Below the pieces are notes generated by a model. It had not been told where the DNA came from, ran no database searches, and saw only the letters and a list, made by a program, of their open reading frames with translations. DNA of 64,000 nt from Antechinus flavipes (taxonomy: Eukaryota): the NCBI RefSeq assembly GCF_016432865.1, contig NC_067398.1, positions 117,428,001-117,492,000 of the forward strand. The letters run 5' to 3'. Position 1 is the stretch's first letter. The number at the start of each line of letters is the position of its first letter. This document shows positions 1 to 64,000 of this stretch, one piece after another. The position numbers and the translations under genes were made by a program.

Positions 1-3000
1 CTGGGCTCAGGCAGCTGCAGGGCCAGGTAGTCGGAGGGGAAGGGGGAATATGGGGGAGAGGCCAGCTGCAGGGGAGGGGAAAAAGGGGAGAATGAAGATG
101 GGAAAAGGATGGAAGTTGGGAGAGGGAGAAGAAGTTGAGGGAAGGGAAGGAAAAGGAGAAACCCAAACAAGAAAAAATGGAAAAACAAACAAACAAAAAA
201 AATGGTGATGAGCATGGTGGGGGCCAGCTGGCTATCCTCTGATTTCCAAACCTGCTTGCCTCCCTCCCAGCACTGACAACTAACTGGTCGCTCACCTCAG
301 AGGTATCATCTTCTTGGAGGACTTCCCTCCACTTGTCTTACCTCTGCCCTGCACTCAAAAAGATTCTGAGTCTGCATAAAAATGAACTTGAGGGAAAGGG
401 GGGAATATCATACAACAGTAAGAGACAGGACTTTGTCAAGTAAGCACTGACCCTTCTTAGTGATGGACCAGATTCACTTAGATCAGTTAAGGGAACTGGC
501 CAAGACCCACATCCTACAAAAGCAGCTCATTTCCAGTCAGTTATACTAAGTTGGTTCCTGATTCAGAAGAAGCTGCTGCCTGCCCTCAGCTTGGCATTTT
601 AGCATCATGAGAAGCTATGGGATTCTCCTTGTGCATCACCAACATCAGCCTGGCTGCTCTCTTTCCAAAAAGGCTGTCTATATCCTGCACAAAGTTAGTT
701 TTACTATAGACTGGGCAAAACTACAGACACAACTCATAGCCAAAAGGGTAGACACATCCCATACACCAGCCCCTATGAACACTGGGTGGACAAAGTCATA
801 ACCCATCAGTAACAATGCCACTGCCAGTTCCTGAAGCAAGCTCACCACATGATGTCTCAGCCAATCTGTGAAACCCACTTCAAGCAAGACAGCTGGCCTT
901 ACTTTCCTGATACAGAAACTAAAGCTGTCACATTGAAACCTTGGCCAAATCATGACCACTGAAACTTCTACTCACCGAGGTCAGGTACGGAGAGGGGCCC
1001 CCGGAGGCTTGCAGGGGAAACCCTGAGGATGGGGGTAGTGAAAGGCCAGAGGGGGATGGGGCACCCCCCAGAGGGGGACTTCTTTTCCTAGAAAGGGGAC
1101 AACAGAGAAGATCAGACCCCAAATAGCAAACCTCCAACTCTTGACTCTAGCCAAATTCTACTTGTGCCACCCCCTCTGGAAAGGACAGGGAACTAATATC
1201 ACAACTAGGCAGATATTCCAAAGAGATCAAAGACAGAGAGCGAGGACCTAAACATACAAAAATATTTATAGCAACACTTTTCATTGTGGCAAAGAAACGG
1301 AAATTAAGGGAGTGCCTAAAAGTTGGGGAATGGCTGAATAAATCACGACTCGTGAATGTAATTGACTATTAATACTCCATAACCAATGATGAAATATTTA
1401 AATTGAAGGAACCCAAGACTCAGGTAAACTGACAGAGTGAAGTAAGCAGAACCAGAAACACAATTTATACGATAACTACAACATTGTAAAAAAACAAAAC
1501 AAAACAATAAACCTAAACAACTTTTAAAGAGTTAAGAACTCTGAACAATGCAATATATTATTGCTATTCCAAAGGATCAACTAATGAAACATATTACCCA
1601 CTCACTACCTAACAAAGAAATGAAGGACCAAAAAGGCAGATTAAGATATTATTTTCTAAGATGGAATACGTAAGGATTTTTTTTCCTTGACTGTTTCTTA
1701 TTTGTTACAAGGGTGGGTTGTTTTAGGTTTTTTTTTTTCTCTTTTACAAAGAAAGGAGTGGCCCTACTGACAAGGATACCCTTCTCCCACCAATAAAGAA
1801 AAGAGAGTCATTTGTAGCACTGAAAATATACAGAAGAGAACAAAAGGAGACTCAGGAGACACAGGCAAGCAGGACAGCTTTGACACTAACATGGTAAATT
1901 TATTATATTATTTGAAGAAAGGCAAGCTGTATATAATAGAGATTCCTGGCTTCTCCTACAATTCTCTTTTTCTATTCTTCTGTGTATATGAAAATGCTCA
2001 TGTTTGATGATGTTTGTCAAGTACAGAATAACAAAAAAATCAAGTGCAAAGGGGAAAAAAAGAAAGGACAGAAAGAATTTGTCTTTAAGACGAGAAGGAT
2101 AGAGGACATGTTCTCACCTCTTGGGGGCTGGTGTTTCAGTGAGTTTGGGTGTTCCCTCTGTCTCACTGTTCTCTGAGGATGCTGTGGCATCTGAGTCTAA
2201 AAGAGAAAAGGGAAATTTTGGACTATTTTCTCTACTTCCTCAGTGCTCCCTCATACTGAAGGATGCAACATTTATTAAACACACCATACACATTCCTTGT
2301 TCTGACTTATTTGGAATGTCTTCTTTCATCTTTTCCGATCCTCTAAGTCATCATCTTCCTTTCAGACCAATCCTTCCAGGCCCTTTTCTCTGCTTTCCAT
2401 AATCATCCCAGTCAGAGTGATTTTTTCTTCCCCTGAACTCTAATTGTACTTGTACTTTTAACTAGATCAGCATATCCTACTTTTTTCTATAGAATACCTT
2501 TATGCTTTCCCCCCCAAATTTAGACCATAAACTCGTATGGAGCAAACAGGGACTCCCTTGTAGCTCCAAGATCCAGAATGATATCCTCGAAGTAGCAGGC
2601 AATTAGGAACACTTAAAAAGGGAATGTGAATATTAAGTTTTCATTTGTAGTAAAGTGTCTATATAAGTCAGTGTGGGATTTTGAGTCAGGAATATTTAAA
2701 GATTCCCATCTCAGGAAATCCAATGTTGTATCACCAATTAAGACTCAATTTTCTCATTAGTAGAATATGGAATATCTATCCTTTTAGAACTGTTAGATTC
2801 AAATATGATAATATGAGAAAAGTATTTTGAAAATTTAGTTGTACTATGTAAACATTAACTTTTATTATTATTTCTTTATATTCATTGTATAGATTAGAAA
2901 ACTAAGACCTAAAGTGTAACTTGTTCCAGGCAGAGTAGCAGAACTGAGAGTAACATTCAGTTCCTCTGATTCCTGGCTTGACTTTTTGAAAAGAATAAAT

Positions 3001-3881
3001 TCAGGCAGAAGGTTTTGGTAACCAATAGGGAAGACAGATGCGTGGTTCTGGCCAATCTTGGAACTCTATCTCCTCGATCTTAAATTTCCTCATTTGTAAA
3101 GTACCTCATATGCTTTTGGGGGAGTCAGAGGAGAGCTTTTTATATCAGTCTTAAAAAACTTATTACTGTGAGCAAAGGCACTCAAGGAATCTGATGAAGA
3201 GAGATGAAGGGGGTGAGTAGTACTCACTGTTCCAAGGGTGGCCAGTTCCTCTGCTCTAGTTTTTTACTCACCAGAAGAATCTTCATCCACATTTTCATAC
3301 TGCAGAAGACGATCCAGAAGGAAACTAAAGAAAAGGATGGGGAAGGAGGACTGAACAGTCGTGTTCCGGACTCCTTTCCCTTCAGAACACCCTCCTCCTG
3401 TTCCCATTTCAGACGGGCTCACCTCTTGTCCCGGGACACTTTCAGCAGCTTTCTCTGCGCCTTCCTCAGTTCCTCCTGAAAACACTCATGCTCCTGGATA
3501 AGAAAGCATCAGAGCTGGAAGGATCCTTGGACATGCTTTGGACCAAGCCCTTATTCCACAGGTGAGAGAAACGAAGGCTCAGACGGAAGGGGCTAGCCCA
3601 AGGTCATAAGGTTGGGGGGCAGGGCTGGAGCTGAATCCCTGAGGGTTTGGGAGTCTTCAGGCCTCCTCGTCGGGAGGGAGGGGAGGGGGCGCGAGGGGGC
3701 GAGTGGGGGGAGAAGATTCTCAAGGAACCCGTCAGAGGTTAGGTCTAGGGACCCTGGGGCAGGAGGGGCCAGGTACGGATCGGTCTCCTGACACACTTAC
3801 GTAGATTAGGAATTTGAGTTTCCGTTTCAGGTTCCGGTATTTCTTCTTGTAGTCCACCTCGACGTCCGCTTGCCCATTCAT
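1..3881 (-). CDS. INO80E: INO80 complex subunit E, exons 1-6 (3' end beyond window edge)
   Basis: Exons (minus): 3801-3881, 3423-3493, 3272-3324, 2118-2196, 976-1087, 1-65 (truncated). All have GT-AG boundaries with consistent phases. Translation [76 protein letters not shown]...[20 protein letters not shown]...[21 protein letters not shown] matches mammalian INO80E as recalled. Kozak gccATG. Confidence 0.96.
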
Positions 3882-5300
3882 GGCTGGCCGGGGAAATCAC
3901 ACTCACTTCGGGCGTCGGATGCCCGATCCTACTCAAGCTCGGGCTACAGGCCTTGCGGGGGAGGCCCCCCCCCGCCAAGGCTCGGGGAGAACCGTTACCT
4001 ACTCCCCACTCCACAACAGGCGCTGTCCGCTGCACAACTTCCGGAATCCGCCTACTCACTTCCACTTGAGACTACAGTTCCCAGAAGCACCCGCGCAGGG
4101 GTTTCGATGAAGAGAGTGGAGCACGAAAAAGGACTACCCAAGAGTGTCAGGGAAACGCGCGTGCGCAATGAAACCAGCAACCGGGGGGGGGGGGGGGAGG
4201 AGTTATCTCGGGCTCAGCGGAGGTATTGACCAACGGGCGCGTAGGGACGCGATGACATCACGAAAGATGAGCCGAGACGTTTGTCGTCCCATAACTCCGC
4301 TTGAGAAGTTAAAAGTTCGGAGGACTATACTGCGACGTACTGCTTTTAAAGCAGATCACGGCCTTCTCCGAGTTTTTAAACTCAGGATGTTGCGTTGGAA
4401 GAATTAGGACCACGCTCAGACTTCGCGAAATGCATACGTCACAGCCGAGCGCGGCGGAAGCGCCTGCGATTTACCCAAGCAAGGCTGAACACTTTTCGAA
4501 AAAGGGAAAAACCATCAAATTCACAGTTCCACTGAGAGGCCGCTTCCCGCCCCCCGGCTAGTAGGCCGCCTGCGCAACTTACTCCATACAACGTGAAGCT
4601 CCGCCCCGATTGAGCCAAAACTACGGTGGCCTGGAAGGGGACGAGCCGGTGTGAGAAAGAGGCATCGGCGAAGGTGGGGAAAAGGCGGGAGTTGTGGGAG
4701 CAGGACAGGGGGCGGGGCAAGATGGCGCGGGAACGCGAGATGCAGGACTTCATCCGGAGCCTCTTCCGGGGTCGCCCAGACCTGAGGTGAGAGGGGAAAA
4801 AAGACAGGGGGAGAGGAAGGGAGACGAGAGGGGGTTCGGGGTTCCTGGGCTCTGAACCGCGGGAGAAACCAAGAGTAGGCCGCGCCCTGCCGCGCCCCGC
4901 CCGGGGAGCCCGATGGGGAGGGGCGCCCGAGCCCGCCCCCGCGCCCTCCCCTTGACTCCGCGTCCCGCCCCCCAGCGTGTTGACCCACTCCATCGTACGG
5001 CAGAAGTACTTAGCCCACGTGGGCCTGGACCACCTGGAACCCGAGGACAAGAGGAAGCTGAAGCGGCTGGTAGAGGAAGAGCTGCTGAAGATGCAGGTGG
5101 AGGTGGGCCCGACCCCCCGCGGAGGCAGGGAAAGGGGAGAGGCGGCTCGGGAGGTCCCGGGATCCTCTGGCCGGCCAGTACCTCCCACTGATGTTTGGGA
5201 GGAGGAACTGCCGAAGATGCAGTTGGAGGTGGTCGCGGCGCCCCTGGGGCCAGGGGGGAGGGGAAGCCTCGGGATCCTCTGGCCAACTCACCCCTCCCCA
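3700..5300. promoter_or_regulatory. CpG island / bidirectional promoter shared by INO80E and HIRIP3
   Basis: CpG-rich. Divergent ATGs at 3881(-) and 4722(+), 841 bp apart. ZNF143/Staf-like ACTACAGTTCCCAGAAGCAC at 4071-4090, ETS CCGGAA near 4041, NRF1-like GCGCGTGCGC near 4157, YY1-like CAAGATGGCG overlapping the HIRIP3 start (4718-4727). Confidence 0.85.
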
Positions 5301-8300
5301 CTGACACTTCCCTGCACCCTGCCAGGGAGAGGAAGAAGAGGAGGAGGAGGCAGAAGAAGAACTGCTAACTGGGGAGCAAGAGCGGGTGAAGCGATCACTT
5401 AGCCCAAGCAGCACCTCTAGAGCGTCCCAAGTGAAAAAGAGGAGGAAGCCGTGTATCAACTCCGAGACAGGTCAGTCTCCTGCAAGTCGCAGGAGGGCCC
5501 CGGGAATTCCTCCCTCATTCTCTGCCCCCATCCTCTTCAAGGAGAAGATCCAATTCCTTATGTCTGAGGAGATTGGGGGGGATAGGGGGAGAGAGCAGGA
5601 GCCACGGTGGAAGAAAGGTCTCATCTGCTGAATTTGGTTTCCTTGTACTTTGCAGAACACAGCTCGGAGGACTCGGGTCTTGATCCCCAGCCTGAGAGCC
5701 CTCCCAGCTCCCCGAGGTCCCTGTCAGGCAGTGGGATAAGGGGAGTGAAGGAGCCTGAGGAGATTCTGACACCATCCAGGAAGATGACAGCTAAGGGGGA
5801 AGACCCTGAGGGGGAAAGTGAAGATGAAGAGGAGTTCAGGGCCTTTGTAAGAAAGAGGGGAGTAAAGGAAGTGTCGGAAGAAGAGAGTGAAAGCAGGAGC
5901 GAGGAGGAAGCCTGTTCCAAACAGAAGGGCCGGGTTGGGAAGAAGGGAGCGTCCAAGCCCGGGAAGGAGGAGCAGAAAGTCAGTCCCAGAGTGAAGGGAG
6001 GGAGAAAAGCAGCCCAAGTGTCGGAGAGTGATCAGACTGACAGCGAGGAGGAGGGGGATGGAGCTGCACCTCAAAAGAAGGGGTCCAGAGCCCCAGAGGA
6101 AACCAAGGAGTGCTCTGCAAGGAGGAGGGCTGTGGGGAAGTCGGTGAAGGAGGAAAGCAGCTCTGAAGAAGATGAGAAAAAAAGCCTGGCTAGGAAATGG
6201 CAACCAAAGCAGACTACTGAAGAGAATGCCAGATTTAGGAGAGGTCCTGGGAAGAAGGGAGTAAGAAAACTGGCCAGAGACAGTAGTGGGACAAGTGATG
6301 AGGAGGAAGAGGAAAGGGAGCAGAAAACAAGGGGCAGAAAGTCAGGAGGGAGACCAAAAAAGAGAGACGGGGGGACCCCAAGGGGAGGTAAGAAGGTAGC
6401 AAAACAGAGTGAGAGCAGTGAGGGAGAAGACAGTAAGGGGAAGGGGAAGAAGGGAGAGAGAAAGGCCATGGAGGAAGAAAGTGAGGAGAGCATCGAGGCT
6501 GAGGAGGGAGGGAGCAAAGCTCCCAGGGAGGATAGTGAGGAGGAGAGCAGAACCGATGACAGCAACCAAAGTGGATACAGGAAAAAGGGAGCCCCAAATG
6601 TCCAGGGCCGGTCTGAAGCAAGTGAGGATGAGGAAGAAAGGACAGGAAGGACCAAGAAGAAGGAGGCCAAAAAGGGCCGTGCACCCCCTTCTTCCACTTC
6701 CTCTCAGGACAGTAGCCCAGAAGCCAAATCAGGGAAGGTGAGACATGGGGTGTGGGAATGCCGGGGGCAGGGTTGAGAGGATAGGAAGATTTAGTTTAAA
6801 AATTACTTGTATTGATGTCTTTTGTTTTTATGTCTGATTCTATTCCACATGTATCCCATTCCTTCCTACTCTTTGGTTTTTTACAAAGAATAGAAAAAGG
6901 GAAGGGGTGGGACAAAGACTGTACAACAAAACTAATAAATCAGTGGTCTTGACTATATATGCAAAGTTTCACATCCATAGTTGCCCATCTCTGCAAAAAA
7001 GGGAGAGAGGGATGTTTCGTCCTGTCTTCTGGGACAAATTTGTTCATATAATTACAGAGCCTTCAATTTAATTTTTGTTATTTTTTCCTACGTTGTCAAT
7101 TGTATTTGTTATTTTCCTGGTATTGGTTACTACACTTTATATCAATTCATGTGTACTTTTCTATTCGTGTTTGTGGCTTTTTTATGGCAGAGTGCCATTC
7201 TATTATATTTTTATACCTCATTTTTCCGTGTGGGCACCCGTTTCCAACTTTTTGCTATTAAAAAATGTTCTGTTGTAAATATTTTAGTATATGTTGGGAT
7301 CTTTTGTGTGTTGTTTTGTTTTCTGGCCACTTTAAAATGTATGCTCAACAGTGGAATCTCTGGGGATGGATATTTTAATCAATTTTTTTTTAGTACAATT
7401 CAGAATTGAGTTTCAGAATGGTTAGACCAATTTCCAGCTCCAGCAACGATATATAATGTCTCTTTTCATCACTCCTTCAATACTGGTTACTCCCATATTT
7501 TTTGAATTAGATTTTTCTTTGGTGATTTGGAGTATCCTTTGTATGGAAAAGTAAATTTATAAAGGAGAAAGTGTAAATGTAGAAGTCATAATCATGAGTC
7601 AAGGGTAAAGTTAGTTTTTCCTCTATCCTACTCCCAACCTGGCTGTCATTCTTGGTGACCCTTTTCTCACCTTCCAACCTCTTTATTTCAGGGCTCTCGA
7701 AGAGGAGAGGACCATCCTGCAGTAGTTCGGCTAAAGCGATATATCCGAGCTTGTGGTGCCCATAGAAATTACAAGAGGCTGCTGGGTTCCTGCCGCTCTC
7801 ATCAGGAACGACTCAGAGTCCTTAAAGCAGAGCTGCAAGATTTAGGCTTAGAGGGTGAGGTGAAAACAACTGGGAAAGGAAACAGAGAAGGAAGGGAAGC
7901 CTGGTAGGAGGTACAGGCTTCTGGGAAAACTACCAGTTTATTGACACCTTGGGTAATCAGATTGACAATGGGAGGTTAGCTCAGGAGACCTAGAAAGAAG
8001 GGATCAAGAATTCCAGAGGGGATCAAGGAAAGTCCTGCTTAAAAGGTGACCAAAGAGCTAGTGGAGAAGCCAAGTCAAAGATAGATTTAAGAAACAATGA
8101 ATAAGAGAGTATTGGCCCCACCTGCTTCTATCTTCTTGGAGCCCACTCTTCTGGTCCTAGGAGAAAAGATATCAAGGCTAAACTTAAAAAAAATTCCTTT
8201 TTTCTCAGGTAACCCTTCCCTGGAGAAGTGCCGAGCAGTGAAGGAGCGAAGGGAGGAGGCAGCAGAGATGGCCTCTTTGGACATCAGTAACATCATCAGT

Positions 8301-8977
8301 AGTTCAGGTACAGATAGTGAGGAAAGGGAAAGTAGATATATAGAAGTAGCTGGGTGAAAAATAAAGCATTCGAATCAGAAGGACTTGAGTTCAAATCCTA
8401 AAACATTAACTGTATGACTGGGCAAGTCACTTAACTTGTGTCATTCTCCAATTGTTATCTCAAAAGTGGGGTTAATAATAGTACCTAACTATGAATAAGA
8501 TTGGTGTTAGAATCAAATGAGATCCTTTAAGTTACTGTCTTGATAACATTACTTTGTGTAGGGGGTATAAAGTAGTGAGAAGAAGAAAGGGAAAAAGGCT
8601 TTTAGGTCAGTTCTACACTGATCCCTTGCTATTGTGAGGGAATATGCTGAACTTTTTTTTGGAAGCTAGTTCAAATTCTGGCTGTCTTACTATGTCTGTG
8701 ACCTTGGATGCCGAAATATCTCTGGGTCTATTTTCTTCTCCACAAAACATTTTAAAAGAATCACTAAGATCCACTCTAATTCTAAATTTTATAATTCTCA
8801 GGGCGATCTCGGAGACGCAATGCTTGGAACCCACGTGGGGAAGTTGGGCTATCCCAGGAGGAGCTGTACCACCGGAGAGCCCTGGATTCAGATGGGGATG
8901 AGCCAAGGGCCCACCCACCACCTACTGATTGGTCAAACCTTCGGGGCATTATCAGCAGTGATGGGGAGAGTGACTAA
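4722..8977 (+). CDS. HIRIP3: HIRA-interacting protein 3 (histone chaperone), about 616 aa, 7 coding exons
   Basis: Exons: 4722-4786, 4976-5096, 5326-5470, 5656-6737, 7692-7854, 8209-8307, 8802-8977 (1851 nt, in frame). N-terminus MAREREMQDFIRSLFRGRPDLSVLTHSIV; acidic/basic low-complexity exon 4; CHZ-like C-terminus EDHPAVVRLKRYIRACGAHRNYKRLLGSC...DWSNLRGIISSDGESD*. AATAAA at 9280-9285. Confidence 0.95.
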
Positions 8978-10026
8978 GACACCCCAAAGCTTCTAGAAGC
9001 CACAGTGCCTCTTGAGCATAGGAAGGAATCTGGTCCTGCCCTTGTATAAATTGTATAGAGTACCCTCCATTGGGTCTAAGTATTTATATATGTATTTTCC
9101 TGTTTCCAGTTTTGTCTGTCCGTGGTAAGTGACTTTTTTTTTTTCTTATCTGAAAGGATGTTACAGAAGCAGTGACTTTCATATCTACAAGGATGAAGTT
9201 GCTTGAGTCTGGGCTCTTAGGTTCATATTCTCATGTTTTTGACTGAAATACTGATATTTATGTGGGCTTTAAAAGTCTCAATAAATGAATATTTGTTACC
9301 TATTGCTTCATGTTTCTGGCCCAAGGTGGAAGCCAAGCCAAGGCCTCTTTTTCTGTGTTAGGTCAACTCAGGAAAGCTGGCCCAACTCAGATTGCTTATC
9401 ATTGCAATAACCAACCAATTTTACTTCAGAACAGCCTATGCTGCATCTACCTCTCATCTTCCCTTCTATTCACTTAAGTTCTCTTACTTTTGTTGTGTGC
9501 AAAGGTGAGAGCAGTTTTATCATTGGGACATATAAACCAGTAGTTTTAGCTCATTGCTGCTTCCTTTCTCACAAGAGTTGGGGAATGAATCCTTAAAACT
9601 CCTCCAGGAGTCCTAACTAGCCATGTCATTTTAGACTTGTTAGTTTGTCTCTTAGGGCTATTGCATCATAAGGCAAAGGGATCACTAAATATTCTCAAGG
9701 GTTCCTGGATTGTAAAATAGTAATTTTTTTCTCATAGCCCAAGGAGTGGGACAATTATATCGCTTATTAGTCCCCAACTGGCCTCCTCTTTTATCTTTGG
9801 ATATCCTTAGTAGGATTCTGGTTCAACCTACTGAAGGCCTTAAATTGGACAGGCACAGGATTATGTCTGGTCCACTCCTCCACTAAGGACAGTTAAATAG
9901 AAGCTCTGCTCTCCTAAAAGTGGAATGTTAAGGCAGGTAGGTTAGGCTTCAAGACTGCCTATTCCAAAGGATACAGTGCTAAAAGATAAGCCCACTGAAT
10001 AATTGAACAGTTGATTGGTCCTGGAG

Positions 10027-10445
10027 AACAGATGACAAAGTACTTGCCTTCAGAGTATTGGGAGACTATGAAATAGAATGTTGCTTATACTGTTAGGATA
10101 GTTTTGCTTAACTTTTTAGGTTATAATAGATTTTCATCTTAAAGGGATGTGTAGCTGGGGATTGATAACAGATGACAAAGTACTTGCCTTCAGAGTATTG
10201 GGAGACTATGAAATAGAATGTTGCTTATACTGTTAGGATAATTTTGCTTAACTTTTTAGGTTATAATAGATTTTCATCTTAAAGGGATGTGTAGCTGGGG
10301 ATTGATAACAGATGACAAAGTACTTGTCTTCAGAGTATTGGGAGACTATGAAATAGAATGTTGCTTATACTGTTAGGATAGTTTTGCTTAACTTTAGGTT
10401 ATGATAGATTTTTATCTTAAAGGGATGTGTAGCTGGGCATTGATA
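10027..10445. repeat. Tandem repeat, 3 x 140 bp
   Basis: The unit AACAGATGACAAAGTACTTGCCTTCAGAGTATTGGGAGACTATG...GTAGCTGGGGATTGAT starts at 10027, 10167 and 10307. Copies 1 and 2 differ by about one base; copy 3 differs by about five changes. Confidence 0.95.
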
Positions 10446-11651
10446 GGGCCTGAGGGTTAGAAATGACTGACACAAATGAGTGGGAATCCAAAGGACTAGA
10501 TCAACCTGAACTGCTAAAACAAGGGCCTGGCCAGCAAGCTCCTTGATTCCCATTGTGCTGTGCCACCTGGAAAAATGAGGGGGCAGTCTAATGTTGCCCA
10601 TCTTAGAGAGAAAGCCTGAGTCAAGGAGCTGGTTAGAATATCCAACAGTTTATTAAAAGCTCCCCTGGCCCCAGGGTTCCATGATGGCCCCTAAGTTCCA
10701 GGAGCCTTGGCCCTCACTGCCCCCATCCTGCCTCTTAACAGCAGGAATATAAAGGGAACTGTGAGAGTCTCCTCTGATTTAACACCCCTGGGGAGCTGCC
10801 TTTTCTCAGGTCTGTTCCTCACTTCCCCCCTCCCCAGCCCCAACTCTGACTTGGAAAAAAAAAAAAAAATTGACAAGACGGGCACAGGACATCAGACAGC
10901 AATGGGGGAAGGAGGGTTCAGAAGAGGGATCCTGAGCTTTCCACCCAAGTATCCTCCCCCTCTCTCTGCCACCCAGGGGCCTTTCATACCCCCAGACCCT
11001 GCTCTTCCAGGACCCATTCTCTCATGCCCCCTGGGCCCAGAGTTCCCTTGGCAACAATATGATGAGGGCACCTGGAGGGATTATTATATTTCTCTGAATA
11101 TATCTATGTATCTACACCCTACCCGCCCCTCCCCCCACTGCCCAGGGACTCTATACAGGTTCCCAAGGCACCCTAGGTGGGTATTTCTCTCTCTCTCTCT
11201 CTCTCTCACACATACACGCCCACACACACACATGCACGCGCAGGCACACGCGCACACAATCTCCCCCTTCCCTAGTCCATGATGGAGGAAGATACTGGCA
11301 CCATGATGGGAAAGTCAGGAACTCCTGGGTCTGTACTGGAGTCCAGGCTATATACTCCCAAACTCAGAGCCAAGGGCCTGACTTCACCCCAAGGGAAGCT
11401 CACAAGATAAGAAGGGACCAGGGAAGCAAGAACAGCAAATGTCCTGTTACCTTCCCTTCTAAGCGCTGGCTTGGGCTCTCAAAAGCCCCCAGAGCTTAGG
11501 TCCTCAGTCTTCCAGGTTCCAGTGGCTGAGGGAGCTAGGTCCTTCCAGCCCCAGGGAAACCTAGGCTTCAGCTCTCTTCCCCCACCTCTGTCTGTTTTCA
11601 GCCTAGGTGGAAGGAACCCAAGCAAGGGACATCAGCTATCCCTGCCGCAGT

Positions 11652-14600
11652 TCAGGAGTAAAAATGGGAAGAACCGTTGAGAATGTGAGAAGCAACACTA
11701 GTACTTCGGCTCAGAGCCCCTGGCCCTGCTACTGATCCAGGTCCCACTCCTTCACTGCCCCCACCCCCTGAGGCTGCCCTGCGCAGGGGCTGTGGGCTAT
11801 TCCTTAGCAGCAGTAGGGCCCCACCTCGGGGAGGCCCTGTCTGGGGCGGGGGCCCCAGCCAGGTCGGGGGACCTGGTGGTGCCAGAAGGGAAGGCTGGCG
11901 CCAAGCTGGGGGGGGCATGCCAGGCGGAGGGGGACCATGGCTCCAATGGGCCCCTGATCGAGGTACGGGGCGGGAGGGCCAGGCAGGGGCTGGGGGTGGG
12001 GCAGGATATCCCTGGGCAGCAGCCTCAGCCGGGATGCCTCCCAGGGCCATGCTGGAGAAACCCAGCCTCATGCTTTCTGCGTCGAAAGCCTCGATCTCCC
12101 GAGCCTGCCGTTCTAGCAGTGCCCGGATGCGCTCTGACCGACCTGTCTGCAGGGCAAGCAGCTCTTCCTCCACCTACGACATACAACATGTGCTCAGGAC
12201 TAGGGCTGAGCAACTTTCAAGTCTGCTCAGGGAGATACAGGCGCCGGTATCCCCCCCACTACCCCCAACACTCTTGGGGCCCCTGCCCGTACCCGCTGCT
12301 CCAAAAGAGCCCGCCTCAGTGCCACTCTCTGCTCCAGCTCCCGTGCTTCACGCTCATGCTGACTCTCTGTCCGTATCTTGATCTTGCTCTGATAGGCATT
12401 AAGCAGTTCCAGCTCCTGTTGCAACTGCTGTCGCAGTGCCTGAAACTCTGACTCCTGAGTCTCATCCAGGCGAAGCTAGGAGAGGGTAGGAGCTGGGGTC
12501 AGATGGCAAGGAAACACCTGACCCCCCACCCTGTGCTCAGAATCTTTTCCTTGCCCTGAGTTTCTTCCCACCTTCTCTCCATGATTACTGAGGCATTCTG
12601 CCTCTAAAATTATTCGAATTGTATCTCTCCCCCTCCCCCCCAGCTCTGTGTTGTTGCTGAGCCTTACTGCCTGGGAGCTGAGCATCTCAGAGATGGACTG
12701 GTCATACTGTTCTGCTAGGATAGCCAGCTTTCGGGTCTGTTCCTCTTTAAGCCGCTTAAGGAGGCTCTTGTGTTGGGCCTTGGGGGTGCCCTCCAGCAGG
12801 TGCCCCCGAAGGGCCTTGTACTGCCGAGTCTGGATCTTACATGTCTCCTGGAACTGCTTCTTGATCTGCAACTCCTTCGACTATGGAGTGGATGGGTTGA
12901 GTGGAGAAATGATGGGACGGGGCAAAGGAAGGGGGATAGGGAAGACAAGGAGGGAGAGGGAAAGACCAAAGCAGACAGAGAGGGGAGAGAAACAGAAAAC
13001 ATGTTAGACAGAGAGGGGAAGCTAAACACAAAGAGAAGAGTATGAATTACACAACGTAGAACAGAGCAGAGAAAATACTCCAAACGGTATCAGAAAGCAT
13101 ATGCATGGAGGTAGAGATGAATGGGAAAGCATATGATGAAAGTAGAATGTGCACAAGACAAAAAGAACATGCACACATAAGGAAATAAGTAACAGAATTA
13201 CAGAACACATGACCATGACAGATGTGGAACCAGTGAAAAAGATAAAGCTTAGACAGAACACATAAGGATCAGAGCACTATGGAGAGTCTTACAAATGGTG
13301 TCTTGAGTCACCAACTGGGAATTAGGAGAGAAGGGAATATGCTCTCCCAACATGGGGACTCGACCTAAAAGAAGGCAGCAGGGAATGGGACAAGGGATGG
13401 CAGTAGGGAATAGAGCCTTGGGCACCCGAGGGTGCAGGACCACAGGTGATTGATTGTGCAATTATTGCCCTGACAATACTTTGGTTTTCCTTTTCTGGGC
13501 CACCTGTCACTCCCTTTGATGCATTCCATTTTTCATCACCAGACCCATCTCTTTTTCAGCCCCCTATCCCCAGCCTGTCCCAGAAGATCCATTCTTTACT
13601 TTTTAACTTTGATGGCCCCCTATGGGGGGCTGGCTACCCTCCCCTTTGCCCTAGCCCTCAAGGGCCATGCCAGAATAAGGGAAGGGGAAAATGGGCAGAT
13701 TGGACAAGACTGTGGGTGGAGTGGAGAATGTGCATTGAAGGGGCAAGGCAGAATACACAAAGGCACAAGATAGGATGACGAAGGCATCTGATGAATAGGT
13801 CCAGGTGGGATGATGGGAAGAATCCCAAGCCTCAAGGGAATCCATGGCCTGGGGGCAAGGGAGCCAGTACCTCCCACATTCTGGTCCCTAGAACCAAATG
13901 CAAAACCAGGCAGGGGCAAGGAACACTGCCAGGAGAGCAAAGCAAAAAGGACAAGGATCCAGGGAGAGGGATACAATGGAGATGGGAGTGAGGGGGACAG
14001 ACAGTCATGGGGTGGGACAGGAGAGGGATGAAGTGGGCTCTGAGTTGGGCTCTGGGGGGTTACAGGGAAGGCTGAGGGGCGGCAGGACAAAGCAGACGGA
14101 GGCGGCGGCCTGAGCCAAGGGTATGGTTCCGCTCGAATGTTTTATTTATGTTTATCTTTCTTGGGGGTGGGGGGGCAATTGAGGAGCAGGGTTGGGGATG
14201 GAGGTAAGAAACAGAAAAACCAAATCAAAATCATATGAAAAAGTGACTACCCCTCCCAGCTAGCCCTGTCCCAAACCAGAGGGGACACCGCCCAGGCCCT
14301 GGAGAAGTAATGAGGGTGAGGATGAGGACACACACAATGGGAAGACACCAATAATTTAGGGGTGCTGGGGAGGGAACATAAATAAGTGTCACTTCCCAAT
14401 TTAGTGGATAGGAAGGGCAAACTATGGGAACCCCTTCCACTGAAAGGGCTTTGGTGGACAAAAGGACAGAACACACAAAGGAAGGGAAGGAATAAGGGCT
14501 GGGGAAGATCCTCCCCATGCCAGTGGGGTGGGAGATAAAGTGCACGTGCTCTCTGCTGGGGTGAATAGTGGGGAAGCAATCATCTCCAAGGTGGCAAGGC

Positions 14601-17600
14601 TCGAGGCTGCCTATTTCGGAGACGATGGCTGGAGGTAGCCCCAGGAGGAACTCGAGGAGGAGCTGGGGGCCTTGGGCAGCGCTGACCGTGCCTCAGCAGC
14701 CGAGGAATCCTACTTGGGCGTTCTCCCCGAAGCAAACCCCATCTGGCCAATGCCTGGGCAGCCCCAGGAGACAGGTGAGCAGCTAATCCCCTCCCAGCCC
14801 TAGCCAGTTGCCAGTTCCACCCTTTGTACAGGGCCCAAGCCTGGGCCAGTAAAGCCAAGGGATTTCGGGGCCGGTGTGGACGCCCGCGGCGGGGTCCCGG
14901 GACTGGCAGCCGACTTCGGAAGCTATCCTTGTTCGTCTTAGGGTAGAGGGCAAAGAGGCCCCGGTCACCTACAGCCCCACAGCCCTGTAAGGTCCGAAAG
15001 GCTGATGGGGATAGGCGTAGTAGGATGCGCAGCCAGATCCTGGACAGTTCCCGCCGAAGCTTTGGGCCCTGTTGTCTTAACCAGCTGCCTCCAACTGCCA
15101 CAGCTGCTAAGGGCAGGGCTAAACCTGGCCAAGCTAAGAGCCAAGCAGCCCCAAGGCCTAGGGGCACCCCAGCAAGGCCCCTTAACCAACTCAGCCCTAG
15201 CACTGCTCCCAGGGCCACCCCCTGGGCCAAGAGCAGGAAAAAGCTGGGGGACATGTGCAAGGCTGTGCAGAGCAATAAGTATGAGGCCCCTAGTCCCACT
15301 AATCCTACTTCCAAAGCCAACAGGGCAGCCTGCAGGCCACCTCCACCCTGGGCTGCCAAGAGTGGGAGCAGTAGTAATAGCAGTAATGGCAAGAGGCCTG
15401 GGGAGGAGCCCACAGCAAAGGAAAGCCCAGCTAGAAGGCCATGGCACAAAAGTCCTAGGAGCTGACTAGAAAGGCTCAGTCTTATGGGACCAGGTGGGGG
15501 CTCAGGAGGAATCTCGGGGGAAGAACAACCATCCCCAGGATCTCTGGGAGTCCCAATGGGGGCTTCTTCATCCTCATCCTCCTCCAGGACTGGGGGCAAA
15601 ACTGGCCCCTGGTCCCATCCTAGCTCCAACTCCTCCCCCATTATACCCCACTCTTCCTTCCCCCACAACCTCCACTCCTCAGCCTCTTCCTGGCCGACAA
15701 TCCTTCGCTCCCTGGAGCTGGGGGACAGGGTTTTGGGATCCTCAGGTTCCTCCCCATGGGGCAACCTCCACGTCTGGTCTCCCAGAATCTTCCGCTCCCC
15801 AGAGCTGGAGGACAGGGCCACTACCTCTTTGGCCTCCTCCCCCACAATGCTCCGCTCCTCTGGCCCTAGAGAGGCCCTATCCCCTTCCTCTCCCAGAATC
15901 CTCCGCTCTTGGACAGCTGTTTCCTTCTCTCCCAGTGTCCTGTGTTCCTGGGCTGCCTCCTCTCCTAGCAGGCTCCGTTCCTCCAATCTGGGGCTGCTAC
16001 TGGGCAGCTCCCAAGTCTGCTGTTGTCCCAGGGATCCAGAGCTCGGGTCCAGGGCCTGAGGGGTAAGGGATTGGGGGGTTGGGGGGCGCTCATCAGGACG
16101 TACTTTGAGGCTCTTGGGCTGCTGGCGGACTTGGGCAGCGTGCTTCTGGCGCAGCTCCTGCTCACGCCGCTTGTTGTACTCCAGCTGGTTTCCCAGCTCC
16201 GTCTGGTGCTGCAGACGGGTAAGCTCAGCTCGGGTACGCTGCACAGCCTGGAGCTGTCTCACCTCCAGTTCCCGAGTCGACTCATGCTGCCTCAGCAGCA
16301 GTGCACACTCGAGGTCCTTCTGAGTCTGCTTCTTGTTCAGGTCCTGGTGGGGTAGGGAAAGGGTGGAAGGGCATAGCAGTGGGGTCAGGGTTGGGGGATG
16401 GTTGGGGAAAGGCCTTAGAGAAAGGATAGGGATGGAGGAAGGTGACATCTCAAAAGGGAGCCACAAATTACCAAGGGCTTCTCTGGGGGGAATGGGAAAA
16501 CACCCAGCAGCAATGGGTCTATGAGGAGTGGAAGAAGAGCTTCTGTTGGGAAGCTTTTAGTGGGAAGAACAAGGAGGGAGAAGAGTAAGAGAGAGATGAA
16601 TGGGTAGGAAATGGGGAGGGAAGAATACAAGATAGAGGAATCTTAAAAAGGAAAGCCTACAAGGAGATATTGTTGAGGAAAAATAGAAACAGAAGAATGA
16701 GCAAGCTGAGAAGAAGAAAGCGGGTAATGAGTGGGAAGACTTGGGAATTCGGGGAAGAAAGAAGACAGATCACTGAAGTAAAGAGGTACAAGAGAAGCAG
16801 GAAGGAGAAAGGCAGAGAAGAGGTCAGAAAGGAGCTATAAGGAATAGGAAACAGAGAAAAGTAGAAGGGATGGGAGAAAAAAGCATCAAAAGGGACAGGA
16901 AAAGGAGTGGAAGAGATGGGAATGTGGTGCCAGGTCCAGGCTTACCTCCCGCAGCAGGTCCTGATCCAGGCTGTGGCGGGCTAAGAGCATTTTCCGCTTG
17001 TACTGGCGGCACTGCAGCTCAAAGTACTGGCGTTGGCGCCGCAGCAGCCCAGCCTCCTCCTCTGCTTGGCACTGCTGCAGCTGTTCCTTCTGGCGCAGCA
17101 GCCACTCGGCTTTCTCCCTTTTGGGGGTGCTTGGATTCTCCTGAAGCTCCTAAGCAGGGCATGGAAAGGCCCACTGGAGGTCCCTCAGGACCAGCTCCAC
17201 CAAATCTCCTCTGGATGTTCTGTCATCCATCCCACCAATTCCATTTCTCCTCTCTTGTCCTGCTTCTATCATTTACACTTGTCTTTTTCCCAATTTCTTC
17301 TCCTCCCACATGTAAAAAAGGGGTAAAAGAGTGGGAGGACATCAGGGAAGGAAGAGGATGAGGGTAAGGAAAGAGGGAGATGGAAGGAAAATAGGAAAGG
17401 GGCCAGGAAAGAAGGGGAAATGTCTAGAAGTCTCCTTTATTTCCTGCTCTCATCTTCCTTCTCTCTCTCTTGTCTTTCTTCATCCCTCTCACCTCCTTAA
17501 GTTGTTCCTTCCTCAGCTTGTAAGTACGTTTCTGCGCTTCCAAAAGAGCGGCTAGCTCCTTCTTCTGCTGGCCTAAAATGTGCTGCTGAAACTTGCGCTC

Positions 17601-20600
17601 CTCTGCCTGGGCGGCGCGGGCCTCTTTTTCCCCAATGGCCTGGTGGCGCCGGGCCAGTTTTTCTGCCTCAGCCCCAAAGCCGGCACGCTGGGCCTCCAGC
17701 TCCCGTTGCAGCCGGGCACTGTGCTCTTCCCGCTCACCCCGAAGCCTTGATTCCAGGGCCAGCAACTGCTTCTGGTGCTGCCGCCGCATTCGCTTATAGC
17801 CACTCAACTGCTCCCGTAGGGCCGAGTCCTGCTCGTGCTCCTGGATCTGACGACTCACCTGGGTTCAGAGAGCACAAGAAGAAAGGACTCAGTCAGAGAA
17901 TACCAGAACTAAAGGTTGCTGGTCTTGGCTCTTGGTCCTAACTCACCAAGGAGGCGGTTCGGATGGTGGCAAAGTGATCCCGGTTTCGACAATAGGCCCG
18001 TCGACGGGCAGAAGAGGAAGAAGCTGGAGGCTGAGGGGCCTGTAAGGGGCCTGGGGGTACCTCTGGCTGATAGGGGTCATCATATAGATTTTCAGGGCCC
18101 TAGAGAAAAGAAGGAGAATGAGGTACAGATGTTTTCATGGACCCAAGTTCTTGGGACCAAGAACCTAAGCGATGGAGGTAAAAAGACAAATAGACAGCTA
18201 GAAAAAGGCACACTTTATAGGCCCAGATTCCTGAGTTTTCAAATAAAGACCCTTCTAAGCCAGACTGCTAAGAAAAAGTAGCACTAAGACATCTCTCAAT
18301 TGACTCAGACTGACTTTCCAAGATTTGTTTATTGCTAATGCTTACATCAGGTTCCCCTAACTTAGTCCCCACCGCCTGGTCTGTTTCCCAAAGCAGAACA
18401 TGCTAAGAAGACACTGCTTACAGGGAGTCGGTGGATGATAGAGCTGTGAGAGGTGACTGTATGTTCACCTTCCTGCATCATGGCCATCTCTCCAGTCTCC
18501 GGGCCTTCCTCCTCCTCCTCCTCCTCCTCCTCTTCTTCATCTTCGTTGTCAGATGCATCTGCTAGGCTATTAACAGAACTGCTCTGACTGGAGGCGCTGA
18601 TAGACATACTGGGCACTGAGTGGCTGCTCTCCAGGCTAGTTAGTGTCCCTGCCCGGTGCAGGTAGGGCTCAGTCTCCTGGGAACACAGAGTGTGCATTTA
18701 AGGACAGTCATGGAAGGGACTGGAGTAAGAGCTAGTATATGCCAGGAAGGCCTCAGGATTAGGAGGAGGGGGATGAGGACACAGAGTGAGCTGAGGACTG
18801 CTGGGGTAGAAATTATTGAGGTGAAGCTGGGGAGCTGAGAAAGGGAACAGCAGAAACATAACTAATGCTGGGACAAAAAGCATTGTTGGAGTTACACAGG
18901 TCTAATCATAACACCTACTCAAATACCTCAAAGGCTCCCCAATGCCTAGAATAAAGGCCAGATTCTATCCTTGTATTCACAGCACCCTAAAACCTAGCTC
19001 CAGCGTACCTATGCAGATTTAGCTTCCATTACTTTGCTACCCAACATACATCCTATACTCCAGCCAAACTAGATAAATTGCTATTCCCCAAATATACCTT
19101 GTCATTTCCTTCCTCCACATTTTTACTTATTCTTTGCCATCCATTCTGCCTAAAATGTCCTCCCTCCCCCTTCCCACCCCACAAACCCAAGTTCTGACTC
19201 TTGACATCCTCCTACACTTTTAAGGTGCTGCTCAAATGTCATCCTTCCCATAGTCTTCCCTATTCCCCTAATATATACAAAAATTACTTCCTGAATCTCC
19301 ATGGTCTTCTGTATGAACTTATAGATATATGTCTTACATAACACCTTTCACAATCTGGCCTGTACTATAGTTATTTGTACATATTTCTTACCTCTTATCT
19401 CCCCTATCACAGTACAAGTTCCACAAAGGCAGGGACTATGTCTCAGTCATCTTTGTATTCCCACAGTGCCAACCCGAGTACAATATGCACAGGGTTCAAG
19501 TTCTGGTTTAGCCACTTAGTAGCTGTAAAGCCATGGGCAAATCACTCTCTGAGTTTGTTTCCTCATTTGCAAAATGGGAATACTGCTACTTGTACTGTCT
19601 ACCTCAATCATTGTGAAGAAAGCAATGTGTAAACTGTGAAGAACCTTAAAAATGTGAATGGTTATTACTGTACATACTAGCGGCAACAAATATTCACTGA
19701 GTGAATGGATGAGTGAGTAAATGTGAAACTTGGCCAGGAAAAGAATTGCTCACCTCCTCCTCCTCGGGAACTTCAGCGCTGGGGCCATTCTGTGCCTCCT
19801 GAAATAAGATCTTCTTCATTTTTCGATACTGTAGGTTATCTAGCTCCCGAACTGCATCCTTGGTCCTCTGAATCAAATCCATAATCACTGTGGGGGGTCG
19901 TTCCCGGAGTACAAAGCGGTGCTAAGAAAGAAAGGACACCTGGATATTAACCCTGCCCCTCTTGTCCTTTCCCTTTGTGGAATGTGGGCATTCTAAAGAT
20001 CAGATCTGAACTCTTTTCCCTATCAATGAAAGTCTAGCACTTCCCTTTGACAGGACACACCCTAATTTAGGCTCCCTTCCCAAGAGGGCCATGTTATCCT
20101 CCCTAAGGTCATCAAGCTTTCTAGCCTCTAGCCTCCAGCTCTCTGACTCTTGCTTTCACAAAGAAAACTCCCCTCCCTCTCCCAAAAAAAACCCTTCACC
20201 TTGAGTAGCACGTCGGAAGTTGGTCTGTCTTGAGGAATTTTTTGGAGACAAGAGTCAACAAAGTTTCGGAAGTACTCAGACCTGGAAGAAAGAACCAGCA
20301 AAACAGTGGAAACATCTGCTTTGACATGGTGCCTCTATTTTCCCAAACCTGGACCATCTTGTGAAGAGCCCGTTTTCTCACCAATGTCCAGACTGCAGCA
20401 CAGGGGACTCATTCTGTGCAATGTGGTATAAGGCACTCATCGCATTCATGTTAAACAGTGGTGGCTTCCGTTCCGCTGGGGAGAGGAAGGAGAAGGGATA
20501 CAGAGACCAGGACAAAGCAGAAAAGATAGGAGACAAGTCTGTAGGCAGACAAAGGAGCAGAAAGATGGGAAGAGAAGGGGGGAAGCTGAGGTCCCATTAC

Positions 20601-22518
20601 CTAATTCGATGCAAGTGATTCCCAAAGACCACACGTCTACCTTGCCATCATATTGCCCTTCATCCATGGCCAAGATCACCTCAGGAGCCATCCTGAAAAA
20701 AAAGGGTGAGCAAGAAAAGGAGCTGAATTGCACCAAGTCTCTGCTGCATAACCCTGAAACCTTGCTTTCTAACCCCTCCCCAACTCCTCTTACTTTAAAT
20801 CCTCCCCTACCTGTCTCCATATCCCAACCTTCACTGCCTCTCACCAGTACGGAGTGCCCACAAAGGAGTTGGCAGGTGCCATGATGGAGGCTGAGCCAAA
20901 GTCCCCTAGCTTGACCAAGCCTGGTTCTGACAATAGGATGTTCCCCGCCTTCACATCCCTGACGGGTAAAGAATATCAATCTGGGTTAATGGGATGTCTG
21001 GGCTGGGAGGGGATGATAAAAAAGATTTAATGAATGGGCTCAGGAATGGTACCTACCTGTGGATCATGTTGTGAGAGTGTAAATAGGCCAGGCCCTGTAG
21101 TGCACCATGGGTTACAGCTGCAATCTCTACCTCCTGAAGGGGCTTCTTATGAACTAATGATAATGATGAAACAACTCACATTATGTAGTATTTTAAGATT
21201 TGCAAAGAGCTAGGAAAGAAAGGGTTCCCCTTGCCTCTCTGGGCATTACCACCATTCCAACTTCCTTCCCTTTTTGTTAGCCTTCCAACTTCTCTCAGAG
21301 TTCCCTCATTAGCCTGGGGATGGGGTGGGGGTGTCACTCACCCTCTAGAAGGTCAGAGGCAGAACCCAGGCAATACTCCATCACCAGCTAAGGAAAAAGC
21401 CAAGAGTTAGAGGTAAGTAAGTCCACTAGCCTCTTTGACTCAACTCCTAACTATAGCCCAGCAGTTCCAAAAGAAAGCATTATGCTCACCAGCACCCCCT
21501 CATTAAATGCTAATTCTTTTGAGGACCAACAAGTCTCTTCCTCCATAAAAAGTTTTACCTGTCTTCATTCTCTTCCTGATCTATTACATTCTAAGGCTTT
21601 ATCATTAATCTTGATACTTAATATTCCATTCTAAGTTTTTCATTTTGTCTCCCCAACTAGTTAGTCTCTGAATTCCTTAGGACTAGAAACCATGAATATC
21701 TTCTTGCCTTATTGTCATTACTATACTTCCACTCCCCATCCCAACACTAAGCCAGATGTTCATAAATTTAATTTGGTAAAAATGGGACTAGGTCAAGTCT
21801 GGAGTTAGGGGGGAGGGAAGAGTGAGTTTAAGAGTCCCTACTTACCCAAGCAGTATGTTCCCTCAGGTAACAGCCTCGGTATTGGATAGTATTTGGATGC
21901 CGAAGCTTCTGCAGAAATCGCACCTCCTTGATGATATCTTGCCATTTCTACAAGAATAATCAAGATAGAGGATAAACTTGGGCAAGCAGATGGGGTTATC
22001 TATAGGCATATGACCCCAGAGCCCTGGTTGCTGTTTCTATCCTTAACCCTACCCCTCCAGACTCTACATACCTCATTAGACTGCTTCCCACTATAGGACA
22101 TCTTCTTGATGGCAACAACCTCACTGCTCCGGACATCACGAGCCTAGAGGGCCGTAGGGTTGTAAGGGGAGGGTTCTGCAATAGGGCCAGGACCCCAGAA
22201 GAAAACTAGGAAGGAGGCGAAACAGTGGGAGGATGGGCTAAATTAGCTGAGGGGCAGCAGGATGACATCCTGGGAAAGAATTTCAGCATAAGCCTGAGAG
22301 AGATCAGGAGCCTAAGGAAGTGGGAAGGGAAAAGAGGGAACAGCATAGCACAACATGACAAGGTGGGTTGGGAAAAGCCCACTCACAAAGTAGACAGCTC
22401 CAAAACTGCCATGGCCAATCTCCCGGAGATCAGAAAATAGTTTTTCAGGGTCATCCTTGAAGAAGAGTTCAGCCACATCTGGATCCTTCAGGCTCCCAGC
22501 CCGGCCCCCTGCCGGCAT
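11652..22518 (-). CDS. TAOK2: TAO kinase 2, beta isoform (about 1044 aa)
   Basis: Exons (minus): 22387-22518, 22072-22143, 21846-21947, 21342-21387, 21057-21153, 20845-20958, 20601-20692, 20382-20475, 20200-20281, 19754-19921, 18422-18676, 17947-18099, 17493-17858, 16946-17149, 16104-16343, 12668-12880, 12293-12475, 11652-12173. Ste20 kinase motifs GHGSFG, VAIKK, HRDVKAGN, DFG, GTPYWMAPE, followed by coiled coil; ends [18 protein letters not shown] on the minus strand at 10649-10654. Confidence 0.96.
14580..16343 (-). CDS. TAOK2: TAOK2 alpha-isoform composite terminal exon (read-through of the internal donor at 16104; full alpha about 1246 aa)
   Basis: Open from [10 protein letters not shown] through KSLK|VRPD to ...RALPPWR*TGA at 14580. 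It contains the hydrophobic membrane region ([42 protein letters not shown]) and a basic amphipathic tail. It has its own AATAAA on the minus strand at 14141-14146. Confidence 0.94.
18900..19725 (+). mobile_element. Old L2 3' fragment interrupted by a MIR-like SINE
   Basis: L2-like GGCAGGGACTATGTC...GTATTCCCACAGTGCC and a GAATGGATGAGTGAG tail; MIR core GTTTCCTCATTTGCAAAATGGGAAT near 19555-19580. Boundaries are approximate. Confidence 0.5.
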
Positions 22519-25104
22519 GTCGGCCCCGTGGGGGACGGGGATTGGGGCCCAGCCTAGGGTTTAGAAATAATCTTGGAAATAGGTATTTCTATTGCTAAGG
22601 GGATATTTAGGATGGGGGTAAGAAGTTGGGTGGAGAGGGTGGGTGGGGAAATCCTTAGAATTGGTACAAGACCCCAGGTTTCCATCTCCTCCCCCATTCC
22701 TTTGTTGAGGGCAAGGCACTGTTGAGGACCAGCAGGGGCAGAGTGGAAACTACATTTAAACACCAAAAAAGAAGTTGTCATGGCAACGGAAGAAGGGGGT
22801 GAGGAAAGATGGTCCCAGAGTTCATAAAACTGCTGGGAATGTTCCTAAAATCCTAGAGTCTTAAAAATCACCACCCCAACCCACCTCTTTGCACACTGAC
22901 TTCCTAAGATCTCTTGGCCCTCTAAAGATCTAGAAATTCTATTTTCCAATCCTCAATCTCAAATTCTAAGTCTCCTTTTCCCTCCAATCTTGAGCTCTTC
23001 CCTTCTTTCCCAAAAGCTGCCCAGCTATCCTACTGCTTCTGTTCTCTGTACCACTCCCTCTACCTCCCCCACCCCCCATCTCTTCTACCCTGAAGGAGAA
23101 CAGGAAGTGGCTAGGCCGGACACTGTGGAAATCCGGCCATTGTCAAACCCGTATTCACTGGGGATTAGGGGTGGGAGAGAAGAGAAAGGGTTCTAGAAAC
23201 AAGCGTGTAATGGTAAAATCACAGAAATAAACCCATCTTGTCTGGCTTTCAAGGTTCTCCATAATCTGAACCTACATCTCTTACCCAGTGCATCTTTATC
23301 TCCCACTATTTCTCAAGAAGCACTTTTCACTCCAGTCTAGCCAGTTTCTTCACTGTCCCCACTCTGGGCCCAGCTCCAGTTCCATCTCCTTAATAAAGGC
23401 CTTTCCTGGACACCCCCAACCATCAATCACCTATCTTTTTTAAGGTCTTGGAACATTTATAATCTATATCACATAATCTGAAACTTAATTATATTCTCCT
23501 ATTGTTCTCTCTTGTTTCATGTCAGTTCCCTACTTCCCACAAGCAGATTGTAAACTCCTTGGGGCATGAAGCTATCCTATCTTCACTGAAAATACAGGTT
23601 TTGTTCAAAGACTTTCTGCCTGATTTATCTTCATCTATAGGTAGTATAAATTTTAGCCCGTCCATTTCTCTTGGCATTCACACAAGGGACATTGTCCACC
23701 TATCATCCCACAAGTAGAGAAGTTCAACTTGCAATACTGAGTTTGATGTTTTCTCAGGACTTAAAGGTATGAAACAAAGACCTAGAGAAAAAATACCTTC
23801 TCCTTGTTCATCCAAGCTTCTCTCCCCTAGACTGAAAGGGACGTCACCAAAACTATATGGGCCATTAGAAGTGAAAATTAAATTTCTCCCCACCTCAAAC
23901 TCCCAAATTACCCTGAACACAGTGACCCACAGCCTGAGGACTCCAACAAAACTACAACTAGGCCTGGCAATTAGCCAAATGAAAATTAGATTCCTCCCAG
24001 GTATCTCAGAGTCCAGTTCCTAGTAGAGTGCCTGGCACATATAAATACTTACTGATTGGTTGATACAATGTAAGGTCCTTGAAGGCAAGAATTATTTTGA
24101 TTTTCTATCCATAGAGTGCCTGGCACATAATTGGTAGGACCTTAATGAATGGATTGAATTGTTAAGGTATCCAAGTTAAGGCCCTGTAAATGTGGAGGCC
24201 AAATGTAGGAGGAAAAAAAGTATAAGGCAGCTGGGGTCTCCAAATTGCCCATCAAGATACTGACAACCTCTCTATCAACTGAGGTAAGGGGGATGGAATG
24301 GAAAATACCAGAGGCGAAATTTTCATCTCATTCTTAATGTACATCTGGCCTCCTACCTCCTGGTCCCCATTCTAAACCTTATGATGTCAAACAAAAAGAG
24401 ACAGAAGGAGTTAAGAATTGAAACACTATGAATGGAAAGTACTCTTCCTCCATGTATATCTCCCTCTTTTTAACATAAAGAGACAAATCCTCTAAATACT
24501 TCTTGCTTACAGGGCAATATGGATGCAGGTGACCCACACAATCATCAAACATTCACCAAACAAATCAGAAATCTGTCTCCTACCTCAAGAAGGGATTTAA
24601 TCATCGATCAAAGGAATAACACAAAAAGGTTCAATCCAGGGAAGATGCCCCTTCCTAAAGACACTTCACTTATACCATCAGAATGCTGTCACCTGAGCCC
24701 CCCACTGAGGTGAAATGGTCCCTGCAGTCCCCAGGCAGAGTTGTCACAAGCTACCAGCACCCTGAATGCCAGACCAAAGGCTGAGCATTCCGGGATTTCG
24801 CCGTCTGGACAAGGGATGGGAACAGGAGAGGGGACCAACCTGCCTCTCCGCAGGAGGGCGCTCCCTCTCTATGACTACTAGTAACTCTTTACGTTTCGAT
24901 TTAAGGTTTGCAAAGTATACAATGCGCTTTCTTCAAAATAAGGGGGAGGTAGTACAGTTTACAGAGAAGGAAAACGAGGCCCTAGGAGAACGAGTAACCT
25001 TCCTACAATCACATACAGTCAGTTAAGGTGCAATCGGGGGCTCAGCCCAGGCCCCCTACAAGTGCAGCACGCTGTCCCTCAAACAAGGCGGGGTGGGGTC
25101 TTAC

Positions 25105-26220
25105 CTGGAGGGGGTCGCTACGGTGCCCCAGCGTCTCCGCCGTCGCCTCCTCCTGGAGTCCTCCAGTGGCTCCGGGATCACTGGGAGAGGGGGAAGGAGA
25201 CTCCCCACCCCCTCGCTGCCTCTTCCTCGGCTTTGCCCCAATCCCAGGCTGGAGCGGGGGCGGGAGGAGAGCTTAAGAGCCCCCTCCCCACCCCCCACTT
25301 CCTCGGGTGACAGGGGGGGAGCGCCTGACACTCCCCCCCACCCCCGATGTCCTCTTGGGGATGTTCCGACGGCGAATGACAGGCCGGCAAGTGCCTCCCA
25401 GCCGACCTCCCCGGGCGCCCCGTGGGGCGACGGCGGCTGGGGCGGAGGGGCGGGTGACAGACCCGCGACCCCCACCCCCGCTCCGGCTTCCTCCTTCCCC
25501 CCTCTCTCCACCAGGGGGAGGCGGGAAAGGCTAGAGCTGACCCTGCCTGCCCGCCCCTCCCTCCCTCCTTCCCTCACCGGCTCCCTCCTGCTGCTGCTGC
25601 GGCTGCTTCCCCCGGCCTGCTAGGCTTCTCACAACCTTCTTCCGTTCCCTTCTTCCCTTCTCTTCCCTTCCCTGAGCTCGCCGGCCTGTCTGACCCTCGG
25701 TGGCTGATCCTCTATTAGTCCTCTCAGTCTGTCTCTCTCCCTGTCTCTCTCCCTCTCTCGCTTCCCCCCAGTTCCAAGATGGTGGCCGGGCGGGAGCGCG
25801 CAGGCGCGGTAGGGGAATACCGGGCCAAAGAAGGCGGGTCCTGAAGGGAGGAGCCCCAAAGGAAACCTCCCTCCCGCACCCGCCGGCCTCGCCGCCACAG
25901 TAGGGCTCTCGCAACCTAACAGGCTTGAGGGCTCCTAGAGTGCGCGCGCGCGCTTCCGCCACGCGGACTCCGGATGGGAGGAGGTTGGAAGGGGGCGGAG
26001 CCCAGGGTGCCAATCCCCTCCCCCTCCTGTCCCCAAACCTCCAGCAGAAAGGGGAAGAGAAGATAGCAAGAGATAGGTCGCACGCGCTCACCCCGCCTCA
26101 AGTCCCAAGCCTGTTGCTAGGGGAAGCTTTGAGAGGGACGGCCTAAATAGAACCGAGACTGAGATTTACGCCTGCGCGGGAGGTATTGGGCGGGGTCAAG
26201 AGAACTGGCGTGCTAGAGGA
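25105..26220 (-). promoter_or_regulatory. TAOK2: TAOK2 non-coding exon 1 and CpG-island promoter
   Basis: Strong donor CAG|GTAAGA at 25105/25104 (minus). CpG-rich from 25030 to 26220. The exon 2 acceptor is at 22553, with 35 nt of UTR before the ATG. The TSS cannot be fixed from sequence alone. Confidence 0.75.
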
Positions 26221-26887
26221 AGAAAAGGCGGGAAAGTGGGCTACTCTGAAATTTGTAGAGCATCTGGACAAGGAAAGAATGCCAAAAAGGTGAAAAGAAT
26301 CAAAAATTCGAAAGTTGGTCTAATTTTTCCTCTTGTATTGCATATCAAGAAACTTGGGCTAGTGGGAGAGCTTGGACTAAATTTTCAGTTCCCTTCCCAT
26401 CCCTCAGGAAAAGCATTTTGTAAACCTTCAAGCATTCTATGACTATCTATGAACAAGCCCCAAAAGATCTGGGAGTAGCCCAAATTCTCCAGGTGGAGAA
26501 AAGCATGTCTGCACTTTCCAGACTAGCACCATACCTATTATACTCAGAAAAACATCTCCGACTCACAGAAGGGATAATAAATATTTTTAATGATCCTCAG
26601 TCTCCTCCCCCTTCCCCTCCCATCTGATCCAACTCAGGAGGCTGAGATATGCCTACAGAATGTGAATCACAGATCTAGAAAAAAGAAAAAGATTAGATTG
26701 TAACCTGCTTGAAAGCAAGAACTGTGTTTTGTTTTGCTTTAATATCCTGGGCACCTAGGTCACGGGATCTTCCATATAGCATAAGATAAGGTGACTGACT
26801 CCCAGAGGAAAAAAACAACATTGGGAAGGAAATTTGGGGAAATAAATACATAAGGCACATATATGATCAATAAAGGAGGGCTGGAAA

Positions 26888-27030
26888 GGAGCAACTAGTT
26901 GGCATAGTGGACAGAGCACCAGCCCTGAGGTCAGGAGAACCTGAGTTCAAATCTGTCTCAGACACTTAATACTTCCTAACTATGTGACCCTTAGCAAATC
27001 ACTTAACCCCAACTGCCTTAGCAAAAAAAT
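26888..27030 (+). mobile_element. Marsupial tRNA-derived CORE-SINE (MAR1/WSINE-like)
   Basis: A-box-like TGGCATAGTGG, B-box GAGTTCAAATC, CORE-like TGTGACCCTTAGCAAATCACTTAACC, A-rich tail. Subfamily not determinable by eye. Confidence 0.75.
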
Positions 27031-27357
27031 AATTTTAAATTAAAAAAAAGGGGGGAGCCTGGAAAGGGGCAGTTCCATTCAGGAACTGAAACAGACAAAT
27101 CCAAATCATGGAGTTAATTTGTCTACAGGATTCCTATTCTTGGGTCTCTTCTACTCTGTCTTTGTGCTTACCATCTGCAATGGCATACACAGAAAGCACT
27201 CAGTAAATGTCTGCTGAATGAACAAATCTCTAGTAGTAGAATTTCAGGCCCCCTAACCCTCATTCTTTCCCTACTGAGTTGAACAATATGAAGGGTCTAC
27301 CGAAAAGGGGGTAGAGGCTCTTACCTATAAGCAAAGTACAGTCTGAACCTTTTGAGT

Positions 27358-29354
27358 TTAGATATGGGCCCTCTGCCAAGATGTGTCCCAACGTGGATGG
27401 GTGCAGACTGCTGCGAAGCAGCATAGAAAGCCACAAAAGAAGAGAAGAAAGCAGCTGAAGTAGAGAAGCCTGGAGCCACACAAAACACGTTCCTCCTGAG
27501 GGTCAGTAGAACAGAGGAAGAAAGATGAGATTATTTCTCTTGCCAAAAGCTCTCCTAGACAGTCATGAATCAGGAGTTTAACGATGGGGGGAAGGGAGAA
27601 GAGAATGGGAGTGTTAAGGAAGAGGATAGGTAGTTGGGACAAGGGAAGTACGTCCTAAATCTCAGGAACAGACTAAGAAGAAATCATTCAGGAAACACAA
27701 ACAAGGAAGATTTACATATCATAGGGGTAGGAAAATGATAAAGAGAGCAAAAAGGTCTCATAATCTGGGGCTCTTACCATAGTAAGTAGCTGGGTGAGAA
27801 TAAGGCCCTCATGGCTCCAGACCTCATAACAATCTTCTGGCTTAGAACTTTCAACAACATATGGATTCACAATATCTCCCTCCCCTTCTTCTAAGCAGGA
27901 TGTGGGTGGTTGGCTAGAAGGCAGGATTCTGGGAGCTGCACTGAAAACCAGGCAAGTCCCAGAAGTTTTCTCTACTGGCACCAGGGTTGTGATCAATACT
28001 AGCTCCTCCGCAGAAGAGCCTGGGGAAGAAAGAGAGAGGGGAGAAAATGGGAACTCAGGAGAACACAATTTAGGAAGTTGGTAGAGTATTATTCTCTATA
28101 TATGCCAATGAAGATATTCTACATCATTCATATTCACCTAAATATAGCCAATTCAATTAAAAAACACACTACTTATTTAAAACTGGAAGGAACCTGGAAG
28201 ACCATACAACTCAATCCCCATTAACATGGTTCCTTTTCTTTTCTTCTTGGAATCATAATCATAGAATGTCAGAATTAGAAAAAACCTTACACATCATCTC
28301 TCATTTATATCAGTGGAAATGGAAGCATGAGAAATGAAGACTGTAGACTTGAAGAAATAAGGCTCAGAAAGGTTGTGATTGACTCAATATCACAGTGGTC
28401 TAGTGGCGAGCTGGGATGATTCTCACCTAACAAGTCTTCTCTTCCAACTTTATTAATAAACTTCCATCAAAATATAACTTGGGAAAATATTTTTATATCC
28501 ACTAAAGTATTCAGAACATAGTAGCTTCTCAAGCAACATCATGGTCAGTGAGGTATAATGGGAAAAAATGAGCAGTTGGATTACATGGTGACTAAGGACC
28601 TTTTGAGCTCTAGCATTCTATGATTATATGAAGAAAAGGAAAGGAACATAGTGCTACTGGGAAGAGGAGGTTTTTCTATTTCCTCATCTATAAATGAAGA
28701 TAATATTTGTCTGCCTTGAGGTTTCCTTCACAGGTTCCAAATGACAGGCAAGATAATGTATATAAAGAGACCCTGAAAGCTATATTCAAATGTAAGGGAT
28801 TGTTATTTCACATTATTGGGAGAGACAGGAAAATGTTTCTAAGAAACCATGGGAAAGGAAGACTTTCAGGTCATGCCTAACTCCTCTTATCATTTTCTTC
28901 TCTCACCACTTAGTCCCATTTGGTGACCATGGACAGTGGCCCGTAGTTGTTGAGTCCGGTTCTTCTTGATATCATCTCCTAAGTTTAAACTAGTCAGCAG
29001 TTTTACAGTATGATACTCAGGTCCCGGTGGTTTCCCTGCAGCTGTCCTATTCCAAGGGCAGAGAGTCAGCTGACCCAGAGATCTCATGAAGGAGACCCAG
29101 TCCTATGTGCACAAAGGTGGTAAAGGGTTGTAAGATGAAAGTGACAGTTAAAACAGATCTGCAGAAATAATGAGAGGGAGTAATCTCACCTGAGGGATAT
29201 CAGGATTTCGAAGCCCATCACCATGATTAAGGATAAAACCACCAAGGCCTAGACCTGAAGCCCCAAGTAGCAACAATGCAAGTGCAGCACAAACCAAAGG
29301 TGGGCGGTGTGCCAGGCAGAGCTGCAGGTTCTCTCCTGCTTGCCAGCTGCCCAT
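27358..29354 (-). CDS. TMEM219: Transmembrane protein 219 (IGFBP-3 receptor), about 246 aa
   Basis: Exons (minus): 29190-29354, 28907-29102, 27778-28019, 27358-27495 (741 nt). Translation MGSWQAGENLQLCLAHRPPLVCAALALLLLGASGLGLGGF...LGQLTLCPWN...EERVLCGSRLL...CGFLCC. NAGNAG acceptor at 29391. The 3'UTR intron is probably 27086-27324 (AG|GTAAGA donor). Confidence 0.93.
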
Positions 29355-29892
29355 AGGGAGGTGAGGGGGGCGGGGGCTAATCCTCACTCTGCTGAGAACC
29401 TGTCAGTGGAAGAAAAATTCAATTAAACAAGTATGTGTTATGTATCTGTTATCTGCAAAGCATTTATTATGGCTGGAAACAACTCTCCCTTCAATCTTGT
29501 ATTATGTTGAAAGGTCATAGTACAAACATTTTCCTAGATAAGTAAGTACAAATTAATTTGAGGAGGGACAGAATTATCATAATAGGGTGGGGACAGAAGA
29601 GGAAGGGGATCAGCAAAAATATCCCTTAGAAGGGGACACCTGAATTTAAAAAACAGGAAACAGCTGATCAGAGATTCAGAGGAGGGTACAGGGTAAAGCA
29701 AATATATCAATATCTTTCTCCCCAAACTAATAGATAGGAAAACCAATTTTGCTAGAGGAAAGACCATTCACATTAGAATTAGGGAATTACCCATGCTTGC
29801 TCAATCCCTATCAATAAATAATTCCTGCAATTTAAATTACCTTAAAGGAAAAGGGGGTGGAGGGAGGGTGGAGAGAAGAGAAAAACAAAAGA

Positions 29893-30050
29893 NNNNNNNN
29901 NNNNNNNNNNNNNNNNNNNNNNNNNNNNNNNNNNNNNNNNNNNNNNNNNNNNNNNNNNNNNNNNNNNNNNNNNNNNNNNNNNNNNNNNNNNNNNNNNNNN
30001 NNNNNNNNNNNNNNNNNNNNNNNNNNNNNNNNNNNNNNNNNNNNNNNNNN
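29893..30050. other. Assembly gap (158 N)
   Basis: Run of N flanked by purine-rich low-complexity sequence. Confidence 1.
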
Positions 30051-30420
30051 AGGGAGGGTGGGGGAAGGAAGGGAGAGAGACAAAGGGAGGGAGGAAAAAG
30101 GGGGAGGGGGAAAGAGCAGGGGAAGGGGGAAGAGAGAGAAGGAGGGAGGGAAGGAAGGAAGGAGGGAGGGAGGGGAGAGAAGAGGAGGAGGGAGGGAGGG
30201 AGGGAGGGAGGGAGAGAGAAAAGGGAGGGAGGAAAAAGGGGGAGGGGGAAAGGGCAGGGAGAAGGGGAAGAGAGAGAAGGAGGAAGGGAAGGAAGGAGGG
30301 AGGGAGGGAGAGAGAAAGGGGAGGCAAGGAGGAGAAGGGGAGATGGAGGAACTGATGGAGGGAGGTAGAGTGTGTGTGTGTGTGTGTGTGTATGTGTGTG
30401 TGTGTGTTTATGTTTATGTT
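30051..30420. repeat. Polypurine (GGA/GA) low-complexity tract followed by a (TG)n microsatellite
   Basis: About 310 bp almost entirely G/A, with an internally duplicated block (about 30085-30180 and 30222-30310), then (TG)n at about 30370-30408. Confidence 0.9.
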
Positions 30421-31079
30421 TAAGTGGGCTGTAGGTCAAGAAGACTCGAAGGAACTAAGACTAATAATACAGATTGAAGGAAAAGGTCTCTAAGATGACA
30501 TTTCGAAAAATAGAAGGGTGAGGTGTGGGAGAGAAAAGAAAGGAATAAAATAACAATTCACATTATGGATACGTTCCATAACACTTCCTAGTTGACAATA
30601 TTGTGGGTGCAAGTAATAGTTATCCCCATATACAGGTGGGGAAAGTGAGAGTCAAGGGGAAGTGACTGGCTCCAAGATCATCCCAGCAGCACTACGCCAA
30701 AGGAGGACTAGAACGCAGACTTTGAATTTCCAGGTGATGGGCTCTTTTCAATATACTGGGATGCCAGTGTTGGGAGGATAGGGGGCCGTTGGGGCGGGGT
30801 AGAACTGTCCTAGGACTAAGCATCAAGAGGGGCGACTGGTTAGAGTGGAAAGGATTGATCCCAATACCCTCTTTCACACTTTAGCCTTGTAAATATAATC
30901 AGGTAGGGACCAATGGAACATCTGGACCAGGATGGGATTCAGCATCTGCGGCTACTTTCCTCTAAACCACGGTCCCTCTCAGGAAATTGATCTGCACTCA
31001 GAAAGGATCTCTTCCCCCAACTTCCTTTCCCCTTCTCCCATCCCTCCCAGCTCCCTCCAGGGCATAAGCTTGAGCCCCT

Positions 31080-31260
31080 AGCGCTCTCACCCTTTAAATG
31101 CTCAGATGAAGTCCAGAAGCCCACCTGACGTCACGCTAGGGACGAGGAAAAGGCGGACCACACATGCGCATTCGTTCCGTCCCCTAACCTTGACTGCCAA
31201 TCTAAATCAGCAAAAAAGTCCTAAACTGCCGATTTCCTCAGTTCCGGAAATTATGACTGG
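31080..31260 (-). promoter_or_regulatory. TMEM219: Probable TMEM219 non-coding exon 1 / promoter
   Basis: Small CpG cluster containing the CRE palindrome TGACGTCA at 31126-31133, NRF1-like ATGCGCAT and ETS TTCCGGAA near 31244. Donor CAG|GTGGGC at 31125/31124 (minus). Confidence 0.6.
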
Positions 31261-32047
31261 ATCAAACCATTTTAATATGTAATGCAGGGTAGAAAATAAA
31301 TTACTATCTTATTTTCCTTCCAAAAAAGGCTATTGTAATAGAGATGAACCCCTCATGTTCAACCCAAAATATCTCCTAAACTATAGATTATCTCTGGAAA
31401 TTAAAATACAGGAACTTTTATTTTGCATTTGTTTCAGGCATTAGATCAAAACTCCCCCCTCCTCTGGATCATACCATATCACACAATCTGGCCCCTCCTC
31501 GTGGTGAAGGATTCCCACGTGGTAAGTGGGTGGGATCTTCAATCCTCACTTCTGTGCTACTTTAGTATTTTGCATCTGATTCTTTAACCACTGCTCTCTT
31601 CTATGAAGTTATAATCTAGACCTAGGTAACAAATAACGTCTGCTTCTCTCGGTATGCAATACAAAGACTAATAATAACAATCATAACAGAAGGGGATTCC
31701 TGTTTCAATGACTTGTATATAGTTTACACATTTTTATATCCAAACCTATTCTAAGTAATTACTTGGATAAGATAGTGTACTAGAAACTGAAGATGCAAAA
31801 ACAAAATGCAAAACTTTTGCCTCCAAAGAGTTTGGAATTTTGGGGGGGTAGGGGCGGGGAGGGGGGGAGAGGAAGGAAGAAAAGGGAAAGACCATATCAA
31901 CCAATCATACTTTAAATATTAAGCACCTACTATGTGAAGAGAGATAGCATAGAAACAATTTTATATAAACGATTATTTGAGTATTTAAGCCCAGAAAGAC
32001 TAATGACTGGGCTATCAAAAAGAGTTCCAGTAAGAAGGGGCATATCT

Positions 32048-32519
32048 TTTTTTTTTTTTTAATTTATTAGAGCTTTTTATCTACAATAATCTTCTGGTCC
32101 TGCTCATTTCACTCAGTATCAGTTCATGTAAGTCTCTCCAGGCCTTTCAGAAATCATCCTGCTGGTCATTTGTTACAGAACAATAATATTCCATACTATT
32201 CATATACCACAATTTATTCACCCATTGTTCAATTGATGGACATCCACTCAGTTTCCAGTTTTTGGCCACTAAAGAGGGCTGCCACAAACATTTTTGTGCA
32301 TGTGGGTCCCTTTCCCTTCTTTAAGATCTTTTTGGGATATAAGCCCAGTAGTAACACTGCTGAATCAAAGGGTATGCACAGTTTGATAACTTTTTGAGCA
32401 TAGTTCCAAATAGTTCTCCAGAATGGCTGGATGTATTCACAATTCCACCAGCAATGTATCAGTGTCCCAGTTTTCCCATATCTCCTCTAACATTCCGCAT
32501 TGTCTTTCCCTGTCATTCT
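32048..32519 (-). mobile_element. 5'-truncated L1 insertion with perfect 16-bp TSD
   Basis: Poly(T) at 32046-32060 and L1 ORF2 3'-end/3'UTR sequence. AAGAAGGGGCATATCT is duplicated at 32032-32047 and 32520-32535, a TPRT hallmark. Confidence 0.9.
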
Positions 32520-34565
32520 AAGAAGGGGCATATCTTAAAGGAAGCCTGAAGTATTAGGGAGCAGAGGTGAGGAGCAAGTGCATTCCAGCTCATTCAAAAG
32601 CTGGAGTTGGAGTAGGGGATGACTGGGATTACCAAGATCAGTGAACAGTGCTAAGGACAAACCAGCAACCCTGCAATCTAACAGCAGGCTTTGGACAGTT
32701 AAAAAAAATTATACGCACATACCTATTATATACATATATACATATACATATATATATGAAGAGAATTTTTTTTAAGAGAATTCTTGGGACTTCCAGCCAA
32801 GATGGCGGAAAGGACACACACATCTACTTATTCTGTATCTTTGCTCTCAGAATTTATCTCATGACAGAGCCTCGGAATTAGTGCTTGACTGAAAAAAAAA
32901 TCAAAACACAAATAATTACCAACAGAAGACATTCCTATTGCTGTCCTGCTAGTGCCTCACTGCTACCCCTGCAGTCTTCTGAGGAAGCTCATTAATACCA
33001 TCCAGTCCCACCCCTCCAAAAAAATGTTTTTTTCCTAGTTTGTTTTCTTTGATTTTTTTTTGGCAAAATGAGTGAAAAATTAAAATGAACTCTAACTATT
33101 CATAGCGTCTATATATAGAGAGAGCAGACTTTAAAACCTGAGGATACTAAAAACAGACTGTCTCCAGATGAATCCCCAAAAAGGTCCTCAACACACAGGA
33201 CTCTCATAAAATTAAAAAGGCTCTCACAAGAGAACTAGAAGAAAAATGGGAAAAGGAAAGAGAAGCTTGGCAGGAGAGTCTGGATAAGTCATCCCACTCA
33301 TTTAAAGATAGAGTGGATAAAGAAATCAAATCCTTGAAAAACAGAATTAGTGAATTGGAAAAAGAAAATAGCTCTCTAAAAAATAAAATTGGCAAAATGG
33401 GAAAAAAATTCCATAGAACAAAACAACTCACTTAAAAACTCAATTGGACAATTAGAAAAAGATATTAAAAAAGTGAGTGAAGAAAATAATTCATTGAAAA
33501 TCAGAATTGAACAAATGGAATTGAATGACTCAAGGAGACACCAAGAATCAGTCAAGCAAACCCCCTCCCCCCCCACCTCAAAAAAATTAAACAATGGGAA
33601 AAAATGTCAAATACCTTCTTGGGAAAACAACAGATCTGGAAAATAGATCTAGGAGAGACAGTCTGAGAATTATTGGACTCCCTGAAAAATATGATGAAAA
33701 AAAGATCCTGTACACTATTTTTCTAGGAAATTATCAAAGGGAACTGCCCAGATGTTATAAGAAGAGAAGTTAAAATAGACATTGAAAGAATTCATCGATC
33801 ACCTACTGAAAGGGACCCTAAAATCAAAACTCCAAGAAATATAGTGGCTAAATTCCAGAACTATCAAGCCAAGGAAAATATAGTACAAGCTGCTAGGAAA
33901 AATCAATTCAAATATAGAGGAGCCACAATAAGGATTACCCAAGATCTAGCAGCATCCACATTAAAGGATCAAAGGGCGTGGAATATGATATTCCAAAAGG
34001 CTAAGGAACTTGGTATGCAACCAAAAATAACTTACCCAGACAAAATGAGCATCTTTTTCCAGGGAAGAAGATGGCATTCAATGAAATAAGCGAATTTCAT
34101 CTATTTCTGATGAAAAACTGGAACTAAACAAAAAGTTTGATCTACAAATATAGAACTCAAGAGAAACCTAAAAAGGTAAAAAGAAATCTTGGAAACTATA
34201 TTTCTGCTATAAAGATATATAAAGAGCACATGTATAATTTGTTCTAGAAACTAGAGATGGAAAAGAAAATGTATTAGAAAAAGGGTAAAATGGGGGTACT
34301 ATATCTCACGAAGAGGCAAAGGAAACCTATTATATCTGAGAGAAAGAATAGAGGAGGGTGAACATAGTGTGTATCTTACTCTTATCAGAATTGGCTTAAA
34401 GAGAAAAATATTAGACATATTTGATTTATGGTGAAACTTCTTCCACCTCATTGAAAAGTGGGAGGGGAAAAGTTAAAAGGGAAGGAGTAAGCTAAGCTGA
34501 AGGGAATACAGAAATCGTGAAGAAAAGGGATAAGATAGGGGTAGGAACTCTAAGGTGGGGGGAGG

Positions 34566-34917
34566 TATGATGACCGCATTAGCAACCAATACCTTAGAAT
34601 CAGCCGGAGTCAGGATAAGCAAAAGTCCTTAGTCTTTGTTCTTGGTCTTTAGAGGTAGGATTGAATTAGATGGAAGCAGAATCATGGAGAGTCCATGACC
34701 TTCCTTCTCCCTCATCTACTGCCAAAGTGACTCTGGCTAGTCTTACTCTACCTCCTAGTCCCCCCTACAATTCTCTGTATACACCAATCATCAAACCAGC
34801 ACAGCATAGTTTTTCCCAAGCATATGCCTATAGAGTATTGTCCAATCTGTAGTTAGCCTTAAGTTCTCGGCTGTCCTGACCTCAGTGCATCGACTCAAGA
34901 ATTTCAAGCCCATTACA
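34566..34917 (-). mobile_element. ERV 3' LTR
   Basis: Homologous to 41150-41502. The terminal CA is mutated to TA and the poly(A) signal reads AACAAA (34635-34640). Confidence 0.95.
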
Positions 34918-34933
34918 TCTCCCACTTTCTTTT
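34918..34933 (-). promoter_or_regulatory. Polypurine tract
   Basis: AAAAGAAAGTGGGAGA immediately upstream of the 3' LTR TG. Confidence 0.9.
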
Positions 34934-35293
34934 GTTTTAGAACACAGGTGGTCACACCATCCCTGACTTCTCAGGGAGGTGAGAACCCCAAAAAGGAGGT
35001 GATAATGCCCCATCCTGACTTCTCAGGAAGGGAGATGAAAAGCACCAAAGGGAAGTGAAGATTGCTAGCGGGTTTCTGGGCTGAAGGGTCTTATTAGAAA
35101 CAGGTATGCACAAACTCATCAGCATGTGAGGCATTACACAAGCACATAGCAACAATGCACAGGCTATTAGTGGTGACTCTCCCCACAGCCAGTGCAGGCT
35201 CAACATGGTATAACAAACATGAATTGTAAATACAAGTAGTGGTATAACAAACGATATAAACCAACATGGTGTTGTAAAAGATTTCCAGAAGTC

Positions 35294-35971
35294 CTAGAAG
35301 GAGGGTATGTCAACAATAGTCACACATACGCCTTCTTCAGCAGCCAAGAGATAGTCCAAAATCAATCTATTGTCCATTGCTTCATATGTCAGGGAATCCA
35401 ATGAACCCCACAAGTTTTTGAAGTCCTGCAAAGTCTTTTTATGTGTTAGGGAATCCAATGATTCCAGCAGATTTTGAAGTCCTGAAACAGTCTTATCATG
35501 TCTCAGAGAATCCAAGGATTCCTGAGGGTTTTCAAGTCCTACAACAGTCTTATCATGTCTCAGAGAATTTAATGATTCCTGAGAGTTTTGAAGTCCTACA
35601 ACAATCTTATCATGTCTCAGAGAATCCAGGGATTCCTGAGGGTTTTCAAGTCCTACAACAGTCTTATCATGTCTCAGAGAATCCAATGATTCCTGAGGGT
35701 TTTCAAGTCCTACAATAGTCTTATCATGTTTCAGAGAATGCAATGATTCCTGAGGATTTTGAAGTGCTACAACAATCTTATTGTGTCTCAGAGAATGCAA
35801 TGATTCCTGAGGGTTTTGAAGTGCTACAAAAATCTTATTGTGTCTCAGAGAATCCAATGATTCCTGAGGTTTTTGAGGTCCTCCAACAATCTTATCATGT
35901 CTCAGAGAATCCAGTGATTCCTGAGAGTTTTCAAGTCCAATAATTTTTGATGTCCATGAGTCAAATGCCAT
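35294..35971 (-). CDS. Env-TM-derived tandem-repeat ORF, 225 aa (10 x 19 aa plus ISD-like motif)
   Basis: ATG in strong context (GTTATGG), with no stop over 225 codons. Repeat consensus LENPQESLDSLRHDKTVVG; ends SLDSLTYEAMDNRLILDYLLAAEEGVC, which resembles the gamma-type ISD (QNRLALDYLLAxEGGVC). Expression is unproven. Confidence 0.6.
   Translation of the reverse strand: MAFDSWTSKIIGLENSQESLDSLRHDKIVGGPQKPQESLDSLRHNKIFVALQNPQESLHSLRHNKIVVALQNPQESLHSLKHDKTIVGLENPQESLDSLRHDKTVVGLENPQESLDSLRHDKIVVGLQNSQESLNSLRHDKTVVGLENPQESLDSLRHDKTVSGLQNLLESLDSLTHKKTLQDFKNLWGSLDSLTYEAMDNRLILDYLLAAEEGVCVTIVDIPSF
35366..35935. repeat. 57-bp minisatellite, about 10 units, inside the provirus
   Basis: Plus-strand unit approximately AAGTCCTACAACAGTCTTATCATGTCTCAGAGAATCCAATGATTCCTGAGGGTTTTC. 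Eight units are close to consensus and two terminal units are divergent. Confidence 0.97.
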
Positions 35972-36123
35972 AACTGCCAAGCTCTTTCAGTGGTGGGCAC
36001 AATCAGCAACGGAACCATCCGAAGTTTCTTGGGTCTTCTCCTTTGTTTCAAGGGTCTGCTCTGTTTCTCTTCAATGGACAAGGAGAATACGACTTGTTGG
36101 CACCCATCTGATTCCTTCTTCAT
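35902..36123 (-). CDS. 73-aa Arg-rich ORF directly after the env splice acceptor (Env signal peptide / Rec-Rem-like candidate)
   Basis: The acceptor TTTGCTTGTATCTTCACAG|ATG resembles the HERV-K env acceptor. The protein MKKESDGCQQ...KQRRRPKKLR...ERAWQLWHLTHGHQKLLDLKTLRNHWIL* has a basic tract and an AWQ helix like the MMTV Rem and HERV-K Rec leaders. This resemblance is from memory, not an alignment. Confidence 0.5.
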   Translation of the reverse strand: MKKESDGCQQVVFSLSIEEKQSRPLKQRRRPKKLRMVPLLIVPTTERAWQLWHLTHGHQKLLDLKTLRNHWIL

Positions 36124-38610
36124 CTGTGAAGATACAAGCAAACCCTCTCCCCAAGCAGTTAACCTATCTCGTTCCTTCCATTCACCACTTTCTGGATCTC
36201 TCCACATCACCTAGAAATTATCTAAAGATAGTGGAGCTGCTCGCACTGGATACTGCTCTTCCAGTGGGTTATAAAACCTGTCTGCCGGAGCCAGTGCATC
36301 TTTGTCAAAAATCAAGAAGTTAATAGTATAAAGAGCTAGATTTAGAAGTTCTCTAGGGTTAACTGTGGCTCCCCCTTTCTTTTGTTTTTGGAGGAGTGTC
36401 TTAATGTCTCTATTTCTCCTCTCTACTATTGCCTGTCCTTGAGGATTGAAAGGTATGCCAGTGGTGTATAAAATCTTATACTGTGCACAAAAGTGTGCAA
36501 AATGTTTAGAAGTATATGTTTTTATTGCTTGTGGCACACCCATAATTGCAAATGCTTGTATAAGGAATTCAGTGATCACTCGGGCTGTCTCTTTTGCTGC
36601 TGGTATTACAAAAGTGAATCCTGAAAAAGTGTCTACCACAATATGGATAAAAGACAGACGACCAAAAGATTTATAATAGGTCACATCCATTTGCCAAATT
36701 TCATTGGGTCTCAAACCATGAGGGTTCTTCCCTGGAGACAGTGTAGGAGCATGGAAAGGAATGCAAGCTGTACAGGCTTTTACTATGCTCCTAGCTTCCT
36801 CTCTTGTTATTCCAAATTGTAAATGTAAAACTCGAGCAGCCTGATGATATTTAAAATGAGATTCTTGGGCTTCCTAAAATAAAGGAGTGTTGGCCAACAT
36901 GGTTAGAAGGCTATCTGCTTTTGAGTTACCATCAAAAATAGGACCTGGAAGTCCATTATGAGAGTGGACATGCAAGATATAAATCTTACCTGGATGCTTT
37001 CTCACTTGCTCTTGAAGAGCTGATATATATTAGAGGCTACAAATTTTATTTGGGCTGTGGCAATTCTTTGTACCATACCTACTGAATAGGCTGAACCAGA
37101 TATTATATTTATATCTACTCAATAAAGTAAGAGCTAGAATGATTGCATACAATTCATTCTGCTGAGTGGACTGAAAGGAGTTCTGACTACTCTCATTATA
37201 GTTAAGTCACAAGAGTATACAGCACAAATATTATGTTTGGATGCATCTATAAAGATAATTGTTTCTTTAAGAGGAACTTTAGAAACCTTTTCTTCAAGAG
37301 TCCATTGCCAATTATGTAATAGTCTGGGGTTATCTTTAATGGAGACCTGTGTGTAAAATTTGGAGCCATGGCTAATAAAATTTGCCACTCTGGGATGGTC
37401 TCACAACACACATTAATTTGTGCATTAGTATAAAAGGTGTATATCTTGTCAGGTCTTATCCCAGATAATTGTACTGCTTGCTCAATGGACTTTAATAAAA
37501 TTCTAACCACAAACACTGGGTAAGGAGTAAGGCTTTGTTCTGGTTGTGCTGGGAGGTTCACCCACTCTATCACACTGTCTCCTTGATGAAGGACTGCTGT
37601 GGGTGCCTCTTGTGTAGCAAAAACTGATATTTCCAAGGGTTTTTGAGTGACTCTTTCAACCACATTGGATAAAGCCAGTTCAACTTCTCTCAAAGCCTCT
37701 TGAGCTTCTTTTGTAAGCTAGCATGGTAAGTTTAAAGCATTGTCTCCCCTTAAAATGTCATATAATGGTTGTAACTGATAGGTAGTCAAGCCTAACACTG
37801 CATGCATCCATTGGATATCTATATCAATTTCTGAAAGTCATTTAAGGTATTTAGGTTCTCTGTTTTTAAGGATAGTTTTTGTACTGTAAGCACCTTAGGA
37901 TATACTTCATATCCTAAATATTGAAAAGGAGAATGTCTTCGAATTTTTTTGGGAGCTATGTACAATTTGTAGTATCTTAGTGTTTCTATGGTCTTTTGTA
38001 GACATGCTTCTAACATTTGTTCCTCAGGTGCACATCCCAATATATCATCCATGTAATGTAATAACATAACTTTTGGAAATGCTTTTCTTACTGAAATAAG
38101 AGCAGCAGCAACATACATTTGACACATAGTAGGGCTGTTTTTCATCCCCTATGGCAAAACTGTCTATTCATATTTTTTATAAGGCTCAGCTAAGTTAACG
38201 CTGGGTACTGAAAAAGCAAATCTTTTCATATCTTCCTTATCTAGAGGGATATAATAGAAACAATCCTTAATGTCTATAACCCAAAAAGGCCATTCTCTAG
38301 GGAACTGAGTAGGACATGGAAGCCCAGGCTGAAGAATTCCCATAGTTTCCATCTGTTCGTTTACCTTTCTTAAATTAGTCAATATCCTCCATTTTCCAGA
38401 TTTCTTTCTTACAACAAATATGGGGGAATTCCAAGGATTTAGAGAAAGTTGTAAGTGTCCTTGGTCAAGTTGCTCCTGTACTATATCTAATAAGACCTGA
38501 ATTTTATCGCTACCTAAAGGCCACTGTTCTATCCACACTGGTGTATTAGTTTTCCATTGAATAGGAACAGATAAAAGTGTTGGCAGGCTTTCAACAACAG
38601 CCCTGCCTAA
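36071..38610 (-). pseudogene. pol: ERV pol (RT-RNase H-IN, disrupted)
   Basis: RT PVWIEQWPL, PWNSPIFVVRKKSGKWR, LQPGLP, IDIKDCF, LHYMDDIL, PFQYLG; RNase H IFIDAS; IN H-H-C-C finger, WQMDVT, PQGQAIVER. Multiple stops and frameshifts. Confidence 0.93.
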
Positions 38611-39420
38611 AAAACCAAAGTACTCATTTTTAATCCTAATTGTTGTAAAATGTCTTTTCCCCACAGATTGATGGGGATTTTTTCAACTATAAAAGGAATA
38701 AAAATTCCTGTTTCACCTTCAAATATCCATCTCAAAGGGATAGCACTAACTTCAGCTGCTCTTGATCCTCCTACGCCAGATCTATAGGTGTCTGCCTTAA
38801 TCTTTGGCCAGTGACTGGGCCAGTTGACACCTCTAATTATGATTTGCACCAATGTCTACCAATCCTTCTAATGGCATGCCATTTATATAGATAGTGAGCA
38901 TAGATTGGTCAGCTGTTACAGCTGCTGTCTAGTATATTCCTGGATTTTGTTGTTTGGAGTCAGAATTTGGGCGACTATCACCAGATTGCTTATTAGGAGT
39001 CTGTATCAGTAAACCTGATGCTACTACCTTTCCTGGTTGATAAGTTACACATTATCTACCTGTATTAGTGACTGCGATATTTACAAATTCTCCAGTTTCC
39101 CACATCGGTGTATGGATGGACACTGTTTTGTAAGTACACTCAGGAGGTGAAATGGTCACGTCTACTGTGCCTGGAGGCAAGGGATCCATAGGCTGGAGAG
39201 GAACAGATTTCACCTCTCCAGGGGGTATCTCAGTTGTCCCAGCTGCATACAACTCTATTCTCCCCAATTATAATCCCTTTCTCCCATCGGATGGCTTCCT
39301 AGCTGATTGGTCATGTCTGGGTACTGAATTTCTAGGCACTCCCTGAATATAGCATTGGGCACCATCATGCCCCAAGTGTTTTTTGCCTGGGGCCCTGGAG
39401 ATGGGCTCCTCATCCCGTTT
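38607..39420 (-). pseudogene. pro: ERV pro (degenerate dUTPase-like domain plus aspartic protease, disrupted)
   Basis: G GAA AAC slippery site near 39416-39422; dUTPase-position domain IELYAAGTTEIPPGEV...PLPPGT; protease GLVDIGA and NLWGKDILQQLG. Confidence 0.85.
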
Positions 39421-41009
39421 TCCTGAATCAATCTACATTCTGAGGCCTAATGAAAGCCTCTGTTGCATTTTGGACATGGGGTATTGGGTCTTGTTCTCCC
39501 ATCCTGTTTTCTCACTCTGTGAGAACATTGCCAACATTGAGCTTTCAGATGCCCTACTTTTTACCACATTGAAAGCATTGATGAGTGTCTCTGGAAGTCC
39601 CTTGCCAAAAGGGATCCTGTATTCCCATGTTTGGATCTTGGGAAGTCTGCATCATAGCCTGGTTATAAAAGGCATTTGTGCCCATTGTGGCACAGCATCT
39701 TATGATCTCCTCTAAAGGAGCATCCTTGCGTAGTCCTAGTATAATTCTTCTACAAACCTTATTAGCATTTTCTTTAGCAAGTTGCCTTATCATAATGTCT
39801 TTTACTGCATTTTCACCATTAGTTCATACGACAGCTGTCTGCAAATGTCCCACAAAATCAGCAAAGGATTCATTTGGCCCTTGTGCTATTTTTGTGAAGG
39901 CTTCACCCTTGTCATTTTTATTGGGGAGAGAAGCCCGTGGTTTGATAGCAGCAGCAGCAATTTGCTCATATGCTGCTAAGGGGTAATTAATCTATACTGA
40001 AATTTCTGCATAAGAACCTACACCTCTTAGTTGGTCATAGGTGATTGGAGGATTAACTCCCCTATGACTATTTTGTTGGGCATGATATCCTACAGAGCTC
40101 ACTATATTCAGAAAGCCACAACAAGTTTTGTCCAGGTTCTAAGCATGTCCTTGTTATAGATTTCCAATCCCTAGGGTTAAGACTTCCTAAGCCAAATTCT
40201 GTAATAACATCTTAACATAAGCTGATGTAGCCCCATAAAGAGTGCAAGTCTTTTTCAGGTCTTTGAGTATTTCTATATCAAATCCACTTTCTTGACATGA
40301 AGAGTTAAACTATTGAATCATAGGATACATACCAATTTTCAGATCACCTAAATTCTGTCCTTCTTCTGTGGCTTCTAAGTACGGCCTTTTGCAATCTGGT
40401 CATAGGAGAGGGTGGTTGCTGGGGAGGGAAGGTGCGCTGGTGTCACTGCCTCTCCCACTACTCCTCCTCCCTCCATCTGGGAAGATGAAGTTGATGGGGG
40501 CATGTCAAGAACCAGTTCCGGTTTAGGTAGGGTTGAACCACCACGCCCTTCACCACACCCTTCATCCTCACTTAATTCCCCATGCCCTCCTGTGATATTG
40601 CTTTTAATCCATTTTTTGTCTTCCTCTTTTTCCTCATACTTCCTCATCTGGCTATTCTTAGAATTTTTCTTTTTTCTATAACTTGCAGGATTCTTTAAGG
40701 CCAATTGTATTATGTTCTATGTATAGAATATTCCCTTGAAAATTGAACAAGGCCCTTTATCATTGTAGTACTCACATAGTTGCTCTCCTACCAGCTTCCA
40801 ATTATCTAACCCTATCTCTTCTTCCTTTAAGAACCAAGGGGACATGCGTTTTAATGTATCCAAGAGTCTAGTAATCTGCAACCAAGTTACAATTAAGCCT
40901 TGTCCCTTGATCAACTTAAGTATGCTTTCTATAGCACCCCCTTGGGGCGGGGGTGGGCGTGGGCTGAGGCTGGGGTTGGGGGAGAATCTTTTCCCAATAT
41001 CTGCCCCAT
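39400..41009 (-). pseudogene. gag: ERV gag (disrupted)
   Basis: Myristoylation start MGQILGKD at 41009; matrix WLQITRLLDTLKRMSPWFLKEEEIGLDNWKLVGEQL; MHR QGPNESFADFVGHLQTAV; two zinc knuckles (CFQCGK..., CPKCNRGFH.ASEC). Several stops and frameshifts. Confidence 0.9.
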
Positions 41010-41074
41010 TGTAGCTAGACAAGGATACTAGTTTAGCCCTTAACAAAGTAAGTTCCCTGTTTGTCTGTTAAAAT

Positions 41075-41083
41075 ACTCACCCT
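41075..41083 (-). promoter_or_regulatory. ERV major splice donor
   Basis: AGG|GTGAGT (junction 41081/41080) between the PBS and the gag ATG. Confidence 0.75.
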
Positions 41084-41129
41084 ATATCCTGGTCACCAGA
41101 GACTTCTTCAGTGAAATTAGGGTCTTTGG

Positions 41130-41147
41130 TCCACATGTTGGGCACCA
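41130..41147 (-). promoter_or_regulatory. Primer binding site, tRNA-Lys(1,2) type
   Basis: TGGTGCCCAACATGTGGA versus the canonical TGGCGCCCAACGTGGGGC. Two of the four mismatches are CpG decay. It sits 2 nt after the LTR CA end. Confidence 0.85.
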
Positions 41148-41149
41148 AA

Positions 41150-41502
41150 TGTGAAGACCGCATTAGCACTCTGGATGCCTTAGAATCAGCCAGAGTCAGG
41201 ATAAGCAAAAGTCCTTGATCTTTATTTTTGGTCTTTAGGGGTAGGATTGAATTGGATGGAAGCAGAATCTCCTCGACCTCCTTCTCCCTCGTCTACCGCC
41301 AAAGTGACTCTGGCTAGTCTTACTCCACCCCCTAGTCTCTCCTACAATTCTCTGTATACACTAGTCATCTAGGCAGCACAGGATAGTGGGAAGGACCATT
41401 TTCCAAGCATATGCCCATAGAGTGTGTCCAATCAGTAGTTAGCTGACGTGTTCGGCTGTCCTGACCTCAGTGCATCGACTCAAGAGTTTCAAGCCCATTA
41501 CA
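41150..41502 (-). mobile_element. ERV 5' LTR
   Basis: Minus strand TGTAATGGG...CTTCACA. It carries AGGTCA, ACGTCA, ATTGG and TATACA motifs and an AATAAA at 41221-41226, and is followed by a TT spacer and the PBS. Confidence 0.95.
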
Positions 41503-42195
41503 GGGAGGGACACTAAAAAGGGAGGGCTGTGAGAAGCAAGTGGTGCTCACAAGTTTAATACTGGGGAGGGGGGTAAGGGGGAAGGAAAGAAGAAAAGCAT
41601 AATCTGGGGATATCATGATGGCAGGAAATACAGAATTAGTAATTTTAACCATAAATGTGAATGGAGTAAACTCCCCCATAAAGAGGAAGCAGTTTGCAGA
41701 CTAAATTAAAAGCCAGAATCCTACAATATGTTGTTTACAGAAAATACACCTGAAGCAGGGAGATACATGCAGAGTAAAGGCATTAAAATGCAGACATACT
41801 TTTCTATTCTATTCATTTCTAGTATTCTCTTCTGTGAATGTATAGATTCCTATGAGACTAATGGGACTGCCGAATAGACTCCACTTTTTCTTCACCTCTG
41901 CACAGTCCAAGCCACAACTCAAGATTTCTATTTTTTTTGTCAATCTGATCTGCAAAACTGTTACCTTCTATAATAGTTATCTCCTCTGAGAAGGGGAACA
42001 GAATTATAGGAAGTAATATTGGGCATCTAACACCTAGGCCTCTCAATGACTTTAGACCTATCTAGCTTACAAAATAGCCACCAAAACTAGGAATCTCAGG
42101 ACCCATGTACCTAGAGTCAAGGAAAGAAATACAGAATAGAAACAAGGATTTGAAATCCAATCTAAAACATACCTAGAATACTTACCTGTTTACTA

Positions 42196-42199
<4 letters not shown>

Positions 42200-42262
<63 letters not shown>
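42200..42262. repeat. (CT)n microsatellite
   Basis: About 30 near-perfect CT units. Others: (TG)n at about 44155-44192 and (CT)/(CA) at about 11185-11255 in the TAOK2-beta 3'UTR. Confidence 0.95.
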
Positions 42263-42263
<1 letters not shown>

Positions 42264-44153
42264 GTATATAGGCTTCAAAAATGAAATCCCCTCCCAAATC
42301 TAAAGCCACACTTTTGAAAGACAATAAAAGAGAATGAACCTGACATTGTTTCTCCTTTCAAGACAATTGAATTGACAGCTTTTTTCTTTTTTATTATCTA
42401 TTTATACCTCCTACTGTTCCCTAATTGAAACAATAATACTCCCCCCAATACCCACTAACAAAACTCTCAAAACAAATAGGCATAGCTCACCATTTGACAT
42501 TGACATTTTAAAAAAAATGCATGTCTTATTTGAGATTTTTAGAAGCTGTCACCTCTCTAGTAGGAAGTGGGCAACATGATTCATCTTCATTTATCTTGAT
42601 TCCTGGTTTAAATACATTAGTAATGACTCTAAAATCTTTTCAAATTGTTTTTTTTCTCTACAATATTGTTACCATATAAATTCACCTCCTACTTCTCTTC
42701 ATTTCACTTTTTTATCAGTTCACAGAAAATTTCCCTCTTTTCCTCAAAACTCTTCATTTTTATGGCATTTCATTTATAAACCTAATTTGTTTATTTTCTA
42801 ATAGATGAGCATCCCCCTGGTTTCAATGGCTTTGCAAATGCCATATCACCAAGATAGAGGCACCCATGTGGGAGATGGCAAGGATCTGCTGTAGGAATAG
42901 ACATCTTGAATTCCCTACCATGTAGGTGGGAGCAGTCTCTTTCCATTCCATGGAAATAGGTAATATCTTTAAAACTAACAAACTGGGAAAATAAGTAGAT
43001 CCCATTAATTGGGAGAGTGGCTAAATAAATAGTGGTATCTGAATGTAATGGAATGTTATTGTGCTGTAAAATATGTGTGATGAATATAGAGAAGTAAGGA
43101 AAAAACTTTCATGGACTTATACAATGTGAAGCAAGAAAGCCAAGAAAACAATTTACATAGTGACTACAACAATGTAAATGGCAAGAACTACACATCAAAA
43201 AAAATCAAAAATAAATATAACAAAATTATAGAGATCCTTCAGGAATCAAATGAAGAGTTATGAAAGGACATTTCCAACCTGCTTCTTCATGGAGGCAGGA
43301 GGTCCACAGCTGTTATACATTGCATGTCTTTTCAACTTATCAATCTTTTTTTTTTTTAACTGTTGAATTGACTTTATTTATGGAGGAGAAAATGCAGCAA
43401 CTCACAAGTTGAATCAAAAAGAAACTTGAAATTGTTTTTTTAACTAAATGTTTAGATGACTCTCATCCTAAGGATGTCTGAGGAGATCTAGATTTCAAAA
43501 GATCCAGGTTAAAATCTAAGAAGGTGTAACTGTTGTAGTTATGATGTTGAAGGTTCTTGTAGGTAGAATTATCAAATGTCTAAGCACTTACAGTGTTTTC
43601 TGATGGTTTTTTTTTTTTTTTTGGTTCAGCCTTCTTTTGTTTTTCCTTTTCATTGTTTCCTGATTTAATAGAGAGAAAAACTGTTGAAGCAAATTCTCAA
43701 AACCCCCATACTTTTAGTTTTTGTGGTCTTCAATACCGCCCCCAGGCTCAGTCCCAGGACAGAGGAAAAGGCCATGGCAGTAAAGTTGGGGGGATTCTAG
43801 GCAAGGTTAACCCAGCCAAAGGATGTTTGGCTGGACTCCCCCAGAGTTAGCTCAAGTTCACTTCCCCTCGCTTAGCATGACTGGCCATTCTGTATTAATC
43901 ATTTGTGTTGATTTTCCCCTTCCTTTTATTAAATATATATGTATAGCTGTATATATACAGATATATGTACATAATATAGCTGATACAGTCATATGAGATT
44001 ATGGGGAAGGATGGGAAAGGGATACTTGGCATAAATATAGTCAAATAAGAAACAAAAAAATCACTAAAAACTTCAATTTTGCCCTTCTCTTTCCACTGGC
44101 ATCCAGAGGATGAAGGTCTTGATCATCTACAGCATGGGCAATATGCACTAATT

Positions 44154-44195
<42 letters not shown>

Positions 44196-47100
44196 AACCA
44201 TACATTTTTGCTCTACTTTAGGTCTTGTAGCCCCAAGAATCAGGTTTAAAGTTTTGGTCTGACATGTTTTTATAGTTTAAGTTTTTTCAGTTTTAAGTTC
44301 AGATGGTCATGACCATGTTTACAAGTATTTGATTCATGGCAACTTTGGAGTCAGGATTTAAAATAATATAGTGCTCCCTGCCCAGGAATCAGTACTGGTA
44401 AGTAAGGCCAAAGGAACTTTGAACTTGAAATTTGGTGGAACTGTACTCTATAAAAAATGAGTTAAGCTGTCAGCCTAATCTCTCTCTCTCCTTCTCAGGG
44501 ACTGAAATAGTGTAGGGGACATTATATCCCCTAGTTATTAGGGTGGTGGTTGTATGTTTTTTCGTCATATTTTTTAAATAAAACCAGGCTTGGTCACTTA
44601 TCATTTTACTTTTATCTAGATAAATGGTTTTATATTACTATTGTGATAATGCTTTAAAGATTTACATAATTTCTTATGTGTGGATGTTCTCTAATGAAGT
44701 AGACCACAACTCCTAAGTAGACCATGTTCATAGTTGCTGTGACCAAAAAAAAAAAAAAAAATTACATCTCCTAATGGACCATCCTCTGGTGAAAAGCCTC
44801 TTTGAAATTAGCTAGGTTCAATCGTAGACAATAGACACACAATCTGTCATTCACTGAACTCATTCTTGAAAGCTTTCCAGCTTGGCTGGACTAGCCAAAG
44901 TTTGTACACTACTGGTGTAGCCAACAAGATTCCAAGTGAATTAGTCTCACCAAAAGAATTCCACTTTATGGTCCAATTAAATCAGAGTCAGTCACTGTAG
45001 CAATTTGAATGAGACCAATTTCTGTTTGTCCTAGGAATTTAAAAAATGAACTTAGTTTCTCCTAATCAATGCAACTTAGTAGCCACAGTTGGTCTATGCA
45101 AATGAGTGATTTTCTAGTCTATCCATGGTCACACCTAGGGAGAGCAAAAGGAGAAATCCCATCATCGAGCTAAAGTGTATATACATGAGATTTATTAAAA
45201 GATATTAGGTATAGATGATCAAGATTTCAGGAAGATAAAGATAAAGATAGAGGTAAGAGGGGTTCTTTGGTCCCCCAACTTTATTTCATGAATAAGATGG
45301 CTTTCCAGTTTTCCACTTTTGTACAAGAAATGTTTCATCTCTTGTTTGTTTATCTTTCATCTCTGCGTCTTTGTCTACATTTTGGGATCTTTGAGTATTG
45401 GTGAAGAAGGCAAAGGAAGAAGAAAAGGAGTAGAGAAAGAATCTGATTCACTATGAGTCAGACTTGGGTCCATTCTCCTCATAGAGTTTGAAGGCTGTTC
45501 TTCATGGCTTTGGTTGAACTTCTCAGGAACTTTTCCTGTACAAGTAATCATGAGCTCCTACAAAGAACAAATGAGCCAAATTTTGTTGATAATCTGAGTT
45601 TCTGATTTAATTCTTAATCCATTTGGATTTCTAGATGCTAAAGCATAGGTATAATGAACAGCTTAACATTAGCTCAGGGCCTTTTGTTCAGGATTTCATA
45701 TATTCTGATGTCTTTCCTCTATGAAAGCAAGCATTTACTTTGGCCTAGAATAATCTTTAATATAAAAAGGTCACCATGGTTAGATACAGATTGCAAGTGG
45801 AATTATAATAAGAATAGTTTTTACTACTATGTTTGAAGGGTAAAGAAGCCACTTTGTTATTGGGTAGAAAGTAGGACAAAGGTTTGTGGCTCTACCAGCC
45901 CTTCGTGTTGCTCCCTGAGGTGATTCACAAAGATAATTGGCAGGACTGGAGTAGAAAGGAGTTGAAAAATATGTTCACACTCTAAGTCAAATAATGAGTT
46001 GATTTCATAAAAGGGAAAGCTAGAGTGTGTTGGAGCTAGTTTGAAGCCACTCCTGAGTTTGTTAAATCTCAGGTTTTAGCTTTCACAACTCAAAGTTTTG
46101 TTGATTGTTTAAGACTTAAGAAAATGAAGGAGAAAAATGTTAATAATGCAGATTAAATTTAAAAGTGTGTCTTGAATACATTTTCCTCCTCTATTCCTTG
46201 CCATCTGTTTGTTATATTAAACATTCACGTTCATATCCCTGAGCAAAAGTATTCAAAAGATAGATTTAATCAGAAACTAAGATTTTCTGCTGGTTAGTGG
46301 TGGCTTTGGGGTTTAAATATCAAAATTATAAAATGACCTCTAAGGCCACATGCTAAAAGACCTGCCAGATCATTCCTTATCTCCATCTCTACTCCTCACC
46401 TTAAAGAATAGTAAAAGACAGAATAAACACAATTTATTGGACTAAACATTAGGTGTGGACAGCTGAGAACCAGTAGACAGCAGCGCCAAATAACATAACA
46501 ATCTATAACTTATTAACTATTGTACCAGCAGATGAGTGGAAGTAATTCAGCAGTATATCAAAGGAATCTGGGTTATCCTAGCTACATATAACTAGCATTG
46601 ACATACTGCTGTAAGGTTTACAGAGCACTTTATGTTATCTCATTTGAGGTAGGTTCTATCATTTTCTTCATTTTAAAGACAAAGAAACTGAGGCTGAGAG
46701 AGGTCATATAATTTGTCCAAAGTCACAGAGCTAGAAAGTATCTGAGACAGGCTTTGAATTCAGATGTTCCTGATTCCAAGTTTTCTTTGCCATCTAGCTG
46801 GCATCTGATTGACACCAAGGAAAACACATTACCGGAGGCTTGTGAACTCTGGTTTTAAATGGAGGCTGACAGAAAATATGCCTTGAAACCAGAATAGCTG
46901 TCTAGGGGCATATGGGCATTAGGTAAGTCCATAGACAAAGCTAATAGTTTGGATTTTAAAACATTGCCAATACTTTATTTCACTTGAGCCTCACAAATAG
47001 CTCTGTGAGGTAAATAATGAAAATGTTACTTTACTATTAAGGAAATATGGTGTTTAAAGCACCATTGCTAGTAAGTGGTAGAGCTGGGATTGGAATTTAG

Positions 47101-48121
47101 AGCTTCTGACTTCAGAGCTAATCCTTTTTTCTCCATGCCATTTTCCTCAGGTTGTATTGTTGCATTCTGAATTGAATCTCCCTTTACTCCCAACTGACCT
47201 AGACATAGGTGCCCTGGAAGTATAATTCATTTCTCATTCAGACTCAAGCCCTGATTCATCTATAAGGGAATTACATGAATGAAAGCATCCCTGCTAATTC
47301 TTCAGGTATTCCCAAGACTTTTGATCAGATTTGAGGAAAGTGGTCTTCTAATTCTTTTCACACTGAGGTTGAAATGATAGAATAAAAATAGTTTCTTCAA
47401 ACATATGTATATGTATATACACACATGCACACACACACATATATAGATATACACACACATATATGTATATAAAGCTTTTTGATGGTGCTTGCCTTATTTG
47501 ATCTTTATAGGAACTCTGTGAAGTTAGGTCAGTACAAATATTTCTTATCTATTTTTTGCAAAGGAAAAAATTGAAGTTCACTGGACAGTAAGTCATAAAA
47601 ATGAGTCATAGAATCCTAATTCTCATCACTCCAAGTGCAGTGTTCTATTTACTACATCAGGAGGATCCAAGAGGAGCTTGGTTCTCAGAGGACTGATTAA
47701 TGAAGTTTTTACTGTATGGTTCTGATCACCATCACCATAGCTACAAGCTAGCACTAGAGAAAGTAGGATGTCTATTGGTCCATTCCTGCATCTCTTTTTT
47801 CTATAAAGTGGAATTTTGACCTCATTCATAAAGTAGAAAATGTGGCAGGCAGCCTGACAAATGTTATCCTATGAAGCTCTTGGCTTCTATACCAAAATTT
47901 GACTGATTCAAGCAGGAATAGTTATAGCATTTAAAAATTCTTGGCATTGCATACTGTGAAGTTAGCTTTCAATGACTTGACAATGATGTTTGCTTATTAA
48001 GTTGCAGAATGATGAAAGAATGTTTCTTCCTGCCCATTTTCTTTTTCCCTTCTTTCATTATATTGTTCCTTGTCTTGCTCTCTGCCTGTCTCCCCATCAA
48101 AACACTACTTGTCCCTCAAGA

Positions 48122-48253
48122 NNNNNNNNNNNNNNNNNNNNNNNNNNNNNNNNNNNNNNNNNNNNNNNNNNNNNNNNNNNNNNNNNNNNNNNNNNNNNNN
48201 NNNNNNNNNNNNNNNNNNNNNNNNNNNNNNNNNNNNNNNNNNNNNNNNNNNNN
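48122..48253. other. Assembly gap (132 N)
   Basis: Run of N. Confidence 1.
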
Positions 48254-50669
48254 GCAAAGTTAAGAATAGTTTTGGGGAGAAAATGATATTTCTCTTGTTT
48301 TTATATATATACGTATATATAAAAGAAATCCATATAAAGCAGATACAATAGTTTACATTTGTTTATATTTCATTTAAGGTTTTGCAAAACTACTAGATTG
48401 GGGGAGATAGTGCCTGAACTAAGCTTCAAAGAGAGCTATCTATAGGTTTTGCTATTGCATTTTACTTTGAAGCTCTTCAGAGCTTCTATAACTATAGAAC
48501 TTTTTTTGTCATAGGAATATAGATTTAGAAATGAAAGGGATCTTTGAGGTCATCTAGCTCAATTCTCTTTATTTTACAGATAAGGAAACCGAGGCTCAGA
48601 ATGGATAGACAATTTTCACAACACTATAGAGGTATTTAGTAGCAGACTAAGGATTTGTTCTCAGATCCTCTAACTCCAAATTAAGCATACTGGCTTGAGC
48701 ATCTTGCTATCTTCTTTCTCTCTGGTTACACATGTAAAATTGCTGATATGTTTTTTTTTTTGCACTTATAACATTGGGCCTTCTACTATAATTAAGGTAT
48801 GTGTCTTAAACCTTACATCCTGACTTTCAAGCTTTACAAGGAGAGGGAATATTGTCACTAATTTATAGATTGAGGAAATTGAGCTTCAGAGAAGTTAAAT
48901 GATGTCAAAATTCACACAACAGGAAATTTAGGAGCTTGGATGTAGAACAAAATCCAGTATTCTTTCTATTATATCAAACTATATTTCAAGATTGTGCATT
49001 TTACCCTTAAATGCTTTCTGTTTGTGTAGTACAGTGCTAATCTCTGGGAGAGATGGGAAGATTGGTTAATATTGATGCTTTCATGGAACTTAATAGAAGT
49101 GTTTCCCCATTGTATGTTAGACAGAGTAGTGCATATATAGTTAATGTTCAGTGGGAGTCTGAATAAATTGATACAGAATATAAGAGCATTGGACTGGGAA
49201 TTGGAGAGCTATGTGACCTAGGACAATTCCCTTTCAATGTTCTCTTTGATGAGTAGAATCCTTTTTTCTGAATTGCTTTGAGTGAGAAGAGATTAAAACC
49301 TGATCATTTGTCTAAAACTTTTCTCATTGGTAGAGAGTAGAATTGGTGAGAACTTAGGATAAGTGAGTTCATTTGGCTTCCAACTCTGAGGGAGGACATG
49401 CACTGATCCAAGGTCTCTTCTGAGAGAGGACTCCAGAGGAGAAAAAGACTTTGGGAAGGAGTTGACATATAGAGGGAGCCAGTATCTCCAGTATATTCTG
49501 GATTTCCAGCTTGACAGAATAGAGACTTTGGGAAATTTCCCTTTGGGTAAGAACAACAAAAGGCAAAGTTGAGATATAGATTACTACCAATAATAATTTC
49601 CTTAATGAAGCTGAGCAAGAAAAAAAAAGAATCTTTAATAGAGCAGAGGACTTTGAAGAATTTTTGATGAAAAAATCAGAGCTGAGCAAGAATTCTAAAA
49701 TGCAAATAGGAGTTGAGAGGAAGCTAGAAAAGTAAATGTACTTGTGCAATTAGAAGAGGCTGTATGATGATACAGTGCTAACATCTTAACTGGAAGGGAA
49801 GAAATTAGTTTCATTTCAGAATCTTAGAGTTTCCAAAGGAAATTAAGGGAATTAATAAAAAAACAAAGGACCTGGGAATGAATTGGTTCTGTTCTGATAT
49901 TTTTGAAGAAGAGAAAGTAAAGGAAGGGAGGAACAAAGGAATATACCAGTGTAGGAAAGAAGAAAAGTAAGGTGGAACTTGTTATTTCTCTTAATTGGGG
50001 TGCATTAGAAGTCTACAAACAAGAAGATGAAGAGATAGGGAAATGGGCATCTGGTGAACCTCTGAATCTTTTATCTGAATTGAACAAAAAAGACTTGAAC
50101 ATGTACATACATACCAAGAGTTTGGTGTAAGAATGTTAGACTAAAAAGGGAAACAAGTAGAAATAGGGAAAAGGTGTTAAGAGGAAGTATAGTGCCAAGA
50201 GCAAGTAAAACACATTTCTGGATCCTGGAAGAGGAGGAGGGGAAAAAAAAAGAAAATAATCAGAATTTAAGGGAGTGCCTTAGATAGCCTCAGATTCTTG
50301 AAGAATAAGCAGGTTGTGGCATATGAATGTAATGACATATTATTGCACCAAAAGAAATGATGAAAGAGATGATTAAGAGCATTCTGGGTAAAATAAACTG
50401 ATGCAGAGCAAAATAAACAGAACCAGAACAATTTATGAGGACAATACATGGTAAGGAATAACAACATGGAAAGACTTAAGAACTCAGACCAATACAGTGA
50501 TTCACCATGCGTCCAGAGGATCTATGAAAAAAATGTTACCCATTTCCTGATAAAGTGATGGATACAAGGATCAGAAAGAAACATACATTTTGGGACATGA
50601 TAGCTGGATAGATTCATTTTGCTTGTCTATGATAATTTGTATTCTTTCTTAGTTTTTAATGAATGGGCT

Positions 50670-50990
50670 TTGGTTGTTCTTTATTCTTGAAGAGGACCAA
50701 AATGACATCACTATTTTTGCATTAAGTTACATGTCTGTGACTGATCAGACAAATAGGAATTTAGAAGCTTCTACCACAGGTGAGGAATTAATAATCTATG
50801 AAAACATTAGAGTGAATTCTCTAACTTTGCATATCTTGAGTTTCTTTTGAGCTACTTAATATCTGTTTTGTTCATGAAGCATAGCACCTTCTTTGATGAG
50901 GGCACTCAATGTTGGGCAGTCCAATGCCAGTGTCTCCCATGTCCCACAATTAATCTCAAAGTTCTGAAGAGAGACTTTGAGCATAAGGAA
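50670..50990 (+). mobile_element. RTE-related marsupial SINE fragment (WALLSI-like)
   Basis: GTTGTTCTTTATTCTTGAAGAGGACCAAAATGACATCA start, recalled as typical of RTE-dependent marsupial SINEs. Not verified by search. Confidence 0.4.
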
Positions 50991-51079
50991 GAGGCTTTAG
51001 AGGACAAGATAGATTAACAAAAGTGTTGCCCCCTCTCTAAAAAAGGGCAATTGAAACATTTTAAGTTAACATAATTTTT

Positions 51080-54000
51080 TATAAAAGCTTTTTATTTTTC
51101 TAAATACATACAAAGATAGTTTTCAACATTCACCTTTGCGAAACCTTGTGTTCCAATTTTTTCTCCCTCCTTCTCCCTTTCTACCTTTCCTTAGACAGCA
51201 AGTAATCCACTATAGGTTAAACATGTGCAATTCTTCTAAATATATTTCTATATTCATCGTATTGCACAAGAAAAATCAGATCATAAGGGAGAAAAAACCA
51301 CGAAAGAGAAAAACAAAAACATTTAGTCACCATAGTTCTCTCTCTGAATCCAGATGACTTCCACCACCACCAAAGAAGGTGATTTGATTCACATTCAGTC
51401 TCCATAATTCTCTCTGTATTCGGATTTTTCCACTATTGGAATTACCTTGAATCTCACCTCGATGTTGAAAAGAGCCAAGTCTACTTTGATTATATTAAAT
51501 TAAAAAGGTTTTGCACAAACTAAACCAACAGAAACAAAATTAAAAGGGAAGTACAAAGCTGAGGGGGAAATCTTTTTTTTTAATTGTAGTAAGTTTATTT
51601 ATTTTTAATACGTATTACTTTATGAAAATGTTGGGAGAGAAAAATCAGAACAAAAGGGAAAAAATCATGGGAGAGATTAAGGAAAAAACCCAAAAAAAGA
51701 ACTGAACATAGCATGTATTGATTTACATTCAGTCTTCTTAGCTCTTTTTCTAGATGCAAATGGCATTTTCTGTCCAAAGTTTATTGGAATTGCTTTGGAT
51801 AACTGAACCATTGAGAAGAATGAAGTTTTTCATAGTTGATCATTGCACATTCTTGTTGTTATTGTGCACAGTGTATTCCTGGTTCTACTTGTTTCATTCA
51901 GCATCAGTTCATGTAAATCTTTCCAGGCCTTCCTATAAAGAGCTTGTTCATCATTTTTTATATAACAATAATATTCCATTGTCTTTATATGAACAACTTG
52001 TTCAGCCATTCCCCAACTGAATCCTCTCATTTTCCAATTCTTTGCTACTGCAAAAAAGAGCTACTACAAACAGTTTTATACATGTGGATCCTTTTCCCTC
52101 TTTTAAGATTTCCTTGAGATAAGAACCCAGTAATGGCACTGATGGATCAAAAGACATGTACAGTTTTATGGCCCTTTGGGCATAGTTCCAGATGGCTTTC
52201 CAGAAAAGTTGAATCATTTCACAATTCCACCAACAATGCATATTAGTGTCCCCTACACCAAAATAAGGTCAAAATGGATAGTTGATTTGGGCATAAAGGA
52301 TGAAACTATAAATAAATTAGGAGAACAAGGGATAATTTATCTATCAGATCTTTGGAAAAGGGAGGAATTTATGACCAAAAAAGAACTAGAAAACATTATA
52401 AAATGGACAACTTTGATTACATTAAATTTAAAAAGGTTTTGCACAAACAAAACCAACAGAAACAAGATTAAAAACATTAAAACATTATTTCTGATAAAAA
52501 TCTCATTTCTAGTCATATGGAAAAAATGCTCTAAATCACTATTGATTAGAGAAATGCAAATTAAGAGAACTCCAAGGTACAACTTCACACCTCTCAGATT
52601 AGCTAAAATGACAGGAAAAGATAATGATAAATGTTGGAGGGAATGTTGGAGAACTGGACCACTAATGCATTGTGAAATGATCTAACCTTTCTGGAGAGCC
52701 ATCTGGAACTATGCCCAAAGGGCTATCAAACTGTGCATACCCTTTGATCCATCAGTATCATTACTGGGTCTGTATCCCAAGGAAATCTTAAAGGAGGGGA
52801 AAGGACCCACATCTGTAGCAGCTCTTTTTGTAGTAGTAAAGAACTGGAAAACGAGTAGATTCCCATCAATTTGGGAATGGCTGAACAAATTGTGGTATAT
52901 GAAGACAATGGAATATTATTGTTCTATAAAAAATGATGAACAAACTCATTTTTAAAAGGCCTGGAATGATTTACATGAACCGATGCTGAGTAAAACAAGC
53001 AGAACCAGGAATATGCTGTACACAATAACAGCAAGAATATGCGATGGTCACTATGAAAGGCTTGGTTTTTCTCAGTGGCTCAATGATACAAAGCAATCCC
53101 AATAGACATTGAACAGAAAATGCCATCTACCTCCTGAAAAAGAACTATGGAAGCAGAATATAAATCAACACATACTATGTTCACTTTTTTCTGTTTTTTT
53201 TTAATATCTCACATAGTTTTCCCCTTTTGCTCTGATTCTTCTCCCCCAATATGATTATAAAGTAATGTTGAATAAAAATAAATAAATTTATTAGGAAAAA
53301 AAAAAAGGCAAGTTCACCATAGCTGATCATCACATAATCTTCTTGTTGCTGTGTACAATATTCTCTTGGTTCTACTCATTTCACTTACATCAGTTCATCT
53401 AAGTCTTTCCAGGCTTTTCTAAAATTACTCTGCTCATCATTTCTTATAGAACAATAACATTCTATTAATTTTATATAGCATAGCTTAAATCAATATTCCC
53501 CAACTCATGGACATCCACTCAATTTCCAGTTCCTTGCTACTACAAAAGAGCTGCAACAAACCTTTTTTTTTAAACATGTATATCCTTTTGCCTCTTTTTT
53601 GATCTCTTTGAAATACAGATTGAGTAAAGACCCTGCTGTTTCAAAGAGTATGATGGTTTTATAGCCTTTTGAGCATAGTTCTAAATTGCTCTTCAGAGTA
53701 GTTAGATCAGTTCACAACTCCACCAATATCTTCTCAGTTTTCCCATATCCTCTCCAACATATATCATTATCTTTTCCTGTCATCCTAGACATTCTAAGAG
53801 GTATGAAGTGGTACCTTGGAATTGTCTTAATTTGCATTTCTCTAATCAATAGTGATTTAGAGCATTTTTTATATGACTAGAAATGACTTTAATTTCTTCA
53901 TCTGGAAATTGTTCATATCCTTTGACCCAGTGGTTCTCAAAGTGTAGTCCAAAAAATTGTTGGGGGTCTCTGAAACCCTTTCAGAGAGTCTACAAATTCA

Positions 54001-55530
54001 AATTATTTTTTATTTCTAATATAGTAAATAGCTATAAATATAACCCATGTGAACAAAAACTCTTTGAACAGATCCTCCATAGTTTTTTTTTTTTTTTTAG
54101 CAACATGAAGATACTGAGAACAAAAGTTTGAGAACCACTGCTTTGACCACTTATCAGCAATTGAAACATTATTAAGAAAATAGAGAGCACAGAAGGAAGT
54201 TCAGAAGGAAACACAGAAAAACAGGACAATTTTGAAAGTAACGTGTAGAATTTATTATATATACATATACATATATGTATATATATGTATTTTTAAAAAG
54301 TAGTCAGCATGAAATAGATTCATCATTTCATTCAGAATCATTTTGTGTTCTGCTGTGTGTGTATAGAAAGATTCTTTAGGGTGTTTAAGTTAATAATTTA
54401 AAAAAGTATACTTGCTACTCTCCCCTCTCCCCCAATCCTTTCTTCCTCTCCAATCTCAGTTCAAAGATTGCCTTAGAGGATGCATATTATTTAGAAACAA
54501 TATTAACTATGGCTAAAAGGAGTTAGAGGTGGAGCTCAGGATGAAAAATTAAAGCTGTGGTCTTTTATTGCATTTTTCCAAACTATGGGGCAACAACTCT
54601 TTCAAGAGAGGCAGGAGGAAGTAGTTAAAATCATTGGGCACTTTGAAGTACAACTTTTATAAATGTTTGAAACTGAAAGCCTTTAAAATATCTGGCTATG
54701 AGTGAATAAAGGGTTCTGTGTATTAGACAAAAAGGAAACCTTTTTTCACTATTCTTTTTTTTTAAATTTATTAAAGCTTTTTATTTTTCAAAACATGTGT
54801 GGAAATTCTTCAATATTAGCCCTTGCAAAATCTTGTGTTCCAATTTCCCCCTCTTCCCTCACCCCCTTTCCTAGATGGCATGTAGTCCAATATATGTTAA
54901 TATAGTAGAAATATATATTAAATCCCATATATGCATACATTATTAATATGCAATTATTTATACTATTATCTTGCTGTATAAGAAAAATCAAATCAAACCG
55001 GGGGGAAAAAAAAGAGAAACACAATAAAATGCAAGCAAACAATAACAAAAAAAGTGAAAATGCTATGTTGTGAACCACACTCAGTCCCCACAGTCTTCTC
55101 TCTGGAGGTAGTTAGCTCTTTTCATCATAAGATCATTGTAACTGGCCTCAATCATCTCATTATTGGAAAGATCCATGTCCATCAGAATTGATCATCATTT
55201 AATCTTGTTGCTGTGTATAATGATCTCCTGGTTCTGCTCATTTCACTTTGCATAAGCTCATGTAAGTCTCTCTATCTCTCTGAAATATCCTGTTGGTCAT
55301 TTCTTACAGAATAATTATGTTTCCTAATATTCACATACTGTAACTTGTTTAGCCATTCCCCAACTGATGGGCATTCCCTCAGTTTCCAGTTTCTGGCCAC
55401 TACAAAAAGGGCTGCCACAAAGATTTTTGCACAGGTGGGTGCCTTTCCCTCTTTTAAGATCTCTTTGGGATATAAGCCCAGTAGAAACACTGTTGTGTCA
55501 AAGGATATGCACAGTTTGGGAAGTTTGGGG
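51080..55530. mobile_element. Cluster of L1 ORF2 3'-end / 3'UTR fragments in both orientations
   Basis: Minus fragments at about 51080-51330, 51570-52250, 53310-53930 and 54745-55530; plus fragment at about 52250-53306 ending in poly(A). Remnant ORF2 peptides PYTKIRSKWIVDL, REMQIKRTPRYNFTPLRLAKM, FVAALFVVARNWK. Confidence 0.85.
53928..54140. mobile_element. hAT-Charlie-type MITE (MER5-like termini), 213 bp
   Basis: Perfect 14-bp TIR CAGTGGTTCTCAAA / TTTGAGAACCACTG and perfect 8-bp TSD CTTTGACC (53920-53927, 54141-54148), inserted into an L1 fragment. Confidence 0.92.
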
Positions 55531-56099
55531 GCATAGGAAACTTTTTTTTTCCCCTTCAAAATTTACTGGTTCTTAACATCTTATTTCTACGAGAGGTTTT
55601 TCTGATATGGCTATTGTAACAACAAAGTTGCCATCTTGCTTAATAGCAGCCATTAACTCAATGACATATAGTTTTGGAAAACTGCACCTAAAATAAGCCT
55701 ATCTTCATATGAATAAATTATTATGCTTATTTAAAAAATCATAAATGTGAAATTTGGAAAGTTTAATCAATAAACAAGTATCTCAACCTGTGACCTTATA
55801 TTTTGTTTTTATATTAATTTATTATAAAACATGTTATTTATTTTTTTCTTTATTTTTCTGGTCATATATGTATGTTAAAAATTAAAAAAAAACATTTCTT
55901 TATGAATCATGTTGGGAGAGAAAAATCAGAACAAAAGGGGAAAATCACTAGAAAAAAAAAACAAGAAAAAGAAAAAAATGAACAATATTTTTTATTTGAA
56001 TAAAATACAAGCTAAGAAATTTATTTGAATAGTTTTTTTATTTAATGAAAAATGTGCCTTGGGGCACAACGAGTTATTTGCTTCGTTTTGGTTTTTAGC

Positions 56100-57000
56100 A
56101 GGGCATAGTTGCATTGAGAAAGCAAAGATGAAGAGTACCAGACCCTCCCCCACGGTCCCCGCGTGCCCCGACGCAACCTCCACCACTCAGGGCTCTAGGA
56201 ATGCCAAGGGACTCAGGGGGCGCTCGAGAATCAAACCGCTCCGGCCGCCAGTGCGCATGTCTCCCTCTCTTCTTCCTCCTCTCCTCCTAGGGAAGTCGCA
56301 GTGCGTTTGCGTGGATTGGGTCAGCACCTAACTTCCGGGCAGCGTTGTCGAGATGGGGCAGCGAAGGGGTCCGGGAGCCGAATAGAGCCGAGTTGGGGCG
56401 GGGGGATAGCGGGGTGGGCGGGAGGGAGGGGTGGGGGCGGGGTAGGGGCGGGGGGGAGGCGGGGTGGGGGATTTGAAGGGCTCGCGGAGAGGGGCGGGGT
56501 CTGAGGACCAGGGTCAGAGGTTGCTGCTAGGACTGGAGTCTTGGTAGGGGGGGTGGCTCGGGGCCTGAGCGGGCTGGTTTTGCTGCTGCCTCCGCGGCCG
56601 CCGCCGCTCTCTCCAGCGGGAGTGGCCAGCATGTCAGCCGAGGCCACGGGCGCGGGGTCCCCGGCCGCCCCCTCTCCTGGGGGTCCCGAACCCCCGGGCC
56701 CGGCGCTGCCGTCCACGCCTCCCACTCCTGGTGCCGCGGGCGGGGGCGCCGCCTATGACCTCAAGCCGCTGAGTCCGAGTAGCAAGTACGTGAAGCTGAA
56801 CGTGGGGGGCTCGCTCCACTACACTACGCTGCAGACCCTGACCAAGCAGGACACCATGCTCAAAGCTATGTTCAGTGGCCGCATGGAAGTGCTCACAGAC
56901 TCCGAAGGTAGCCGGGCTTGGGGCCGGGGCAGGGCAGGACACCTGCGAGTCTGAAAGCTCCTCGGGGCACTCGGGGACGGAGCCTAGTCATCTTTTGTAG
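56100..57000 (+). promoter_or_regulatory. KCTD13: KCTD13 CpG-island promoter
   Basis: CpG-rich. NRF1-like TGCGCATG near 56252, ETS ACTTCCGG near 56331, dense GC boxes at 56394-56470. Confidence 0.8.
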
Positions 57001-60000
57001 CTGCCCCTGACACCCCGCCCGTGAGAGATGCTCTCTAAAAAGCCGCGTGGGGTAGCGGTCACAAGAAATGGGTTTGGGATTCCCGGCTCTAACTTGTGTG
57101 ATGTACAGGAAGTCACTTAGACCCTTGGTGCCTCAGTTTCCTCATTTGTACAATGTTAGACCTAGGTAGCCTCAGAATAATCTTTCTCTAAAAACTTCTA
57201 GTCTTTTAAATATCTATTGAATAGATGAATAGAGATTAGTGGCTAGCTTCAGCACCGTCAGAAATAAAAAATGCAAAGGTACTCAGAGTTTGCAAGTAAC
57301 CTGTATCAAAAGGTGAGGCCTTCCTTTGGAGAAATAGACATCATTGTCGTCATTTTAAAATAATTGCCTAAGTTTTTCTCCAAGTATTGATGCTATATCT
57401 TTACGAAATTGCCCTCTAAGTAAAGGGCTGCCTTTTGGGGCCAGATAGGGAAATTGTTTCTACTGGAGAGACAGATGGCTAAATGTGTAGTGTTTCGCCT
57501 CTGGGAGGAAGGCAAAATTAAAGGCATGTCTGGTTCTAAACCCAGGATGGTGTAGGAACCATTGGCAATGCCTGCTTTTCTCAAGAGGCAGGGGTGAACA
57601 CTTCACATCAAGAATGAAAGAAAAAGCAGCTGCTAGTAGATGTATTTGTTGGGGGTTGGAGTTGGAGGAGGGGAAAATTAGTATTGAATAAAGAATAAAA
57701 GCAGCTGTTCCATATGTTGCCAAGGGACAGGATTATGCTTTTGTTCCTATAGAAGCCAGTGACTTGGGAAGTGGGGGTGGTAGGCTTTACTGTGCACCTG
57801 ATCCCACCAGAGGAAAAAGGGGAGGATACACATTGAAGGAGCATATTAAAAGCTGGGAAGTTTGGATAATTTTGTAGTCACAAAATCTTGTTGAAATAGG
57901 AAGATAAGTCAGTGGCTACCTCTGGTAACAGGAGAGAGAAAGAATATCCTAAATATTTTAACTTTTTAGGTTAGTTACTAACCTACATCAAAAAGTGAGG
58001 TTTATGGAGTTGAGTATAGTATGATCATTATTAACAAAAACTTAACAAGTCTTTTCTCCAAGTATTAATGGTCTAAAGACAATGATATATGCCCTCTAGA
58101 GAAAGGACAGTTCTTTTTTTTTGGGGGGGGGGGGAATTTGTTAGATATGGTAATAATTTAAAAACATAGAGAAAATTGAACGTTTCTCCCCTCCTCTTTG
58201 TGCTTCCTTCCCCCATTCAGGTTGGGTGCTGATTGATAGGAGTGGACGTCATTTTGGGACAATCCTGAACTACCTTCGGGATGGGTCAGTTCCTCTTCCA
58301 GAGGGCCCTCGGGAGCTGGGTGAGCTGTTGGGTGAGGCACGTTACTACTTGGTTCAGGGACTAGCTGAGGACTGCCAGTTAGCTCTACAGGTGAGATCAC
58401 ATGTTTTTCTACCTTTTTCTCTGTATATATTGACTTCTTGAGGGGCACAGAAAAAACACTTTTGTCTCCAGCCTATTTCTTCCCACACTATTCTATCCCT
58501 CATTTGCTTTTTAATCTCACATTATCTGAAGTAGTAACCAAGATGGAATGGGTACAATTGATGTGAGAGAATAAACTGAAGGGAGTGACATGTGAGTAAG
58601 GGAGCCTGGGGCCTTGTGGGCTTTTCTTTTAGGAACACTGTGTTCTCATTCAGGCTCCATGTCCACATTAGCTAGCTTTTTAATCTCTCTGGATCTGTTT
58701 CTTGTGAAATGAATAAATGGAACTGGTTCTAATATTTTGTCTAGTTCCAGCAAAAATAATTCACACTTATAAAATACTTTTAAGGACTATAAAGCATCAT
58801 TACTCCCCATCCCCCCCTCACCAAATCCTGTGAAGTATAAAAATTGAGGAAACTGAGGCTCAGAAAAGTAAAATGATTTTGCTCTTGATCATACATCTAA
58901 TGTCAGAACCAGAACATAAACTCTGGTCTACTGACTCCTAGTATCTTGTCTTTTCTAGTATGCCAATTACTTTGTGTGTCTTAGTGCTGTTTTAAAACAC
59001 TTAAAATGGCACTAAGTTTGAGACATTTTTTATTTTTTATAGTGTGTTCAAAAATGTATATGTAACACAAAATAATTCCATAGAATAGTCAGGCTCAGTG
59101 TTTTCCTCCTTTGACAGATTAGGAAATATACTAAGAGGTAGGTAAAGTCCTTTGCACTAGTTCATTCAAAGCATGTGGCAGAACCAGAATTATATCCCAG
59201 TGTCCTTTCTATTGTATTATTTTGTTTTTCCTGCTCTGATTTAAGAAGAGCCTCTTCTGTACTATTGTGTTTCCTGATAGTTGTGGGGCTCTGAAAAGTG
59301 TTGTAGCCATGAGTGATAGTGAAAAGAGAAGTAGAGATGGCTGAATTTCTTACTTGATTCTTAAGTCCCAGTTCTTCTCACCCTTCTTCCCACTTCTTCT
59401 TCCCTGTCAAGCAATAACTAACTTCCTTTCTCTTTCTCAGCAAAAGAGCGAGAGTCTTTCCCCGCTCTGCCTTATCCCCATGGTGACATCTCCACGGGAG
59501 GAACAGCAGCTTTTGGCTAGCACCTCTAAGGTGAGACACCCGCAGATTGGGAAGGACTGGCTTTTTTGAACACAGTCTGATCCTTTTCTTCTGTCCTTTC
59601 TTTTTCCCCCTCAGCCAGTGGTGAAGCTGTTGCACAATCGAAGTAACAACAAATATTCCTACACCAGGTAAGGGGGAACCCTGGATTGGCCCCGCTCTTC
59701 AATTCTCCACCCCCCCCCCACCCCCCCCCGTCCTCTTCCTTAACAGGCTATAGACTTATTCCCCAAGTTCCTGTCTCCTTTCTAAATCCATTCCCAATAA
59801 CCATAATTCTAACTTGGTCAGTTGGTTTTGGTGCTAGAATTTGACTGCCTTTTGCTATCCACCTCTCCAATCCCCTAGCACGTCGGATGACAACCTACTA
59901 AAGAACATTGAGCTATTCGACAAGCTGGCATTGCGCTTCCACGGGCGGTTGCTCTTTCTCAAAGATGTGCTAGGTGATGAGATCTGCTGCTGGTCTTTTT

Positions 60001-60654
60001 ATGGACAGGGCCGAAAGATTGCCGAAGTCTGCTGTACCTCCATTGTCTATGCCACTGAGAAGAAGCAGACCAAGGTCAGAGATGAGCCTGGGATTTGAAG
60101 ATGGGAGAGGTCTACTTTAGCATTCTTAGCTGTTAAGGAAGCAATGGAATGGGTATTTGTATGCTTATGGGAGGAAGAAACTGGGTGTATTGAAAATAAG
60201 GTAGTTGTAGAGGCTGCCACTTCTCTTTCTCTCTCTTCTCCTTTTCCCTCTTTCCTTCCACATCTTCCTCCCTCTACTCTCTCCATTCTTCTCTTTCCTT
60301 CCTTTTCTCTCTTAATTTCTCTTTCTTCCTACTCTTCCCTTCCCCACTTTTGATGAGACCAAAATGGCTCAAATATGGGGCAAGTGGTTGCCAACCTTGG
60401 CATCTACCTTTTTACAGGTAGAATTCCCAGAGGCAAGGATCTTTGAAGAAACATTGAATATTTTGATCTATGAGACACCCCGGGGGCCTGACCCTGCTCT
60501 CCTAGAGGCCACTGGGGGTGCTGCTGGAGGAGGTGGGGCTGGACGGGGAGAAGATGAAGATGGACGAGAGCATCGAGTCCGAAGGATCCACGTCAGACGA
60601 CATATCACTCATGATGAACGACCCCATGGCCAACAGGCTGTCTTCAAAGATTGA
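56631..60654 (+). CDS. KCTD13: BTB/POZ domain Cullin-3 adaptor KCTD13 (BACURD1/PDIP1), about 340 aa
   Basis: Exons: 56631-56907, 58221-58390, 59441-59530, 59615-59667, 59879-60074, 60418-60654 (1023 nt). [18 protein letters not shown]...[18 protein letters not shown]; PCNA-binding QTKVEFP across exons 5/6; ends [15 protein letters not shown] at 61282-61287. Confidence 0.97.
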
Positions 60655-61876
60655 CCTTTTCACTCACCTTGCCCTCAAATTTGTTCTGCTCTCTTACTAT
60701 TACCACCACCATAATGCTTCCACTCTCTCCTTTCCCATGACTTCTGCCCCGGCTTTGCTGGTCAAGTCGTGGGTTTCCTTTCTCCACTCAGTATTTCAGA
60801 TTTATGATACGGTACATTTAGCTCCTTTTATCCTCCTTATTACTCCAAGACCATCCACAACATGGTACATTTCAAGGCATATAATACAGTGCTTCCCAAA
60901 ATGTCACATTTATTAGATTCACCCTCTCCAAACCACTCAGATCTATTTTCTCCCACTTATTCTACCTTCTCCCTATCTCCAGTTCTTACATTCCACTGTC
61001 TTTGCATCCATCATAAGTACATTTCAGATCTTTGGTTCTATGTTTTCACTTCTTTTTAGTATGTATTATGTGCCAAAGTTTTTCTCATGACCTTAACCAT
61101 CTGCTACATTCCAAGCCTACTTCTTTACTCCTTTATGTTTTACAACCAATTCACCTACAATCCTGTCCCTGGCCCTTGTTCCTTCTTGAATTGGTACAGA
61201 AGTGGCCTGTGGTCTTTCCAACCTGGCCTCCCCACCTACTTATTTCTTATTATTTATTTTAATTTTCTATTAAATTATTGAAATAAAGTTAAATTGCAAG
61301 GATAGACTTGGTTCCTGGAAGAGAGATTTTATCTTTGGCAGGCTGGAATTTGTTTTGTGGGGTATGATGAGAGAAGGCTGGGGAACTTCTGTGCAGGGTA
61401 GGTAAGTTTCACCTATTTGTAGAGTTGAAAGGAATCTTAGGTTATTTAGTCCAGCCCTGTCATTTCAGAGATGTAAGAACCTGAATTTCAGGTTGTTAAA
61501 TGATTTGCTTAAAAACCAAATTTTAGTGGCAGGAGCAAGCCTAGAAACTGGGTTTTCTCACTTTAAATGTAGTATTCTTTGCTTTATATTATACTGCATC
61601 TAAAACTACCCAATCTCAGCTTTGTGTCCCTTTTACATATCATAGAAGGATGCTGCCAGGATTTAAAGAGTTTTGTAAATTTGTATTTTAGTTCTTGGAA
61701 ATGCCACCTCCTAACTTCTGCATGCCCCATCAGTGACACCCATAACAGCACCAGAAGTGAGAGGCAAACCATGTCATACCACGCTGTCCAAGTCCAATGT
61801 GTTTGTGGTTCATGAATAGAAGATGGGGGGAGGGAGGGAGCTCTCTAGGGGGCATACTGGGACATCAAATTACCCT

Positions 61877-63085
61877 TCAAGGGTCAGGTGCAAAGACAAA
61901 ATCAAGAGCTTGTCTCTCAGCCCCAGCAACATTGGGATGCCAGAGGTCAACAATGAAGACCACCCGAGGGCCATCTTCTGGAGAGCCTGGAGACAAAAAG
62001 GAAGCAGAGGATTATAATTGTTCGGGTTTCATTCTTAAATCCAGATTTGGCCAAACCCCACTTTAGACTCCAAAATCCCATATTTGCAGAACTCTGTGTC
62101 TTGGTTACCATTGTGAGCTGCAGTGTGCAGGAAAGAATCATCCACGAGCAGGCAATGTCCCTCAGACCAGCACTGGGGCTCACCCCCAACAACTAATTCA
62201 CAACCAGGGGGAATCTTCAGGCCTGTTGGAGAAGGCCCAGGTAAAAATCAGAGGAGTCACCAAACTCAGAAATTCCTATCACTTCCCCAGATCTATAATC
62301 TTCCATTTTGCCCCAGGTTTGACCTAAACATCCTTAATTTACTACTTACCCAAGTGACAACGAACCCGAGCATTAGTGGGTCCACAGCGTCCCTCAAGTC
62401 TGGCTCCAGGCAGAAGAACAGAAAAACCAGCATTGCCAAAAGAATTGGCACTCACAAAGCTTCTCAGTCCTCTAAGAGCCCGATAAGCCCCTGGGCAGCG
62501 TCGGCAATTATTTGGCTGACACCGACCAGCCCTGTAGAGTAGGAACTGGTGGCAGCCAGGCGCCAAAGGAGAAGACCAACCCCGTGGTGGAGAAGATGTC
62601 CCTGAGAAATCCCAGCTCACAGTTCCAAAGTCCCGAAGAATGGCAGGGAAATTACTTTCTAGGAGTTCCACATCATGTCGCTGAGCATCCCGGGGCACAA
62701 ATGGAGCAGAAGGAAGATCCGGCAAAAAGAGTAGAGCTGGGCGTTGGATTCCTGGACCTCCACCGAGGCTGCTGCTGCCCTGAGCTGCCCTCCTCACCCT
62801 CCCCATCCCAGCCCAGGAGTAACGCTGGGCATAGGCCCGAAGTCTCCTACTCACCAGGCCTTCTGCCCCAGGCCCTTCACCAGGCTCCCTGGTAATCCCT
62901 GACCCTTGACCTCCAGCCTCCGAACCTCTACCAGCTCCAGCACCCCCTCTGCTAGCACCCCCTACCCCAGGGATTGGGGTATCCTGTGAGCCCAATCGAT
63001 AGCAGTACCAGAGGAAAAGGGAAGTGAGGGCCCCAAGGATCAGAGTGAGGGCTGGGCAGGCCAGGGGTAGTGGCCAAGGGGGCAT
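61877..63085 (-). CDS. ASPHD1: Aspartate beta-hydroxylase domain-containing 1, about 319 aa
   Basis: Exons (minus): 62350-63085, 62109-62222, 61877-61986 (960 nt). Signal-anchor [20 protein letters not shown]; [18 protein letters not shown]; DDSFLH; VDLWHPNV; ends DFVFAPDP*. Kozak CCACCATG. Confidence 0.95.
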
Positions 63086-63499
63086 GGTGGAAATGGAGTG
63101 GGGAGTCTAGTCAAAAGGCCCCAGGCATTCCCTAAATCTTTCCCTCCTCACCCTGCCCTACTGGCTCTTTCCTCTAACAACCTCAGATTTACCCTCCTAG
63201 GGCCTTACTCCATGCTGTCTTCCTCATTCTCCATCACCTTTCCTTCCTGGCCCCCTTTTTCTGGGGTTTTTGCCTCCACGATTCTGCTTCCACTTTTCAA
63301 TTTCTCTCTTCTTCCATCAGCAGTTCCTGTCCCACCTCATCATGCAGCCCTCAGATCCTGAAGTGGATCCTAATCCTCTGCAGCAGCTTCCACCTTCCCT
63401 CCACAACCCTCTCCTTCCTTTCCTCTCTTCTTCTGTCCCTCTCCACCTCCTCGTCTCTCCTTTTCCCCTCCCCTTAACTCCGCTCTATCCCTTCTATTC

Positions 63500-64000
63500 T
63501 CCTCTCCTCTCTCCCCCTCCTTTCCCACTCACCCTGACGTCATCTTCCCCCCTTCCCTCCCCCGCACCCATCATTTCAGGCCCACCCCAGAATCAGCCGC
63601 ATCTCGGGGATACTCGCGTCAGGAAGGGAAAGAGCAGAGGGAAGGGGGCAAGGCAAGGAGGGGAGAGGGAGCTTTTGTAATCCGGGGTTGGAGGCAGGGG
63701 AGGGATGACCCCTGAAGGCTTGGAAAGCAAGACTGACAGAGCTGGACTCCCCTCCTTGGCTGGATGTCAAGTCGGGCTCTGAGGTGGCTGCGTTGGAGTC
63801 CGGCCGGCCCGCAATGCGAAAAGGGGGAGGGAGGGGCGGGGCATGGAGCCAATGGTTAGGGAAGAGTGGAGAGACCAACAGATTGGTGGGGCGAGGGCGG
63901 CAGTGACAACCCGCGGGAGGCAATCAAGTCAGCAGCTTCCAGGGGCAGAGCCACCTCAGTCTGTCTCTAGGTGACTCTTCTCCCTCCCAGCACCAGTCTA
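63500..64000. promoter_or_regulatory. CpG-rich divergent promoter region upstream of ASPHD1 (SEZ6L2 expected next by synteny)
   Basis: CRE TGACGTCA at 63535-63542, CCAAT/ATTGG boxes near 63848 and 63881, GC boxes. No SEZ6L2 coding sequence is visible in the window. Confidence 0.55.

Follow-up and report, generated by a model that had tools for sequence, protein, structure and literature searches.

The 57-nt hairpin array described here, which lies in the dead env region of an endogenous retrovirus (ERV) of Antechinus flavipes, is on balance best explained as a variable-number tandem repeat (VNTR), a hairpin-aided minisatellite with no function shown. Apparently it represents an unreported, family-wide VNTR derived from dead env in a known ERV family. 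According to this explanation, reverse transcriptase (RT) would pause and switch templates at the hairpins and so add or remove units during retrotransposition, and some arrays would expand further as host minisatellites after insertion; the apparent conservation of the stems would then reflect recent copying of units from one another, and not selection for pairing. The window, i.e. the whole stretch of DNA analysed, comprises 64,000 nucleotides (assembly GCF_016432865.1, contig NC_067398.1, positions 117,428,001 to 117,492,000 of the forward strand), and positions below are counted from its first letter.

The array belongs to a provirus of 6,937 bp on the minus strand (41502-34566) with a 6-bp target-site duplication, the parts of which are given in viral-sense order:

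41150..41502, minus strand: 5' LTR, direct repeat with the 3' LTR
41130..41147, minus strand: primer-binding site, from position landmark and sequence, which we take to be of the Lys-type tRNA
35987..41009, minus strand: broken gag-pro-pol of a class II (beta-like) ERV, from Pfam, with many stops and frameshifts
35902..36123, minus strand: 73-codon Arg-rich and hydrophobic frame, 3' of an acceptor-like AG (36125-36124)
35489..35944, minus strand: eight core units of 57 nt (19 codons in the pol frame), every one containing a 25-nt hairpin
35432..35488, minus strand: ninth, diverged unit with a 6-pair inner stem only; the same type occurs in 40 of the aligned anchor-chosen loci
35384..35431, minus strand: tenth, partial unit, running on into the ISD remnant
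35294..35383, minus strand: remnant of a gamma-type Env TM immunosuppressive domain (ISD) with a stop at its end, from PDB matches
35135..35293, minus strand: hydrophobic stretch in another frame, probably a TM anchor remnant
34960..35028, minus strand: second hairpin array, two copies (35028-35013, 34977-34960), directly 5' of the PPT
34918..34932, minus strand: polypurine tract (PPT)
34566..34917, minus strand: 3' LTR, the target-site duplication (6 bp) being at 34560-34565 and 41503-41508

Pfam matches in gag-pro-pol comprised Gag_p10, Gag_p24_C, RVP, RVT_1, Integrase_Zn and rve; the hydrophobic stretch had no Pfam match. The LTR pair is identical in 297 of 330 aligned columns, and under an assumed neutral rate this copy would have a rough age of 20-30 million years.

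The element appears to be MEBrv 3 (Marsupial Endogenous Betaretrovirus 3), a match made by eye and not as a computed identity. In the parts of Harding et al. (2024, PMC11334065) drawn on here, MEBrv 3 is env-less, carries a gamma-type ISD remnant past pol and makes up ~67%, about two thirds, of gene-bearing dasyurid ERVs. Both share a class II pol, the lack of an env ORF, the ISD remnant beyond pol and a very high copy number; two 29-nt patterns located immediately 3' of the array matched the genome exactly at 62 and 1,452 places. As far as the features of the MEBrv 3 record (PMC11334065 supplement) were compared by eye, Pol, Pro, integrase tail, post-pol spacer, hairpin array and ISD are shared. 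The representative described there is related but different, with about 7.3 kb and 469-nt LTRs against 6,937 bp and ~350-nt LTRs here, and this copy probably belongs to an older MEBrv 3 subfamily (LTRs 90% identical, ~350 nt). Unit length differs as well, being 57 nt in this copy and 43 nt in the record, where among the features compared nine hairpins at 43-nt spacing, seven of them perfect, were counted by eye in the quoll. The array is unmentioned in the main text of PMC11334065 and unannotated among the record features examined, and the literature searched, which left most subscription papers out of reach, held no description of it.

The array spans 35416-35938 with period 57 and 9.2 copies, between pol and the PPT, inside the env remnant and ~460 nt 5' of the 3' LTR. 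On the viral-sense (minus) strand a hairpin of ten pairs with one bulge and a 4-nt loop is present in each core unit (35925-35901, 35868-35844, 35811-35787, 35754-35730, 35697-35673, 35640-35616, 35583-35559, 35526-35502), as the sequence-only reading had described, and the stem is perfect in five of the eight (-10.4 to -10.8 kcal/mol). The other three had been credited with a single mismatch; this holds for two, which lack the loop-closing pair only, whereas 35754-35730 lacks two pairs. All five loop sequences listed earlier are present and all are synonymous in the array frame. The claim that variation concentrates in the loop is correct per site (5/32), but most differences are located in the linker (25/256; stem 4/160), and in other copies (311 units) loop variability does not exceed that of the stem (5.7% vs. 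5.0%; linker 9.7%).

The hairpin exceeds chance only modestly: a 25-mer of such stability ranks in the top 0.34% of the provirus and is equalled by 19 of 5,627 other 25-mers. Whole-unit folds gave z-scores from -2.6 to +0.75, only one of nine units reaching p about 0.01 against synonymous recoding or dinucleotide shuffles, the whole-array fold gave z = -1.62, and the reverse strand of the array folds equally well. In the full-array fold several local hairpins are outcompeted by inter-unit pairing, pair probability falling to ~0.01 in two perfect units.

To judge from sequence comparison, the 57-nt unit is a tandem duplication of a piece of the Env TM N-heptad, situated just before the ISD remnant, and its inner stem would have arrived with the env codons; both conclusions follow from the reading of a single-unit copy taken together with weak matches to Env TM. 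Single-unit copies were encountered at two of 49 loci (L057, L067). In L057 the single unit reads, as found, through a heptad-like stretch into the ISD, the only PDB match of this reading was an Env TM (E 0.2), and the 57 nt are flanked by 3-nt microhomology (by eye). A PDB search with the ISD-remnant stretch of the present copy returned six matches at E<=10, the best five all being retroviral Env TM ectodomains, weakly matched (E 0.07-0.17).

Derived from Env TM, the array is read in the pol frame, directly 3' of the pol stop. It is not superimposed on the 73-codon ORF, that frame ending within the first hairpin. From this copy alone, selection on protein and on RNA had seemed inseparable; comparison with other copies distinguishes the two and shows the protein to be dispensable. 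That the array was kept as protein, as a 19-residue repeat polypeptide starting just past the pol stop, is very improbable. The period of 57 is indeed a multiple of three, several common variants are conservative (E/Q, V/I, D/E), and the present copy has an uninterrupted frame of 230 codons that reaches the ISD remnant. However, this is the only one of 93 copies in which the array frame is open into the ISD, and it stops after ~10 codons in all 30 young copies, while 20 of 66 loci have a stop codon inside a unit. A frame-breaking 43-nt unit occurs in 15/60 copies and, by eye in the part of the quoll record compared, is the sole make-up of its array. Inherited substitutions were synonymous in 3 of 12 cases vs. 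22.8% expected (p=0.54), and between the units of this copy 25 codon differences are non-synonymous and eight synonymous. Between the same lineages integrase second positions are constrained (net 0.1% vs. 1.7% at four-fold sites). Protein searches revealed no homologue for the whole frame, nor, against longer proteins, for residues 168-230. Protein selection on the array is largely refuted by these sequence comparisons, and whichever reading holds, the 230-codon frame is not to be annotated as a gene. Pfam matches to the repeat (PY_rept_46 and others) came without a matched stretch and were treated as chance.

Copy number was surveyed in 60 of the 62 places of one 29-nt pattern outside the array, from which four near-duplicates and seven without 5' junction were removed (n=49). 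Hairpins per copy ranged from 1 to 19 with a median of five; three or more were present in 46 of the 49 copies and at least ten in two, the present copy having ten. Hairpin number was unrelated to LTR identity (rho 0.03, 22 loci), and LTR identity gave copies with 43-nt units no significantly younger age (medians 89.8 vs. 85.8, p=0.16). Exact junctions genome-wide numbered 1,269 (57-nt) and 253 (43-nt), many of the 43-nt ones being situated in a single locus, L121 (G000:C1:657646500-657656400), where 98 hairpins extend over 5.4 kb in mixed 43/54/57-nt units, 79 of them identical. From its size and homogeneity, the L121 array probably grew in host DNA after insertion. Locus L030 has 30 units. 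In L044 and L070-L072 a stretch of ~830-880 nt from the integrase region, upstream of the array, is tandemly repeated, and RNA reads showed frequent ~500-nt back-joints over the same region, which stem either from tandem copies or from circular RNA.

Such behaviour has parallels in variable retroviral direct repeats and retroelement minisatellites, where copy number varies by RT template switching and by expansion in host DNA. In the passages of PMC3187697 drawn on here, template switching by RT is favoured by hairpins, the copy number of viral repeats of 50-75 bp is variable, and direct repeats are lost efficiently during reverse transcription (41% per cycle for 110 bp). In contrast to these cases, the present unit derives from the coding sequence of Env TM and occurs throughout the family. 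A neutral array would still amount to an unreported family-wide VNTR. Its unit length (57 vs. 43 nt) would mark subfamilies, its unit numbers would document how reverse transcriptase adds and removes repeats in nature, and large host minisatellites would be seeded by it.

Several observations count against the minisatellite reading: arrays persist despite the deletion bias, shared deletions spare the hairpin, few inherited changes fall in the stem, and core units with their ten pairs are longer-paired than the terminal and single-unit forms, which are weaker or shorter. The deletion argument concerns the two shared deletions only, private indels being swamped by foreign insertions in five loci; both, of 3 nt (14 loci) and 14 nt (15 loci), are located in the linker, for which the chance by length alone is ~0.3. 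These points lead to a rival reading, which we regard as a tentative but serious possibility: the env remnant would have taken on a new role as a multimeric cis-acting RNA element, serving export, stability or translation of unspliced RNA. As part of this reading, several weak sites would add up, so that amplifying lineages would keep or regain hairpins while linker and frame were free to change. Consistent with it, the array is placed between pol and the PPT and is retained in old and young lineages and in two species despite the deletion bias, in the 43-nt and 54-nt variants only the linker is shortened, and stems are half as variable as linkers over all sites (5.0% vs. 9.7%). This last gap disappears, however, once the 12 polymorphic sites are excluded (3.9% vs. 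4.4%). By analogy, tandem copies might act together as do weak gammaretroviral stem-loops, which in the part of PMC4174252 drawn on here raise Gag output dose-dependently (4x, 8x). Should the array function as RNA, its thousands of dated copies would document how dead coding sequence gives rise to such an element.

Selection on RNA structure was assessed in 319 units; these came from 66 loci among the first 90, after nine duplicates or long expansions, eight loci without 5' junction and seven interrupted or single-unit loci had been dropped. Of their stems, 114 were perfect, 73 deviated by G-U only and 132 were broken. Stem covariation, the check named beforehand, was absent: two-sided paired changes numbered six vs. 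5.8 in 2,000 shuffles (p=0.53), in a test of low power because the lineages differ by only ~1.7% at neutral sites. One-sided stem changes broke the pair in 131 cases and gave G-U in 110, and background changes in stems amounted to 188 observed vs. 207 expected. Two of 12 inherited changes fell in the stem (p=0.15), one a wobble and one a break, i.e. 1/12 pair-breaking (p=0.09). Rfam yielded no match over the array at E<=5, and AAGACA was rare, occurring in 4/319 units. The idea of an RNA-export or response element, as first proposed, still has the array's position, the persistence of several copies and the linker-only shared deletions in its favour, but is unsupported by covariation, Rfam or AAGACA. 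The hexamer TAAGAC (143/319 units) resembles the CTE motif, is not that motif, and was not counted as support.

The young lineage also weighs against an RNA element, since its copies tolerate a break or wobbles in every core stem. In 30 loci chosen by likeness to L032 (LTR identity 97.8%), each of the three core stems bears an inherited change (one break, two G-U) and 2/90 stems are perfect. A second set was fetched by 3' flank alone, of which two of 30 lacked the junction; in the remaining 28 loci, three of them seen in the first set, not one core stem was perfect. The three changes in 60 stem sites compare with a neutral lineage divergence of ~1.7%. Hairpin number was reduced by one in ten of the 28 loci, in one of them probably because a unit was missed, and was increased in none. 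A four-hairpin form recurred with the same spacing in eight of them, so that this form may itself have spread, and the floor of about three hairpins may reflect divergence of the two terminal units only. Similarly, L062, with an LTR identity of 98.6%, retains one core hairpin. As side observations, young loci L092-L120 have a diverged ninth-type unit with AAGACA, which by eye is missing from the part of the quoll record compared, and a variable G run in their last unit strengthens the stem (about -11.6 kcal/mol).

A further point in favour of an RNA element is transcription: RNA of the family maps across the array predominantly in a single orientation, the sense one provided that the libraries were made by the usual convention. 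In three RNA runs the depth over the array region was 292-652 vs. 28-107 by orientation; reads were mostly <95% alike and came from many copies, which indicates transcription of the family, not of this copy. A role at the DNA level or in host silencing, either as a repeated transcription-factor or zinc-finger site or through inter-unit dsRNA entering small-RNA pathways, seems improbable. The near-palindromic core does pair between units in the predicted fold, and sequence, more than pairing, recurs in >1,500 exact junction matches (1,269 + 253), but changes after insertion look neutral.

Compared with the 57-nt array, the second one looks on sequence grounds like the better export candidate, and its better fold speaks against an RNA role of the former. 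With a period of ~53 nt, it is located directly 5' of the PPT and comprises one to four hairpins in 121 loci, two in the present copy. The median z of its fold was -2.5 among young copies and -1.7 among older ones (14 of each), and its first seven pairs were 91-100% paired by position, pairs 1-4 being partly fixed by the search motif. Common variants swap Watson-Crick and G-U pairs and the loop varies; no two-sided change was present among them. Two hairpin arrays in one 3' region fit either RNA selection or hairpin-driven duplication.

The MPMV/SRV CTE and the gamma-CTE, in the parts of PMC4174252 and PMC11379458 consulted, share with the present case the 3' position, a beta-like genome with gamma-type env, stem-loops and tandem copies that can be additive. 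However, the MPMV CTE measures 162 nt and has NXF1-binding AAGACA loops, that motif being described in loops of a long stem (PMC4174252, in part), whereas here a 25-nt hairpin with a 4-nt loop lies in former coding sequence. The position of the second array is the same as that of the MPMV CTE and the MER11 element, as given in the portion of PMC11379458 consulted. The 57-nt array stands ~460 nt from the LTR in the env remnant, and the second array occupies the classical place of an MPMV-type CTE.

The MTE of MusD, an env-less amplifier, the RTE, which is the 3' export element of IAP, and the SERV-K/MER11 CTE are likewise located in the 3' portion of class II elements, where they serve export. 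In the sections of PMC11379458 consulted, MTE (412 nt) and MER11 (about 1 kb) are complex multi-stem structures, unlike a variable array of one short hairpin. IAP is named as an env-less amplifier in the section of PMC11334065 drawn on. PMC7551171 and PMC11599104, each consulted in part, served as background only.

The 73-codon frame is probably a remnant of the env signal peptide; in make-up it is Rec/Rem-like, and it had no Pfam match. Along two thirds of its length it overlaps the integrase tail. Of 30 young copies, 20 have the frame open, as does, by eye, the part of the quoll record compared. With Rec/Rem and their response elements (HERV-K HML-2, MMTV) it shares an Arg-rich frame of the env signal-peptide region beside a structured 3' region, but in contrast to these systems the array is located outside U3 and the frame begins with ATG in only 1/30 young copies. 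Among the 15 RNA joints listed (196 others), none joined a donor to the acceptor of this frame.

A more far-reaching scenario, which we consider rather unlikely, is that MEBrv 3, having lost env, put a segment of Env TM coding sequence to new use as a multimeric RNA element, which may work jointly with the array beside the PPT; the frame would have been discarded (43-nt units), and the hairpins kept and re-amplified, aiding the dominance of the family in dasyurids. Export of unspliced RNA by env-less class II ERVs is known for few elements, and if the scenario were true, former coding sequence would have given rise de novo, by tandem duplication, to an export or stability element all of whose intermediates are preserved in the genome.

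Some minor observations concern the remainder of the provirus and the window. At the start of pro/pol, Rfam gave two sub-threshold matches on the minus strand, a gag/pro frameshift site (E 0.044) at 39368-39423 and the RSV RNA stability element family at 38210-38489 (E 2.9e-5, far below the gathering score). The provirus apparently lies inside what we take to be a LINE-1-like element, with ORF1-like frames at 33172-34089 (plus strand; window positions 32000-34560) on one side and LINE-like sequence at 41503-42000 on the other. At 51574-53306 nested inverted repeats with arms of 90-198 nt (76-88%) are formed by oppositely oriented interspersed repeats, and at 10024-10443 a stretch of 140 nt is present in three direct copies, the first two of which are 99% identical.

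Follow-up and report, generated by a model that had tools for sequence, protein, structure and literature searches.

In HERV-K the Rec frame overlaps the end of pol, and the mouse elements IAP and MusD carry the RNA elements RTE and MTE. Rem, Rec and Rej come from env genes of the beta type, and exchange to a gamma env has been argued to lose the Rev-like protein; the group with beta pol and gamma env exports its RNA by a cis element and host NXF1, not by a Rev-like protein (as set out in PMC3621094). In MMTV SP, residues W57-Q58 are needed for function, according to PMC8725593. MEBrv 3 is presented in the main text of PMC11334065 as a dasyurid, envelope-less element with an immunosuppressive domain (ISD) beyond pol, which is still amplifying.

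The window analysed here, a stretch of 64,000 nucleotides from Antechinus flavipes, contains a decayed, betaretrovirus-like provirus of 6.9 kb on the minus strand (Table 1), which carries a splice donor, an env-type acceptor, a 73-codon frame and a tandem array. Both flanks show the same 6-bp target-site duplication, CCTCCC. This copy is old and broken, since its LTRs differ in 37 of 340 aligned columns and it contains no frame of at least 250 codons. Host genes flank the provirus: a protein kinase gene (about 12000-26000, minus strand), which we take to be TAOK2-like, a BTB/KCTD gene (56500, plus strand) and an Asp/Asn-hydroxylase-like gene (62300-63100, minus strand). TMEM219, considered as a host gene enclosing the provirus, gave no match within the window. 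Another tandem repeat, with a 140-nt unit in about three copies, two of them 99% alike, is located at 10024-10443. The splice sites of the provirus are probably the old env splice of a MEBrv 3-like betaretrovirus that has lost its envelope. For the 73-codon frame the probable explanation is that it overlaps the integrase tail in +1 without being under selection, and it would be the relic of an Env leader at most.

Table 1. Features of the provirus, in its 5' to 3' order; positions are those of the window.
Feature	Position	Strand	Remarks
5' LTR	41150..41502	(-)	TG...CA ends; target-site duplication CCTCCC at 41503-41508
Primer-binding site	41130..41147	(-)	Presumably tRNA-Lys type; one of the two upstream ATGs that are out of frame falls here
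Major splice donor AGG|GTGAGT	41075..41083	(-)	Exon end 41081, cut 41081/41080; GTGAGT in 9/9 young copies with mapped donor; used in family RNA
gag-pro-pol, broken	37247..41016	(-)	Matrix, capsid C-terminal and RT pieces; Pfam Gag_p10, Gag_p24_C, RVT_1
Integrase zinc finger, core and C-terminal domain	36078..36873	(-)	Stops and a frameshift just upstream of the acceptor break the frame; Pfam
First env-type acceptor ...CACAG|ATG	36123..36140	(-)	Cut 36124/36123; CAG in 113/116 rows; 8 RNA reads and one contig
73-codon frame	35902..36123	(-)	Codons 1-44 overlap the tail of integrase in +1; roughly the final 12 codons come from the first repeat unit, read out of frame
Integrase C-terminal tail	35987..36121	(-)	Early stop at 36071-36073 in the locus copy
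Second acceptor, 55 nt downstream of the first	36068..36090	(-)	AAG in the locus copy, CAG in 101/116 rows; 19 RNA reads, three runs
Basic tract KQRRRPKKLR	36019..36048	(-)	Read from the purine-rich codons for ETKEKTQET in the integrase tail
57-nt tandem array, 9.2 units	35416-35938	(-)	19-residue repeat in the TM frame
Immunosuppressive-domain remnant, gamma-type TM	35324..35377	(-)	Three gamma-type TM structures, E 0.44-1, the sole three matches at E up to 10
Polypurine tract and 3' LTR	34566..34937	(-)	3' LTR 34566-34917; CCTCCC duplication 34560-34565

The donor and the acceptor that the preliminary description had quoted are both present as given, the latter reading TTGTATCTTCACAG|ATG. 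The first acceptor is placed inside the coding sequence of the integrase C-terminal domain (GRGFACIFT). The proposed junction of 41081 to 36123 stands at the level of the family, where joints of donor and acceptor, including AGG|ATG, occur in RNA, and for the locus itself it is a prediction. The reads stem from other copies, since most of them are less than 95% like the reference. This reference, L007, is a natural copy with a donor-acceptor distance of 1253 nt. The RNA sample consists of three raw-read runs (X21, X22 and X23) of one study on organism B, which carries the family; about 6% of each run was read. The donor is joined to the first acceptor in eight reads of X21 (three AGG|ATG, five AGG|GTG) and in none among the joints listed for X22 and X23; one contig in X1, with just 18 letters on one side, contains this joint as well. 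The second acceptor (L007:1689) outnumbers the first, at 19 reads against 8, and is joined in 3, 13 and 3 reads of the three runs. In all joint reads the first mate has the orientation expected of sense RNA with most stranded library types. The splice is real for the family, since reads with a donor-acceptor joint occur in family RNA, and the two sites are an env-type splice of a known envelope-less family.

When RNA was aligned to the window element itself, none of the 15 joints listed, out of 126, fell at these sites. The RNA joints may have a DNA origin; a weak search for genomic copies with the spliced joint gave none among 26 loci chosen from the P0003 search. In two devil gene models (P0003 and P0004), which are predictions, leader sequence appears to be fused to the 73-codon frame near the second acceptor, with the basic tract retained. 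In the locus copy, out-of-frame ATGs occur at two sites upstream of the donor, 83 and 56 nt from it, and would shadow the copy's own ATG. No ATG open to the donor was found in the nine of nine young leaders with a mapped donor (L091 being scanned over a shorter stretch). A separate feature of organism B is a set of hundreds of reads per run that jump back by about 500 nt within the integrase (window 36373-36878), where the depth is three to four times as high. A circular RNA may underlie these back-joints, or an integrase fragment repeated in tandem in DNA.

The stop-free frame of 73 codons, with KQRRRPKKLR and the residues quoted downstream of it, was found as described. The basic tract likely arises where Glu/Lys codons in the tail of integrase are read with a shift of one base, and the Leu-rich tail is the first 57-nt repeat unit read out of frame, the same peptide appearing again in later units. 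The preliminary description had overlooked that the acceptor lies within integrase coding sequence, that the Leu-rich tail is derived from the repeat and that two out-of-frame ATGs precede the donor. The absence of a hydrophobic h-region, which it had noted, applies to the locus copy (best 9-residue hydropathy 2.2), but two young copies reach 3.5. A loose Leu-rich export pattern matches just the hydrophobic stretch LRMVPLLIV of the frame, and the Leu-rich tail is without a match.

Both strands of the window together have 18 occurrences of pyrimidine-rich YAG|ATG, two of them followed by a frame of at least 70 codons. When the integrase tail was resampled synonymously, with the residues fixed, 10-16% of draws had no stop in the +1 frame over 44 codons. 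A basic tract of equal density was obtained in 30% of resampled tails of the locus copy (3-100% over four copies), and an open frame together with a dense basic tract in 5% of draws (0.3-12% over four copies; post hoc). Homologues of the frame were absent from the 90% collection, and no usable Atlas match was obtained. The representative library gave three matches, of which two are the devil gene models, members of the same family, and the third is a repeat protein that matches the tail only. Weak searches with the integrase tail and the TM remnant found no longer homologues, viral contigs gave no match, and Pfam gave none for the frame of the locus copy.

Neither the lineage differences nor the shared variants give a sign of selection on the 73-codon frame within the overlap. 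Synonymous and replacement differences between lineages number 5/1 and 6/3 in the integrase frame (p 0.003 and 0.005) and 1/5 and 2/7 in the overlapping frame (p 0.80 and 0.66); comparison of the two young lineages gives 3/3 and 1/5, respectively, all these counts being small, the lineage pairs non-independent and the copy sample biased by the queries. The overlap mirrors a control stretch of integrase, with 15/3 in frame versus 2/16 off-frame. Among shared variants pN/pS is 0.38 in the integrase frame versus 1.99 in the overlapping frame, and suppression at integrase synonymous sites in the overlap is not significant (Fisher p 0.14-1.0). Beyond the integrase stop, where the TM frame is shut, the 73-codon frame shows 3 synonymous and 4 replacement differences and no stop (p 0.11), a non-significant pattern that leans slightly to constraint.

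Copies were compared in 116 rows, obtained from four similarity searches of 30 loci each after removal of four duplicates; this sample is query-biased, and up to three pairs may represent one copy. The integrase tail is open over at least 44 codons in 112 of the 116 rows. The old lineage (19 rows) has the ATG in 14 rows, and ATG together with an open frame in three. A GTG line of 60 rows has the ATG in one and an open frame in 54; its array is short, and its TM frame is interrupted by a stop that the rows share. All 37 rows of a second young subfamily have GTG and are without the standard array and codons 45-73 of the frame (L047 has a divergent array); this subfamily is amplifying, with 40 of 40 scored matches being 99-100% alike. 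Full-length copies with open pol have AG|GTG in 12 of 12 cases. Each of the three lineages keeps the frame open (73, 73 and 64 codons), and no stop is fixed in any of them. The ATG is present in 1 of the 97 younger rows and absent from 96, and codons 45-73 are missing in 37. Array-less young copies (L033, L038, L042, L046 and L112-L140) have LTRs of about 600 nt, a 909-codon pol and a frame that runs for 64 codons into an ISD-like remnant.

Stops in the old copies are mostly TGA, recurring at codons 10, 27 and 47. They are likely due to CpG decay after insertion and so were not counted against function. The old copies would yield a strong AGG|ATG G context, and such reads are present. Since the young lineages are without the ATG and one of them is without the array, an AUG-started 73-aa product and the array are dispensable in cis for amplification. 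With low probability, the 73-aa product may be supplied in trans to copies without the ATG.

Each repeat unit folds into one hairpin, but folding is only slightly better than in shuffles, the whole array having z -1.67 (4 of 100 shuffles being as good) and the single units z -0.3 to -1.0. Rfam returned sub-threshold matches only, none of them over the array. The preliminary description had joined the protein and the hairpin array into a two-component export system; this proposal is not supported, the folding being weak and the array and the C-terminal half of the frame being deleted in one amplifying subfamily. One copy (L013 / L107) has about 17-19 repeat units and an open TM frame of 312 codons.

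A genome DNA search gave 4535 first-look candidates for the family, and the integrase search found many copies with pol frames of 907-909 codons. Of the 12 such copies that were fetched, seven have full LTR pairs, which are 98.7-100% identical. Young copies with both LTRs measure about 6.7-7.3 kb. The number of candidates, the many long pol frames and the matching devil gene models agree with MEBrv 3 as a dominant high-copy family of dasyurids with young intact copies. By its anatomy, the family fits MEBrv 3 of dasyurids as characterised in the main text of PMC11334065. That paper was the only one on MEBrv 3 returned by the literature search, which found no paper on a Rev-like protein in the family; the words 'splice', 'export' and 'tandem repeat' are absent from its main text. 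No env-bearing member of the family was seen among 30 gamma-env and 6 beta-leader loci, where integrase similarity stops before the tail and the 73-codon frame is unmatched. As no env-bearing relative was found, a relic of an Env leader and a purely incidental frame are indistinguishable.

The reading of the preliminary description, a marsupial Rev-like regulator, would mean that the frame encodes, or in the older ATG lineage encoded, a Rem/Rec-like protein from a beta-type Env leader, which binds the 3' region and exports unspliced RNA, perhaps in trans. The real splice with its AGG|ATG joint, the frame open across lineages, the two devil models and the basic tract followed by AWQ as in MMTV SP (PMC8725593) agree with it, and in a MAFFT alignment the basic tract, PT and Leu of the frame align with beta-type leaders. 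It is nevertheless improbable. The HERV-K_REC Pfam profile has no match in six copies of the frame at E up to 10, although as a positive control two of three beta-type Env leaders of the genome match it (best E 0.00038); run against the genome, this profile gave one weak match, in another beta-ERV, and none in the MEBrv 3-like family. The profile comparison that had been suggested, performed here with the beta-type Env leaders of the genome, gave no relationship (probability 0.2%, E 0.36). The unconstrained frame in the overlap, the ATG missing from nearly all younger rows with no open upstream ATG in their leaders, the loss of the array from a young amplifying subfamily and the gamma-type env remnant speak against it as well. 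There is little chance, too, that MEBrv 3 took a gamma-type envelope, kept the front of a beta-type Env leader and after env loss made a mini-Rem (basic tract and AWQ), either by the AGG|ATG splice or by joining an LTR start to the second acceptor in the manner of P0003, acting in trans on thousands of copies. If true, an envelope-less retrotransposon would have a Rev-like protein that outlasted the exchange as well as the loss of its envelope. Decayed beta-type ERVs of the genome (L142:1501-1659, L144:1492-1725 and L146:1495-1755, minus strand) have Env leaders with PTWG motifs, two of which match HERV-K_REC; these leaders are better candidates for a marsupial Rec-like domain.

The splice sites could instead act at the RNA level only, the donor and two acceptors setting the share of unspliced genome RNA with no protein made. 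GTGAGT is kept at every mapped young donor and CAG in most rows at both acceptors (Table 1), and the joint reads per run (11, 13 and 3) are not small compared with the sense depth at the donor bin (22, 23 and 14). The latter share is unreliable because divergent leaders align poorly, the joints amount to about 0.5-2% of read depth at the acceptors, and conservation of the acceptors is not independent, since both lie within integrase codons; we consider such a role unlikely. Still further from probable is a TM-frame peptide, with 19-residue units ending in the ISD, as the real product of the spliced RNA. The unit does keep the frame, its spacing in old copies being 57 in 33 cases and 114 in 9, and in the locus copy the TM frame is open for 230 codons (35294-35986, minus strand), through all repeats into the ISD. 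Yet the open frame extends as far as the ISD in 2 of 19 old rows, open stretches of about 50 codons contain most of the 150 scored ISD matches, and the frame has a shared stop in the young array-bearing lineage and is deleted in the other. An old env splice in an envelope-less element remains the preferred explanation. The donor and acceptor would be former env splice sites, still used at a low level in family RNA; env would have decayed through internal deletion that spared the acceptor, a TM heptad piece and the ISD, and the heptad piece may then have expanded into the 57-nt array, after which the element could have multiplied within cells, as mouse IAP does. The acceptor has likely been retained because the same bases code for integrase.

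These data add modest anatomy to the most abundant dasyurid ERV family: an env splice still in use at two acceptors, a tandem array derived from TM, and two young subfamilies, of which one carries the array and the other does not. As to the RNA export route of an active envelope-less betaretrovirus, the evidence points away from the array and the 73-codon frame.

The frame resembles Rem, Rec and Rej in being short and basic, in beginning at an env acceptor and in overlapping the end of pol. It differs from them in having no profile match, no selection, no fixed start codon and no cleavable leader followed by SU, and what is left of env is of the gamma type. The AWQ that follows the basic tract is reminiscent of A56-W57-Q58 of MMTV SP (PMC8725593), a likeness of three residues that serves as a lead and not as a test. 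The MPMV-type CTE viruses likewise combine beta pol with gamma env, in the account of PMC3621094, but a CTE was not found here. Mouse IAP and MusD share the sequence of envelope loss and intracellular amplification (IAP as compared in PMC11334065), and the difference is that no cis export element was identified here, with no Rfam match over the array and one subfamily without it. MEBrv 3 is similar as well. The splice, the array and the two young subfamilies are without description in the main text of PMC11334065, and the shared features are a beta-type gag-pro-pol of about 7 kb (about 7.3 kb in MEBrv 3) with no env frame, a gamma-like ISD beyond pol, for which the E-values here are weak and the matches the sole ones, and a very high copy number with young copies that have open pol and identical LTRs.
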